Positions 1-58,692 of a DNA stretch of 58,692 bases are shown in pieces. Origin of the DNA: Girardia tigrina (Eukaryota). The notes below the pieces were generated by a model. That model was not told the DNA's origin and did no database searches. It saw only the letters and a program-made list of their open reading frames with translations. Within the stretch, counting starts at the first letter, position 1. Every line of letters starts with the position of its first letter. The position numbers were made by a program, and so were the translations under genes. The stretch covers positions 1 through 58,692 of the forward strand of contig MQRK01218208.1 of NCBI GenBank assembly GCA_001938485.1, written 5' to 3'.

Positions 1-78
1 ATTCAATAGAAAATTGCTGATGATGATGTATATAAACATCGAAACATGTCCAATAGTTGTATAAAAAAAGCTTTAATC

Positions 79-82
<4 letters not shown>

Positions 83-118
<36 letters not shown>
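83..118. repeat. (TA)n microsatellite; others at 9517-9566, ~21342-21372, ~32731-32875, ~57407-57439, ~58578-58607
   Basis: Seen directly. Confidence 0.95.
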
Positions 119-122
<4 letters not shown>

Positions 123-549
123 AATTGCATAACGATAGTATTGTGTTAAAATTAATGATTAGAATAACAAAAGATGCTTATTTAACAAAAATTTTCTGTT
201 AAAATAAAAGATAAATAATTATTTAAATTTATACTTGTAACATAATTTTGGAAATCTAAAATATTAATATCATCTAAAAATTATTTTCTAAATATCACCA
301 TCAATTAGAAAATTGAAAGGAATTGGTAAAAATAAACTAAAATATATCAAAAAATTTAAATAAATAAAATTCCTAATAGCGAAAAGAAAATATGAATTTT
401 ATGAATCGAAAATCACAAAAAACGAGTCCTAAAATATTCTAAGAAATCTTGGAATAAATTTCGTGTTGTTTAAATACTCTGTTTAATCAGTCATTGTCCG
501 AACCACATTTTATTCACGCAACAGTAATTTTCAAAAAAGAAAATCCAAA

Positions 550-712
550 ATGATTTTGAACAGCTCGAAATATTTTGAACAAACGAATTATTTCATTCAA
601 CGGCAACGAATCACGAATAAAGATTATCGAACGAATCTCGAGCACATGTCGCATTTGAATTTGAATGACGAACCGAGTGTCATTCGGAATTCCGGTATCA
701 TTTGTACGATCG
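550..712 (+). CDS. Pyk: Pyruvate kinase exon 1 (missed by the ORF track)
   Basis: ATG at 550; translates MILNSSKY...[27 protein letters not shown], like PKM FLEHMCRLDID...RNTGIICTIG; donor GTAATT at 713 (phase 1). Confidence 0.9.
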
Positions 713-3700
713 GTAATTGATTATCAATATTTATTTTTTTTTAAATTTCGTATCGCTCCTGATTCAACTGAATGAATTTTTCATCAAAATTTTCTTATTC
801 AAATTATTTATATTAAAAATAAATTTTTTCTTTAAAAAATATTTTGATATATTAAAAAAATATTTATATTTTGGCTATCGACCTCAATTTAATATGAAAA
901 AATCTTAATATCATATTCGAAATAGACTCCAAATGTAAAATTTTTATTCATAGTTATTAAAACTTATTTCATGGTGGAAAGCTGATTTGCAAACGTATGT
1001 ATTTTTAAAACATTTTTTCATATTAAATACATAATTGTTCATATTAAATTGATATTTTTTTTCATATTTAAATACATTTTATAGCAATTAATATTTTTGC
1101 ATAATAAATCGATATTTTTCATATTAACTAAATATTTTTCATATCAAATATGCAGAATTTTTAACATAAATATCATAATTGAATTCAAAAATATTTTCAA
1201 AGGTCGTGCTTTTGGCAATTACACAATTTTTCCTCGTATGCTGATAATTTTTTTAAATATTGTAATATTTTTATATTTGCTTGGGCCCGTACGGAAATGT
1301 ACCCATTCAAAATAACATATACTCCAAAACTCGAATATTTTTTTTAGAAAAGTTTTTTCTTTCAAAAAATATAGGTGAAGAATTATTCGAGGTATTATCA
1401 AAGATTAAACTAATTAACGTATCGCTCTTGATTAAACTGAACGATTTTTCCATAAGTTTTTTTTATATTCAAGAAATTATGATTTTAAAAATAAAATTTT
1501 TCTTTAAAAATATTTTTTAAAATTAAAAAAAATTATATTTAGGTTATCGATCCAAATTGGATGGAGAGTGTAAATCTATGGAAAAATTAAACTTAAGCCT
1601 CGTATTTGACATTCGTTTTATACATTATTTTCTTTTAAGATGATTAAATGTATCTTGGGCTTGGGTTTACTTTGTACCGCTACTTGTTTTATGAATTTTT
1701 ATTCAATATAAGTATCATACTTACCTCTTCCAGAATATTAACCCAAAATAGCCTTCCAGAACTCAGAAAAAATAAGATTAAATATATAAATTATATATCT
1801 GTGAAATAATAAATGGTTAAATGGTTTAATTTTTAGGAATAAAATAAAATAAAATAATTTGTCATGAATTAGACTTTTAGGGAATAAAATGAAATAAGTT
1901 TTTTTTAAATTAGGATCATTAGACATAAAAGGAAATGAATTTCTATAAGTTAGGAATTATTAGACATAAAATCAAATCAAATTTTATCTTGCAGATAGCT
2001 TTTTCATAACTAAATGTTTCTTCAAAATTGAAATCTTTAAGCCATGTTATATGCCTGTGGTTTATACGATCTCTCACCTTTTCAATCTCCGATCGGCCAA
2101 GATCATATCATGATTTTTTCAATCATTTCGGGAGTATTAACAACATCACAATTTGAATGCAAACATTTATTGACAACACAAACAGATTCTTCACAACAAT
2201 TTTCAGAGGTCATCTTTCTTTGATTGATATAATTTTTTGTTAATTTATTCAAATCTAAAAAACAATGAATGGGAAATTTTAATATTAAATTTTAATTTCT
2301 CATAATTTTATTAAATAAAAGGACATTACGTAATTTTTAAATAAACATTAATTTTTAAAATATATTAAATTTAATAAGTTAAAATCGTTTACTAAAAATA
2401 TTTTTAAAATTCATAATTATCAAACTTTAATTAATTAGTACTTAAAATTAATATCATTAAATTAATTTCATTAGATTCAAATAATCAATCAATAAACATA
2501 TCAATCCCATCTGAGTAGGAGAGTCACAAATCTAAACAGCATACAAACAACAAACTTACAACATTCCAAATTATCCCTCACAGGGATTATTGACCCCGAT
2601 TTGACACCCAGAACGTTTAGCATCACTCGTGCTTATTTGGCGAAAATTAATTTATAAAGCTTATTCTTGGTTTTAGTGATGGATTTTTTCCTGAAAAAAT
2701 AAGGCTCTGTGAGCACAAAAAATGTCTTTATTGACTTAAATTAAGTGGGAAACCAAGTAATAATCTTCAGAGTAATCTAAAATAGAAATACATTCCTCAG
2801 TTAAACTATTACCCCAAATGATCTTTACAGTTTATCTATTAGAACAAAAGTCAAGGTAGCTATCATACGCGTCTTAAGATAAAAATTTGTCTTTATTTTA
2901 CCGACTGATTAGGTCTTTGCCTGAGACTTCACGTATTATATTTTGAATCAAATAGAATGAACGTCCCTGTAAATTAGCATTAGGAAAAGCAGAAGGGAAA
3001 GCATTTATCATTGCTACCTCAAAGTCTAATAATATCACTACAGGGTGAAATGTAGACCGAAATTCGATAATCATTTCATTTTTTTTAACAAAATCCTAAT
3101 TTATAAAATTTATGTCAATTTATCTTTAAAACCACCATTTCGTACATTTTCGGCTCATATCCACATTCCAACGATCTCGTACTGTATCTGAATTACTAAT
3201 ACGATCAATCACTTCACGAATAAAATTAATATACTCATCATTCACCGGTTCATTCCATTGTAATCCATTACACGACCGTTTTATGTAGCTACATGCTACA
3301 TAAATAAAAAAATTATAATTTCTCATAATAATCCATTACACGACCGTTTTATGTAGCTACATGCTACACGAAACCAATTTCCAATCGGGTAATGGACCAA
3401 TTAAATTTCCACAAATCGAATATACGCCTATTCTGGTGATCATATCTGGGATATTCAAGGGCAAGGGAGTACTCCTCGACCAATTTAATACTCCATCACA
3501 TTGAGATAATTGAAGATCAAGAACTCTCGCTCCGTTTAGTTCCTCTGGATCTTTACATTGTAAACCGTACTTCGATAAATGATTCCGTACTTCTTCTACG
3601 CTCACTATGTCTTCATTTAAAAATGATATCATCTATATAATGCCGAGTTCCACGGCAAAATTTTTAATCAATAGACAAAACCTTTCCTAAAATCATGGAC

Positions 3701-6700
3701 ATTATTTTCGGAGCGGATACTAAACCAAATCCTAATCCTGTAAGCTCGTAAAGTTTACCATTAAATCGCACTCTCTGATACTTCCATAAAGTTGAATCTA
3801 CTCCGATTTGTAAATAGGCATTTTTCAAGTCGATAATTTTGCAATTCTTTGGCATACTTCTCCACTCGCGAAGTTCGTCATCCACTGCATCTAATGTTTG
3901 AGAACTAATAAACTGATTCAATTCTCGATAATCCATGACAGGCCTTACTTTACCTTTTTTTCTTGTTTGACCGCAAGCAACGGTATAATTCCTTCTCCAT
4001 CACTATTTGAACTTTTCTTTAACCAACCCTCACTAATCCAACCCTGTAGTACCTCATAAAACTTTATTCTAATGTCTTTATCCATATGATAATTCGCAAC
4101 ATTATTTGACAACTTAGGTGTTATATCTTTCCATTTCCATTATACTTCCCACTTCCGTCCAGTAAATTTCGCATTAAAATCAATATCATTTATTTCGAGA
4201 TTTGTTTGTTTTGTACCGCTTTGATACAACTTTTTACTCGAAAATGAATCAATATTATTTCTCTCACTATTCGACTGTGTGGCGCCGCTATGACACTCCT
4301 ATTTACTCCACGAAACACAACCTTTACTATCAATTTTAATATCTTCTCATTGCATTATTCCATCCATAACAATAATAACATCTACATCTTTTACTAACTC
4401 GCTCATAACTAAACACTTTAATCTCAATATCACATTAGACTGTCACTCAATCTCTATCTCACACTCTCCAAGCACAGCTACTTCATTTCCATCAACTGCC
4501 TTAACGCACACTTTTAAAACATTTTTTTTAAAACATTTAATATCTTCTCATTGCATTATTCCATCCATAACAATAATAACATCTACATCTTTTACTAACT
4601 CGCTCATAACTAAACACTTTAATCTCAATATCACATTAGACTGTCACTCAATCTCTATCTCACACTCTCCAAGCACAGCTACTTCATTTCCATCAACTGC
4701 CTTAACGCACACATTAGACTCAATCATCTTCTCTCTACCCAACTCATATCTTACAATACACACATCACTCCCACTATCAATAAGAGAATTAACCCACTTA
4801 CCGTTCAACTTCACCATCATCCGCATAGACACCTTTCTCTGCGTCCAAGAATAGGCGGTGCCAACTATTCTTGGTTTAAGTTTAAATGATTCTTCTTCTT
4901 ACATTCGTTCGCTTTATGAGCCCCTCCTCCACAGCTAAAACATTTAAACGTATTACTCGACATAAACTCCTTGGCTATATACCCAAGCTTCCACACGAAA
5001 AGCACTTCAGCATAGAGGTTTTTTGGCGCCTCTCATCCGTCTGATAGAGTTCGTCATTGGGCTTCTGCAACGTTTTATAAAAAATCCTCCGCCACGAGTG
5101 AAATCCATCGCCTCCTGATAAAGATCTATAACTCGCACATACAGTAACTTCTCCTCTCATCTCGTTAATTATGATCCTTACCTTTTCCACTAACTTAATT
5201 TGCGATATCTCGAATTTTTTTCTTTGCCGAGATTGAAGTATTTTATGTTAGTTAAAGCTGATATCTCTAACACGCGCCATGCCATCAGTTCATTTTCAGG
5301 AAAACGATCATTCAAATGCAAACATAATCTTTCAACGATTCTTAGAATGGAAGAAGTATTTACGCCAGGATTGCTTATAACTTGATAACTTCTTCATTCC
5401 AGAGAACGTTTTCGTCAAGATACTGAACTCGTAGCTTGTCGAGTTTTGCTCTGACAAACTGAAACGCTTCAACTGTTGTAATACTTTTGCACTGCAGCAG
5501 TTTTCTCAATTCAACCAGTTCACTCATAACGTTGTTAAAAACGGATCACTATTTAAGTTTACCTTTTACAGGCAGAATTAATCTAAAACATTTAAGTTTT
5601 TCATCAGTGCTTTTATCGCAGTGACGTGAAAGCCATCTTAATTCATCCAGAGGTCTAAAGGCGACGGGCTCGCATTCTAAACTTCTGCAAGTTCCCTGAA
5701 CTCAGGTTTCTTAACTGTTGATCTACTAAATAGTGTATACACGGTTCTAAGAAATCTTTCAATGTCTGCCATTAAACAAACATGCTTGCAAGCGTTGTCT
5801 GTACCTTAGTCTTCTCGATGAGCAACACAGTGCTGTTCAAACAGATGTGGAACGCTGCGTCGAAGAATTGCAGCTACACCATTGTTTTTTCCGAGCATCA
5901 CCGACGCACCATCTGACATAAACATTACCATTTTCTGCATGTCCAAGAAATTTTCTTAGTAAAAATCGCTTATCGTGTTTACTATTAAATTACTGTTACA
6001 CGTATTCAAACGCACAATTCCCCCAAAACTGTTTTATATGACCATACATTAACAAGACGATATTTGGCGTATAAAATTAACATCTTAGAAACTGAAATAT
6101 CCATGCTCTCGCCTACTGTCAATGTATGGAAGTTTGAACTGTTCCGTCATGATTTCTTTCTTGAATACGATATTTATGCACTCATGAAATTCAAACGCGT
6201 AATTTTTGCTGCGTCAATTGTCAGGATTTGACGTATACTTAACTAAATGATCGCATGTGTCCTGCACTACCGTCATTGACACATTCATATTAATATCTAA
6301 GAGAACGCTGTCAATCAACACTTTTATCTTGCCACCTTTTGCAGTTTTACGTTGTGTTATTTCTTGCCTAAATTCTCGGTCGACGGCACTCTCTGTTAGC
6401 ATTCTCTGCAACGTTCTTAGTTTCTTTGATCTAAGTTTTTCCACAGCGCTATTGTATTTTTTGCTGTATATGATAATCCAACTTCCAATCGTTCCATCGT
6501 TTTCCCTCACAGAAATCATTGTCTACATTTCCTTCCATGCAGATTTCACAAACTACAGTGTCGTCAGTTTCTCGATACGAAAAGATATCCCTAAGCTTAA
6601 CATATTCATCAGACAAAAACTCCGGTATTCTTGTTATCACAACTTCACTAAACCATTCTACTTTAAATTTCTTGCTACACTTTTTATTTTGAACTACCGA

Positions 6701-9513
6701 CTTGCTCAGCTCGTTTAACTTGGGCTTCAACATAAGGGCTATTAATTACAACTAAACCAATTTATTTTATTGAAAAATTGCTAATATTATAACAACTTTA
6801 AAGAGTCTAATAAAATATTCATGATAGATTAAAATTTTCTAAATAGCTATTTAACATATAAATAAATATATAGTTAATTATTCTTACAGTTATTATTTTT
6901 TTAAAATAGATATCTAAATAGACTTTTCTCAGTTCTATATAATTTTTTTATTAAAATTTAAGCAATTATTATACAGTCAATAAATTAAAGTCAGACACTA
7001 ATTTATTTTAAATCCAATAAATAACGAAACAGAGATTAATTTATTTACATCCATATATAGAATTTTACTAATTGGAATGATGTGTCACCATTTTGTCAAA
7101 GATGTCACGTTAAAGCTTACTGCGCCACGTTCGAAAATTACTGCGCAGCCGCGCTGCTGCGCAACTTAGAGGGAACCTTGGTCTTATCTCGTGTTTCCGA
7201 GTCGAGTCAAAAAAATTCTAACTCGAATTCGACTCGTCAGTCAGAATGAATCGACTCGACTCGGCTGACACGCGTGTTGACTCAACTCTGGCTGAACCTT
7301 AGGTTTAAATAAAATTACATATTTAAGGCATATTCAATTATATAATAAGTATTTATGTTCTTTACAAAGTGAACAAGAGATGGATAGGTTAAGAGAAAAA
7401 AATATAATATATAAAAATGTAAAAAAAAAATACCTAACTAGAAATTCCTAATATTTTCTAAAGTTATGTCATGCTTACATCATTAATCAACCATTTATGT
7501 TCCTAAATCTGTTCACAAATTTTGAATAAAACCTTTTTCGATTTTTTTATGAAAAATAATGACAAATGATGATGAAAAAAGTATTTTTGGTTGAATCGAA
7601 GATGGACGGAATAATACTAAATAAATCATAACTGTCCATAATTAATTCGTTTAATTTTTTAAAAGGACCGGCATGTAAATCAGTGTCAGTTCTTCATAAA
7701 ATGATCGCCGCTGGAATGAATGTAGCTCGTCTAAATTTCAGCCACGGAACACATAAATATCACGAAGAAATGATAAAATACGTACGAGAAGCAGTCGATA
7801 CATTCAAGCCATATTATCGACCAGTCGCTATCGCGCTTGATACAAAGGGTCCTGAGATACGGACCGGTCTGATTAATGGGGGTGGAACAAATGAGGTGGA
7901 ATTGATAAAAGGAAATACAATTAAAGTTGTAATTGATGAGAAATACTCCAAGGAATGTAACGAGAATATTCTGTGGGTCGATTATAAAAACATTATTTCA
8001 ATTCTCGATGTACAAAGCTCAATTTATATCGATGATGGATTGATCAGTTTAATTGTCACAGAAAAAGGTATGATTAAATTATTATAAAAGCAAAATAATT
8101 TAGTTTTTATACTAAAATATGAAGTGTTTGAATTTTCGATTCTATGATATGGTAATGTTTTAACAAAAGATACTTTGGTGTTTCCGATTTTTAATATTTA
8201 ATATTTTAAACAAAAAAGGTTCATGAAAATAAATATAAAATGGATAAAATGTAAAAATATATTGCCAGTTTCTTCTTTTTGGACAAACTTTACTAAATAA
8301 TATCATAAATTACATGATTATTAATGATGTGTGATCTATCCAAATACTGGTGACTCTTAAAAATTTTTATAAAAAGGATTTTTGTCACGTTACTTAATAG
8401 TATGACTCACCAATTAGTGTGACTATTTTTTGTTTCAGATAGTTGGTTTTTATTAAGAAAATCGTAGAACATTTTAATATTAATAAAATTATATTCGTGT
8501 TATGACTTTTTTCAACCCCATGCTCTTTTACTGTAGTTTGATGAAGTTTTCCCTAAAAAGCACGAAATGAACTATTATTTGCCATACCTTTTCAAAAAAG
8601 TTCACATCACCATTGAAAAATTAATTTTGATATAATTCCTACCATGTATTCAAATGTATTTAGAATTTCATAGTTATGTAATACAACAAATTTTCAATTC
8701 AACAAAGACTCAGACCTTTGACCTTCCTCTTACTCTTGCTTATTGCATAGAAAGAATAGAAGGTGCAATTTGTCTTTAATTTTGAATGACGAATAAATTT
8801 CCTCCATTACTTTGATTGTGCGCTTTGCGAATTGATTACTTCTGGGTATCTGTAGTATATATGGGTCTCGCTTCCAGTGATTTTTCATAGAGCTTAAAGC
8901 CTCTTTGTATTGATTCAGTACTTCAACCAATTTATTGAAGTTGTTTTCGTTGTACAGTTGGTCTGTAAACCAATGGTCTGCCCAACTATACGATATAAAT
9001 CGACATACTCTCTGCAGAACTGTCCTTGTTGAATGAATTAAAATGAAGGTCATGATCGCTAGTATAGCTCTGGAATTCCACCTCGCATTGCTGATGTTGG
9101 GTATTTTCTGAATTCTGATCAATGAAAATGTTCCTTTTCCGCAAATCGTAAAACTCTAGTGAAATGAAACAAAAATTTTATATCATCTCTCCATCCTGAT
9201 GTTTCGAGAATTACTTCTGTTCCGTTATAAAACTGTGCTTTCAATTGTTCGTGCTCCTTCAACAGTTGAGATACAAATGGATATTCGATATTTGGCGATT
9301 GTGTTTTATTTCCAAGTTCTTCATCCATCATCACACGGAGCATTCTATCTAATACATGGTGTTGACAACTGATAAACTGAGGTTTGTTGATGCGTTTCTC
9401 TGTGAACATTCGTTGCAATCTTACAATGATATGAATAAAAAGTCTTAGTTAAAATCTTACATTCTAGATGATTTGATAAAAAAATTTCACGCTCAAAATG
9501 ATTTCAAAAATTG

Positions 9514-9567
<54 letters not shown>

Positions 9568-12500
9568 CGGAATCACCCCCTCTGTTCGTTTTCTGTTTTC
9601 GAATTAAAGTATGAATTGAAGAACTGTTCCTAGATAAGATATCAGAATTTATAATTATTCAAAGCCATGTAACTTGATTTATATAATCTATTTCTTTCCT
9701 GGAATATATCAATTATAAAAACCACTTAATTACTAAAAATGTTGACCTGATGTTGCATTGTGGTTATATATTTAAATTTTATTGTGGTTATAGATTTAAA
9801 ATTTGCCTTATGTATTAAGGCAACATTTTGTACAAATATTTTCTCATTAATGCTAAATATCTAAGTTTAATTTATTTTATTTGCATTTTTGTCTTCTAAA
9901 CGTTTTATAATTACTTGTGTTTCAAATCTTGGTTTTAAAATCGGTATTTTTTAAAATCTAATTGCTAATATTTGTATTTGCATTAGGCATTTTCTGTTTC
10001 GAAGTATTTATTTTTTGTTTTGAATTTTTTAAAAAATTATTTTAATTTTTTTTAAAGATTAACTATGTATATTATTTCATGTACTTTAATTATTTAGTGG
10101 ACTTGAACTAATTATAAATTAGCATATAATAATTAAGTGTAAATATGAATGTAGGCTATATATACAAATATAAATTGAAATAGTTTCTCTGTGACTTCAA
10201 CAGATACATTGGCAATTTATTTGTATCTCATTATCCAAGATCGAATAAAATTCTACAAACTAATATTCTTCAAATAATGTACTTGATATTCAGTACTTTA
10301 TTTTTTTGATAACATTCTGGAATACCTTGTTTCATTAGGTTTTATCTAGGGTGTTCAAAATTACCGAAAAATCGTTTACCGGTATTACCGTATTGTATGA
10401 TGCATTTACCGGTAAAAATATTTACCGGAAAATAAAAAATCGATTACCGGTTTTACCGTATTGTTTTTGCATTTACCGGTAAAAAATATTTACCTGAAAA
10501 TAAATTTTATTTAACAAGGTATAAATGCAACTAAATATTTTGGTAAAGCAACAAGACAATTAAAAATTCTCAAATTTTATTTCAAAACAATCAATTTTTA
10601 TTTGTTTCAGTCTTTAGTTTCAAAAAATATCCTTTTAAAAAACATAATGCATCGATCATATTATCTCCAAGGTTTGATCTTATTTTTGTAACAAATAAAC
10701 CAACTGCTGAAAACGCCCTCTCTGATTCAACAGTTTTTTTAGATAATTTTTAGAAGAGTTGGACATTAAATATTTTGTTCAATGAAATAGTCCACTTCAC
10801 TTTGAATTACTTTATTGTTGTCAGTATAAATTTCATTTTTTTTGTTTTTTAATGTGGTGGAGAACCCGCATTTTCCCCTTACTACTAATGATAAAAATTT
10901 GGTATACATTGGATATGTTCTAACTGTACCATATTCAGAAGTTTAAAATATTTGAAAAATTCTATTTTGAAAGCGTTAAATAATGCAATAAGATTAAAGG
11001 TAATATCCCGTACCTTAAAAAATTGAAAGCATGTTCGGCAATAAATCTCTAACGCCGTTAGGATTGTGTTCGGATCTCATTTACCAATATACATGTAATG
11101 GGTGTAACACCACATACATTGTAGAGACTTCATGCCATCTGTCAGAGAGTCCAGGAACACAGTCGTAATGAAGGTGGAAGTAACATTCCAGGACATTGAA
11201 GACATTGTAAGGAAGACAAAAATTCACAGCACTTTAAAATTCTGTGCACTCAATTTGATTTTTAGAAGAGAGTGACATGTAAAGCGTTATAAGATCTTTG
11301 GATCCTAAAATTAACGGTTAAAGGTTGAAGTTCAAACTCTACAACTCTGTTGGGTGTTTTTAAATAATGCGCTGATGGCATTTTGATTACATAACCACTA
11401 CCTGCACTAAATAAGTAAATTTCGTTGGAAAAATCATTTGATCCGACGATGACGGCTAAACCGTCGAAATTAATAAACTGATTGACTTTAAAATTTTTTA
11501 TTTGATAAATTGCCAATTGTATTTAACTTTATTTACAAATATTTTAATTAATTTTTATTATTTATTTAAAATTTTCTTCTTTTTATGTTTACAAATTCTT
11601 ATTTAAATTAATTAAATCTCAAACCAGAACAAGACATATTTTCAAGCATCACATAATCATCAGGAAACCTAACAGCCTTAAATCTGAATGCTTTTCCTAT
11701 AGTCACTATTTTTATCAAAACAAACATCATGTGTTTCTAGAGCAAATAGATTTTAATGAGTTATATGATTCCAAGTATTCTTCTATTTATTTCTTTTAAT
11801 TCAAGTATTTTTTTCGACACATGACTGTTTGATATTAAATTTTCTTAAAATTTTGTTTAATAATAGGACTAATTTAACCTTAAGATTCCAAATTTATTTA
11901 AATCCCTATGCAACTTACATTTTTAATTCTTTTTGCCTTAAAATTTTACATTTATATAAAATGTATTGCGATTGTGTCATTAACATGTTATACTTTATAT
12001 GATATATTAAATCAGTGGTTTCCAACTATAGCAAGGGGGGCATGCAGCTGTTTCCAAAAATATCATTTTCGAATACAAACCAAAAATCGAATAGGTGTCA
12101 CAAAAAATGAATCAACAATTTTTTTAAAGGGGGGCACCGGTACAAAAAGGTTGGAAACCACTGTATTATTAGGTGTACAAGTATTAAATACGGATTAAAT
12201 TTTGAAAAGAAATACGTTAAAAACAAAAGAACGATAAAAAAAGCTTTATTCAAAATATGCTCCATTACTAATGATACATTTGTCCCATCTATATCTCAAA
12301 TTGTGGATACCTCGCCAGTAAAAGTCTTCCTTTTTTTCCATGAACCATTCATCGACCCATTTTTGCACATTTTCGTAAGAATCAAAGCGCTGCTGAGCAA
12401 GTTTGACCCATCGATGCAAACAAATGGTAATCTGAAGGAGCCAAGTCTGGTGAATAAGCCGCATGAGGTAAAACTTCCCAATTCATTTCCTCCAACATGG

Positions 12501-15500
12501 CGCGAACCGGTTTTGATGTATNNNNNNNNNNNNNNNNNNNNNNNNNNNNNNNNNNNNNNNNNNNNNNNNNNNNNNNNNNNNNNNNNNNNNNNNNNNNNNN
12601 NNNNNNNNNNNNNNNNNNNNNNNNNNNNNNNNNNNNNNNNNNNNNNNNNNNNNNNNNNNNNNNNNNNNNNNNNNNNNNNNNNNNNNNNNNNNNNNNNNNN
12701 NNNNNNNNNNNNNNNNNNNNNNNNNNNNNNNNNNNNNNNNNNNNNNNNNNNNNNNNNNNNNNNNNNNNNNNNNNNNNNNNNNNNNNNNNNNNNNNNNNNN
12801 NNNNNNNNNNNNNNNNNNNNNNNNNNNNNNNNNNNNNNNNNNNNNNNNNNNNNNNNNNNNNNNNNNNNNNNNNNNNNNNNNNNNNNNNNNNNNNNNNNNN
12901 NNNNNNNNNNNNNNNNNNNNNNNNNNNNNNNNNNNNNNNNNNNNNNNNNNNNNNNNNNNNNNNNNNNNNNNNNNNNNNNNNNNNNNNNNNNNNNNNNNNN
13001 NNNNNNNNNNNNNNNNNNNNNNNNNNNNNNNNNNNNNNNNNNNNNNNNNNNNNNNNNNNNNNNNNNNNNNNNNNNNNNNNNNNNNNNNNNNNNNNNNNNN
13101 NNNNNNNNNNNNNNNNNNNNNNNNNNNNNNNNNNNNNNNNNNNNNNNNNNNNNNNNNNNNNNNNNNNNNNNNNNNNNNNNNNNNNNNNNNNNNNNNNNNN
13201 NNNNNNNNNNNNNNNNNNNNNNNNNNNNNNNNNNNNNNNNNNNNNNNNNNNNNNNNNNNNNNNNNNNNNNNNNNNNNNNNNNNNNNNNNNNNNNNNNNNN
13301 NNNNNNNNNNNNNNNNNNNNNNNNNNNNNNNNNNNNNNNNNNNNNNNNNNNNNNNNNNNTATGAGACACTACATAATTACTCAATATTATGACATCATTG
13401 CCTAACCATTGACCTATTTTTTGCATTGTGCACAATCCGTTTTCTGAAATCCGCATTTCATACTTGTACACCTAATAAATAATTAGTTATACATCGAATT
13501 ACTTTCTGGGTATATTTTGATTTTCATTGAATAAAAAGCCAGAATCAAATTAACCTAAAAATGTGAGTTACGTTCGGTCATAAGCCTCAAACACTAATAA
13601 AAGTATATAAATCTTAACTTTAATTTACAATGGGCTATTATGGTATTAGACGCGAGTATCTACAGTTCAATTAACTTTATAATTTATTTTTGGAAAATAT
13701 TAAATAGTTTGAATGTTTTTGATAATAATGGGTCATTATTAGGAAGTGATTATTTGATGTGTACGATTGAAAACGGAGGTACATTGGGAAGCACGAAAGG
13801 TGTCAATTTACCAGGAGCCAAAGTTGATTTACCGGCAGTTTCAGAAAAAGATAAAGAAGATTTACTTTTTGGAGTTGAACAGAATGTAATAATTTACATT
13901 TGTAATAAATAGAAACGGACAATAATTGATAACTTCATTTAATTGTGTCATCTAGGTTGATATCGTATTTGCATCCTTCATTCGGTCGGCAGATGCGATC
14001 CGAGAGATTCGAGAGATTCTCGGAGAAAAAGGCAAACATATTCTCATTATATCGAAAATTGAAAACCTCGAAGGAGTTCATAGGTTGGTTTAATATCGGT
14101 TTAATTGATTTTGGCTTGTTAGAATTATTTCATATTTAAATATTTATTTTTTCTTTTATTCGATTTGTTGTATTTATGATTTATATTATATTACTTTGTA
14201 TTATTATTTGTTTTTTAATATTATTCATTTTATTTTGCCATTTTATACATCTTGGTTATTATTTTTTGAGTTTAATCTCGAGAAATAAAATAATCAAAAT
14301 GGTAACTTTCATTAAAATAAAAATTCTAATGGAATTTAGTAATTAATAAATATCAAAATTAAAATTAATTTGTGTAATTTTCATGAAAATTTGAACCAAA
14401 AGAAAAGTAATGCAGAATAGAATTATTAAGAACACCAACATGGGTTTTCAAACTTTTATTTTCAATACACTCAGAATTGTCTTTTAGACAATTCTCAGTA
14501 AAACTCTCGTCATTCGACATCGTTCTAAATTGATAAATTTTTATTAATGTTTGTTCGAACAATTATTCGAACAAATTTTTCATTATATTCTGATTTTATT
14601 TTTACAGTTCAAATTTGGTAATTTTAGTCTCAATTTTATTTACATATTAATTTTATTTAAAAATTATTTTATTGAAAGAAGGTACATTTATTTAATTCAA
14701 AACTTAGTTAAAACTATTTATTTTATTTAAATTTTAATATGAAAATTTGAAAAGATTTAATATTTTTAATGTTTTTAAATATCTTATGTTGTACTTGAAA
14801 ATGTAAATTATGTTCGAATAATTATCTATCGTGAACATCCAAAATATCAATTTTCCATCTGGGTGGGAGTAACACATTTCCAAATACTAAACTCAACATA
14901 CAAAATTCAACAAACCAATTTCAACATACCAAATTTAAAATATTCCTCACAAGAATGAAATAATAAACCCAATTGAAATATTAAAAAATACAAGCATAAA
15001 TAAAAATAAAAATAAAAAAGTAATAAAAATTAATAAAACATGTTAAATAAATTGTAAACTTTATAAGTAATAATTATATCCAAAAACTTTGATCGGTTCA
15101 CATGACCATTTACTATTGGCGTCGTCGGTTTTATACTGATTTTTCTCATAAAGAGTGCTTTAAAACTTTTTCGAAATTACAAACGTTCTATTTTTATAAA
15201 TAATACAATAATACAGGGTGTCCAAAAAGTGTATACACTTTTTTAGTAATAATAAAATATTTATATAAGACAAAAAGAATTTATCATGCAGAATAAAGAT
15301 TTAATAATTTTAGATGTTAGAATGGGAGATCGTTCTTGATCAGGCACCGTTGACCTAACCAAAATAGAATGATTGATATTTTTTGGCTTGGTTTTGTACA
15401 CATTGTTTTTTAATTATCTTCCCCCAAATAGGATGTGGTACTGTGGCAAAAACATTGTTTTGTTTATTCATCATTTTGAGTAGTATGTTTGTATAAGTCC

Positions 15501-18500
15501 CGTACAGATTAATATTTCATTGTAAAAAATTTCGAACTCTGAGTAAATGCTTATGGTTTGGTCTAAACACCGCGAATTTGAACTTCAAACGGACTATTTT
15601 GATAGTTTTAATTATCCAAGGATGTTACTGTTGATGTTACTTAATTTTGAAGCAGTACTATAAATACCGCAAAAGGTGCATCATAATCGTGACTAGGGAT
15701 TGCAAATTTTGCCGAAAAAATCAAATTCGGAAATTGAATTTGAAATTTCTCGAAATTCGTTCGAAATTCGAAAAAATTTTAGCCTTTTTTAGGTATTATT
15801 AGGTGTATAACTTAGTTTTTTGGATTTTTTTGCAGAACAGACAAGTTTATTTATATGACATAATAAGTTTTATTCTAATCAAAATATTTTCCATCGTTAA
15901 TTATGACTTTCGACCATCTTTCAGGCAAATTATGAATTCCATCGAAAAAAAAGTTTTGGTCTTTTGATGCGATCCATTGTTCCAGCCATTTTTTTATATG
16001 TTCCTGGTTTCTGAAGTGCTGCTCCCAAAGAGCGCTTTGCATTGATCGGAACAGATGATAATCTGATGGGGCACAATCTGGTGAATAGGCAGCATGCGGT
16101 AGAATTTCCCATTTAAGTGTTTCCAACGTGTTTTTTACTTGTTTTGNNNNNNNNNNNNNNNNNNNNNNNNNNNNNNNNNNNNNNNNNNNNNNNNNNNNNN
16201 NNNNNNNNNNNNNNNNNNNNNNNNNNNNNNNNNNNNNNNNNNNNNNNNNNNNNNNNNNNNNNNNNNNNNNNNNNNNNNNNNNNNNNNNNNNNNNNNNNNN
16301 NNNNNNNNNNNNNNNNNNNNNNNNNNNNNNNNNNNNNNNNNNNNNNNNNNNNNNNNNNNNNNNNNNNNNNNNNNNNNNNNNNNNNNNNNNNNNNNNNNNN
16401 NNNNNNNNNNNNNNNNNNNNNNNNNNNNNNNNNNNNNNNNNNNNNNNNNNNNNNNNNNNNNNNNNNNNNNNNNNNNNNNNNNNNNNNNNNNNNNNNNNNN
16501 NNNNNNNNNNNNNNNNNNNNNNNNNNNNNNNNNNNNNNNNNNNNNNNNNNNNNNNNNNNNNNNNNNNNNNNNNNNNNNNNNNNNNNNNNNNNNNNNNNNN
16601 NNNNNNNNNNNNNNNNNNNNNNNTCCTTCTTTTTGAATCATTTTCATAGCATGTAGACGTTTACTTATGGCTGCTTGAGTAACATTTAACTGTTTTGCAA
16701 GCTCTTTCTCTGTTTGAGTAGAATCTTCCTTCAGTAATGATTGCAAATCTTAATCTTCGAATCTTTTTGGTTGACCGGAACGCTCTTTGTCGCTTACGTC
16801 GAAATCTCCACTTTTGAAACGTTTATACCAGTTCTCGCAAGTCTGTTGAGTTTCAGCACTTTAAAAATCTGTACGTACGACTGTAAAATAATGCTTATTA
16901 CAAAGGTTACACCATCTCTTAGAAAATACAAAAAACTAAGTTATACACCTAATATTAACAAAAAACAACAATTAAATTAATTAAAATTTATTAATAAAAA
17001 GGAGCATAATGATTTATGAAAATTTAGTTATCACAGAAAAATTTTCATTAGTAAAACGATAAAATTAATTATTGTTTTGTTTTAATTTGTTTAAAATGTG
17101 CTTTAAGAAAGCAGAGATCACTCAAAGCTACATCCTCTAGTCTTGATCGAACCTTTGTGGCAAAGTTACCAGCTATTGAGAACGCTCTCTCGGACTCCAC
17201 GCTCGTGGGAGGAATTACAACTAAAAACGAATACACAGACTCTAAAATATTTCCTCATATGCCATTTTCTTCGAAGAATTTCATTTCTGATTTTATTTTA
17301 GATGTTAAGTTGTTTCTCGAGTTGAGGTTTACTCAGATTACAAATTTAATTTTATTTTATTCTGCAACCTTTGGATTAAAGTTTGTTCTGTCAAAATCAT
17401 CTTTTCCACTTCATCAGATTCTGAGTCTGGTTCATCGGTTGTGGAAGTATTCATGTTGAATATTAGTCTTTGCGCAAATTTTTTTAATAACATTGACTAT
17501 TGTATTTTTTGATGGTCTAGAGCAGGGGTCTCCAAACTTTTGACAACGGGGGCCTGATGGTGCATTGGAAGATAGTCCCGTGGGCAACATATATAAATTA
17601 TGATATTAAAAACGCATAATCAGTGAATACACAGATAAATGATAAGCTTATTAATAACATGAACATATAAAATTATAATTGTAATTACATGATAGTGAAA
17701 ATTTTGAAATTATATTCAAAACAATAACATTAAATTTCATTTAATAATTATTTTTTCAAAAAATTGGATGTCTAACTAGTGAGAATGGTGTAACTGTTGA
17801 TGATTTAGTAAAATATCTGAGTAATCCGGTAGAATCTTCGAAGCACTAATCATAAGTAAGGATTTAAATGTGAGTCTGACAAAGTTCTGTATTTTGATTT
17901 GATATACTTCATTTTAGAAAAAATTTGTTCGCAAAGGTAAGTCGTGTCAAACATAGAAATAAACTGGCAAGCAAATTTTTTTAAATTTGGAAAGTGGTCC
18001 AAATCCAATTTTTTATAAAAATCAATCAAGTTTTCTTTTTTATATTTATCTTTAATACGTTCATCTGCCTGTAGTTCAATTACTTCCATTTGAAAATGGG
18101 TTGGAATATTTCCAATATCACAATCGAATGGATTTTGAAAAAAAACCTTATTTCCGCAGCATTAGCATCCAGTTCAGCAAAACGTTTCCGAAATTGTTGT
18201 TTTAGGTCTTCGATAACTATATTTGCGAAAGGCAAAGGTTATGTCCCTTGGCACGTTTTATACAATTCTGCACAGCATTGCATTTGTGTAAAATTATAAT
18301 TGTTTATTTGGCTTTCTAGCAGTAGCAACTTTGCTCTGAATGCCTTTATATTTGTGTAAAAATCGCAAATTAAATTATTTTTGCCTTGTAATTTTAAATT
18401 TAAATTGTTCATTTGATTTACCAAATCTGCAAAAATTGCCAACTTTCAGAGCCATTCACGATTTGACAAAAGTGGTTCAGAGTGATCTTTCTCGGTAAGG

Positions 18501-21337
18501 AAAATATCCTGAGCGTCGCCATATTCTGATGGTATATAAAAAAAATCGAAAAAAAACATCAAAAATTAAAAAAAAATTTTGAGACGAAAAATTTAACAAG
18601 CTTTTTATTCCATAAAAGCATAACAACAATTAATTATAGAATTTCAACTTGTCCCTCATCTCTAAGAAAACATTCATGCAAACGTCGTCTGTAGTCGGCC
18701 ACAACGCGTTCACGAAGTGCGCGGTCTCCACAGATTTCATTGACAACTCCTTCAATCGCTGCTCTCAACTCTTCGAGTGTGCTTGGACGTTGTTCGCGAT
18801 GATAAATTCGACCTTTCATGTAGCCCCACAACCAATAGTCACATGCTGTAAGATCTGGCGAGCGAGATGACCATGTAACTGGAGCAGGATGCACCCGTGT
18901 TCTGCGACCTATCCATCGATTTGGAAACTGTTGACCCAACAATTCAAGAAAATCACCAAGAATGTGTGGCGGAGCGCCGTCATGCTGCTCAATGAGATTA
19001 TTGAAATTCGGCCAAGTTTGAAGCTCTGAATTAACGTGCTCTTGATACAATTCAGTCATCCAACGACCATTGATTCCGCGCTCATTTCCTCGTCGCTCCC
19101 AAAAGTATGGGCCAACAACACCTTTGACACCAATTCCCATCCAAACTGTCAATTTTTGAGGATGAAGTCGACGAACATCACACCAATGAGGATTTTCATC
19201 GGCGAGTCTGATTGCATCTTCATCCAATCGATCCAATTCGGTTCGAGCAAACTCAATTCGAGCGGCATAGTCGGTCTCCTCCAAGGCATGAGCCATTTGC
19301 TAATGATAGGGACGTATTTGTAAGTCTTCTTTCAAAATTCGCTGCAAGCTTCTTTGTGACATACGAACTGTTCCGTGATCGTCTTCTTCGCTGTCAGTGT
19401 CGCCAGTTGAAACAAATGGATTGCGTCGAGTTGATAGATGAGGACTTGCAGTAAAGGCTTCACGGACGTCTTCAATGGGTTCTTTGGTGCGTACACGTTT
19501 TGGCTTGTTCTTTCCGCGCTTTCCATGGACACTTCCAGTCGCTCGAAAATCGTCAATCCATTTTACAATGACTCTTTTTTCGGAATCTGCTCGACCATTT
19601 CTTGTTTCACTTCGGAATCGAGTTTTGAGCTGCGCATAATAATAGGCTTCCTCAATAAGCATCAAAACGAGATGAGCTTTTTGCTGATCCGTATACGTCA
19701 TTTGCATCAAATTTTAGGGTAAAACTTTCTAAGTTCATTTAAAAAAACGCTTGTTAAATTTTTCGTCTCAAAATTTTTTTTTAATTTTTGATGTTTTTTT
19801 TCGATTTTTTTATATACCATCAGAATTTGGCAACGTTCAGGATTCTAAAAATGTATACTTTACCTATAAAAAAGTAGGTGGATAAAAAGATCCAATAGAA
19901 AAGTACCTTGGAGTTTATTTTGCGTCACCCTGTACTTATTAATGAATTATTAACTTTACAATTTAAAGTTAAATTTAAAGTTTAAATTATTGAAAATCTT
20001 TATTTGATTTTTTTATTCAATGTAAGTTGTCTACATTTGTGAAATTGTGTCGCGGGCCGTAGTTTGGAGACCCCTGATGTATGTATAAGGATTAATGGGT
20101 TTCTAACCATTCTTACTGTCACAAGGAAATTAATATTCTGTTATCTAGATGTTACTTAAATGCATCACTTTCTTATTTATTAATTCTAAGACAGAAAGTG
20201 AACTGCAGTCCGCTATCCAGAATAAATTGTCTTTATTATTACAAAAATAACAACTGCGGGAAATAATTTTTTTAATTGATAAAAAGGTTCAAGTTATTGT
20301 ATTTAAGATTTTTTTATTTATTTAAAAAATTTTTTTTCTAACTTAGAAGTAAATACTTTTTCATTTTATCACCCTAATGTGAGTCAAAAAAGAAAAGATG
20401 ATAAAGTGTAAAACTTTTAATTGTCTTGTCTCCTAATTATTTTTTATTGAAATTAATGAAACACTTTACAATGAAATTTTGCTTGTGAAAAACAATTAGA
20501 TTATCTCAGTATAGATTATCCTCAATTTAGCTTCACTAATACATTGACGAGGAATCCGTATTTGTAAATAGGAAATGTGATGAAATTACAAATGAAAATC
20601 GTTTTTTGATGGTAATTGAAACATAAAGCTTAAATCATTCTTAGTGTACGTTATTTATACCATTCGGAATATGTCACTAAATTTCAATGAGTAACTCAAT
20701 TGATCGTTGAATTCAACTCTGCTCTCCAAATGAACAAATTGGTAGAGTAATATCACTGTTAAATAAGATGGCCAGTCTTGGCCAAGGCTAATATGACTGA
20801 TTCATGCTCAGTCTCACATTCTATAATTCACTGAGATGTTTTCTGGGTCCAGTAATTAGCTTTCATATTTTATTAGTTTCACATACATTTCTAATATCTT
20901 AAAATAATCAAATTTTGGGACCACAACAAATATACCACCCGTATGAAAGTATATTTTAATTTTTATTATTCTTATAAAAAGTCAAATATTAATTAAATTA
21001 CAAGCCTTAAAATCGTTTCTCGAGAGAACAACTAATGAAACTAGATAAATTAGTCAATGAAGATTTCGAGGAAACAGAAGAATTAAAACATTACAAAGTT
21101 TCCAATAGAGATTCTAATATTGAATGTACTTTAATTTTTTATTATTAAGGATGTTAAAAAATAAAATCTTTTTTATAATCAAATCACCATGAATTTTTGC
21201 ATTTTAAGATTATATGATAATCTTATAAAATTCAAAAAATTTGTAGTAATAAATCTCCCTTTGATTTGAGTTTATATCTAAATCTTTTTTTATGGTATAC
21301 TGGACAAATAGTAATAATTTTTCATTTTTCTTTTTTA

Positions 21338-21377
<40 letters not shown>

Positions 21378-24300
21378 GGAAAACAAATTTCCATTATTGG
21401 CAATAACGCTACATATTTTTTAATATCCATTTACTGGAATAAATGAATAATCTACAATGATTAATGGCCATCTTTGCTATTAAGGACCCCTACCGCGATT
21501 TGTTAACAATATGATCATATCGGTCTACTGCACTTGGCTCACCCAAACTAATAAAAAATCATTGACAAAAGGACTGTCTTTATTTTCATGGAGGCTAGTA
21601 TGAACCATTTACCGTATGTCCGAAGTTCAACTAATTTAAATTTATTTGAAAAGTGGTTTGTACAATTAAAAGTTTTTATAAAGCATCTAAAATTCACAAA
21701 ATAAGATTGATATGTAAAGGAGTGTGACTTGGTAATATCCACAATTATAAATCATGCACCATCAGTTATAACTTTCTGAATGATCCTTTGTGTGGCTTCG
21801 GAATCAAAATATAGTTGTGAGGTGACCATAATAAATCTGTTTTAGGAAGTCCCTTTTGAAACGACAACCACATTAGAAAGTTTAATTCTTTAGCTGTTTT
21901 TAGGAAACTTAAAAAATATTCCAACTTTAACATACTTATCATTGAATTTTATAAAACTGTTTAAAATTTTTTTCCCGAAATAACTTATTTTTTAAATTTC
22001 TTTTATTTTTTTATATGTATTACTTTTTGTCATTCGTGGATTTACTTTATATGATCCAAAATCTATTTAATTTGCAAAATTAGTAAATTCATTTCCAACT
22101 TATCAGATTTGTTTATTTATATATTTCGATTCCGTTAAAATTTAGGCTAACTTAACGTAAATCAATTTTCGATTAAATTCAGATTCACTTAGATTAAATA
22201 CGTCAGACAACAATTAATCGAACACCGATTAGGGATAAATAGAAGTTCCCAAATAATTTCAATTTGGTTAGGGTTAGGGTTGTATTGAAATCATATAAGG
22301 TGTGATGATCGTCAAGTTTGACGAGCCAGGTGATCTATCATTATGATTTTTCATCATTGTCTACATTTTTAATGAACTTTTATTTAACAAAAATATCGTT
22401 CTTTCTATCGTTAAGTAAAAATATGAAATACGCGTGGTAAAATATTAATATTTGATTGATATCTTGGTAGTGCTATAGCTAAACAATGTAAATAAATGAC
22501 GCAGTGAAATGATTTTAATTGGCCATAGCGATGTATTATAGTGGTTATGTTGACACCCAGTTACTGGTTTATGGAAAATACTGACGACGTAACTGATTAA
22601 CTAGTTTAGTTAAATTGGTTCTCGATAATTTATGCTCCATTACATCTTTGTTAATTTACTATTACAGTTCTTAAAAGGTTGTTAAACAAAATGAATCGGT
22701 TTCTGTAAATTTAAAAGAATAAGAGTAGGAAATTCAATTTTTACCACGTTTTTCTTAGCTTGGTTTCTTGTCTGTCTGGAACAAATCTTGCGATTGATTT
22801 TTCGACCACTTTCAGTCATCCAATTGAGCTGAATTTTTTATACAGGCTTGCTTCCGATGACAATACAATATTTTAAAACATTTACGGCTCTACATAAACC
22901 GCATATGCTATTATTTAACTTTATGAAAAAAATCAATAATATTAATACGTACAAAAAAATTATTTTGAAATAAAAAAACTTGCTTTTATTAAAATAAAAC
23001 TTTGTTATTTTGGTTTTATTATCATTTCTGTTATTCGAAATCAATCGAAAGATTTGAATTCCTAAATGATAACTAAAAATAGTTAAATAATATTATTAAT
23101 AAAAAAAAATTTTTTTAAAAACAACCACGTTTTTCAAGCATTACCAATGCACTAAAAGAGGAAAATAATTTTTTTTCTAGACATGTGCGAAATTTTATAC
23201 GTAACCAAAAACGTGGGGCATAGAAATGATCGATTGTTACTAAAAAGCAGTAACTTTAAAATAATTTGTTTTCTTTCACTTCCTGATAGGCGAAATTCTT
23301 CTAAAATTTAAAAATTTTATTCTAGTTTCTAAAACCAAAATATTATGTTTTTAACATACTATTGATTCAGAAATCCGCCCCACGTTTTTGGTTAGGTATA
23401 AAATTATTTTTTTTCTCTTTTTGCTTGAAAAACGTGGTTGTTTTTATAAAAATTTTTTTTATTAATAATATTATTTTTTACATTCAAATGCTCTATTATA
23501 TTTACAAGAAATGAACTTTTGTTTTTTTCAAATTTGCAACAGAATAAGAGTTTTATAAAATCAAACACGAATATAAGAACTATTCCTTGTCACATCTGAT
23601 AATATTAATGATCTTTACAGATAATTTATGCTTAAAATTGGCTTTTTTAATATCTCTTAAATAAAATAAATCTAGCACAGATATTTTTCTCACATACATA
23701 ATGGAAATATCTTACACTTAAATTATGTTTTAGATTTAATTAATCGAGAGAATGATTTAAGAGGTCCACGTTACGGGCCTATTTGAATTCCGTTTTCAAT
23801 CGGATTCTGAGCAGAATTACTAACTTAAACATCTTTTATTTGATTAAGAATTGTGTTTCAAACGACAAACTGTTTATTTTTCTTTACAATAAGTTTTTAT
23901 GTTTACCTAACATCATTTCTCTAATGTTTAAAATGATCTATATGAAATTTAAATCTGATTAAAATTTAATTGATTCTGAGTAAAAAAATAAATAATTAAA
24001 TTCAATTAATTACGAGTATTTTTTATTATTTTAGCTTAACAAGAACTTATTAACAAGTTCATTGTAGAAAACTATTTGACAACTTAATAGATGAATGGAG
24101 CATTACATAATTATTTTAAATAATTTAAAATGTTATCATAAGGTGATTTTATTTTATATATTTGACACATTATTTTTCGACGCATGTATCTCCTTTCGTT
24201 CGTAAAATAAACTGTTGTAATATATTGTACTACATCTATTTTTGAGTCTTGTGAACGCTAATTTAATAATTTTGTTAAATCTATTTTAAGAAATCGATTA

Positions 24301-27251
24301 TTGTACAATGTACACGCTTCAGGATTTCATTTTCGATCATCAGCAATTATAGATTAATATGTAAGATAATAAAATGTGAATTGATGGGAGAGTTTTTACA
24401 TCCGGGACAATTAAATTTATAAACTAGATTATGGTTCACAACCAGATAAATGATAAAGGTGCATAAATTATACAATGCATACAGCTGGTCTTCCACTCCG
24501 CCATGTATTATCAATGATTGAGATCGTACAGCACAGGCTCGTAAATGTTCTCGATTCATTATTGAGTCCCTTGATTTCTAATGAATTTGAGGTCAAGGAT
24601 AGCATTGATTTCATTTTGGATCAGATACATAAAGGTGATTCTAAATGTATGATCTCATTTGATGCCCCAAGTTTATTTTACAATTGTATCCATCGACGAA
24701 ATTATTGGTCTATGTGAAATATTATGGGATAATAATTATGACTCTGAATGAAATAATGTTCAAAGATGAAATAAAAACACTTCTTAAATTTTCGGCCAAA
24801 ATGTACTATTCTTTTGAACGATGAATATAATATTCAGAAAGATCGAGTTGCAATGAATTTCTAATTAGCACCAATCTTGGCATCAATTTTTATGAAGTCT
24901 CTTGAGGATAAAATTAGTCCATACTCTGAGGGGAAACCTGTGATCTACAAAAGATGTGTAGATGATATCTTTCTTGTTTGCAGAAACAAATCCCTGATAG
25001 AACCATTCTTAAAATTCTCGAATGGCCTTCAACCTAATTTTAAATTCACTACAAAATTGAAAGTAAATAACAAACTTCCTTTTCTTGACATTCTTGTCCC
25101 TAGTATGAATGGGAAATATCGAACTGAATTATACAGAAAGGCAACAAATAACACAAAATCTCAAAGCTTTTACGAGGAAAAATACAAAGAAGGTATTCTT
25201 AAAGAGTTTGGAGTTTGTCTTTCACTCCTTTTCAATAAATCAAAAACGATATCTGAATTGGAAGCTAATCTAGTTTATAAATTTAATTGCCACGGATGTA
25301 AAAATCGTACACTATAGAGACAAAACATCATCTCAAAACTCGAATTAGTTAGCTGTTAGGAATTCAGAAATGTTATTAAAAGTTTTTGAAAGAATGTAAA
25401 ATTAAATATACCAAGTAAAATATAGAAAATTTATAAAATTTGTAATTATTTGATGATTGTAAAAGAAATTTTAAAATTGTTAAAATTTAACGAAACATAA
25501 ATATTTGTTAATGCTCGTGTAATTTAAAATTATAAAATTTGATTAAAGATTTTGAATTATTAGAGAATAATAGAGATTTTTTAAAATTATAAAATTTGAT
25601 TAAAGATTTTGAATTATTAGAGAATAATAGAGATTTTTTAAAATTATAAAATTTCACGGAATGATTAAGTATTTCATAATTTTAACAAAATAAAAAATTC
25701 ATATTAAAGGTAAAATTTATAAAAGAAAAATAAAATCAAGTATTATTATATGTATTTTTATTTATACCGGTTTAATATTTATAAAACGAATTATTTCTAA
25801 ATAATAAGTTTGTTTTAATATTAGTGTTAATCGTTTTTTTTGAAAAAAATTGTAATGTAATACAATTTGGATTTGATGTCGAAATTAACTTTTAATAATA
25901 AGTCTGAGGATGTTTCAAAAACATTTAACATTATAATACTAATATTAACGAAAATTACACTAAAAGACATAAATAACAATATATTTTGTCATATATTTTA
26001 TTGTCATATATTAAAATCGGTCTTGATAACATATCTGAGTAAACGCAAAAAAGTTTCTCTCAAAACAGTTAGGGCCATATTATAAATGTTGTCTTAGATT
26101 TTAGTAATTTGATTTTTCCACAAATTTTTGAGATGTCCTTTGTATATTGCGTCTAAATGAGTTGATACGATTGTGTCGCTTATTTGTCAAATCGATTTAC
26201 TCCTTTTCTTTCATTGTTAATATCGTATTGAAAATTACAACCTTTACAATAATTTAAGGTATATTTTAAATAATATAATTTAGTAAAAATGTATATGATA
26301 TTTAACCATATAAGTTGATTTATATATTTTAAAATTAATATCTTCAAAATTTTTTTTTCAAAAATAAAATAAAATTTGTTAGGTTTGATGAAATTCTCAA
26401 TGCTAGCGACGGAATAATGGTTGCCAGAGGGGATTTAGGAATAGAAATACCCCCAGAAAAAGTGTTTTTAGCCCAAAAAATGATGATTGGTCGATGTAAC
26501 AGAGCTGGTAAGCCAGTCATTTGTGCTACACAGATGCTGGAGTCCATGATTAATAAACCAAGACCAACTAAGGCCGAAATAAGTGATGTAGCAAATGCTG
26601 TATTGGACGGCGCAGATTGTGTCATGCTATCAGGAGAAACGGCAAAAGGTCTTTATCCTCTAGAAGTTGTTCAAGTTATGCACAGTATTTGTCGAGAAGC
26701 GGAAAATGTAGTTTTTCAAAGTAGATTTTTTGAAGCAATAAAGCACACAATTGACGGGCCGACTGATCAAACTCATACGACTGCTGTTGCGGCTGTGGAA
26801 GCAGCACAGCGTTGTCATGCAGCAATAATCATAGTCATTACAACAACTGGTCGTTCTGCACATTTAATTGCCAAATATCGCCCTACATGTCCCATTTTAA
26901 CAGTTACACGACATCCAATTACTGCTCGACAATCTCATCTTTGGAGAGGTTTACATCCTATTTATTATACCGGTACTTTTGTTTTATAAATTTATGGTTG
27001 ATGAAAGGGTTTTAGAACAACGATTACCAGATTGGACTGAGGATATGGATCGAAGAATTCATTATTCTTTCATATATGCTTTTCGAAGAGGCTTCCTAAA
27101 AATGCATGACTTTGTGGTCATTGTAACTGGTTGGAAAGCTGGAGCCGGTTCTACGAATACTTTGCGAATTGTTAGAATCGAAGAAAATGAGCTCGAGTCT
27201 GGAGTTAGACAGATTGTTAGCGTTCCAATTATATCTGAATTCGAAGATTAA
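550..27251 (+). CDS. Pyk: Pyruvate kinase gene, 6 exons: join(550..712,7666..8067,13743..13885,13956..14083,26383..26972,27016..27251); 1662 nt, 553 aa
   Basis: Splicing at GT-AG sites gives one uninterrupted frame with PK motifs: [10 protein letters not shown]|[102 protein letters not shown]. Confidence 0.96.
749..1552 (+). repeat. Diverged ~135-bp direct repeat pair (~749-885 and ~1418-1552) in intron 1
   Basis: cgtatcgctcctgattcaactgaa...ggctatcga versus cgtatcgctcttgattaaactgaa...ggttatcga. Confidence 0.7.
2040..2660 (-). mobile_element. Degenerate mariner transposase fragment split by a solo LTR
   Basis: Removing the LTR gives [13 protein letters not shown](T)[20 protein letters not shown], the mariner HTH region. 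Confidence 0.7.
2135..2582 (-). mobile_element. Solo LTR (448 bp), TG...TA family, same subfamily as 37464-37913
   Basis: Near-identical reverse complement of 37464-37913; 5-bp TSD GGGAG/GGGAT (1 mismatch). Confidence 0.9.
3126..5400 (-). mobile_element. Decayed LTR retrotransposon gag-pol (zinc knuckles, aspartic protease, RT)
   Basis: CFSCG knuckles, LIDSGSD protease, MDYRELN / [11 protein letters not shown] / [12 protein letters not shown] / YIDD RT motifs; many stops and frameshifts; internal duplications at ~3262/3328 and ~4336/4536. Confidence 0.85.
5400..7180 (-). mobile_element. hAT transposon relic (ZNF862/Tip100-like transposase) with one TIR
   Basis: [41 protein letters not shown] motifs; terminal CAAGGTTCCCTCTAAG ending at 7180. 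Confidence 0.8.
7190..7301. repeat. GACTC/GAGTC-rich subterminal-type repeat, probably a DNA transposon or MITE end
   Basis: Many GACTC/GAGTC units in about 110 bp. Confidence 0.35.
7666..8067 (+). CDS. Pyk: Pyruvate kinase exon 2
   Basis: Acceptor AG 7664-7665; (G)PACKSV...RLNFSHG...[10 protein letters not shown]...[12 protein letters not shown]; donor GTATGA at 8068. Confidence 0.95.
8730..9420 (-). mobile_element. hAT-superfamily-related (hATm-like) transposase C-terminal fragment
   Basis: CQHHVLD (CxxH), [22 protein letters not shown] motifs in two frameshifted ORFs. Confidence 0.6.
10347..10990 (-). mobile_element. hAT 3' end relic
   Basis: TAGGGTGTTC TIR at 10347, TACCGGTA subterminal repeats (two ~70-bp copies), dimerization motif [31 protein letters not shown] at ~10630-10735. 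Confidence 0.75.
12013..12163. mobile_element. 151-bp hAT-type MITE
   Basis: TIRs CAGTGGTTTCCAAC / GTTGGAAACCACTG; 8-bp TSD TATTAAAT (right copy split by the mariner). Confidence 0.85.
12169..13475 (-). mobile_element. Mariner element (Mos1/mauritiana-like TIRs), ~1.3 kb, middle in an N gap
   Basis: 28-bp TIRs TTAGGTGTACAAGTAT..AAT.CGGATT, TA TSD; [10 protein letters not shown] and [15 protein letters not shown]-terminus. Confidence 0.92.
13743..13885 (+). CDS. Pyk: Pyruvate kinase exon 3
   Basis: Acceptor TTAG; (G)[24 protein letters not shown]...FGVEQN; donor GTAATA at 13886. Confidence 0.95.
13956..14083 (+). CDS. Pyk: Pyruvate kinase exon 4
   Basis: Follows a 70-bp intron; [13 protein letters not shown]...[12 protein letters not shown](R); donor GTTGGT at 14084 (phase 2). 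Confidence 0.95.
14424..14951 (-). mobile_element. Solo LTR (528 bp), TG...TA family
   Basis: TGTGAGGAATA...GTTCTTAATA on the minus strand; perfect 5-bp TSD AGAAT (14419-14423, 14952-14956). Confidence 0.9.
15214..15540 (-). mobile_element. Highly decayed Tc1-like end
   Basis: TA+CAGGGTGTCCAAAAAGT TIR-like start; residual IWG...VYKTKP-like codons. Confidence 0.4.
15694..17520 (-). mobile_element. hAT relic (3' TIR plus dimerization domain) hosting a mariner
   Basis: TAGGGATTGC TIR at 15694 with GAAATTCG repeats; [37 protein letters not shown] at ~17095-17230. Confidence 0.75.
15799..16952 (-). mobile_element. Mariner element, 5' part of the transposase deleted, middle in a gap
   Basis: TIRs TTAGGTGTATAACTTAGTTTTTTG, TA TSD; [21 protein letters not shown] and [17 protein letters not shown]. 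Confidence 0.92.
17523..20076 (-). mobile_element. hAT Charlie/SPIN-like (GTF2IRD2/EPM2AIP1-type) element, internally deleted
   Basis: 16-bp TIRs CAGGGGTCTCCAAACT; [35 protein letters not shown] motifs; flanks GTCTAGAG/ATGTATGT do not form a TSD. Confidence 0.85.
18506..19932 (-). mobile_element. Tc1/mariner rosa (DD41D)-like element with long TIRs, nested in the hAT; transposase pseudogene 18634-19710
   Basis: ~95-bp inverted repeats 18506-18601 / 19749-19843; outer end GTCACCCTG+TA at 19932; [30 protein letters not shown] motifs. Confidence 0.88.
23085..23476. mobile_element. Fold-back / MITE-like palindromic element
   Basis: Outer ~55-bp inverted arms (...AACAACCACGTTTTTCAAGCA) and inner ~29-bp arms (TAACCAAAAACGTGGGGC at ~23200 and ~23380). 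Confidence 0.7.
24393..25370 (+). mobile_element. Penelope-like retroelement relic (RT + GIY-YIG endonuclease)
   Basis: [53 protein letters not shown]; inverted copy of the endonuclease piece at 24393-24431. Confidence 0.85.
25523..25655 (+). repeat. Tandem repeat, ~57-bp unit, just over two copies
   Basis: tttaaaattataaaatttgattaaagattttgaattattagagaataatagagattt repeated. Confidence 0.85.
26383..26972 (+). CDS. Pyk: Pyruvate kinase exon 5
   Basis: Acceptor TTAG; (R)[19 protein letters not shown]...[12 protein letters not shown]; donor GTACTT at 26973. Confidence 0.95.
27016..27251 (+). CDS. Pyk: Pyruvate kinase exon 6 (last)
   Basis: Follows a 43-bp intron; (E)[14 protein letters not shown]...[16 protein letters not shown]...FED*. 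Confidence 0.93.
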
Positions 27252-27305
27252 TTGAACTTCAACTAACATTCTTTTTTTTAACTGGATTGAATGATTTGTA
27301 TTAAT

Positions 27306-27311
27306 AATAAA
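27306..27311 (+). terminator. Putative polyadenylation signal of Pyk
   Basis: AATAAA about 55 nt after the stop, followed by a T/GT-rich tract. Confidence 0.5.
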
Positions 27312-27493
27312 TACTCTGACAAATGTTTATTGTTTTCTATTTATTGTTATATTACAATCAATCGATAACAATTGTTCAATCTGAATCTAAAAGGGAATAA
27401 TTAAATATGGTTAATGTGTTCCCTGAAATGGTTAAATCGAGTAATGCCAATTACAAATAATACCCAATCGAAAATAAGGTAATTCAATTGCAC

Positions 27494-30080
27494 CAGTGGC
27501 GTAGGGAAAGGGGGTTTTGGGGATGTAACCCCCCTTGACGTTGTCAAAAAATAATTGGCTTAACATTTTTCAATAAAAACACTATTGTTCAAATGCCTTT
27601 GTGGTTATATAAATATGCTTAAATATATACACGTTATAATTTGTACTACCCTCACCCGTATCCAGATATATAGAGGTGTGGGGAGCTCAGTCTTGTCTGT
27701 CTTTCTCTCTGTCTATTCGTCACAGCACACAAGTGCGTAATGGTGCGGTATATTTAGCCGACTATAGGTACAAGGCTATATAAAGAACATGTATCCATAC
27801 TTCACGCAATTTGTTAATTGTTCCATTCCAGACAACACACGCATACATCTCTCATCCTTTGTCTCATTTCACGTCACTTTATTTGTGCAGTGTTGAGACA
27901 TTTTGTTCCACTTGGACAATATATGAACCGAAAAACTTAAAATTTTGATTAATATTGTTAAAATTTTATTATAAAATTATTGAAAAATAATTTTAATGAA
28001 ATAACCATTTTTAAAAAGGTCATTATGTAAAAAAAGGAAATTGTTTTTGCTTAGTTAAATCAAATCAAATAAATTTGCTTGTGATAAATTTGGATCAAAT
28101 TGAAGTTGTTTATAAAAATTGAATTGAATTTTGGAATTTCAAATACAAATATATAACACAACTGAATGACCTCTAAGAGACCAAGTGTATCTCTCCTGAA
28201 CTATTTCGTTAAAATACCCCGGACCTCGGGTGACACGGAATCCATGATGACGTTTTGAAGACATGTTTGACAGAAAGTGGTAGAAATACGCAGTACACGA
28301 ACCCACACATCCAAAATGAAATCATTGAATCATGTAATGACATAATCGTGCATAGACTGGCAATCAAAATCAACGCGTCTAGCTACTTTTCTATTCTTCT
28401 CAACAAAACGACTGACATGACTGGAATTGAACAATTATCCGTATGCGCTCGCTACATAGAACCAGATACATGTACTGTTCAAGAGGCTTTTCGGCAGTTT
28501 GTACACCTGTATCACGTCACTGGAAAGGGGATTTCCATGGCCATGACCGAAAGTCTCAAATCAGTTGGAGTGGACTTCACAAAAATACGTGGACATGGCT
28601 AAAACTGTGCTGCTTCATTGGGTGGTAATTTCAATGGGGTGCAAGCTCATGTCAAGGAACTAGTTACAACAGCTCTCTATGTACATTGCGCTGCCCACAG
28701 CTTGAACTTGACTGTGTGCAATGCTTGCGATGTGACACCAATAAGAAATTGCATGGACACTAAAAGAAGAATATATGACTTTTTCAATACCCCCAAAAGA
28801 CAGACAGTGATGCAAACAGTGATTGCGGATGTAATTCCAGAAGCACACCATGTGAAGATTAAGCAGCTGTGCGCCACTCGATGTATTGAAAAATAATATT
28901 CCATATCCGCTTTAGTGGAGCTGTTCCCGGCTGTTATAGTTTCTCTAGAAATTATTTCAGAGTGGTCCCATAAGAAAACCTCATCTCTTGCATACCAACT
29001 TCTGCAGGTCTTGAGGGAACCTCAGTTCATTGCCTCCCTCTTCACACTCAAGAAACTATTCAGATTGAGTGTCCTTCTCTGCAAGACCTTGCAAAAGGAG
29101 AACATCGACCTTGCTGAGACAGTGAATCTCGCCGAAGACACTGCTGCCAAATGAAAGCTTTGCGAGTTAATGCTGAGAAGACATTTGCAGAGATTTTCGC
29201 TGATGTCACCAAATGCACTGAAACGTATGAAATTGAAATTCGTGAACCCCGAATAACATCCGCCCAGAGACATCGTTGTAACGTGCCCTCAAACTCACCA
29301 GAATCATATTACCGGAATGCTGTGTTCATTCCATTTTTGCAAGGTTTTATCCAGCACTATGAAGAGAGATTTATTGCTCACAAAAATATTCTGCGTGGTT
29401 TCCAGTGCTTGCTACCCATGGACCCAAGCCAACTGCCCTCTACTGACTATCTAAAAGGCTTCCATGTTCTCACAGAATTTTATTCCGCCGGCATGAGTGG
29501 TTCAAGTGATAACCGCCCTTGTGAAATCAACCTGTGGTACAGAAGGTTATGCCGACTGCAGAAGACAGATTTGCCTAAAAATGCGCTGGAAGGCATCTCT
29601 GCGAGCCATGCGGAAATAATTCCAAATATTTACACACTGTTTCTAATATTAGCCACTCTTCCAGGGTCTACTTGTTCCTGAGAGCGATCCTTCTCATCTT
29701 TCCTTCGTCTCAAAAACTACCTTTGGAACTCTACAGAAGAGACGCGGATGAATGGATTGGCACTGCTATATATCCATCGGGACCTCACTGGAAGTTTTAC
29801 AGATGCACTAAACAAACTTTCACTAAAATCTCGTCGACTAAATCTCCGTTGGATTTGACATGAGTATTAATGAACTTAAAGATGTCATGATGTGATTATT
29901 ATCCTCATTTTAAGTTTTTACCTAAAATGGGTGGGTGAAGTTTTTGACGTTCAGTGCATGGTTGGTAAAAACTTTTACAAACTGTAATATTGTAATATTG
30001 TAATTTACAATATAAAATATGACAGTTCTTTGATTTTCGTTGTTCAAACCCTCCTTTTGACATTCCTGGCTACGCCATTG
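27494..30080 (+). mobile_element. hAT element (Tip100/Zaphod, P52rIPK/ZMYM1-like transposase pseudogene ~28165-29860)
   Basis: TIRs CAGTGGCGTAG / CTACGCCATTG; 8-bp TSD AATTGCAC/AACGGCAC; IQNEII, EQLSVCARY, VHCAAHSLNL, LATLP.ST..ERSFS motifs. Confidence 0.9.
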
Positions 30081-30165
30081 AACGGCACACCCCCCGAGAC
30101 AATGATAAGCGGTTAAATACAAATACAATATAGCAATAAGGTTACCCAAATAAATAAATATAGTA

Positions 30166-30400
30166 TGTGAGGAATATTTTAAATTGTTTGAATGTGTAAA
30201 TGTATTGATGCTGTATGTATTTGAGTATGTTGAATTTAGAATAGTGATTCTCCCACCCAGATGGAAATTGGTATTTTTATTAAATTTAAAGGATTGGCTA
30301 TTCGAACATAATTAAAATAATCATTTGATAAGTTCATATTTTTAATTTCACAATTAAAATTAAGTTTAATATTTTTTTAGTAAAATTTAAATTAAATTTA
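30166..30400 (+). mobile_element. 3'-truncated LTR, TG...TA family
   Basis: TGTGAGGAATATTTTAAATT start, CCCACCCAGATGG and TATTCGAACATA motifs shared with 14424-14951. Confidence 0.75.
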
Positions 30401-30403
30401 TTT

Positions 30404-31284
30404 TCAATAATTTGATGACATTTTTATTATTTTTGGATTTATTATTTGAATTATTGGATATGCCTTTCTAGTTTGGTACTTTTTTGGCTTTAAAATATCC
30501 GGTCTTTCTCTAATTTGCATTCCCTGAGCTTCAATAAAGTCTGCTGATTTCAAAAATGCCAAATTGCACTCTTTGTAATTAACATTATACAATAAAACTA
30601 ACTCTCCAGCCTGACAACTTGATTCTCTAAAGTTGCAAAATGGATGTGATTGTAATTTTCCAGTTGCATCGTCAAATATTCCATCAAATATTCTTAATTC
30701 TGTTTGATACTCTTCCGAAATCATAATTTTTTTGTATAATTTTTCCTCCCAATTTTACAGGTTCACCTTCACAATTACCATTTACATCTATAACTCCCTT
30801 TCTAATAACTGATTCTCTCATAATTGCTCCTTCTTTAGCTGCGAGTTTTAAAGTTTCATCAATTTTTAATTCTTTCGTTTGAAATGCAGCTACACAATTT
30901 TCAGGTAATATCTTCACAGGTCTGGGAATTGCATTTATCTTGATAATAGAAGTATGACTCCATTTTCCACAATGATAAATATAAGTTGCTCTTTTCACAA
31001 TACATTCTGGTACTTTAACTCTACGAAATCCAGATTCCTAATATAGATGATACAAAACATTTGTTTTTTCTTGAATGTGTAACGGCTAAGCTTCTGAAAA
31101 TTCTGCTACATCTAGAAGAGAATAAATTTTTCCGACTTCAGTCTGAGTACGCTACAAGAGCTTGTGTTTGATTCATTCCAGGAATAATAAATAAGATTAA
31201 AGTAAACCACCACAATTTAGAAGTTTTTTCTTTGTTAAATACATGATTTGTCTTATCATTATTAATATTATCGATACTTTTCAT
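30404..31284 (-). pseudogene. Chuvirus-type / Anakin env-like glycoprotein, N-terminal portion, decayed
   Basis: Manual translation through stops: hydrophobic LWWFTLILFIIPG...ALVAY, then YSLLDVAE, LY*ESGFRRVKVPECIVKRATYIYHCGKWSHTS, GVIDVNGNCEG, HPFCNFRESSC; fits the L.GYDC / SLLDV.EC / C......YYCGMHSH.S / G.C.G pattern. Confidence 0.7.
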
Positions 31285-31302
31285 AGCTTTTTGTAAAAAT
31301 GA

Positions 31303-32154
31303 TTAATCAATTCTTGGAGTCAATGGTTCTTGGATTTCACAAATACTTTCTCTTTTCATGTTATTACCAATTTCCTCATCATCAATACTATCCAGATACA
31401 CTTCTGGTTCACATTTTATTTCATTTTCGGTGATCATTGGTATAATTTCATTAGTATTCCTCATAACATTATTATCCATAACATTTTTACCATAATCATT
31501 AATATATTTTCCCATGAAAATCACTTGAATTTGATTTATTTCACCATCTAAAATCCCATAATCGTAAACGTAATCCTCATCTTCTAATTCTTGATTTCTG
31601 TAAAATAATTTAATCGTTCCAGAATTTTCAATTATTCGTTTCACTTTTTCTCTAAACTTTTTAACTTTAATACACCAATGTTCAGCTATATGAACAATAC
31701 GATTATCAGGAATATTTAATGCTAAAAATATTTTTGATACATTTGAATTTTCTTTACGAAGATACTTCGAAAATTTCTTTAGAAGATCCATAATGTTAGA
31801 ACGAAATTTTGTATTTTTGTGTATTTGAGCTACCAACAAAGGTTTAATTAAATGAATTAATCTTTCAGATATCGTAAACATATTGATTTCCTTTAATAAA
31901 CTAATAATGTATTCACCATCAAGATAATCACATTTAAATTCATTAATTAATCTCAATGCAACATCTTTTATACGCATTTCAGTTTCTAATTCATATTTCT
32001 TTTCGATATCCTTTTCTTGTATTTTAACTTCCACATTATTAATATACGAAAGTAATATTCCATAATCTATTATATATTCATCATGTTCCAATACTTGATT
32101 GTTAAAGATCAAAATAAAATTTTCGATTTCCATGTTACTTACAGTGCGGTTCAT
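31303..32154 (-). CDS. ORF with two ubiquitin-like domains (283 aa), in frame with the glycoprotein downstream
   Basis: LIFNNQVLEHDEYIIDYGI and LFYRNQELEDEDYVYDYGI resemble ubiquitin LIFAGKQLEDGRTLSDYNI; no C-terminal GG. Confidence 0.55.
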   Translation of the reverse strand: MNRTVSNMEIENFILIFNNQVLEHDEYIIDYGILLSYINNVEVKIQEKDIEKKYELETEMRIKDVALRLINEFKCDYLDGEYIISLLKEINMFTISERLIHLIKPLLVAQIHKNTKFRSNIMDLLKKFSKYLRKENSNVSKIFLALNIPDNRIVHIAEHWCIKVKKFREKVKRIIENSGTIKLFYRNQELEDEDYVYDYGILDGEINQIQVIFMGKYINDYGKNVMDNNVMRNTNEIIPMITENEIKCEPEVYLDSIDDEEIGNNMKRESICEIQEPLTPRID

Positions 32155-32465
32155 AAGTAAGTTCGCACCCTAACAATTTCAATATATCTCAATAAAACGA
32201 TGAAAAAGTCTTTATTATTTTAATTGCATTGTTTAAAATGATTAAAATTGATCNNNNNNNNNNNNNNNNNNNNNNNNNNNNNNNNNNNNNNNNNNNNNNN
32301 NNNNNNNNNNNNNNNNNNNNNNNNNNNNNNNNNNNNNNNNNNNNNNNNNNNNNNNNNNNNNNNNNNNNNNNNNNNNNNNNNNNNNNNNNNNNNNNNNNNN
32401 NNNNNNNNNNNNNNNNNNNNNNNNNNNNNNNNNNNNNNNNNNNNNNNNNNNNNNNNNNNNNNNNN

Positions 32466-32690
32466 ATGCTGTTACTGGAAGTTACGAAGACATTCAACGA
32501 AGTGGCAGACCTCATAAATTGTCGGAACGTTCAAAACGTTTAATACGACGCACCTCTTTATCTTGTTTTTCGAAATTTGGCGTTAGAGTACTGAAAAGAA
32601 TAAATGGCAACCTAAACGCAGAGAAATATCAAAAGGAAATAATAATAAATGAAATAAAAAAAAACCTTTTGAACGTTCCGACAATTTATG
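32466..32690 (+). mobile_element. Tc1-like transposase fragment
   Basis: SCFSKFGV..L.RING.LNAEKYQ.II motif. Confidence 0.45.
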
Positions 32691-32725
32691 AGATTTTAAA
32701 ATTTAATCTATATTTTTCGGAACCT

Positions 32726-32775
<50 letters not shown>

Positions 32776-32825
32776 NNNNNNNNNNNNNNNNNNNNNNNNN
32801 NNNNNNNNNNNNNNNNNNNNNNNNN

Positions 32826-32881
<56 letters not shown>

Positions 32882-33587
32882 TATGGTGGTAAATAGATAA
32901 ATAATTTCTTATTTCATCTATTAATTAAAACAAATTTTATTTTTAAAAGGGTTAAGGTTAGGATTAGGGTTATTTTATAACCTCAAAAAAGATGTGTCGA
33001 ATAAATCTATCGTTGATTGTGTTACGGCAATCATTTTAGCGAAGTAGCTTGCTAATTGACATGATATACAAAATATGAACCGTAGTTTTTTTATACTTTT
33101 GTAGGAATCCTCTGACAGTGAAGCTTCAGAGTTATCTTTTTCAAGCAGTGATGATGATTCTACAGTAACCCTTGACATTCATAAGTTCTATAAAAAATTT
33201 AGCACAAAAAGTAGCTAATTGAGATTATTGCATTTTTAGAGGATCGAAATTCGGGAAAATATCTATCAAAATTGGGTGAAGTGTTTTGAATAGTACCGCC
33301 TGTTGGTCAACTGAGGTGTACTGGTCGTTTTCCTAGTCATAATGTATTTTTACCTTCTTTAGGTTTTAAATGGAGCGCCAGACTCATCGACCTTATTTCT
33401 AAATTGTCAGCATTCCACTGTTTATTTGACGACTTAATTCTTTGCTATATTACCGAATCCACCCTGCTGAATTTGGAGACTTCGTTGGTTTTCTGGTCAT
33501 AATATGTACAGCTTATTAACGATAAGACAAATGAAAAATAAAGTTACATCTAGTAGTTTAGAAATATCAATTTACTGAATATTCCAA

Positions 33588-33900
33588 TTAGATTTGCAAT
33601 TGAAAACTGTGTGCTATACCTCGTAAAAATTCTAGAAGATTATGTGCTATACCTCGTACAAATTCTATAATTGTTCGATTTTGATAATCTTGAACAATTG
33701 ATTGAATTCTTTTGGTGACGTCATTATATTTTTTAGTTTCCCTTTCATCCAATATAATATGTTCAATTTTTAATCTACATAAACTTTGTTCCTTTCTCAA
33801 AGCTTTAAATAAATTTCCAAATATTTGGATGGGTTGCATTTATCATACTGGAAAACTATTATGCCAACTTTCAATTGCATTATTAATCTTTGCGCTGAAT
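33588..33900 (-). mobile_element. MULE (Mutator-like) transposase C-terminal fragment
   Basis: R.NNAIESWH, HPNIWKFI-like segment, ALRKEQ, FVRGIAHN motifs. Confidence 0.7.
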
Positions 33901-34387
33901 TGACGAGATACACAGTTTAGTTGGAACAATGCGTCAAAATACACCAGAAAATATGTCTCGTTATAGTTCAATCTTTTTCTTAAAAGAAAAGGAAAGCATG
34001 CCCAGTCTTAAAAATTACAAATGCAAACCAAATAAAGCTGTTGCTCTTCTCGGTTGTTTTTTTTTGAAATTAAAAGAAGTTAAAATCCAAAAACTTTTTT
34101 TTGACGGTTTCGCTGTTCTAGTGTTAAAGATACAACGCGAAATATCGGATATACTTTACAATAAATGACTAAAGGTCATTAAGACTATAGTACGGAAAAT
34201 AATGGTTAGTTAGGATTGATTAAGAATAATAATGAAATTATCTTCATAGAAAGGATAACGACAACACGAGAGATATTAAAATTAAAAAACAAACTATTGA
34301 ATTGTTTGTGTAGTTTTGGTCTTTCAAATATATCTTATTCGTGTTATACCGCTTGTTAATAAAACTAAATAACAAATCATAAAACAG

Positions 34388-34879
34388 AATTTTGTATGTT
34401 GATTTTAGTATTTGGAAATGTGTTTCTTCAATCAGATGGAAAATTGATATTTTGGATGTTCGCGACGAATAGTTATTCGAGCATAGTTTGCATTTTAAAT
34501 TACAACATATGATATTCAAAAACTTTTAAAATATTAAATCGTTTCAAATTTTAATATTAAAAATTTTTATAAAGTAAATAAATTTAAACTTATTTTTAAA
34601 TTGATTAAATATATGTTTTTCTTTAAATAAAATCATTTTTAAAATTAAATCCATTTTAGATAAAATTATTAACAAAATTATAAAAGTAGAATTTTAAAAA
34701 TAAAATCTGAAAATAATTTAAAATGAAATTTGTTTGAATAATTATTTATTAACAAAACATAACAAAAAATTATCAATTAAACGAGATGTCAAATTATGAA
34801 AATTTTGCTGAGAATCCCAAAGACAATCCAAATTGTGATGAAAATAAATGTGTGAAAACACATATTGGTGTTCTTAATA
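34388..34879 (+). mobile_element. 5'-truncated LTR, TG...TA family (close to 14424-14951)
   Basis: gtatttggaaatgtgtt..cagatggaaaattgatattttggatgttc and terminal GGTGTTCTTAATA. Confidence 0.8.
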
Positions 34880-34996
34880 ATGCATAAATCGAGAACACTG
34901 AAATCAGGTTTAATAAAATATATATTGTAAATATACTACATTACATGAGTACACGCAATGAATATAACGAAATAAAAAATAAAATAAAATATATAT

Positions 34997-37900
34997 TGTA
35001 AGGATGATTTATAAATTATGATTGTTGTTGATTTAATTCGTGTAACTTTGGTATGATGTTCGGATGTGTTTATGACTCTCTCTGTGTATATATTAATTGT
35101 ATTTTTATTTAATGTATATGTGAGGGATAATTTGAAATGTTGTAAGTTTGTTGTTTGTATGCTGTTTAGATTTGTGACTCTCCTACTCAGATGGGATTGA
35201 TATGTTATTTGATTGATTATTTGAATCTAATATAATTAATTTAATGATATTAATTTTAAGTACTAATTAATTAAAGTTTGATAATTATATAATATCATAA
35301 TTATAATAAAGCATACTATCAAGTTGAACTTAAATCAAGTTGAATCAAAGATAAAAACGGCATTCTCGACAAAGAATTGTCAATATTGTTTTAAAAGAAT
35401 GCCTTTCGGAAGAGCGGTCGCTTCGGCTACCTTTCAAGAACAAATGGTAAAAATTCTTGTGGAATTGAACTGGATGGAAGCAGTCGTATACCTACATGAT
35501 ATCTTGATATTTTCTAAAGATAAGAACGGACATCTACAAAGAATATAGAATGTGTTTCAAAAAATCAAAGAATCAGGTTTGAGGATAAATCCAGAGAAAT
35601 GTCAACTTCTAGTAGAAAAGACCAAGTTTATGGGCTACGTAATAAGTAAAGATGGTATAGAAACTGATATAACAAAGATTAATGCGATTAACAAGTTTCA
35701 AAACCCATAATGTATTAAACATCTAAGGAGTTTCTTGGGTTTGACAAATTATTACAGAAAATTCATAAAAGATTATACAAGATATTCGAAAGTTTTAGAA
35801 GGTATGTGTGGTAAAAACAAGGATAAGAAAATAATATAGACAAAAGAATGTGACGAAGCTTTTCAGAGATTAAAAGAAAGAATGGTTCAAACTCCAGTCT
35901 TGGCGTATCCAGACTTCGATAAAGAATTTATATTGGATACAGATGCAAGTTTCGATACGATTGGAGCAGTACTGTCACAAAAAGATTCGAGTGGAAGAGA
36001 AAGAGTTATTGCATATGGTTCTCATAAGATGAATAAACATGAACTTGGTTATTGCATTACCAGAAAAGAATTACTAGCGATATATTATTTCACTCAGCAT
36101 TTTAAGCATTTCTTATATGGGAAAAGATTCTTGTTGAGAACAGACCACAAAGCTATTACGTTTATTATGACCACAAAGAACCCAATAACACCGCAATTTC
36201 AAACATGGATAAATTTTCTCAGCGGTCTTGATATGAGAATGGAATACAGGAAAGGTGAAAGACACTCAAATGCAGATGCTATGTCGAGAAACTCTTGTGA
36301 ATTATGTAGTCAATGTCAAACAACACATGAAGAAGCAAAAAAATGAAAGATTAAAACTCGAATTCTAGCGATACACGAAGAACCAAATAGTTTCAAATGG
36401 CAGAATGATAATGAAGAAATCGAACAAATCAAGAAAGATTTGAAACAAGGAATAACAAATAAATGGAAACTGAAAGATGATATTGTAGTAACGGAAAATA
36501 ATAAGTACTGGATCCCGAGAACAAATAGAACCGATTTTATTGAAGATATGCATAAGATGTTATGTCATGCTGAGAGTAAAAAGGTTTTTAACTACCTCAG
36601 AGATGATTTTGATATGGAAAANNNGAGAGAAAAGATAAAAGAAGTTGTTCAAAGTTGCATAAATTGTCAAAAGCGAAAAACACTAACTGCGAAAACAAAA
36701 GAAAGACATATTAAGTAATTTGCAGATGAACCTTTTCAGAAGATATATACCGACTTTTGTGGCCCATTCAAGAGAAATGTTAATGGATACCAGTATATTT
36801 TGGCAATAATTGATCAATTTAGCCGATATATTAGCTTGAACTCAGTTGCTCACCGAGACGAGAGAACACTACGGAAAATATTGCTGGATAGATGGATATA
36901 TAAATATGGATCACCTAAAGAAATCCATGTGGATAGAGGCAAAACATTTGAATCAGAACTATTTAAAGAAACACTGAAGAAGTTTAAGATAGAAGTATTT
37001 AATTCAAGCCTGTATCACCACAATACCAATGAAATTATAGAACGACAATTTAGAACAATTAGAGATGCTCTTAATATCAGAATAAAGGATGGAACGCATA
37101 GAGATTGGACGGAAGTATTGTCAGAAATAGAATTTATGATGAATAGTACCATTCAAGCTACGACAGGTATCTCACCAGCAGAAATAATATATGGAAGGAA
37201 ATTAAGACATTGGTTGAAAAATAAAGAAGATAAAGGAAACCAAATGGGAAAAGAAGGAAAAGCTCCAGAAATGAGAAGAATTTTCAAAGTTGGAAACCAG
37301 GTATTGATAAAGATAGAAAATGCATCAAAAGAAGACGACCGATATATTGGCCCTGCAATGATAATAAGACGGAGACATGTAAGAAGTTACGAATTGCAAC
37401 TCGACAATGGTAAAATATTAATAAGAAATGTAGAATGGCTAAAGCCATTTAAATCGAGGGGGATGTGAGGAATAATTGTGAATGTTGTAAGTTTGTTGTT
37501 TGTATGCTGTTTAGATTTGTGACTCTCCTACTCAGATGGGATTGATATGTTATTTGATTGATTATTTGAATCTAACGAAATTAATTTAATGATATTAATT
37601 TTAAGTACTAATTAATTAAAGTTTGATAATTATGAATTTTATTAATATTTTCAGTAAACGATTTTAACTTATTAAATTTAATATATTTTAAAAATTAATG
37701 TTTATTTAAAAAATTACATAATGTCTTTTTATCCAATAAAATTATGAGAAATTAAAATGTAATATTAAAATTTCCCATTCGTTGATTGTTTCATATTTGA
37801 ATATGTAATCAAAAACTATATCAATCAAAGAAAGATGACCTCTGAAAATTGTTGTGAAGAATCTGTTTGTGTTGTAAATAAATGTTTGCATTCAAATTGT

Positions 37901-40900
37901 GATGTTGTTAATAGTATATTTTATAATAAATATGTGTTGTTTAAATATTTCAAATTAACTTGAAAAAGAAGCACAAAATTTGAAATTGAAAAACTGTGGA
38001 TTATAAAATAAATTTTTTTGTTAATGAAAACGTTTTTTGATTTCGGATTTATTAATAAAACCGGGAAGGAAAATAAATGTCAATTTTCGAAAATTAACAT
38101 GGCGACCACGACCATTGCGACACCGAATATTGAGGGTCCCGAAAAATTCGATGGAACCGAATCGAAACTTGAGTAATTTATAAAGAACTTCGACCGTTAT
38201 ACTCAAATTATTGGCCTTGCAGAAGAAAGGAAGGTAATTGTTGTAGCTGCATATTTAACGTCCACAGCAGTTTTAAAATATGATGAAGCACCCGGAATTA
38301 CATTCGATGAAAAATTAAAAGCAGCATTTACGAAACCAAAAACGATATTAGATATAATGAATGAACTTGTTAATCTCAGATTGGAATCTCAGGATCCGGA
38401 TATTGTCTTCAAAAAAGCAGATGAACTTATTGAAAAGCTCTGTGAAAAGAAAATTGGAAAGAAAGAATTATCAAATTTAGTATATATAAATGTTGTCAAT
38501 GACTATGAAGTTAAAAGAGAACTGGTGTTGAGAGGCACATCTGATACCAGAGATATCAAATATATCGTAAAAAGAGTTCATAAATTAAAGAAAATGAGCG
38601 AAGAAACGGTTGCAGCATATACTACAAATGATAACAAATGGAAAACTGTAAAGAAAAAAAGTATCAGCCAAGAGAGGAAACTCGTCAAGTCAGGAGAGAT
38701 ATGGTACAAGAAAGTAAAAAACAGATACATCTAACACATTTCATTGTGCGTTGTTGGGCATGTCATAAAGAAGGACATGTAAGAAGAGAGTGTCCAGAAG
38801 TCAAATGTTTATTTTGTCATAAAAAGGACACTATAAGAGTCAATGTTATGAGAATCCGCATAGATTTGAGGAAAAAGCAGAAAACAGAAGAAGAAAAGAA
38901 AGAATCGGGAATAAATTTAATTCATGCAGATCCCAAAGTAGAGGACCAAAGAAAAAAGGTACTCAGCGGCAGTTATAAATGAAAACGAGTATGATGGCCC
39001 GAACGAGATGCAAGAAATGAACAAAATGTATGGAAAAACAGAATTTTTCAACAGAAACTACCAAAATTCAAAATGTGAGTTTGAGTGTATAGAAAAATGC
39101 TATGACTATGTGGAGCATTTTGATAAGAATGTAATATTTGATTTAAGTAGAGAAATTAAAACAAAAACACAAAGAAAGAATTTTAATCCCTTAGCAATAA
39201 AAGTAATGACAATAAAGACCTATTGAAAATAGATGTATTGAAAATAACTTGTTTGAATATAAGATACGATAAACTAAATGAACGACCAAATATTACGTTC
39301 CAAATAAATGATAGATATTGATTGTGTTTTAAATACTGGCGCCAGGGTAAATTTAATTAAGGCCGACTTATTAAAAAGTATGACAGATGTGAAATTAAAA
39401 GATTCAACGAAACACATATATTGTGCAAACGACTCGGAATTGATAACTTATCGTACTGTTAAATTAATCATCAATATAAAAGAAGTAGAAACAAATGAGT
39501 TTTATGTTGTTAAAGAAATTGTTCCGGAGATGATTGCCTGGGTTGACTTTCTTAAGAAATTCAACATACGACTACCAAAAGTTATGCAAGGATAACGACA
39601 GATTTTGCACATCAAAGACAACAATTTAGACAAAGAAAGAATGATTCGAAGGAAATAATTGTATAAAAGTATAAATGAAAGAGAATTATGGGATATTTTA
39701 ATTGAATACAAGTCCATTTTTATGGCAAAGAAATGGGATGTTGGAAAGACCGATTACACGAAACATCTGATTCAAACACAAGGTGATCCAATACTTGTGA
39801 AGCCGTACAAAAAGTTGAAACACTTTGAAGAAAAATTGGAAGAAATCCTCAGAAATCTGGAAGAAAATGATATAATAGAGAAACGCATATCACCTTGGAA
39901 TTTTCCTTTAGTGTGCGTATGGAAGAAAGAGAAACAAGAAATCAGATTGTGTGTGGATTTTCGTCAGCTTAACAAAGTAACAATAAGACCAGTATTTCCA
40001 ATGCCAAATATCGATGATATGCTGAATACATTAAATGGAGCACAATATTTCAGTACCATTGACCTAAGAAACGCTTACTATCAAGTAGAACTAGAAGAAG
40101 AATCAAAAGAAAAACAGCATTTTCGACAAAAAGTGGACAATATTGCTTTAAAAGAATGCCATTTGGAATTGCGGCAGCACCAGCAACATTTCAGGAACTT
40201 ATGGTAAAAGTTCTTGGAAACTTAAATTGGAAGGACTCAGTGGTATATTTAGATGACATATTGATATTTTCACGAAATAAAGAAGACCATATTCATCGTA
40301 TAAAAAATGTTTTTCAAAGAATAAAAGAATCAGGCTTCAAAATCAATCCTGAAAAGTGTCAATTTTTAGTGCGACAGACAAAATTCTTAGGTTACATTAT
40401 TAGTTCAGAAGGTATTCAGACGGATGAAATAAGATAGAAGCCATTAAACAATTTCAAATTCCATCTTGCATCCATTTACGAAGTTTCTTAGGCCTGATCA
40501 ATTATAATCGAAAGTTTATCAAGGACTACGCAAGATACTAAAAAGTATTGGAAGGAATGTGTGGTAAAAATAAGAACAAAAAATTAATATGGTTGGAGGA
40601 ATGTAATGAAGCGTTTAATAAATTGAAAGGAATGATGATGACAACACCAATTTTGGAATATCCAGATTTTAATGAAAACTTTATTTTGGACACCGATGCC
40701 AGTTTTGACACTATTGGCACAGTTTTATCTCAAATAGATGCTCATGGTAGAGAAGAGGTCATTTCTTATGGATCCAATAAGATGAACAAGCATGAGCTTG
40801 GTTATTGTATCACCAGGAAGGAACTGTTAGCAATTTATTATTTTACCCAACACTTCAAGCATTTCCTTTACGGGAAAAAATTCTTACTAAGAACAGACCA

Positions 40901-41021
40901 TAAGGCGATTACGTTTATGTTAACAACAAAGAAGCCGATTACACCTCAATTCCAAACGTGGATTAATTTTCTTAGTAGTCTTGACATGGACATTGAATAT
41001 AGAAAGGGTAATTTGCAATAA
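34997..41021 (+). mobile_element. Ty3/Gypsy element E: 5' LTR 34997-38099 (split by element A), PBS at 38100, gag ~38099-38980, pol ~39250-41021, truncated in RNase H
   Basis: TGTAAG...TTAACA LTR, PBS TGGCGACCACG; PEKFDG, CCHC knuckle CWACHKEGHVRREC, LNTGA protease, LCVDFR, MPFGI, YLDD, FILDTDAS; many stops. Confidence 0.88.
35119..37913 (+). mobile_element. Ty3/Gypsy element A, internally deleted: partial 5' LTR 35119-~35290, RT-RNase H-integrase 35324-37468, PPT, 3' LTR 37464-37913
   Basis: Perfect 5-bp TSD GTATA (35114-35118, 37914-37918); PPT GAGGGGGA; DTDAS, HHCC zinc finger, D-D-E core, GPA motif. Confidence 0.92.
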
Positions 41022-41106
41022 ATTGTAGTTACATAATGGCAATAAAATGTAATAGAATAAAATATAAACAGTAAAGTGTTGCTCTGTCCCGTACTTCGAA
41101 GGTGGC

Positions 41107-42545
41107 TCAAGGAGTTGAATTAGGGAAAGTTGAATCGTCGTCAGTTGTTGGAATGCAATCGCAATTGGAATTGAAATTTTCAACTTCTTCGTCACATAAT
41201 TTCTTTTCTGAGTGCGCATATTTATAACATTTCTGTTTAATTGGTGTCTCATCTAGCAATGGAATGGGGTGTTTCACGACTTTGCACTCCGTCAAATCGT
41301 AATCGGATTTTGCGAAAACATTTTTATATTTCATTATCAAAGCTATGACTTTACTCCGTTCTTCGGGCGTTAAATTCTCATTGTNAATTTTTATGTCACT
41401 TTCATTTATTTCTTCTCCTTCGGATGGTTTCACAATTTCGACTTCTGTCGTATGTATGATGTGACCCATTCTAGAATTCGGTCTTATTTTCACGTCTTCA
41501 TCGTTAAAATTTGTCAATTGTATTGGTATCTCGCCCCTTTCATTTATGGCCACTAATGTTGCCGCGGTTGCTACTTTATAACTCTTATCGAAATGTTCAT
41601 ATGGCTCGTAAATTACCTCTCCTTGACCTTTCACTGGGCTTTCTACACACATATACACGGTCGATCTCCTTGGAATTACAATTTCTTCTTTCGCTCGTAC
41701 ATCGACTGTTTCGTATGGAACTCCACTTTTGTGCATCAATTTCATTGTTGATAGATCNNNNNNNNNNNNNNNNNNNNNNNNNNNNNNNNNNNNNNNNNNN
41801 NNNNNNNATCTCCTTGGAATTACAATTTCTTCTTTCGCTCGTACATCGACTGTTTCGTATGGAACTCCACTTTTGTGCATCAATTTCATTGTTGATAGAT
41901 CCAATACACCTTGGGGTATCAGTCTCAGAAATAAATCGGTTCCTATTAGAACTGGTACATTTATTTCTCTTGCTATATGAATTTCAGTATTTATCCTTGT
42001 CGACATATAACTTATTTCACACTGTAATTTTCCTTTAAAATTGATCGTTTTTCCATTTACTCCTACAGCACGATTATCATTGTCTTGCAATATTACGTCT
42101 TTATATTCTGTAGGTAATATAACATCATATCGGATTACCGAAATATTTGCTCCGGTGTCGATTAAAGCTTTCACTTTCCGTCCGTTTATTTTTACGTCTA
42201 TTTTCATCAATGGGCCTTGTTTCTCTGTCAATGCATTGACTGAATACGTTCCATAGATTAAATTATTTTTTGGTATTGCATAATTTATTGGAGTGGCTTC
42301 CACAGTTGACTCTGACGTTGTTACTTGTTCTGTTCCGCTTCTGATAATGCATGGAATTATTAATGATGATGGTCGAGCTGGTTTCCCTATTTCGCTTATT
42401 TTTTCGGTCGTTTTTTGTACGTACTCTTTGTCGAATGAAGTTCGAAGCTTTGCTTCTTGTTTTAGAGTTTTTAATTGCGACATTGCCTCGTTTGCTCCGT
42501 CTCCTCTCCTTCGAGCCTCCTCGGCTAGATTTTTGATAAAGCTGA
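41107..42545 (-). mobile_element. Gypsy fragment D: protease, dUTPase-like spacer domain and start of RT
   Basis: ALIDTGANISVI, LIGTD, EIVIPRRS...IPIQLTN....VKI..NSRMG, FAKSDYDL..C.VVKH.I.L....PIKQ. Confidence 0.8.
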
Positions 42546-45500
42546 GATTTTTCCATAACTCTTGTTGCCTTCAAAAGTTTTTCCCCTATCTGATAAAAAT
42601 GATCTGGGTTTCACAAATCGATAAATCCATCTATTTTTAATAGCAGCAATCAACGTGTTTTCATCTTGATTACGAAGTGGCACCAATACAACGACCTTGC
42701 TAAATTTATCAACCAAGTACATATTTCTTTCCCGTTTTAGAAGGTCAAAAATGTGCAATATCCAATACAACTTCTTCAAATAATGTTTTATCATTTCGAG
42801 GTAAAAATGTCTCCTTAGATGGTGTTGTTTGTACCTTCCGTTTTGCACAAATAACACATTCTATAGAAACTTTCTCAATTGTCTGTCGCATTTGTGGCCA
42901 GAAATAGATATCCCGCATATATTCATACAACTTCTTATATCCTATGTGACATAAATCTTGATGAATGTACTGAATTAATCAATGTTGAGCAGCTTCTGGG
43001 ACAACCACGCGTTTTATATGTCCATCCCGATAGAACACCAATTCATCTTCTAATATCAAGTGATTAATGTGTTCCCACAAGGGACCTTGTAACTGCAAGT
43101 CGTATTGAAAACCCAACAGATCTTCAATCCATGTCTGAAATTGAGAACTGAGTGGTATGCTTGTCTGGGACATAAATAAAAGTGCTTTATGATCGGTACG
43201 AGCCAAGAACTTTTTTCCATATAAATAATGCTTGAAATGCATCATGTAATCTCTTAATGCTAGCAATTCCTTTCTGGTAACACAGTAGCCCTTTTTGTGC
43301 TAAATCAGGGTTCTCAATCCGTAAACTATCACCAGTTCCGATCCATCTTCTTGAATTTGACTTAATACCCCTCCAATAGCAGAGATGCTGGCATCTGTAT
43401 CTAGCAACATTTTTTGGTTAATATTAGGGAAGTATAATACCGGACTTGTAGAAAGACACTTTTTAACTTCATCAAAACTGTCTGCACACTCCTGTGACCA
43501 GTAAAATTTCTCTTTAGCGGCACTGACCGCATATAAAGACTTTGATATTTTAGCAAAATCTTTGATAAATCGCCGGTAGTAATTGATAAGACCCAAGAAA
43601 GAACGCAATTGAGTTGCACATTTTGGAACCGGTGCTTCATTAATCGATTTGATTTTATCTTCACAGGTTTCTATTCCTTTGCTACTTACTACATGTCCTA
43701 AAAATCTAACTTCAAACTCCTTCAAACGGCACTTCTGAGAATTGATTTTAAGACCTGCACTTGCAGTACGACTAAAATCTTCCTCGAGCAGAACATCATG
43801 ACCCTTCTCAGAGGAACTGTACACTTCATCCAAAAACACAAATACTCCTTCATACAGCATATCGTGAAATATTTGATGCATTAAAGCTTGAAAAGTTGCT
43901 GGAGCAGTGCACAATCCAAAAGGTAAGCGATTTTCAATTTTGACTCCTCTGTCAACTTCATTTGGTAGTAAGCACTACCCAAGTCGATAGAAGAGAACAT
44001 AACTGCTCCACTCAGTGCATCCAAAAGGCCGTAGGTATCTGGCACCGGAAATGTGAATTTTTCTGTAATCGCGTTTAATGGTCGGAAATCCAAGCACAAT
44101 CGAATATTATTATCCTTTTTCTTTACTACTACCAGATGAGAGTTCCATGGATTTTGACACGGCTTTATGACTTGATTTTCTAATTAACTGCTTTATCAGG
44201 ATATTCACTTCAGTTTCCAAATGTAGAGGACATCTTCTCTGATTTATGGCCACTGGTGAACCAGTTGTTTTAATGTGGTGTTTTAAAACCGCTGTGTGTC
44301 CCAAATCGAAAGTAGAAGCCATGAATATATCTCCATATTGTCGAAAAATATTGTGGATATTCTTTGAAGCAAAAATATTAAGTGCTTTGTCCACTCTCAA
44401 CTGAGTATTTATCTTTACAGCTGCTTCTTGTGTTTGCATCACGAATACTTCTTTAAGATATACTCTGAACATCTTCATGATGTCTATGCCCCCGATAAAG
44501 ACTGGTATTAAGGCCTTCACAACATATACTTCAATTGTATTCTGTTTGTGGCCCCATTGAACGTTGATTTTACTTTTATCTAAACATGCTCCACTGCCCG
44601 ACGAAAAAGCACCCATCAACTTCTCACTTGACGGTTTCAACGGTGGACCACCCATTTCCTTCCAACATGATACATCCATTATTGAAACGGAGGCTCCTGA
44701 ATCCCACAACATCTCGAACTCTGTCTCATTGCATACAACCCTGCTCCCTAATCTACCATCTCTCTTCTGATACATCTTCTTATTCTTCTCTGTATTTTTT
44801 CTATCTCTGAAATTTATTTCCTTTATTGATGCAACCCGACGGACGAGATAGCTATCGTGGGTTGCGGACCATTTTTTTCTTGCTTCCCAAATTGAACTTC
44901 TGAGTTGCTGTCTGAATCATTAAAATCCTTGATGTCTTCAATCAAATCTTCTTCTTCTTGTATGCATAAAATTGGTTGTGAGGTGGCTTCTCTCCTATTG
45001 GATTTGTGTATTTTATAACAATCTCGAAAATTATGACCTTATTTCCCACAAACTAGGCATCTTCCATTTAAAGGACAGTCAATTCTTTTATGTCCCGCTT
45101 CTCCACAACAAAAACAGTGACCCGGTTTTAAAAGTTCAGGCCGTGGTTCTTGTCTTCCCCAAGCCCTATAACAATATCTCTTGGCAATCGACTTCATTGA
45201 TTCGTTCGGTAAATTTCGTTGTTGGTTCGCTAGTATTGGCTGATTATTGGAATTTTCATTTTTAATTATTAATTGTTTGTTTTCCCTTCATTGTGGTTGG
45301 TGAAATCCCATTTTCCGAGGTTGATAATTATCCATGTTTAGTTTTCTAACAGCATCAGAATATTCTATTTGGTAAAACTGCTGCGACTGATTTAGGAGTC
45401 AATTGCTCTAGCATACTGGCTGTTAGGTTGGGAATTATCTTCCATTCTAAATCAAAAACAAAAAAAACTTGCAAAAATTTATTAATCTAACAGTTTAAAT

Positions 45501-48500
45501 TTGTTATTTAAACAAATTTACTTTTTTTATTTTCTTTTTTTTATTTCTATTTTCTATTATTTTTTTTAATTTCGATTATAATTCGAAATTTTTAAAAACC
45601 AAAATTCTTATTTCTGAAAATTAAAAAATTAACAACAACACTCTCTTACACCCCCGCACGCAAGAATTTTTTAATTTTCTCCACATTTCTTTCACATGTT
45701 TTACCAGACATATCTTCTATCATGTACTTTTCGAACTACTTTATATGGTCCGTCGTATCTCCCTTGATCTTTTGTTCGAGATTCTACTTTTACCAATACA
45801 TCATCTCCTGGGAAGAATTTTCTTCGCGTGATAGGCTCCTGGTCCCGTTCATATTGAAATGTCTTGCTATTTTTTCCATCCCATTTCTCCCTGCTAATGC
45901 GTCTTCCGAAAATGATTTCAGCTGGACTCATCCCGATAGTCGTATGTAATGTGGCATTTAATGAGAACTCGATCTCCGGTAGAATTTCAGCCCAGTCGGA
46001 ACTTTTTCTTTCATGCAATGTTGCATTTATATATTCTCTCACCGTACGGAATTGTCGTTCAATTTGTCCGTTTGTGTTATGATGATATGGACTGGAGAAT
46101 CTAATTTCAAAATTCTGTTTCTCTGCGAACTCTTTCATCTTTTTTTGATTCAAAAACCTTACCGCAATCCACATTCATCACCTTGGGAGAACCAAATTTC
46201 AGTATCCAATTCCGCATTATTCCTTTTATTATCGACTCTTCATCTTGTTTCGATATTGCTAATAACGTAATGTATTTACTGAACTGATCAATGATACCTA
46301 TAATATATTTCTTTTTCCCAGAAGTCTCCTTCAATGGTCCACAAATATCTACATAAATACATTCAAAAACCTCTGCAGCTTCTAATTTTATCGTGTTCTC
46401 TTTTGTTTTTGCCGTATATGTTTTATACTTTTGGCATGATTCACAACTGCGTATAATCTCTTTGATCTTACCTTTCAGCTTGTCAAAATCCTTAGTCTCT
46501 TAAATAATACTCAACTTTTCTTGCACCCGCGTGTGCCAACATCCGATGGGTTTCCCAGATAATATCTTCGAGTGACTTTGTGGTTTCATCTTCTGATACA
46601 ACATCCAGTGCACGCGTCTTGATTTTTTCTTTCTTAGCTTCCTCGTGTTGCGTCAAACATTGAGTACATGTATCACAATTCATCCTTGATAGCATATCAG
46701 CATTCGTGTGCAAAGATCCTTTTCGAAATTCTAACTTCATATCCAGACTGCTCAGATAGTTAATCCACGTTTGAAACTGGGATGTAATGGGTTTCTTAGT
46801 GTTCAGCATAAACGTGATTACTTTATGGTCGGTACGCAAAGTAAACCGTTTACCATACAGAAAATGTCTAAAATGGTTATAAAAATAATACATGGCAAGC
46901 AATTCTTTTCTTGTAACACAATAGCCTTTCTCGTGGCTATTCATTGATCGCGACCCATAAGCTACAACTCTTTCTTTTCCTTGGTCGTCCCTCTGTGCTA
47001 ACACGGCTCCAATCGTATCGAAACTAGCATCCGTATCTAGAATAAANNNNNNNNNNNNNNNNNNNNNNNNNNNNNNNNNNNNNNNNNNNNNNNNNNNNNN
47101 NNNNNNNNNNNNNNNNNNNNNNNNNNNNNNNNNNNNNNNNNNNNNNNNNNNNNNNNNNNNNNNNNNNNNNNNNNNNNNNNNNNNNNNNNNNNNNNNNNNN
47201 NNNNNNNNNNNNNNNNNNNNNNNNNNNNNNNNNNNNNNNNNNNNNNNNNNNNNNNNNNNNNNNNNNNNNNNNNNNNNNNNNNNNNNNNNNNNNNNNNNNN
47301 NNNNNNNNNNNNNNNNNNNNNNNNNNNNNNNNNNNNNNNNNNNNNNNNNNNNNNNNNNNNNNNNNNNNNNNNNNNNNNNNNNNNNNNNNNNNNNNNNNNN
47401 NNNNNNNNNNNNNNNNNNNNNNNNNNNNNNNNNNNNNNNNNNNNNNNNNNNNNNNNNNNNNNNNNNNNNNNNNNNNNNNNNNNNNNNNNNNNNNNNNNNN
47501 NNNNNNNNNNNNNNNNNNNNNNNNNNNNNNNNNNNNNNNNNNNNNNNNNNNNNNNNNNNNNNNNNNNNNNNNNNNNNNNNNNNNNNNNNNNNNNNNNNNN
47601 NNNNNNNNNNNNNNNNNNNNNNNNNNNNNNNNNNNNNNNNNNNNNNNNNNNNNNNNNNNNNNNNNNNNNNNNNNNNNNNNNNNNNNNNNNNNNNNNNNNN
47701 NNNNNNNNNNNNNNNNNNNNNNNNNNNNNNNNNNTTTCTTCTCTTTTTTCCACACACAAATTAATGGTGTGTTCCAAGGTGAATTACACTTCCGAATGAT
47801 ATTATTATCATACAAATTCTTTATAGTCTCCATGATTTTTTCTTCGAGATGCACTGGTTGACGAAAAGGTTTTAAATTAATTGGCTCTCCATTCGTCTTA
47901 ATATGATGTTTTGCTAAACTGGTACATACGATATCCCATTTGTCAGCCATGAATACTTCTGCCTGATTTTGAATGACGTCTAATAGTTTTGAATCTACTT
48001 TACCAATGCAATCTAACGCTCTTTTTAATCTCTCTCCTGGCCTTATCACCCTGCCGAATTTCGCCTCGATGTTACACACACTTCCAGGTGCTTCCCTTGA
48101 TGCATTATTGTCTTGAGGTTCATTTCTTTGTATGGAATAACCGAAAATTTTCATGAAGACTATACCTCCTATCAGTTCCGGAACCACACTCTCCACAACA
48201 ATAAATGTTACTGCTTTCCTTGTCTGACATACATTTACTTCTACCTCTATTTTACCCAATACTTTCAATTTTCCATCGTTGGCACCTCTCAAATTGATAT
48301 CGCATTTTTCTGACACCAAATTATTTAAATCTTGATAATACTTCTTACTCATAACATTAACACCTGCTCCTGTATCCAACAAACACTCCCACTGTTTCCC
48401 CTGAATTTCCACTGTAACGCTCGGACGCCCCTGCATTTTACTATAACATATTTCTGATTTCTGATCCTCAATCAACGCGTTAACATAAAATACTTGCTCA

Positions 48501-50580
48501 AAATTCTTTTTCACAAATCCATAGACCTTATTCATCGTTCGTACATCCAGCTCGCATCCGAATCCGTGGGAATTATCTTCTAAGATCATTGGCACTCGGC
48601 TCCCACCAACTCCCCAATTGGCGGAGCCCAGTCGTTTAGGTACGTCTTGTCGTTTTTTTCTTCATTATCATCAAATGTGCGTTCTTCATCTTCGTTCATC
48701 GTGTTGATTTTAAATCTTCGATCATTGTTCTGCATTCTCGATCTTCCATTGTCGTAATTATAATTCTGTCTGCTAGAGTTCACTAAACATGCCGCTGCTA
48801 GATGCCCATTCCGGCCACATTTTTCACAGCGTATCTCTGGACATTGAGTTCGCCTATGTCCCTTTTTTCCGCACAAGAAATGAACTAATGGCTGTTTGTT
48901 AGGACAGTTTCGACTGATGTGCCCAGTCTCTTTACAATTACAACACTGCACATGTCTTCTTTGTTGGCAGTTTCGGCTGAAATGTCCTGGTTGATGACAA
49001 GTATAACATTTGGACTCTGATTTGGAGGTTGATTCCTCTCTTGGGAGTTGTTTTCTCGGCTGACTCTGATTTACCCATTTTTCAGTTACCTCAGGAGCCC
49101 TGTTGTTTTGAACAACCTCTCGATAACTTCGGACAGCATTGATCCTGCTCTTCTTTTCGTGGTTTATTTCGTCTACGAGTGCAACGAACTCAGATATTTC
49201 CTTGACACTCTTTAATTTCCGTAATTTAATTTCACGAACAACATCTTCATCATCAATGCAATGAATTAACATTTGAGCTTTTAACTCTTCTTCCTCGAGT
49301 CTATGCGACAACGCCTTTTTTACCAACCAATCTACCTTTTTGAAAAAGGTCTGTGCGTTATCAGCACCTTTGCGATAACTCAACAGTTTTTCCCAATCCG
49401 TCGCGGCTGCTCTCGGCTTCTCAAACGCTAGTCTTAGCCGATCCTCAAAACTATCAGCTTTACCAGCTGTGTTCTCATATGCTTCCAAGAGATCTTCATG
49501 TATCATGGAGTAAATACATGTTTGCCATTTCTTTTAATTAATTTCCGCTGCTTCAAAATATCTTCTGCAGCGAGAAATAAATTTCTCAAGGTCTTCTCCG
49601 ATCTGGAACATGTCGGGAATCAGTCGGTTCGTGATTGAATCCGCTAGCGCNNNNNNNNNNNNNNNNNNNNNNNNNNNNNNNNNNNNNNNNNNNNNNNNNN
49701 NNNNNNNNNNNNNNNNNNNNNNNNNNNNNNNNNNNNNNNNNNNNNNNNNNNNNNNNNNNNNNNNTTTTTATTTTCTTTTTTTTTATTTCTATTTTCTATT
49801 ATTTTTTTTAATTTCGATTATAATTCGAAATTTTTAAAAACCAAAATTCTTATTTCTGAAAATTAAAAAATTAACAACAACACTCTCTTACACTGGCCAT
49901 TGTAAGACGCTTTTCTGACGGCATATCCGGTTCTAAAATAAATGCTTCTCGTAGGTTATCATTATGTATGCCATGTACTGCAAATGCTTTAATAATTTCA
50001 TCCATTGCTTCTGGCGTCTTAAAAATTTCGGTAACTAATGATCTTACCCGTAACTCGAAACATTGATATCGTTCATCGTGTCGTTGAGAAACGTTGCTCA
50101 GCTCCTCGACTTTGTCCATGACACTCCTCGGTCTGATAAATGTTGATAGAAACCATCTGGACACTTCTTCGTTCGACAAATCTTTCCGATTTGCACTAAA
50201 TTCGTTCCATAACAGACGGCAGTCCCTTCGTAGAAGCATGTCGAAGGTAAATGACATTTTCATTTGGTTGAATAATGCAAACTCCTTCGTTTCGTCCAGC
50301 CATTTCCCTGCGTTATCCGATTTACTATCAAAAAATGATACCTTCGGTGCCAGTGCTTCTTGAGCAGGAAGTGGTAATTTTGAAAATAATTTTCTTCTCT
50401 CTTCCGCTCTGCTCACTGCGCAAATCACCGGTTCGGTTTCGAGATTTGAGTGGCTGTGGTCACCAGTAAGAACACAATCGAAATCCATCAAGAATAAATA
50501 TATTTAAATTCTAACACAAATAATCAAATATTAAAACAACAACAATAATTGAATATTAAAATAACATTCAATTATCCAAC
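42545..50580 (-). mobile_element. Ty3/Gypsy element C, split by element B: LTR remnant and PBS ~50456-50580, gag 49893-50488 continuing 45420-~44800, protease/RT/RNase H/integrase ~44775-42545
   Basis: PBS TGGTGACCAC; gag frame restored on removing B (KRLTMAS|MLEQL); LWDSGAS, CLDFRPLN, APATFQ, LDTDAS, integrase core truncated. Confidence 0.87.
45421..49892 (-). mobile_element. Ty3/Gypsy element B, structurally full length (~4.5 kb): 230-bp LTRs (45421-45650; 5' LTR ends 49892, partly in gap), gag ~48586-49650, pol ~45647-48595
   Basis: TG...CA LTR, perfect TSD CTGGC (45416-45420, 49893-49897), PPT 45651-45660, several CCHC knuckles, LLDTGA, FILDTDAS, integrase with GPY. Confidence 0.95.
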
Positions 50581-50959
50581 TGTGTTCATTGTATGTTGTT
50601 TTAGAATTATGTTTTTTCCACCCAGATGTAAGATTGATATTTTAAATATTTTAAAACGTCGGATTATTTATTCAATTTTAAAATTTAAATAAAAATTTAA
50701 TTTAAAATTAAATTAATATATCATAAATATAATTTTATAATTAAAATTATTTTGTAATTTGAATTATAAATTATTTTAAAATCAAATTGTAAATAAATTT
50801 TAATTTAAATTTGTTTAAATAATAAGGTGTTTAAAAATCTAATTAAATTTATCAATCAAGAACGATGGCTGGTTACTAGAGGTTTTTGGAGAATTGTCCT
50901 AGTGACAATTCAAATTGTGATATCAATAAATGTTTTAAAAATCCAATGTGTTCTTAATA
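50581..50959 (+). mobile_element. 5'-truncated LTR, TG...TA family
   Basis: CCACCCAGATG motif, GAGAATTGTC..GACAATTC hairpin, AATAAA and terminal TGTGTTCTTAATA. Confidence 0.7.
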
Positions 50960-52471
50960 GTGACAAAATGTGAAACCCCCCTTTCAAATCACGTAGCATT
51001 GAGGTAATTTCCCCTTCTGAAATGGTCTTTTATCACAGTAAAAGTACTGCTACTAGGATTTTTGAAATAAATTTTGTCATGACATTGTACGATTAATAAC
51101 ATGAACGAACTAGTACGGATTTGTTTTGCATCCCATTCCTCACTTTCTGATTTAAAAAAATCACCATTATGCTCAGAATTATCTGGATCAATGAACTCAG
51201 CATTGGTAATATAATGTAATAATCTAATAGTATTATTCAGAAAGTGTGGTATGTAACTTAATATCGACCCCCTCTCACACTCCGTAACGCGTCGTTACGA
51301 AAATGTGACTTCCCTTCCCGTCTTAGCGCGTTACTTAATCTAATAATTTTGTTTTTTCAAAATATAAATTTTTTTCTATCATATTATGTACAACGAATTT
51401 TACAATTCTAATTTTATAAATTTCTGAAGTTCAAAATATCGATTATTCATTTATCGTTTTGTGAGACGATTGTTACTATTTCAAAGGATGAACCACAAGC
51501 AGAGGTTCTATTAAGAACGAAACATATTGCTATTTTGATGAGTTATAAAAGTTTTCTGTAACGATATTTTTGATTTATTCTCTGTTCGAACAAAATCAAT
51601 AATGATTTTTAAAATATTTTGATTTACATTTGTGTTTAATTTAAGAAACAATTATTCTTATTTTATTTATTTGATGTCAACGTTTAATTAAAAAAAACTC
51701 AAGAAACAATCTGTCTTCTTTGATTAAATTTTCCCTTTTTATGCTGGAATTATGCCTGCCATTCTCGTCACATTTAATAAAATAAGATCTTGTTACATGA
51801 TAAATATAATTCCCTATATTTGTGTTTATGCATCACGGCTTTTGATTCTGACATTGTTAAAAAATAGGAGATATGATTAAATACATAAAAAAGTTGATAA
51901 AAGGTATCAAAACTGATATAAAATCGTTAAAATATTTCATTGAGCAGAATATAATTTAATGATACTAACTTTAAATTTATCGTTAATATTTAGACAGTGA
52001 TGTATTATAATTTAAATAAGTTAAAAGTAATACCGTTCCTCGTCGTATAAACGCAAATCATAAAAATTAATATTTCAAAAATTGACACCCTTGAATACTC
52101 TGTATTATCTTTCATAAAACTGAAAAAAAAGTATTTGTTAGTTACATCAATATTCAAATTCATAGAAATATAAGTATTAACTATTAGACCAGCAATAGAG
52201 AGTGCATTTATAAATATCTTAATATTCTAAATAATACCAATTTTTACACACTTTTTTATAAGCTTCATCTGTCTGTATGGTACAAATCTTGTTATCGATT
52301 TTTCAACCACTTTACAATGTTAAATTAAGCTGAAACGTTGCATAGTTACTCATTTCCAATGACAATGCATGAACCAATTAACACATATTTTTAGTGCGCG
52401 TTTAAAGTATAAAAAAATTAATTTTTTAAATATATTATTATTATTAAATATATTTTAAATATATTAATATA

Positions 52472-53312
52472 TTCTTCGGCACCTCCCCCCCGGGGGGGTT
52501 GTAACTAGCTACCGCGCACGGTTACCATGGCAACGGTCGCGATCACCTTAGAAACGCTTCTGATTGGTTCCTGGTTCCCTAGCAACGGTCGCGATTAACT
52601 AAAAACACTTCTGATTGGCCCTTGGTACCTTAGCAACGGTCACGGTTACCATGGCAACGTTCACCATAGCAATGGTTCCGGTTCACTTGGAAACGCTTCT
52701 GATTGGTTCCCGGGTCCTTAGCAAAGGTTTCGGCTCCTCGGGTTTGGTAACCAAGGGACGTTTTTCCTTAGCAACGGATACAGTGATCAAAGGTAGTTGT
52801 AACCATGGTAACGGTTCCCATATCCATAGCAACCGTCACCCCGTAACTAAGGACCGTAGAAAAAAGTACTAATCGATCACTGTACAGTGCTCAGAGGTGC
52901 TAAGGAATATTTTGAAAGTGCTAATCGATAGTGTACATTTTGCCGCACATTTCTAATGTGCTAACACAATGCCTTTTAAGTTGCACATGTGCAAAAGTGC
53001 AAAAATCAATACATAAATTTTTTTAAAAGTACTTGGGTAAAAAATTGATATCATGTGTTTGATGCACATTTTGATTCTCTATTTGAATGTGCAATTAAAG
53101 ATTTCATACATTGATTAGTTTTCTCTATAATAAGCATAATGTGCAAATTTGCAAAAAGTGCACATTGATTTTAAAGGTACAAGGAAGCAGAATATCAAAA
53201 AAGTGCTGATGTACTGGAATAGTAACCCGCATACGTACATCCAGATTCCATGTCAACATTTTTGAAAAAGTGCTCAAAAATCTATTTTTTCGTACATATC
53301 TGAAACCCCTAT
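52472..53312 (+). repeat. Left inverted arm (~840 bp)
   Basis: Reverse complement of 57686-58493 with scattered mismatches and one indel; terminal CCCCCCCGGGGGGG palindrome. Confidence 0.92.
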
Positions 53313-53465
53313 ATATATTTTTATATTATATATTTTATATGTTATATTTTATATGTTACATAAAACAAAAGTTGTTTTTTACAAGGTATGAATAAAGATA
53401 GGTATAAGACAAGTATTTTTAACAAACATTTATTAACATATGTACAATATTTACAAGTATATCAT

Positions 53466-53540
53466 TCACAAAAGATAATATCCATGAGCTAATGTACTTA
53501 CTCCATCTGACAAAATATGTCGTTTATCGTCGAAGTAGTC
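53466..53540 (-). pseudogene. Inverted second copy of the pPolB C-terminus (3' UTR continues to ~53369)
   Basis: DYFDDKRHILSDGVSTLAHGYYLL* versus DWFDDKRHILSDGISTLPHGYYLL* at 56120-56194. Confidence 0.9.
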
Positions 53541-53550
53541 TTTTCTTGAA

Positions 53551-56194
53551 TTGAAAGACCATAGGGATTTGTTATTGCTAGATGATGGAGAAAAGAGACA
53601 CTTCATCTGGATCAAAAACTTTAAACGCCTTATCCGATCTCAAATATCGAAAAATCATGGAAGTATCGAGATTTGTAAACGATGCTTTACACATTTCAAT
53701 GGAGATGATGCAGCAAACAAGTTTGAAGAGCACAAGGCCTATTGCAATAACAATCATTGTATCAGAGCGGAATTTCCCAAGGAAGATTATATCGAATTCA
53801 AAGAATATGAAAAGACACAGAAAGTTCCCATTATCATATATTGTGACTTTGAAGCTATTCTAAGTCCAATCCAAACATGTAATCCGGATCCACAACTTAG
53901 TAGTACAACAGCCTACCAGTATCATGAGCTATCATCATACTGCATGTATGCATTGGGTATTGACAAGGGGCCATTCCTATACAGAGGTTCAGATGTAGCG
54001 GAACATTTTATGCAACGTATGGAGACTTATGACCATACAAATGAAGACATGTTGCAGCAACACAAGTTCAACATGATGATGACATGGCAAGAAAAATGTG
54101 AATGTAACAAGGTAACACAATGCTACTTGTGTGAAAAACCATTCACAAAAGATAATTACAAAGTCTAAGACCATTGTCATTTTACTGGAAAATATCGAGG
54201 AGCAGCATGCAATAACTGCAATTTGCGATGTAAAACATCTACAAATATTCCTGTTGTTTTCCATAATCTTAGTGGATATGACTCCCATTTCATAGTAAGA
54301 GAATTGGGAAAAATCAAAGGGAACATAAATGTTATTCCAAACAGCAAGAAGAAATACATCACATTTACCAAGCATGTGGGAAGAATTAAGCTCCGATTTA
54401 TCGACAGTTTCCGATTCATGTCATCATCGCTGGTCAGTCTTGTCAAGAACCTTCCAGCAGATGAACTGAAGGAAACAAAAAAGTTCTTCCCTTATACATT
54501 TGATTTGGTCAAAAGGAAAGGAGTATTCCCATATGACTATATAACATCATGGAGATCGCTGGACGAAACAAAATTGCCAGCAAAAGAGGCACTTTACAAC
54601 AAATTGAACGATACCGACATTAGTGATGCTGATTATCAACATGCACAAAATGTCTGGCAAGCTTTCAAATGTCAAACACTTGGGGAATATAGTGATGTAT
54701 ACCTGCAAACAGATGTGCTGCTTCTTACGGATGTCTTTGAGAGCTTTCGAGATGTGACAGTTAAGAGCCACAAGTTGGATCCAGCTCATTTCTTTACATC
54801 ACCAGGAATGAGTTGGGCATCAATGTTGAAATATACAGGCACAAGGCTTCAAATCCTGAAAGATTATGACATGACCCTCATGCTGGAAAAAGGAATCCGA
54901 GGTGGAATCTGTCAGTCTATTCATCGGTATGGTGAGGCAAACAACAAATACATGAAAAATTATGATCCATCAAAGGCATCTTCATACATAACATACTTGG
55001 ATGCCAACAATTTATATGGTTGGGCAATGAGTGCTCCATTGCCTTTTGATAATTTCAAATGGGCGGATCAACCAGAAGAAATTTGAATAGAAAAACTGGA
55101 TCCTAATGGAGATGTGGGTTACATATTGGAAGTGGATGTTGATTATCCAAAATCCATCCATTCAAGGCATGAGCAGCTGCCTTTTCTGCCTGAAAGCAAA
55201 TGTCCACCAAATGGAAAACATAGGAAGCTGCTCTGTCACCTGGAAAATAAACAAAAATATGTAGCCCATTACATCAATCTACAACAAGCTGTAAAGAATG
55301 GGCTCATAATCACAAAAATACATCGTGCACTTCAGTTTAGTCAATCAAATTGGCTTAAGCCATATATTGACTTTAACACCAATTTGAGGACCAATGCCAA
55401 AAACGACTTTGAAAAGGATCAGTTCAAACTGTACAATAACAGCGTTTTTGGTAAAACGATGGAGAATATCAGCAACAGAATCAACATCGAACTTGTATGT
55501 GATAAGAAGCGAGCAAAGAAACTCATTGCCAAATCAAATTTCCACAGCAGCATCATATTCACCGAAAACCTGGTCAGTATACACATGCTGAAGACATCAC
55601 TGATGTTTAATAAACCGATATATGTGGGAATGTGAATCCTGGATCTATCCAAAACCTTGATGTATGACTTCCACTATGGCATCATGGTCCCTAAATTCAA
55701 CAACAATTTACAACTAATGTATATGGATACTGATAGCTTTGTCTATCAGATTCCTACAGAAGATCTGTTTGTGGAGTTTTTTTCAAATGGCTCAACAAAT
55801 GGATACCTCAGATTATCCAAAGGACCACCCAAATTATTCAACATCAAATAAAAAGGTCCTTGGGAAGTTTAAGGATGAAGTCAATGGTCAAATCATCTCT
55901 AGATTTGTGGCATTACGGTCTAAGATGTATGCCATTGATGTGGATGGCAAGATCAAAAAGATGGCAAAGGGAGTTCAGCGGGCAACGTTAGCAAACCAAA
56001 TTGGATTCCATGATTATATGAGAGTGCTGCAGGAACAAATCAATATAATTTCTGAGATGCGAAGGATTCTATCAAGAGAACATCAAGTCTCCACAGTAAT
56101 GATGGGAAAGAAAAGCCTGGACTGGTTTGATGATAAACGACATATTTTGTCAGATGGAATAAGTACATTACCTCATGGATATTATCTTTTGTGA
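53551..56194 (+). pseudogene. Protein-primed family B DNA polymerase (Polinton type), 5'-truncated, three stops and one frameshift
   Basis: CKRC..H..C finger, ExoI YCDFEA, endonuclease-VII-like insert CYLC...DHCHFTGKYRGAACNNCN, ExoII FHNLSGYD, KGVFPYDY, ExoIII YLQTDV, YLDANNLYGWAM, KLYNNSVFGK, YMDTDS. Confidence 0.95.
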
Positions 56195-56344
56195 ATGATA
56201 TACTTGTAAATATTGTACATATGTTAATAAATGTTTGTTGAAAATACTTGTCTTATACCTATCTTTATTCATAAACTTGTAAAAAACAACTTGTAAAAAA
56301 TATATAAAATATATAAAATATAAAATATTCAAGAGCACATTACG

Positions 56345-56480
56345 TTGACATGTTAATATAATGAATGCAATACATTAACATGATGAATGCAATACGTTGA
56401 CATGATGAATTTAATATGTTGACATGATGGATGCAATACGTTGACATGATGGATGCAATAAATTAACATGATAGATGCAT
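56345..56480 (+). repeat. Minisatellite, ~22-bp unit, about 6 copies
   Basis: gttgacatgatg(a/g)atgcaatac repeated. Confidence 0.85.
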
Positions 56481-56579
56481 GGTGATATCTCCTTGGATAC
56501 AGCCATGTTTTGAATGGTTGATATGATAACATAGTATAATATCATAATATAATACATTTATATTATATATTATTCTGGA

Positions 56580-57130
56580 TACATAATGTGCATATGTTCG
56601 AAAAAGCACTACGTATTGATTTTTTCAAAAATCTAAGATGATATTCTGACTATTCATATATAAGTTACTATTCATGTGTTCAAAGAGATTTTTGATATTT
56701 TGCTTACTTCGCCCTTTGCCTAGGCTATATCATATAGGAATTCGACGCCGCTTTACACTATAATACACAACATATCAATAAAGCACTATGTATTGATTTT
56801 TTCAAGAATCTAAGATCATATTCCGACTATTTACCTATAAGTTACTATACATGTGTTCAGGCAGATTTTCGATATTTTGCTTGCTTCGCCCTTTGCCTAG
56901 GCTATACCATATGTATGTTCTGCCTCACTTTACACTATAATACACAACATATCAATAAAGCACTATGTATTGATTTTTTCAAGAATCTAAGATCATATTC
57001 TGACTATTTACCTATGGGTTACTATACATGTATTCAGACAGATTTTCGATATTTTGCTTGCATCGCTATCTATACCCTATGGGCATTCTGCCTCACTGTG
57101 GGCATTCTGCCCCACTTTACACTATATTAT
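56580..57130 (+). repeat. Tandem repeat, ~177-187-bp unit, about 3 copies
   Basis: ctttacactata anchor at 56751, 56928 and 57115; aagcacta.gtattgattttttcaa.aatctaagat repeated. Confidence 0.85.
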
Positions 57131-57401
57131 ATTAAAACATGAATACATTGCACTTTGTACAATAGTGAACTTATTGATTTAACGGCAGTCTAGGCAGCCT
57201 ACCTAGGCTTAGTACAGTATTGATGAGCACGTGTGCAGTATTGATTAGAACATTTATGTAGCACATGTGTAGAATTGATTTTTTACACTTTTTTTTGTGT
57301 AATTTTGATAGTTTTTACATGTTTTCGATGATTTTGAAGGTGTTTTTCATGGTTTTAGATATAGCAGTGATGGTTTCTAAAGTGTTTTCGACTATATATC
57401 C

Positions 57402-57446
<45 letters not shown>

Positions 57447-57685
57447 AACGTTATGTATCATAGTTACGGTAACCATGGTACTTTTGTACATTAGATGATT
57501 ATATAGATGTTTTGTATAGTGCTGATGCATGTTTGAAGTGTAACAGGAATTTTTACGTGTAGATTTTACATGTAAAATAAAATGTTATGTATCTTGGTTA
57601 CGGTAACCACGGTACTTGTGATTATACTTGTGTACATTAGGAGATTCATGAGGTATTGTTTGATGGTAAACAACATACATATATC

Positions 57686-58493
57686 ATAGGGGTTTCAGAT
57701 ATGTACGAAAAAATAGATTTTTGAGCACTTTTTTGAGAATTTCAAAAAATTTCGAAAAAATCGATCTATCAGCACTTTTTTGATATTCTGCTTCCTTGTA
57801 CCTTTAAAATCAATGTGAACTTTGTGCAAATTTGCACATTATGCTTATTATAGAGAAAACTAATCAATGTATGAAATCTTTAATTGCACAATCAGATAGA
57901 AAATCAAAATGTGCATCAAACACATGATATCAATTTTTGACCAAAGTACTTTTAAAAAATTTGATGTATTGATTTTTGCACTTTTGCACATGTGCAACTT
58001 AAAAAGCACTGTGTTAGCACATTAGAAATGTGCGGCAAAATGTACACTATCGATTAACATTTTCAAAATATTCCTTAGCACCTCTGAGCACTGTACAGTG
58101 ATCGATTAGTACTTTTTTCTACGGTCCTTAGTTACGGGGTGACGGTTGCTATGGATATGGGAACCGTTACCATGGTTACAACTATCTTTGATCACTGTAT
58201 CCGTTGCTAAGGAAAAACCTCCCTTGGTTACCGTTACCCGGGAGCCGAAACCGTTGCTAAGGAACCGAGAAGCAATCAGAAGCGTTTCCAAGTGAACCGG
58301 AACCGTTGCTATGGTGATCGTGACCGTTGCTAAGGTACCAAGGGCCCATCAGAAGTGTTTTTAGTTAATCGCGACCGTTGCTAGGGAACTAGGAACCAAT
58401 CAGAAGGGTTTCTAAGGTGATCGCAACCGTTGCCATGGTAACCGACCGCGCGGTAACTAGTTACGACCCCCCGGGGGGGGAGGTGCCGGAGAA
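57686..58493 (-). repeat. Right inverted arm (~810 bp)
   Basis: Reverse complement of 52472-53312. Confidence 0.92.
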
Positions 58494-58573
58494 GGTACAT
58501 TTTTCCCCTAATTATATTACTTGATATAATTTTGAAAATGTTTTTTAATTTTTTTAAATCTCAATAAAATTTA

Positions 58574-58607
<34 letters not shown>

Positions 58608-58610
<3 letters not shown>

Positions 58611-58692
58611 GGTGCGGCAGCTATTTGAGAACACGTAATATAGACACCATATCTTTTTGTGTGTTATAATTACATAATTTTATTTTTGCTGG
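58608..58692. mobile_element. Possible start of a Tc1-like element inserted in (TA)n
   Basis: TA+CAGGGTG terminus right after the microsatellite; the rest lies outside the window. Confidence 0.35.

Follow-up and report, generated by a model that had tools for sequence, protein, structure and literature searches.

The remnant at the locus

The window, i.e., the whole 58,692-nucleotide stretch of the Girardia tigrina contig MQRK01218208.1 that was analyzed, contains on its minus strand a dead and decayed copy of a Ty3/Gypsy element which is truncated at both ends. The following features were assigned to this copy and its immediate surroundings:

30445..32141, minus strand: internal remnant of an env-bearing Ty3/Gypsy element, from the end of the Gag region to the first third of Env (blastn to sister copies, spanning 30445-32141/2)
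32140..32253, plus strand: Tc1/mariner-like DNA transposon, terminal portion, inserted at TA; source of the apparent ATG at 32154
32020..32139, minus strand: ubiquitin-like (Ubl) domain 1, C-terminal part; the N-terminal part was lost at the transposon insertion
31738..32019, minus strand: helical domain of 94 residues, predicted to be LEDGF integrase-binding/TFIIS N-terminal domain (TND)-like (suggestive; no single test significant)
31504..31737, minus strand: Ubl domain 2, without a C-terminal di-glycine (Pfam in the window copy and fold in the model of a sister copy)
31216..31503, minus strand: linker, acidic then basic, which holds the stop codon 31303-31305
31159..31215, minus strand: internal hydrophobic signal/anchor before Env (sequence and hydropathy of sister frames; putative cleavage site)
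30445..31158, minus strand: gB/chuvirus-type (class III) Env, N-terminal part, truncated, with two frameshifts and two stop codons (PF24664)

The minus-strand frame from 32154 to 31306 comprises 283 codons and is closed by the stop codon at 31303-31305, beyond which the same frame runs on to the hydrophobic stretch KLWWFTLILFII...QALVAY. These points, which had been made in an earlier sequence-only reading of the locus, were borne out when the sequence was re-read. That reading had placed one small frameshift before a glycoprotein; a frameshift is indeed present near position 31147, but a second one near 30730 and two stop codons (31086-31088 and 31038-31040) were also found in the Env part. 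The homology to sister copies (blastn) is limited by position 30445 on the one side and by positions 32140-32142 on the other. As it stops at 30445, the codons from there down to 30404 are unrelated sequence, and as it stops at 32140-32142, the first Ubl domain of the window copy is short of approximately its first 30 residues. In blastn comparisons the window copy shares 91-95% identity with its own or closest subfamily and 71-83% with other subfamilies.

The element does not supply the ATG at 32154, which belongs to the Tc1-like terminal repeat at 32140-32168. Exact copies of this 29-mer occur 875 times in the genome, compared to 0 for a control, and the transposon-end sequence is 100% identical to unrelated places in the genome. 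No Pfam match was obtained for the transposon end, which we take to be of the Tc1 type on account of its TA-CAGTG end motif.

Within the Env part, positions 30687-31037 match the family PF24664 (Monjiviricetes_fusion) with E=1.2e-10, and the sister frames match it with E=2.8e-79 and 2.4e-84, which confirms the chuvirus-type glycoprotein recognized earlier. The internal signal that had been proposed before this glycoprotein held up as well: the hydrophobic stretch is present and reaches a hydropathy peak of 2.0-2.4 in three sister frames. Judging from hydropathy, the Env ectodomain lies between this signal and a membrane anchor, and the C-terminal end of Env contains two hydrophobic stretches. 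The best public relative of this Env is P0021, with 38% identity across 585 residues; in P0021 a BCL2-like domain immediately precedes the signal.

A Ty3/Gypsy family with a single reading frame

Genome searches with the two halves of the fragment, the Ubl part and the Env part, yielded at least 150 matches (150 of 2022 candidates scored) and at least 146 matches (140 of 2604 scored), both of which are lower bounds and not copy numbers. Flanking sequences were taken for the best matches and for copies with long open frames, so that the sample of copies is biased toward well-preserved ones. The codon opposite the stop at 31303-31305 is a sense codon in 66 of 67 places on 64 contigs (a few of which may be assembly duplicates), the sole stop being the window's own. 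Among the copies examined this stop is private to the window copy, as the sequence-only reading had suggested checking. Contigs from four sequencing runs of three studies (two of them RNA on record, two presumed to be), with 88-99% identity over the stretch, also bridge the stop position without having the stop. As contigs from RNA libraries do not prove transcription, expression of the family is not claimed.

Domain mapping across 43 contig stretches of sister copies revealed a consistent architecture. The 5′ part consists of a Gag capsid-like region, three to four CCHC knuckles, a charged spacer, the first Ubl domain, the helical domain, the second Ubl domain and an acidic linker. These are followed by the hydrophobic signal, the Env ectodomain, a membrane anchor, a charged tail, an aspartic protease, reverse transcriptase (RT), RNase H and integrase. 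In the 3′ part there are a second signal-like stretch, FN3-like repeats, an anchor and a stop codon, then a separate exonuclease ORF (PF00929) and the 3′ LTR. The distance from the start of gag to the end of the exonuclease ORF is ~11.5 kb, gag-pol spans 8.5 kb and the element as a whole ~14 kb. No Pfam match was found for the capsid of the family; the putative capsid region is called Gag because of its position, the zinc knuckles and its likeness to P0008, a Gag with a match to Retrotrans_gag (E=0.0077).

Judged by its pol domains, their order, the LTRs and the primer site, the family is a Ty3/Gypsy family. Five Pfam domains of Pol exceeded the cut-off (RVT_1, RT_RNaseH, RT_RNaseH_2, Integrase_H2C2 and rve), and protease, RT, RNase H and integrase follow each other in the order typical for Gypsy. 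Gag-pol flanks were found for other copies, and an LTR pair in one of 11 self-compared stretches, answering a further question of the earlier reading. Both LTRs of this pair begin with TGTTGG and share 92% identity for 239 nt, up to a later insertion, which interrupts the 3′ LTR of this sole paired copy and thereby affects the check for a target-site duplication. The 3′ LTR is preceded by a purine tract, and the 5′ LTR ends with CA before the primer site. A primer-like site is present in six of nine copies; in one of them it is an 18/18 complement to a host tRNA-Trp plus CCA. LTRs and primer site are absent from the window fragment itself. An assignment to BEL/Pao (Anakin), as had been considered for the glycoprotein, does not fit: in those elements env lies 3′ of pol, whereas here it lies 5′ of a pol with Gypsy-type domains.

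The single frame had to be read junction by junction, as no gap-free copy with an unbroken whole frame was seen among the 43 contig stretches; the window copy is broken, and the examined sister stretches contain breaks or assembly gaps in gag, env and pol. Long sister frames nevertheless span the joints. Frame L048, 1235 codons long and with short assembly gaps in it, leads from Gag across both Ubl domains into Env; the 816 codons of L041 reach from the signal across Env to the protease motif, and the 691 codons of L083 extend from RNase H by way of integrase into the second signal. Junctions were counted as open out of those examined, leaving out cases that cross assembly gaps. On the Gag side the frame is open between capsid and knuckles in 6/10, between knuckles and spacer in 15/18 and between spacer and Ubl1 in 21/22 cases; within the module it is open from Ubl1 to the middle domain in 26/28 and from there to Ubl2 in 30/30 cases. 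Further downstream, the junctions between Env and tail (10/20), tail and protease (11/16), protease and RT (14/16) and integrase and FN3 part (6/11) were found open.

The junction between Ubl2 and Env is open in only 8 of 22 cases, the two parts being in frame in 13 and shifted in 9. The spacing is constant (median 346 nt in 22 junctions), with a linker of 115 codons. Of 14 close copies, seven have no indel in this linker except for the window's own, and the other seven carry frame-changing indels at eight different places, none of which is held in common. As these indels are scattered, the low count of open junctions reflects decay, and a programmed frameshift in the linker was rejected as an explanation. 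The lone lesion shared by copies is a stop codon between capsid and knuckles, common to two of them. The two halves are thus neither unlinked nor separated by a conserved stop, and the proposal that Ubl module and glycoprotein were encoded in one ancestral frame is upheld by the 66 of 67 copies without the stop and by the fully open junctions.

What did not stand is the idea of an env with its own cytosolic Ubl leader. As the frame reaches Gag on its upstream side and protease and Pol on its downstream side, the product is better described as a Gag-Env-Pol polyprotein, and as sister copies have one frame from Gag through Pol, the Ubl domains represent the tail of Gag and not a leader of Env. 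The identity of the element and its single frame appear to us very likely.

Two ubiquitin-like domains under purifying selection

In the window copy, Ubl2 matches PF00240 (E=4.6e-4) and PF11976 (Rad60-SLD), both weakly. All of 11 unbroken sister segments match PF00240 (best E=3.6e-9) as well as PF11976, the latter below the cut-off in those shown. For one unbroken sister segment, the AlphaFold2 model (alignment of 11 sequences, pLDDT 83) predicts a beta-grasp, four helices and another beta-grasp. Both modelled Ubl domains superpose on ubiquitin-fold proteins with Z 12-13 and an rmsd of 1.3-1.7 A at a sequence identity of 10-26%; for Ubl2 of this model the values are Z 13.1 and 1.5-1.7 A. The presence of two Ubl domains, first noticed in the sequence, is therefore supported by the Pfam matches in 11/11 segments and by two beta-grasp folds in the model. 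They are, however, not neighbors in a Ubl-Ubl tandem as previously assumed, since the 94-residue helical domain separates them. A C-terminal di-glycine is absent from both Ubl domains in 11/11 segments and, as neither of them ends in this motif, both are taken to be integral domains of the polyprotein.

The ratio dN/dS between subfamilies was 0.24-0.25 at a dS of ~1 (14, 14 and 4 pairs, which are non-independent), and within the subfamily of the window it was 0.34; for the middle part alone the values between subfamilies were 0.18-0.31. All of these values come from 11 segments that were selected for being unbroken. On these ratios the Ubl-helical-Ubl module is evidently under purifying selection.

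A profile search against 1.84 billion representatives yielded 18 matches, two of which are close fragments of the present Gypsy family. P0005-P0008, P0010 and P0016 hold parts of the helical-Ubl unit, with P0008 and P0010 containing them within full Gag proteins; most of the remaining matches are generic polyubiquitin-type proteins. By this sequence similarity, the helical-plus-Ubl unit recurs in the distant Gags P0008 and P0010. When longer proteins were searched for the Ubl region by means of a word index, 0 of 838 candidates matched, which is weak evidence, and the ESM Atlas contained no usable match.

The middle helical domain

The LEDGF/TND-like domain between the two Ubl domains had been missed in the first reading. 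When it was modelled as a lone domain, the best of the models reached a pLDDT of 89.7, the other four 57-68. In a Foldseek search with the lone-domain model, ranks 1-15 were all occupied by the integrase-binding domain (IBD) of LEDGF/p75 (best probability 0.99, TM 0.6-0.7, rmsd 2.4 A, E 0.14-0.55), with the TFIIS LW and HRP2 domains lower. With VIA-align, the LW domain of yeast TFIIS scored Z 10.1 at an rmsd of 1.7 A across 78 residues, and the scores of several other TNDs were Z 7.8-9.4. HEAT-type bundles, however, reached Z 10.0-10.4 in VIA-align, which ties with or exceeds the TND matches and lies in a range that this tool deems common for helical bundles. Overall, TND matches had an rmsd of 1.7-2.6 A over 76-85 residues, and only four helices were assigned by DSSP in the model; a TND consists of five, according to the accessible part of PMC9987994.

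Sequence profiles searched against 177,635 PDB sequences also put LEDGF first, with E=0.49 and 0.31, and with E=0.017 when five remote relatives were added. No Pfam LEDGF or Med26 match to the middle domain was found, and a profile of this domain found no match in the LEDGF-like exon of the host. When the middle domain was modelled in complex with two integrase cores of the same natural copy, the score was 0.00; this prediction was run without alignments and is not evidence either way. Weak matches to BTB, MLKL, BAG and BCL2 were dropped after the structure searches with the lone domain, though a fold beyond these candidates may still apply. Taken together, the domain best resembles the LEDGF integrase-binding/TFIIS N-terminal domain, and a TND-like fold is probable.

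A probable membrane-anchored polyprotein with a putative host-interaction module

Our main reading, to which we give a probability of roughly 85%, is that the window holds a truncated fragment of a high-copy Ty3/Gypsy element in which gag, the Ubl-helical-Ubl module, env and pol form one frame, likely encoding one membrane-anchored polyprotein with a predicted LEDGF/TFIIS-type domain. The hydrophobic stretch after Ubl2 would act as an internal signal threading Env into the lumen of the ER. Gag and the module would stay cytosolic and tied to the Env-bearing membrane, by which capsid assembly might be coupled to Env. The C-terminal anchor of Env would then return protease and Pol to the cytosol, for which one of the two hydrophobic stretches at the end of Env would have to be re-entrant or amphipathic. 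The element's protease and signal peptidase would cut the chain and thereby free the domains.

The module itself is most likely an accessory unit for host interaction, in the slot that Burro fills with Ubl, BCL2 and similar domains. Acidic disordered motifs of transcription factors are what TNDs bind to, and the TND of LEDGF is the tether hijacked by lentiviral integrases (both as stated in the accessible part of PMC9987994). For these two reasons host interaction appears the most likely role of the module. Our best guess is that the TND-like domain would act as a decoy or a tether, attaching to host transcription factors by their acidic TND-interacting motifs, and that the Ubl domains, which are non-conjugatable, would serve as binding or proteasome-targeting domains; binding of such motifs by the middle domain is a tentative prediction. 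More speculative still, and rather unlikely as a whole, is a version in which an on-board LEDGF-like domain, freed from the Gag-Env junction, steers integration to transcribed chromatin or decoys elongation factors, with the FN3-like second surface protein being the attachment partner of the gB-type fusogen. The steering would require the domain to form a bridge between the integration complex of the element and elongation factors of the host. If such an on-board mimic exists, a step that lentiviruses achieve by hijacking host LEDGF would be element-encoded.

The main rival to a role in host interaction is that the middle domain serves as a generic helical spacer, with the module being a plain structural linker from Gag to the membrane anchor. 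The equal VIA-align scores of HEAT-like bundles, the lack of a Pfam family and the unmatched LEDGF-like exon of the host would all be expected of a spacer, and we consider this a possible, though less probable, explanation. It leaves unexplained why sequence profile and Foldseek independently put the same protein first, and it fits poorly with the low dN/dS of the middle part between subfamilies and with the retention of the unit in distant Gags.

Ubl folds at a boundary within a polyprotein might also suggest processing signals, after which host deubiquitinases would cut to split Gag from Env. Pestivirus polyproteins carry ubiquitin insertions that are processed by such cuts, and these insertions are among the viral fold matches of the module. 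Deubiquitinase processing appears improbable here, given the missing di-glycine in the 11 segments, the identity of just 10-26% to ubiquitin-fold proteins, and a protease and a signal-like site of the element's own.

Even less probable is a stand-alone env, captured in the manner of the Anakin-like BEL/Pao elements and equipped with its own cytosolic Ubl-Ubl leader. Ubl domains and an Env of the PF24664 type do share a common frame, and a spliced sub-genomic env message may begin near the Ubl domains. The ATG of this putative leader is transposon sequence, though, the frame is open into Gag at 21/22 and 15/18 junctions, and env precedes a pol with Gypsy-type Pfam domains. That a fragment of an endogenous chuvirus glycoprotein is the chance neighbor of a host ubiquitin-like gene, as the name of the Pfam family alone might suggest, is practically excluded by the constant spacing of the halves in 22 junctions inside LTR-bearing gag-pol elements.

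Comparison with known elements

The polyprotein proposed here has its closest described counterparts in flatworms. GAG-ENV-POL Ty3/gypsy elements with a gB-type Env have been reported from nematodes, bryozoans and flatworms (Chary and Hayashi, PMC13524379, in its accessible part), and in the present family env likewise lies between gag and pol. As far as that part of the paper describes them, Smed_errantivirus_1 and _2 share with it a Ty3/Gypsy pol, the order gag-env-pol and a gB-type Env; the listed lengths of the Smed errantiviruses are compatible with its gag-pol span of 8.5 kb. The Env row of Smed_errantivirus_2 in supplement file 3 agrees with the Env fragment of the window, by eye, at 58 of 103 residues and has the same gap pattern. 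The word "ubiquitin" occurs 0 times in the main text and the seven supplements of PMC13524379. Its accessible parts make no mention of a polyprotein or an in-frame fusion, do not name fibronectin in the supplements and give no LTR or primer site for the planarian elements, whereas the present family has LTRs and a tRNA-Trp site. The Gags of the Smed errantiviruses may well carry the same module unannotated. The same broad type of glycoprotein occurs in Anakin and other mosquito BEL/Pao elements (PMC13524379, same parts), which belong to a different superfamily.

The giant planarian Gypsy element Burro/GYPSM1 is described, in the accessible part of the source, as encoding a single polyprotein in which env sits between gag and pol in a shared frame and is preceded by a Ubi2/SUMO-like motif (PF11976) plus BCL2 (Arkhipova and Yushenova, PMC6431247). 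A Ubi2/SUMO-like motif before an in-frame env is thus common to Burro and the present family, and the placement of a Ubl before such an env had already been published. The earlier remark that its author knew of no described retroelement env with this layout can therefore not be kept for this arrangement or for the flatworm gag-env-pol order; the remaining features appear to be unreported. In contrast to Burro, the present family has two Ubl domains, a size of ~14 kb versus >30 kb (the internal part of Burro exceeds 25 kb, that of the present family does not), and, downstream of integrase, both an exonuclease ORF and a membrane module of FN3-like type. No Pfam matches to BCL2, BIR, MATH or ankyrin were found in it, there being just the 115-codon linker between Ubl2 and Env. 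P0010, a Gag with the helical-Ubl unit, and P0021, in which a BCL2-like domain, signal and Env follow each other, link the present family with Burro and are presumably Burro-type themselves. This suggests that the helical-Ubl unit of Burro-like Gags is old and has been under-annotated as just 'Ubi2/SUMO-like'.

The Juno/Vesta LTR elements of bdelloid rotifers, whose ORF3 encodes a DEDDy exonuclease, resemble the present family in having an exonuclease of the DEDD type in an ORF of its own 3′ of pol. According to the accessible part of PMC5408684 these elements are mostly without a true env, whereas the present family pairs the exonuclease with an in-frame gB-type env. With the LEDGF/p75 IBD and the TFIIS N-terminal family the middle domain shares its predicted fold and a weak sequence register at ~20% identity (compared with the accessible part of PMC9987994). 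LEDGF and TFIIS are nuclear proteins of the host, the former being hijacked by lentiviral integrases; the middle domain is encoded by the retroelement, and its binding role is predicted. If the likeness to TNDs holds, this would be a retroelement with a copy of the host module that lentiviruses use for integration targeting, which is testable on the 94-residue domain.

We found no report of the Ubl-TND-like-Ubl module, of an FN3-like membrane module after integrase or of their combination with an exonuclease ORF. A search for publications on a retroelement-encoded LEDGF/TND, on a Ubl in planarian Gags or on FN3 plus exonuclease likewise returned none, with most subscription journals and Repbase lying outside its scope. 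The family fills in the anatomy of the flatworm-type gag-env-pol elements, hitherto catalogued as three ORFs only: it shows them in a single frame that includes a Ubl-helical-Ubl module and, past integrase, a second membrane module, and it adds an exonuclease ORF as well as a tRNA-Trp primer. Judging from these sequence comparisons, the family is close to the planarian errantiviruses that have been described, and it is related to Burro but lacks Burro's defining features.

Surroundings of the Element and Relatives of the Helical-Ubl Unit

Besides the env-carrying copy, the window holds host and mobile-element sequences of several kinds:
7632-8087, 13601-13912 and 26339-27251 (+), pyruvate kinase exons
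28234-29681 (+) and 18506-19843, remnants of hAT-like and mariner-like transposases, recognized by motif
35100-50500, a nested set of several Gypsy gag-pol remnants with LTR-like direct repeats
52513-58450, decayed Polinton-like element with DNA polymerase B pieces and inverted repeats

Pyruvate kinase was recognized by Pfam at 26339-26986 (PF00224, E=1.6e-56), and the exons at 7632-8087 and 13601-13912 were identified by motif. The polymerase pieces of the Polinton-like element are of the protein-primed type (PF03175, E=8.1e-14) and are enclosed by inverted repeats that are long (554 nt) and 95% identical. With a pol identity of 25-47%, the Gypsy remnants are unrelated to the env-carrying family. 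Neither transposase remnant had a Pfam match at E 0.01.

The helical-Ubl unit has remote relatives among public proteins found by profile search (P0005, P0006, P0007, P0008 and P0010), two of which, P0005 and P0007, also show the order Ubl-helical-Ubl. The C-terminal stretch of P0010 resembles BCL2 by eye, without a Pfam match. A LEDGF-family domain was also found in one host gene:
G000:C243564:8939-9106 (+), host gene (L105) with PF11467 domain

This match (27.2 bits) is barely above the cut-off, and a long charged region precedes the domain. Single copies on contigs C240222, C218865 and C209153 of the host genome (G000) carry local duplications of the Ubl module, which adjoin assembly gaps and are probably assembly artefacts.

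Additional Modules of Sister Copies

Sister copies of the element encode further modules:
G000:C225927:30995-32225, G000:C252468:65200-66189, G000:C225110:16593-17568 and others, module after the integrase
G000:C225927:32628-33893 and 12 further contigs, separate exonuclease ORF, 5′ of the 3′ LTR

In the integrase frame, beyond the integrase itself, a signal-like stretch is followed by FN3-like repeats (PF00041, E=1.1e-4, under the Pfam cut-off); a strong membrane anchor comes next, and the frame then closes with a stop codon. This module is predicted to be a second surface protein within the polyprotein, and a literature search found no comparable case. The exonuclease ORF, present in 13 of 43 contig stretches by domain mapping, consists of an N-terminal part (~160 residues) and an exonuclease of the DEDD type (PF00929, E=1.9e-6 and 6.9e-9). 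Moreover, ~100 additional residues separate protease from RT in sister copies (e.g., L046:4742-5617, minus strand). They have a weak Pfam match to PF03539 and may correspond to the dUTPase-like region noted for Burro, the giant planarian Gypsy elements.

Follow-up and report, generated by a model that had tools for sequence, protein, structure and literature searches.

In Ty3/gypsy retrotransposons of Girardia tigrina, Gag probably starts at an ATG inside the LTR and so carries a short, polar tail that is predicted to be disordered, while a second ATG at the junction of LTR and PBS would act as an internal Met or a minor start. What the DNA shows directly is that the frame is open and in phase, that the junction carries this second ATG, and which tRNA the primer site matches. 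We analyzed contig MQRK01218208.1 of assembly GCA_001938485.1 over its 58,692 nt (the window), together with related copies in the same genome. An earlier note on the window had described divergent LTR copies with an ATG 3n+1 nt from the LTR end, followed by an open frame for a conserved Cys-rich peptide. Its account of the LTR ATG distances, the open frames and the AATAAA signal stands; the membership of its element C in this family and the residue-level conservation do not. The members and features in the window are as follows.

2135..2582, minus strand: solo family A LTR; LTR frame from 2213 to 2135; target duplication ATCCC/CTCCC, with one mismatch.
14424..14951, minus strand: solo subfamily B1 LTR; exact target duplication ATTCT; LTR frame from 14520 to 14424, 32 codons plus 1 nt.
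34387..34879, plus strand: B-type LTR, 5' part missing and start approximate; LTR frame 34786-34879, 31 codons plus 1 nt.
35119..35288, plus strand: 5' LTR remnant (5' part only) of the family A element at 37464..37913; 96% identity to 37464-37633.
37456..37463, plus strand: polypurine tract before the family A 3' LTR; the same tract precedes 4 of 30 family A loci.
37464..37913, plus strand: family A LTR of 450 nt, TGTGAG..TTAATA; 3' LTR of an internally deleted element.
37835..37913, plus strand: LTR-encoded open frame, 26 codons plus 1 nt, continued in phase into gag in 5' LTR copies.
37877..37882, plus strand: AATAAA poly(A)-type signal, 42 nt past the ATG and 30 nt before the last LTR base.
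38024..38098, plus strand: family D LTR-encoded frame, 25 codons, MKTFFDFG..ENKCQFSKIN.
38099..38110, plus strand: family D junction ATG (last LTR A plus PBS TG) and tRNA-Arg PBS; M-A-T-T at the gag start.
50465..50581, minus strand: family C 5' LTR, 117 nt, AGTT..ACT; ATG 50488 begins MDFDCVLT, read via the PBS into gag.
50589..50959, plus strand: decayed B-type LTR (start approximate) with ATG 50865, stops and a frameshift; does not belong to element C and has the opposite orientation.

The ATGs at 37835, 14520 and 34786 lie 79 nt (3 × 26 + 1), 97 nt (3 × 32 + 1) and 94 nt (3 × 31 + 1) from their LTR ends, with the open 26-codon frame of the first and the peptides of the other two as reported earlier. 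The copy at 2135-2582 differs from that at 37835 by one synonymous base, and AATAAA indeed doubles as Asn-Lys codons in the LTR frame. Family A has a TG..TA LTR and 5-bp target duplications, with 314 exact 5' junctions in the genome; exact 5-bp duplications fix the LTR limits at 18 of 30 family A and 19 of 26 B1 loci. The element ending in the 3' LTR at 37464..37913 is nested inside a family D 5' LTR, bracketed by the target duplication GTATA at 35114-35118 and 37914-37918, and its 3' LTR is preceded by the purine tract and an integrase ORF. The family D member itself (ATG 38024) had been overlooked. The 34786 copy has a 3-nt deletion that is probably private to it, because the other 14 relatives with a locatable LTR end (15 of 25 loci in all) lack it; its reading as a subfamily trait was accordingly rejected.

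Element C had been offered as direct proof of read-through. For family C itself the read-through holds, but its LTR (116-119 nt, beginning AGTT and ending ACT, as matched at 18 of 20 loci) and its gag differ from those of the Cys-rich families, and we rejected it as proof for them: as a separate family, it provides read-through evidence for its own family only. In family C the LTR/PBS junction carries no ATG; 11 of 20 copies have their next in-frame Met ~76 codons further on. The decayed copy near 50865 is a B-type LTR on the plus strand, opposite to element C. For the Cys-rich families, read-through into gag is visible in 5' LTR copies elsewhere in the genome.

Across these copies, the in-frame relationship suggested earlier was found in all eight subfamilies examined, which form one gag clade: in their 5' LTRs, the LTR ATG is in phase with gag across the PBS and precedes the LTR end by 22-32 codons. 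In seven subfamilies, 98 of 131 5' LTR copies have the ATG at the family distance and an open frame; the eighth has both in 12 of 12 copies, a count biased because these came from a protein search. Over the same stretch, frame +2 is open in none and frame +1 in 14 of the 131 copies, and windows of equal size upstream are closed for the most part. When A, B1-B4 and E are aligned as DNA without regard to frame, the gaps measure 15, 3, 6 and 3 nt, while just upstream only 2 of 17 shared indels are multiples of three. Of the earlier note's own refutation test, a dN/dS near 1 was observed in part, as described below, but frame-breaking indels occur solely in single copies or cancel one another out. 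A neutral model with 240-300 substitutions gave a probability of 0.003-0.034 that all five other subfamilies stay open; family D was left out because it does not align with the others. Compared with stop-free shuffles, third-position T was in excess in seven of eight subfamilies and F/I/L/Y/W/M were short in six of eight (p<0.05). This periodicity was absent from all seven upstream control windows, and the family D LTR frame showed neither periodicity nor composition bias against such shuffles. Among 50 shared variants in the LTR frame no stop was found (~2.7 expected), as was likewise the case for 41 variants in frame +1. Three rows (L203, L253 and L269) were dropped as apparent duplicates; of 70 B-pattern loci, 14 whose clusters had only one or two members were also left out. 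The eight subfamilies are not independent trials because of their common ancestry. By these sequence comparisons, the frame is kept in phase and open more than chance allows.

The residues themselves behave differently. Between subfamilies, dN/dS is 0.33-1.33 for the LTR tail versus 0.04-0.17 for gag, and the LTR frame is no lower than the remaining two (0.25-1.00); these sets excluded copies that contain N or have no ATG at the family distance. Divergence at the three codon positions is 0.47/0.47/0.44 in the tail and 0.15/0.17/0.41 in gag. Purifying selection on tail residues, tested by both measures, was not found and was rejected, so that the conserved peptide of the earlier note fails residue by residue, with no third-position excess. 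Cys exceeds shuffles in six of eight subfamilies (p<0.05), with a spacing that varies from subfamily to subfamily; a sequence-conserved domain such as a Cys-rich metal-binding motif is not indicated, as dN/dS is not well below 1 and no fixed Cys spacing exists. Nor is Cys-richness a general trait, since the extensions of 33 other gags contain 0.6% Cys. What persists in the tail, judging from these patterns, is phase, openness and polar composition, not residues. Of the interpretation put forward earlier, a frame held open and in phase beyond chance is retained, and the sequence-conserved peptide, Cys-richness as a general trait and the membership of element C are not.

The elements are assigned to Ty3/gypsy (Metaviridae) by a pol order of RT, RNase H and integrase, pieced together from separate pol segments: RNase H (35840-36346) stands before rve (36719-37468) as well as before the family A 3' LTR, and RVT_1 (39659-40207) follows the family D gag. 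Membership in Ty1/copia (Pseudoviridae) does not fit, since RNase H precedes integrase and integrase does not precede RT. LTRs end in TA in A, B1-B4 and F and in CA in D and E; the former thus depart from canonical TG..CA, which is compatible with Metaviridae because Zam-type LTRs also lack TG..CA (PMC3601003). The PBS agrees with the 3' end of tRNA-Arg genes in this genome; the contiguous match spans 7-11 nt, and 13-18 nt in 8 of 134 copies. Reading gag through the PBS comes at a visible cost: three of these eight still adjoin gag, and in each of them gag is out of frame. Gag was recognized by a PF00098 match on P0001, by two CCHC sets that are invariant or nearly so in 50 gags, and by its nearest Atlas clusters, which are Retrotrans_gag (score 0.93). 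In the folded Gag model, residues 1-26 lack structure and a confident helical domain starts at about residue 41; by fold, this domain comes closest to the capsids of Arc, Ty3 and copia, with a best E of 2e-3 and none at E<=0.001. P0002 was considered as a copy from another species, a reading rejected because the family is present in this genome with up to 95% identity.

The last A of the LTR and the TG of the PBS form a second in-frame ATG, which the earlier note did not mention. Its context is strong (A at -3, G at +4); at the LTR ATG, most family E copies have T at -3, and this family also has an in-frame ATG plus a stop directly upstream of it. Between the two starts, out-of-frame ATGs occur in six of seven subfamilies, so that reliance on the junction ATG alone would be hindered. 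The junction Met is found in 46 of 50 aligned gags. Of those 46, 40 have a predicted upstream extension, 37 of them with a terminal Asn, against 17-25% by chance; the count of 40 is inflated because gene callers choose the most upstream ATG and database gags come without DNA context. Most related gags thus have upstream in-frame ATGs too, with unrelated sequence and mostly without Cys. At 15 of 27 sister-family junctions no in-frame ATG lies upstream, and the extension is therefore dispensable elsewhere; among relatives in one genome, the LTR-encoded part ranges from 0 to 32 codons.

In the mechanism that we favor, transcription would begin slightly upstream of the LTR ATG, where five subfamilies have a YCART motif 12-15 nt before it, and scanning ribosomes would initiate at this first ATG. 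The gag frame opens 22-32 codons inside the 5' LTR and crosses the LTR end and the tRNA-Arg PBS in phase, so that Gag would probably begin with a short polar tail. The junction ATG would be an internal Met, or a minor start reached through leaky scanning. Selection would act against stops and frameshifts, because Gag and Pol would be cut off, and for polar composition, and hardly on exact residues. Substantial use of both ATGs, yielding long and short Gag forms with different roles and a Cys/His-rich tail with its own function (metal binding, lipid attachment), seems to us somewhat unlikely. The prevalence and strong context of the junction Met and the Cys excess speak for it, and Ty1 p22 uses two close in-frame AUGs whose products differ in properties (PMC4551931). 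However, conservation of the junction ATG is uninformative on its use because LTR end and PBS force that ATG, Cys spacing differs among subfamilies, the extensions of other gags are nearly free of Cys, and a GT-rich poly(A) element, described downstream of the signal in LTRs (PMC3601003), may account for the TGT codons that follow AATAAA.

Translation of Gag from the junction ATG only would make the LTR frame an untranslated by-product of RNA signals and of a triplet-periodic, low-complexity R in which AAT, GAT and TGT slip by three. Near-neutral dN/dS that is not specific to the frame, and the sister junctions with the junction ATG alone, agree with this, and triplet-rich DNA could change by units of three without translation. 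We nevertheless consider it improbable: it leaves unexplained why ATG, open frame and gag keep to a single phase across eight subfamilies, the non-periodic D among them, and neutral periodicity should have decayed in a region whose divergence is close to that of gag third positions. Avoidance of stops in the LTR frame and the upstream in-frame ATGs with unrelated sequence in most related gags weigh against it as well. Least probable, and indeed very unlikely, is the corollary drawn in the earlier note that solo LTRs are portable cassettes of promoter and ATG that fuse to neighboring host DNA. Among the best BLAST hits, solo and 3' copies retain both the ATG and the open frame in 27 of 30 cases for A and 29 of 30 for B1, with no stop within the frame before the LTR end, but read-through into the flanks looks like AT-rich chance (medians 19 and 14 codons, maxima 88 and 107, for 27 copies each of A and B1), and the AATAAA inside the frame could end such transcripts.

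Beyond the preferred start at the LTR ATG, we regard a broader reading as doubtful: a wide tRNA-Arg-primed gypsy lineage may build a start from LTR end and PBS and repeatedly add an LTR start, giving two Gag forms with a fast-evolving tail, which here is Cys/His-rich and might bind metal or membranes, with thousands of solo LTRs carrying a ready-made first exon. Full-text literature searching returned no animal gypsy element described with a gag extension encoded in the LTR or with an ATG built at the junction, which is weak evidence given that most subscription journals and Repbase lie outside its coverage; the consulted parts of PMC7175516, PMC9503155, PMC11381356 and PMC4202319 do not state the gag start relative to the LTR. 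As in the animal Ty3/gypsy LTR models of Benachenhou et al. 2013 (PMC3601003), the LTRs have a TGT start and AATAAA near the 3' end, then a GT-rich stretch; families D and E end in AACA, as does the general consensus, and the AGTT..ACT ends of family C resemble the Zam type, whereas A, B1-B4 and F differ by ending in TAATA (TG..TA). A word search of that paper for 'ORF', 'ATG' and 'start codon' gave none. If the favored mechanism is true, the last 100 LTR bases would be transcript start, poly(A) signal, integrase end and coding sequence at once, with the PBS serving as codons. Annotation that begins its search for gag past the PBS would lose the N-terminus, and tailed and tailless subfamilies in one genome would offer a natural comparison for a coat protein gaining an N-terminal extension from a non-coding LTR.

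In Ty1 of Saccharomyces cerevisiae, the GAG start codon lies inside the LTR. The basic layout is thus already known, and for a specialist the surprise is only moderate. The elements described here have, in their DNA, the same arrangement of an in-frame ATG inside the LTR and a frame open through the PBS into gag. They differ in being Ty3/gypsy elements with RT, RNase H and then integrase, unlike Ty1 (Ty1/copia), in their tRNA-Arg primer in place of initiator tRNA-Met, in having one more in-frame ATG where LTR and PBS meet, and in an LTR-encoded part of variable length. The two close in-frame gag start codons recall Ty1 p22, where two in-frame AUGs a few codons apart are read by scanning, probably leaky scanning (PMC4551931). 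Those AUGs are internal ones on a short RNA of their own, from which a restriction factor is made, whereas the ATGs described here, whose use is predicted, mark the 5' end of gag.

The segment at 37835-37913 comprises the final 79 nt of a family A LTR, one of eight LTR (sub)families (A, B1-B4, D, E and F) that share a Ty3/gypsy gag clade.

Family A LTR and its setting
37464-37913, + strand: family A LTR, 450 nt, downstream of an integrase frame and a purine tract
34997-38099: nested insertion of a family A element into a family D 5' LTR, with a GTATA target duplication

A genome search for family A returned 1856 candidates at first look; 40 of them were scored, and 30 loci were fetched. The LTR is real, because the fetched loci have shared ends (TGTGAG at the start, TTAATA at the finish), exact 5-bp target duplications (18/30), a preceding purine tract (4/30) and TGGCGACC directly after the LTR (2/30). 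The same loci bore out the orientation assumed in the earlier note, whose peptides, each starting at an ATG 3n+1 nt from the LTR end, were also correct for 37835, 2213, 14520 and 34786. The nested element (35119-37913) is internally deleted; the LTR at 37464-37913 is its 3' LTR, and its 5' LTR is cut after ~170 nt. TA, not CA, closes the LTRs of A, B1-B4 and F (for example, 37464-37913 and 14424-14951), whose 5-bp target duplications are normal; the LTRs of D and E, in the same clade, end in CA.

The proposed continuity of the LTR frame with gag across the primer-binding site (PBS) was seen in 30 copies fetched from 314 genome matches to the exact LTR-end-plus-PBS pattern, the frame reading ..CDVVN up to the LTR end and MATTAHVTTNIMG.. 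beyond it. Overlooked before was a second in-frame Met at this junction, where the last A of the LTR and TG of the PBS form ATG. Related LTR-end/PBS patterns gave 1816, 934 and 490 matches. Of 131 copies of A, B1-B4, E and D, 98 have both an ATG at the distance typical of their family and an open frame.

LTR frame length, and copies with ATG and open frame
A: 26 codons, 19/29
B1: 32 codons, 15/16
B2: 32 codons, 8/11
B3: 31 codons, 16/18
B4: 32 codons, 5/8
E: 32 codons, 19/30
D: 25 codons, 16/19
F: 22 codons

In a midpoint-rooted tree of gag N termini (32 real copies, one row chimeric), all 16 rows of the eight subfamilies fell on one side of a branch with 99/97 support. At 27 sister-family junctions, the stretch back to the first upstream stop contained no in-frame ATG in 15 cases; the other 12 had one, mostly 3-10 codons upstream. 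Many family E copies (L217-L244) carry a short in-frame ATG-to-stop stretch of the MGDIEN-stop type just 5' of the LTR ATG; an RNA beginning before this stretch would contain it as a small upstream frame.

Conservation of the peptide, as claimed earlier, did not survive the dN/dS check proposed with it. Net values for six pairs among B1, B2, B4 and E were 0.72, 0.33, 0.77, 1.33, 0.79 and 0.61; the first 45 codons of gag gave 0.04-0.17, and the other two frames of the LTR segment 0.25-1.00. Codon positions diverged equally in the LTR frame (0.47/0.47/0.44) and unequally in gag (0.15/0.17/0.41). Residues of the LTR-encoded peptide thus seem hardly to be under selection. Selection does appear to act on the frame itself. 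Gaps among A, B1-B4 and E, placed by a DNA aligner blind to frame, measured 15, 3, 6 and 3 nt, and just upstream only 2/17 shared indels were multiples of three. Inside the frame, the only two shared indels, -1 and +1, lie 7 nt from each other and occur together in three E copies; single-copy indels were frame-breaking in 15/16 cases, as expected of decay after insertion. Under a neutral model with invariant columns fixed (six draws, three roots), the six alignable subfamilies span ~240-300 substitutions, and the probability that all stay open was 0.003-0.034. Relative to stop-free shuffles (p<0.05), third-position T was in excess in 7/8 subfamilies, hydrophobic residues were short in 6/8 and Cys was in excess in 6/8, with none of the three in family D; periodicity was absent from 7/7 upstream control windows. 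Stops numbered 0/50 among shared LTR-frame variants, with only ~2.7 expected.

A search of 1.84 billion representatives returned 351 matches. Met occupied the junction column in 46/50 aligned full-length gags, and in 40 of these 46 a stretch of 3-54 residues is predicted upstream of it, ending in 37/40 cases in Asn, the residue encoded by an LTR ending AACA or AATA. Without seven rows that we considered to belong to families of this genome, 33/39 were extended, against 17-25% by chance. Since the records come without DNA context or host, gene callers prefer the most upstream ATG and further rows may belong to this genome, these counts serve as supporting evidence only. S, N, E, T and D are abundant in the extensions (Cys 0.6%). 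In the fold model of one Gag protein (P0001), the LTR-encoded residues have no secondary structure (pLDDT ~50); from about residue 41 onwards the model is helical at good confidence, and this domain is similar to the capsids of Arc, Ty3 and copia (best E 2e-3).

From the sequence data, transcription probably starts just 5' of the LTR ATG. Ribosomes would initiate at this ATG, the first on the RNA, so that later out-of-frame ATGs, present before the junction ATG in 6/7 subfamilies, would be harmless. A YCART motif, similar to an initiator element, lies 12-15 nt 5' of the LTR ATG in A and B1-B4 and is absent in E and D. Gag would then bear a polar, unstructured tail ahead of its capsid domain, and a stop or frameshift there would truncate Gag and Pol, which would explain why the phase is kept strictly and the residues only loosely.

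Leaky scanning may also allow initiation at the junction ATG (A at -3, G at +4), giving a shorter Gag; that both starts see substantial use, which is partly compatible with initiation at the LTR ATG, is a minority prospect that we rate as rather doubtful. Less likely still is a purely non-coding frame produced by triplet-rich DNA. Solo LTRs could in principle fuse to host DNA, but this is improbable, as read-through into flanks has chance length (medians 19 and 14 codons).

The PBS is the complement of the 3' end of the genome's tRNA-Arg genes, with a contiguous match of 7-11 nt in most copies. Longer matches of 13-18 nt, as copying of the primer itself would be expected to give, occur in 8/134 copies (L207, L228, L237, L045, L141, L157, L160 and L225). 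Five of the eight join unrelated DNA, and the three still adjoining gag have it out of frame; all eight look like retained primer copies after faulty strand transfer. The PBS codons are thus read as M-A-T-x.

Read-through in element C, previously cited for the Cys-rich family, holds for family C itself, which is separate: its LTRs (116-119 nt) have AGTT..ACT ends and its gag lies on a long, distinct branch. Its gag very probably starts inside the LTR, because all 20 loci have an ATG eight codons before the LTR end and none at the junction, and in 11/20 codon 76 is the next Met in frame. The copy at 50865 is indeed a decayed LTR, of B type, on the strand opposite to element C.

Other features in the window
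30684-31037, - strand: frame with a match to Pfam Monjiviricetes_fusion (E 1.2e-10), perhaps an envelope-like gene that a retrotransposon has captured
30225-30407: adjoining piece related to A/B LTRs
52513-58450: frames like DNA polymerase B and endonuclease, flanked by inverted repeats of 554 nt (95%) and 147 nt, an arrangement resembling Polinton-type elements
7632-8087, 13601-13912, 26339-27251 (+): exon-like frames similar to pyruvate kinase, with several mobile elements between them
18506-19843 and 15875-16749: frames for Tc1/mariner-like transposases, the former enclosed by 74-78 nt inverted repeats

In searches covering few subscription journals, we found no description of an LTR-encoded gag start in animal gypsy elements. 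The Ty1 GAG start codon lies within the LTR. In Ty1 the PBS is located inside GAG (PMC4974528). The present elements have the same layout and would work like Ty1, yet are not Ty1 members because their pol order and capsid are of Ty3/gypsy type; the present analysis adds the putative two-start design, a tail present or absent within one genome and apparent selection on frame rather than residues.

Follow-up and report, generated by a model that had tools for sequence, protein, structure and literature searches.

This locus raises the question of how an element with a single recognisable gene comes to carry, inside its left arm, an inverted copy of the end of that gene, and of where the genes expected beside a polymerase of this kind have gone. 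It lies near one end of a window of 58,692 nucleotides from Girardia tigrina, the whole stretch of DNA analysed. An earlier, sequence-only reading had taken it for a snap-back fusion, formed at the locus, of two ends lying next to polB. The polB C-terminus and 3' UTR are indeed repeated in inverted form within the left arm: 53387–53540 is 95% complementary to 56120–56273 over 154 nt, and a longer pairing (53330–53540 with 56328–56120) holds at 90% over 214 nt. Comparison of the repeats bore out that both arms lie downstream of a polB stop codon, and the interval between them is free of integrase, capsid, ATPase and protease genes. The inverted copy does abut a 5'-truncated forward polB, with the joint at 53547/53548 rather than at 53540 as first placed. 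The outer arms pair over ~850 bp (52472–53318 with 58493–57679, 90%), and the left one carries a C-run/G-run palindrome near 52482–52498 and 21/51-bp subterminal repeats.

The ends required correction. A target-site duplication (TSD) had been reported missing, yet TATATT flanks the element on both sides; an AG terminus had been called absent, yet the right end is the AGTAG-type terminus of the family (AGTAGGGGAAAAATG type, with one change in the window copy). The polB gene is interrupted by three in-frame stops (54166, 55084 and 55633) and a frameshift near 55770–55800, and its exonuclease and polymerase motifs can still be recognised (53839, 54262, 54700, 54994, 55426 and 55720). The sequence of the element is free of gaps throughout.

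Table 1. Parts of the element in the window (positions are those of the window; segments A and B are defined in the text).
Feature	Position	Strand	Remark
Left target-site duplication TATATT	52468..52473	.	same as 58513-58518
Left outer arm, common to segment B	52474..53312	+	about 19 terminal bases lost
Breakpoint of ~1.35-kb left-arm deletion	53310..53318	.	equivalent of 57679-56328 gone; short TA microhomology
Inverted polB 3' UTR, stop codon (53466-53468) and last ~26 codons	53313..53547	-	
Blunt breakpoint of ~1.25-kb deletion	53547..53548	.	polB 5' part gone; unique in genome
Broken protein-primed DNA polymerase B gene, 5'-truncated	53548..56194	+	
Inner part of inverted repeat, segment-A-specific	56044..57400	+	polB C-terminus, 3' UTR, repeats (22-bp, 56352-56483; 177-bp, 56598-57128)
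Right outer arm, common to segment B	57400..58512	+	AGTAG-type terminus at 58496-58512
Right target-site duplication TATATT	58513..58518	.	same as 52468-52473

The window element belongs to a type, here called segment A, that is present in at least 632 copies in the assembly (counted by one polB site), with whole copies about 7.7–9 kb long and a protein-primed polymerase as the only gene. Among the 40 loci retrieved with the polB 5' end, many of them gapped or deleted, the layout of arm, inverted C-terminal copy, polB and arm comes up repeatedly. In sister copies the inverted polB 3' end lies within a terminal repeat of ~2.3 kb, which reaches ~1.3 kb beyond the arm common to segment B and contains the end of polB, and ~1.25 kb with the polB 5' end follows. 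Most left copies of the polB C-terminus have 14- and 5-base deletions in common. The idea that the two arms are copies of one end survives in part: the left arm does copy the polB-proximal end, in what these alignments suggest was an old, family-wide event rather than a local one.

The family's polymerase matches PF03175 above the cut-off, with its motifs present, and is found on segment A only. Placed in a tree, as had been proposed, it groups with insect Polinton polymerases (Halyomorpha, Rhodnius; FastTree, with support values that are local only), to which it is 52–54% identical; its identity to the PolB labelled Ladona dragonfly adintovirus stands at 47%, and the protein collection searched held no close full-length relative (best 54%). 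Among 16 copies with verified A structure polB has a dN/dS of 0.25, a value that holds out to a dS of 0.37 among copies with the derived A structure, and the shared variants comprise 95 synonymous and 25 non-synonymous changes, where neutrality predicts 1:3.8. Segment A polB is under purifying selection. To call the element a defective-interfering minimal replicon, as had been done, is to ignore both this selection and a partner element with the missing genes.

That partner, segment B, surfaced only with a second integrase query, taken from the nearest environmental element. It is ~9 kb long, lacks a polymerase and is present in at least 149 copies (counted by one integrase site). A 9.0-kb copy, C223974, reads terminus, protease, major capsid protein (MCP), putative minor capsid, integrase, small ORF, ATPase, terminus; the minor-capsid label derives from position and a weak match. 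The arm lies next to the protease side in 8 and next to the ATPase side in 8 of 39 contigs examined; in these and in the exclusivity scans the protease query served as a marker of the DNA region and was no protein test. The integrase matches PF00665 (E 2.6e-12). The MCP, which aligns with a Polinton capsid (hhalign, 97.2%) and whose AlphaFold model (pLDDT 87) matches double-jelly-roll capsids (E 2.5e-16), is predicted to be such a capsid. Selection is most evident in the integrase (dN/dS 0.36; shared variants 29:16), and is weak on the capsid genes: the ratios are 0.66 (16:18) for the MCP and 0.76 (35:103, near neutral) for the putative minor capsid, with 0.90 (2:2) for the ATPase. Because B copies differ little at silent sites, decay dominates these ratios. 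Two clusters in public assemblies, with 9 and 26 members, hold complete 413-aa capsids that share 94% and 86% identity with that of segment B. One relative's capsid contig is 10.1 kb long, and one cluster of polymerase relatives comprises three contigs of 10.5–11 kb; these sizes are suggestive only. Scans of viral contigs with the family terminus and with the capsid of B gave no matches.

Segments A and B have the same termini and ~0.9–1.1 kb of outer arm in common. Arm identity is 0.858 between A and B, 0.877 within A and 0.864 within B, and in a tree the A and B arm labels interleave, being separated in 0 of 200 bootstrap trees. Over the outer 730 bp the two arms of one element are 0.95–0.96 alike and arms of different elements 0.89–0.91. 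The ends are AGTAG, and a 6-bp TSD accompanies seven of nine two-ended elements with one mismatch allowed (all six bases in six, five in one, both segment types represented); it is missing in the other two. Arms bound each type at either side, and their positions are fixed. None of 153 A or terminus loci holds a B gene, although a flank of one has a distant integrase match at 30%, and polB is missing from all 55 B loci. The assembly holds 10,884 family termini; set against 632 and 149 gene sites, this means that most ends belong to deleted, gene-less or unassembled copies. Internal deletions are frequent, with 43 different joints among public contigs. No one-piece form with both modules occurs among the loci sampled, an incomplete sample drawn from an assembly of 255,254 contigs, in which a rare one-piece parent could be missed.

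We consider it probable that A and B are the two parts of a bipartite Polinton and that each is replicated and integrated on its own with recourse to the other's enzymes. The polymerase of A would copy both segments from their common ends by protein priming, the integrase of B would insert each segment separately, and the capsid of B would package each ~9-kb segment. During strand-displacement replication the two arms would pair and the right end would be copied over the left; such pairing would have extended the repeat of A inward and would still homogenise the arms. Whether the pair is also a segmented, integrating dsDNA virus with a double-jelly-roll capsid, its replication segment and its integration and virion segment packaged and inserted singly and invading the germ line thousands of times, we regard as an even question. 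Observations that weigh against a bipartite genome are the unequal copy numbers (632 A and 149 B sites), the weaker selection on B than on the polB of A, the two of nine two-ended elements that have no TSD, the empty viral-contig scans, and the genome's other complete Polintons, which could also supply an integrase.

Two other accounts of the pair were weighed. It is possible, though unlikely, that A and B are two non-autonomous families, each derived by deletion from a one-piece Polinton that is still hidden in the assembly or recently lost and whose proteins amplified both in trans. The two sum to exactly one Polinton gene set, the polymerase's environmental relatives are one-piece elements, the family's many joints attest to internal deletion, and the ratios of B's ATPase and minor capsid are near-neutral; however, passengers should be neutral, yet the constraint on polB persists to a dS of 0.37 among copies with the derived A structure, a linked copy was found in none of the 153 and 55 loci, and arms close both types at fixed positions. 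Unlikely too is an account in which A copies itself as a satellite and takes its integrase from whichever Polinton offers one, and B is a younger dependent relying on A's polymerase within the germ line, with no virus particles and no obligate two-way dependence. Copies of A outnumber those of B ~4:1 and have diverged further at silent sites (dS 0.23–0.26 against 0.06–0.15), and the genome has at least 130 other Polinton integrase matches with AGTAGT-type ends. Against this, B's termini are the very same as A's and unlike those of other Polintons, shared silent changes are in excess in B's integrase and MCP, and the public capsid clusters closely match B's. One-piece Polintons of this genome differ from the pair in their ends, and their polymerases are only 28–31% identical to that of segment A. 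A helper among these ordinary Polintons was sought with a distant Polinton's proteins and set aside, the family's arms occurring at 0 of 60 integrase or capsid loci.

Within this family the window copy reads as a simple deletion derivative of segment A, deleted twice, a description that the sequence-only reading had rejected. Of the 19 other loci found in a junction search, seven carry the two flanks of the joint in matching orientation, separated by 1,196–1,389 bp that include the polB 5' end, and in none of the 19 are the flanks directly joined. The window copy has lost this ~1.25-kb piece, which by homology would be the terminal-protein/vOTU region, and ~1.35 kb of left arm. The proposed search for other copies of the junction showed that the joint sequence has no second occurrence in the genome and that parents with both flanks exist. 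Full-length parents with the polB 3' end already inside their terminal repeats had been named beforehand as the finding that would speak against a local fusion, and the sisters have this layout. The inverted copy, 97–99% identical to the left copies of its closest sisters, is inherited within the family; a snap-back defective-interfering genome, in which the element's own end is copied at the new junction, was rejected since the copy is nearer to other elements' left copies than to its own right end. Template switching at the locus, with two polB-proximal ends joined in a palindromic, defective replicon, would place a polB stop codon upstream of both arms, as seen, and is very improbable given that the copy is only ~90% identical to the element's own right end and that in parents it precedes the matching polB position by 1.2–1.4 kb. 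That short-read assembly wrongly joined two family copies here is just as improbable: the assembly is fragmented, the family high-copy and the joint bridged by no public contig among the pieces listed, but the TSDs match, the window element's arms are more alike than those of other copies and the element is gap-free; such an error would leave the family-level result untouched.

Like animal Polintons/Mavericks (eupolintoviruses, adintoviruses), the pair encodes a protein-primed polB, an rve integrase with chromodomain, an A32-like ATPase, an adenain-like protease and a double-jelly-roll capsid, and has AGT-starting inverted termini and a 6-bp TSD. Polinton termini start with AG. Of the features by which Polintons are recognised, the inverted AG-starting termini and a 5–8-bp TSD are present, and capsid, ATPase and protease occur on B only; integrase (B) and polB (A) do not share an element in the loci sampled. 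Instead of the single 13–25-kb piece with repeats of 100–1,500 bp of published descriptions, the genes are divided between two ~9-kb elements (A 7.7–9 kb, B 9.0 kb) that integrate separately, and the ~2.3-kb repeat of A takes in the last part of polB. Complementary segments whose termini match, seen here as integrated copies, recall bidnaviruses and Vesanto virus. These are ssDNA viruses with parvovirus-type capsids and without integrase, whereas the A/B pair retains integrase and a double-jelly-roll module, is found integrated, and so falls outside Bidnaviridae. Bombyx mori bidensovirus and Drosophila Vesanto virus are described as segmented, with a Polinton-derived polB on one segment and matching segment termini, and ten C. 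elegans loci with pPolB1 and TIR and without integrase are treated as remnants; gene-less TIR elements are partial remnants too. Segment A shares with the C. elegans loci a polymerase beside a terminal repeat, and the window copy itself is a decayed remnant of this sort; unlike the C. elegans remnants, segment A has a fixed structure, hundreds of copies, a selected polymerase and a complementary partner. The proposed pair of protein-primed linear replicons, one dependent on the other, also resembles yeast pGKL1/pGKL2. Each of those plasmids has its own polymerase and termini, and neither integrase nor capsid. Cytoplasmic linear plasmids of yeast are described as such pairs in which one helps the other, derived from Polintons through loss of the capsid module. 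No bipartite Polinton was described in the literature searched, which took in neither Repbase nor subscription journals; a repeat-library entry for the family may exist.

If the bipartite reading is true, genome segmentation would extend to double-jelly-roll dsDNA viruses, among which we know of no other segmented one. A split Polinton would be a plausible intermediate on the way to the segmented bidnaviruses, whose polymerase came from Polintons. With replication and virion genes unlinked and hundreds of dated insertions, the selection on each module and its age can be estimated separately, and it therefore becomes possible to ask whether Polintons spread as particles or within cells. The graded homogenisation of the arms would record in the genome the end-pairing intermediate proposed for replication. 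Standard screens, which look for all genes within 20 kb, would miss such elements in other genomes.

The element at the joint 53547/53548 is almost certainly a deletion derivative of segment A, the polymerase-only (polB) member of its family. Its contig is one of 255,254 in an AT-rich, intron-containing genome of 1.43 Gb. A second inverted match lies inside its arms and comprises the polB C-terminus and 3′ UTR, which bears out the inverted copy described in the sequence-only reading. That reading had the copy adjoin a 5′-truncated polB at 53540; polB does begin abruptly, although at 53548. It retains six identifiable motifs of the exonuclease and polymerase domains. The element had also been drawn too short and without target duplication or typical terminus, but its right end is the family terminus and TATATT lies on both flanks; ~19 bases are missing at the left end.

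Coordinates of features in the window and of other elements
Feature	Position	Remarks
Window arms	52472-53318 vs 58493-57679	pair over ~850 bp, 90%
Window inverted polB copy	53330-53540 vs 56328-56120	90%; best 154 nt, 95%
Window forward polB	from 53548	PF03175 match; three in-frame stops, one frameshift
Window element, right end	58512	
Window retroelements	35840-50500	several nested or adjacent gag-pol remnants, Ty3/Gypsy-type by resemblance
Window DNA transposons	12.3-19.3 kb	transposase remnants, mariner/Tc1-like by resemblance
Window host gene	7632-8087, 26339-26989	exons of one gene over ~19 kb; presumably pyruvate kinase (sequence resemblance)
Segment A, polB opening	L008:243-749	
Gene-less element	L372:133-2764 (G000:C234356)	2.6 kb; two arms, perfect 6-bp duplication
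Segment B	C223974:9435-18479	flanks AAGATA/AACATA
Metagenome contig, inverted polB copy	L252:5318-5448 vs 13240-13370	74%; ~4.5 kb upstream of the gene
Small TIR-bounded elements of one metagenome	L241:42-6148	polB alone, 6.1 kb
	L240:1-8980	integrase and polB, 9.0 kb
	L250:4169-13430	capsid and polB, 9.3 kb

Template switching or fusion at this locus, as had been proposed, is refuted. Seven of 19 other fetched loci carry both sides of the joint in window orientation, 1,196-1,389 bp apart, so that the polB 3′ end already lies inside the repeat of the parents, and the spacer encodes the 5′ part of polB. Among the 40 of 3,202 candidates scored with query 53300-53800, only the window's own match spans the joint, the others covering query positions 13-248 or 249-501. 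The 30-base joint is blunt and occurs once in the genome with up to two mismatches allowed. The left C-terminal copy was inherited: it is 97-99% identical to those of its best-matching sisters versus ~90% to the element's own right end. The locus belongs instead to a likely bipartite Polinton. Another ~1.35 kb of the left arm went in a second deletion, whose breakpoint shows a short TA microhomology.

Forty segment A loci located by means of the polB 5′ end, many gapped or with further deletions, show a recurring order: outer arm (common to A and its partner, segment B), inner arm (A-specific), inverted C-terminal copy, polB, inner arm, outer arm. Complete copies range from 7.7 kb (L113; C184433) to ~9 kb (L370). 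Neither 20 terminus-anchored loci nor 56 A loci contained genes of ordinary Polintons, apart from three of the 56, where weak matches to integrase resemble flanking or inserted retroelements. Exact matches to the 15-base terminus number 10,884 in the genome (control, 1), against 632 for an 18-base polB site; therefore, the majority of ends come from copies that are gene-less, deleted or unassembled. Gene-less derivatives like L372 may account for many of them. At L008 the A polB frame appears to open with a Cys/His-rich extension (no Pfam match), separated by just tens of bases from the inverted copy of the C-terminus and apparently leaving the promoter within the inverted repeat. In a FastTree tree of 44 rows, the A polymerase clusters with Polinton enzymes of insects.

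This polymerase is under selection. Pairwise dN/dS is 0.26 among 33 copies, in which, relative to a neutral 1:3.8, variants seen in a single copy are near neutral (203 silent:559 replacement) and those common to at least three copies, at 174:61, are not. The 5′ part gives 0.29 (40 copies), and the 16 copies whose derived A structure was seen directly give 0.25 (95 silent:25 replacement; dS up to 0.37). Thus, the polymerase was required while the integrase-less structure multiplied. Passages of a vertebrate Maverick study (PMC8097293) use the same logic to tell reinfection from passive complementation.

Segment B came to light with the integrase of L200, the nearest environmental element, as query: this exposed a second integrase family adjoining the family terminus. 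On C223974 all genes lie on one strand, in the order terminus, arm, protease, major capsid, small ORF, putative minor capsid, integrase, small ORF, ATPase, arm, terminus, with a repeat of 0.8-0.9 kb. Our B sample comprises 55 loci from 39 contigs, many short; the arm lies at conserved positions on the protease side in 8 contigs and on the ATPase side in 8, and is absent from the stretch read at a few protease-bearing loci (L433, L436, L437, L444). For the integrase, the match to PF00665 has E 2.6e-12; the ATPase matches Pox_A32 below cut-off only. In the protease, His-Asp-Cys motifs are present, and it matches a Polinton protease at 28%. The capsid has a profile match to Polinton capsid (97.2%) and a predicted double jelly-roll fold (pLDDT 87), with iridovirus, PBCV-1, Sputnik and mavirus as best solved matches. 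Public assemblies contain full-length capsids with 94% and 86% identity to it, which may be host DNA. The B integrase site occurs 149 times, a ratio of ~1 B to 4 A. Selection on B is uneven: dN/dS is 0.36 for integrase (shared variants 29:16), 0.66 for capsid (16:18), 0.90 for ATPase (2:2) and 0.76 for the putative minor capsid (35:103), the last close to neutral. Because the copies, mostly best matches to one copy, differ little at silent sites, post-insertion decay dominates these ratios.

Two complementary gene sets lie within the same ends and inserted separately with Polinton-type duplications. B genes were not found in 153 A or terminus loci, nor polB in 55 B loci (the loci overlap), an exclusivity seen in sampled copies of a fragmented assembly. 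Between types, arm sequences (23 from A, 11 from B) are roughly as similar as within types, and the two interleave. Perfect 6-bp duplications flank six of nine two-ended elements, including one A, one B and one gene-less; one further element has 5/6 and two have none. The genome also holds many Polintons of the ordinary one-piece kind (capsid matches, at least 96; integrase matches, at least 130), with different ends and polymerases 28-31% identical to A's; no contact with the family arms was seen in 60 such loci. Additional Polinton-like elements (L167/L168, G000:C222732; L173, G000:C216398) have termini of their own and unusual cargo, a 1,050-aa and a 736-aa ORF of no recognised kind, and no integrase was recognised in them.

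The suggestion that both arms copy one polB-proximal end holds for an older event, not for this locus: the extra ~1.3 kb of the A repeat would have been copied once, from right end to left. Of 24 left and 15 right C-terminal-region copies, most left ones share 14- and 5-base deletions, and in some the sequence is of right type over a variable distance; left and right labels form clusters, yet require 4 changes. Over the outer 730 bp, arms within one element are more alike (0.95-0.96) than between elements (0.89-0.91; 2-9 elements per bin), an excess that shrinks inward and is gone in the innermost bin (0.939 vs 0.943). Copying between ends thus appears to start at the terminus and proceed inward, which would fit a pairing of displaced strands at their ends in the course of protein-primed replication.

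We consider it probable that A and B form a bipartite Polinton, known here from integrated genome copies in a sampled, fragmented assembly. Searches of the openly accessible literature turned up no such organisation; passages of PMC6431247, PMC10214139 and PMC12567637 do not mention a segmented Polinton. The shared ends resemble the matching termini on two segments that, in passages of PMC8502044, mark bidnaviruses. Parts of other reports describe polymerase-plus-TIR remnants without integrase at 10 C. elegans loci (10.1101/2024.01.15.575659), a Vesanto virus that may have twelve segments, and Drosophila adintoviruses as single contigs (PMC8363768). The inverted copy of its own polB C-terminus in L252 is a possible parallel to segment A. 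We propose that the A polymerase, with a fused terminal protein (domain order as in sections of PMC11071308), primes replication of either segment from the ends they share, that the B integrase inserts either, and that the B ATPase, capsids and protease would package the ~9-kb segments. Gene-less TIR elements would then parasitise both A and B.
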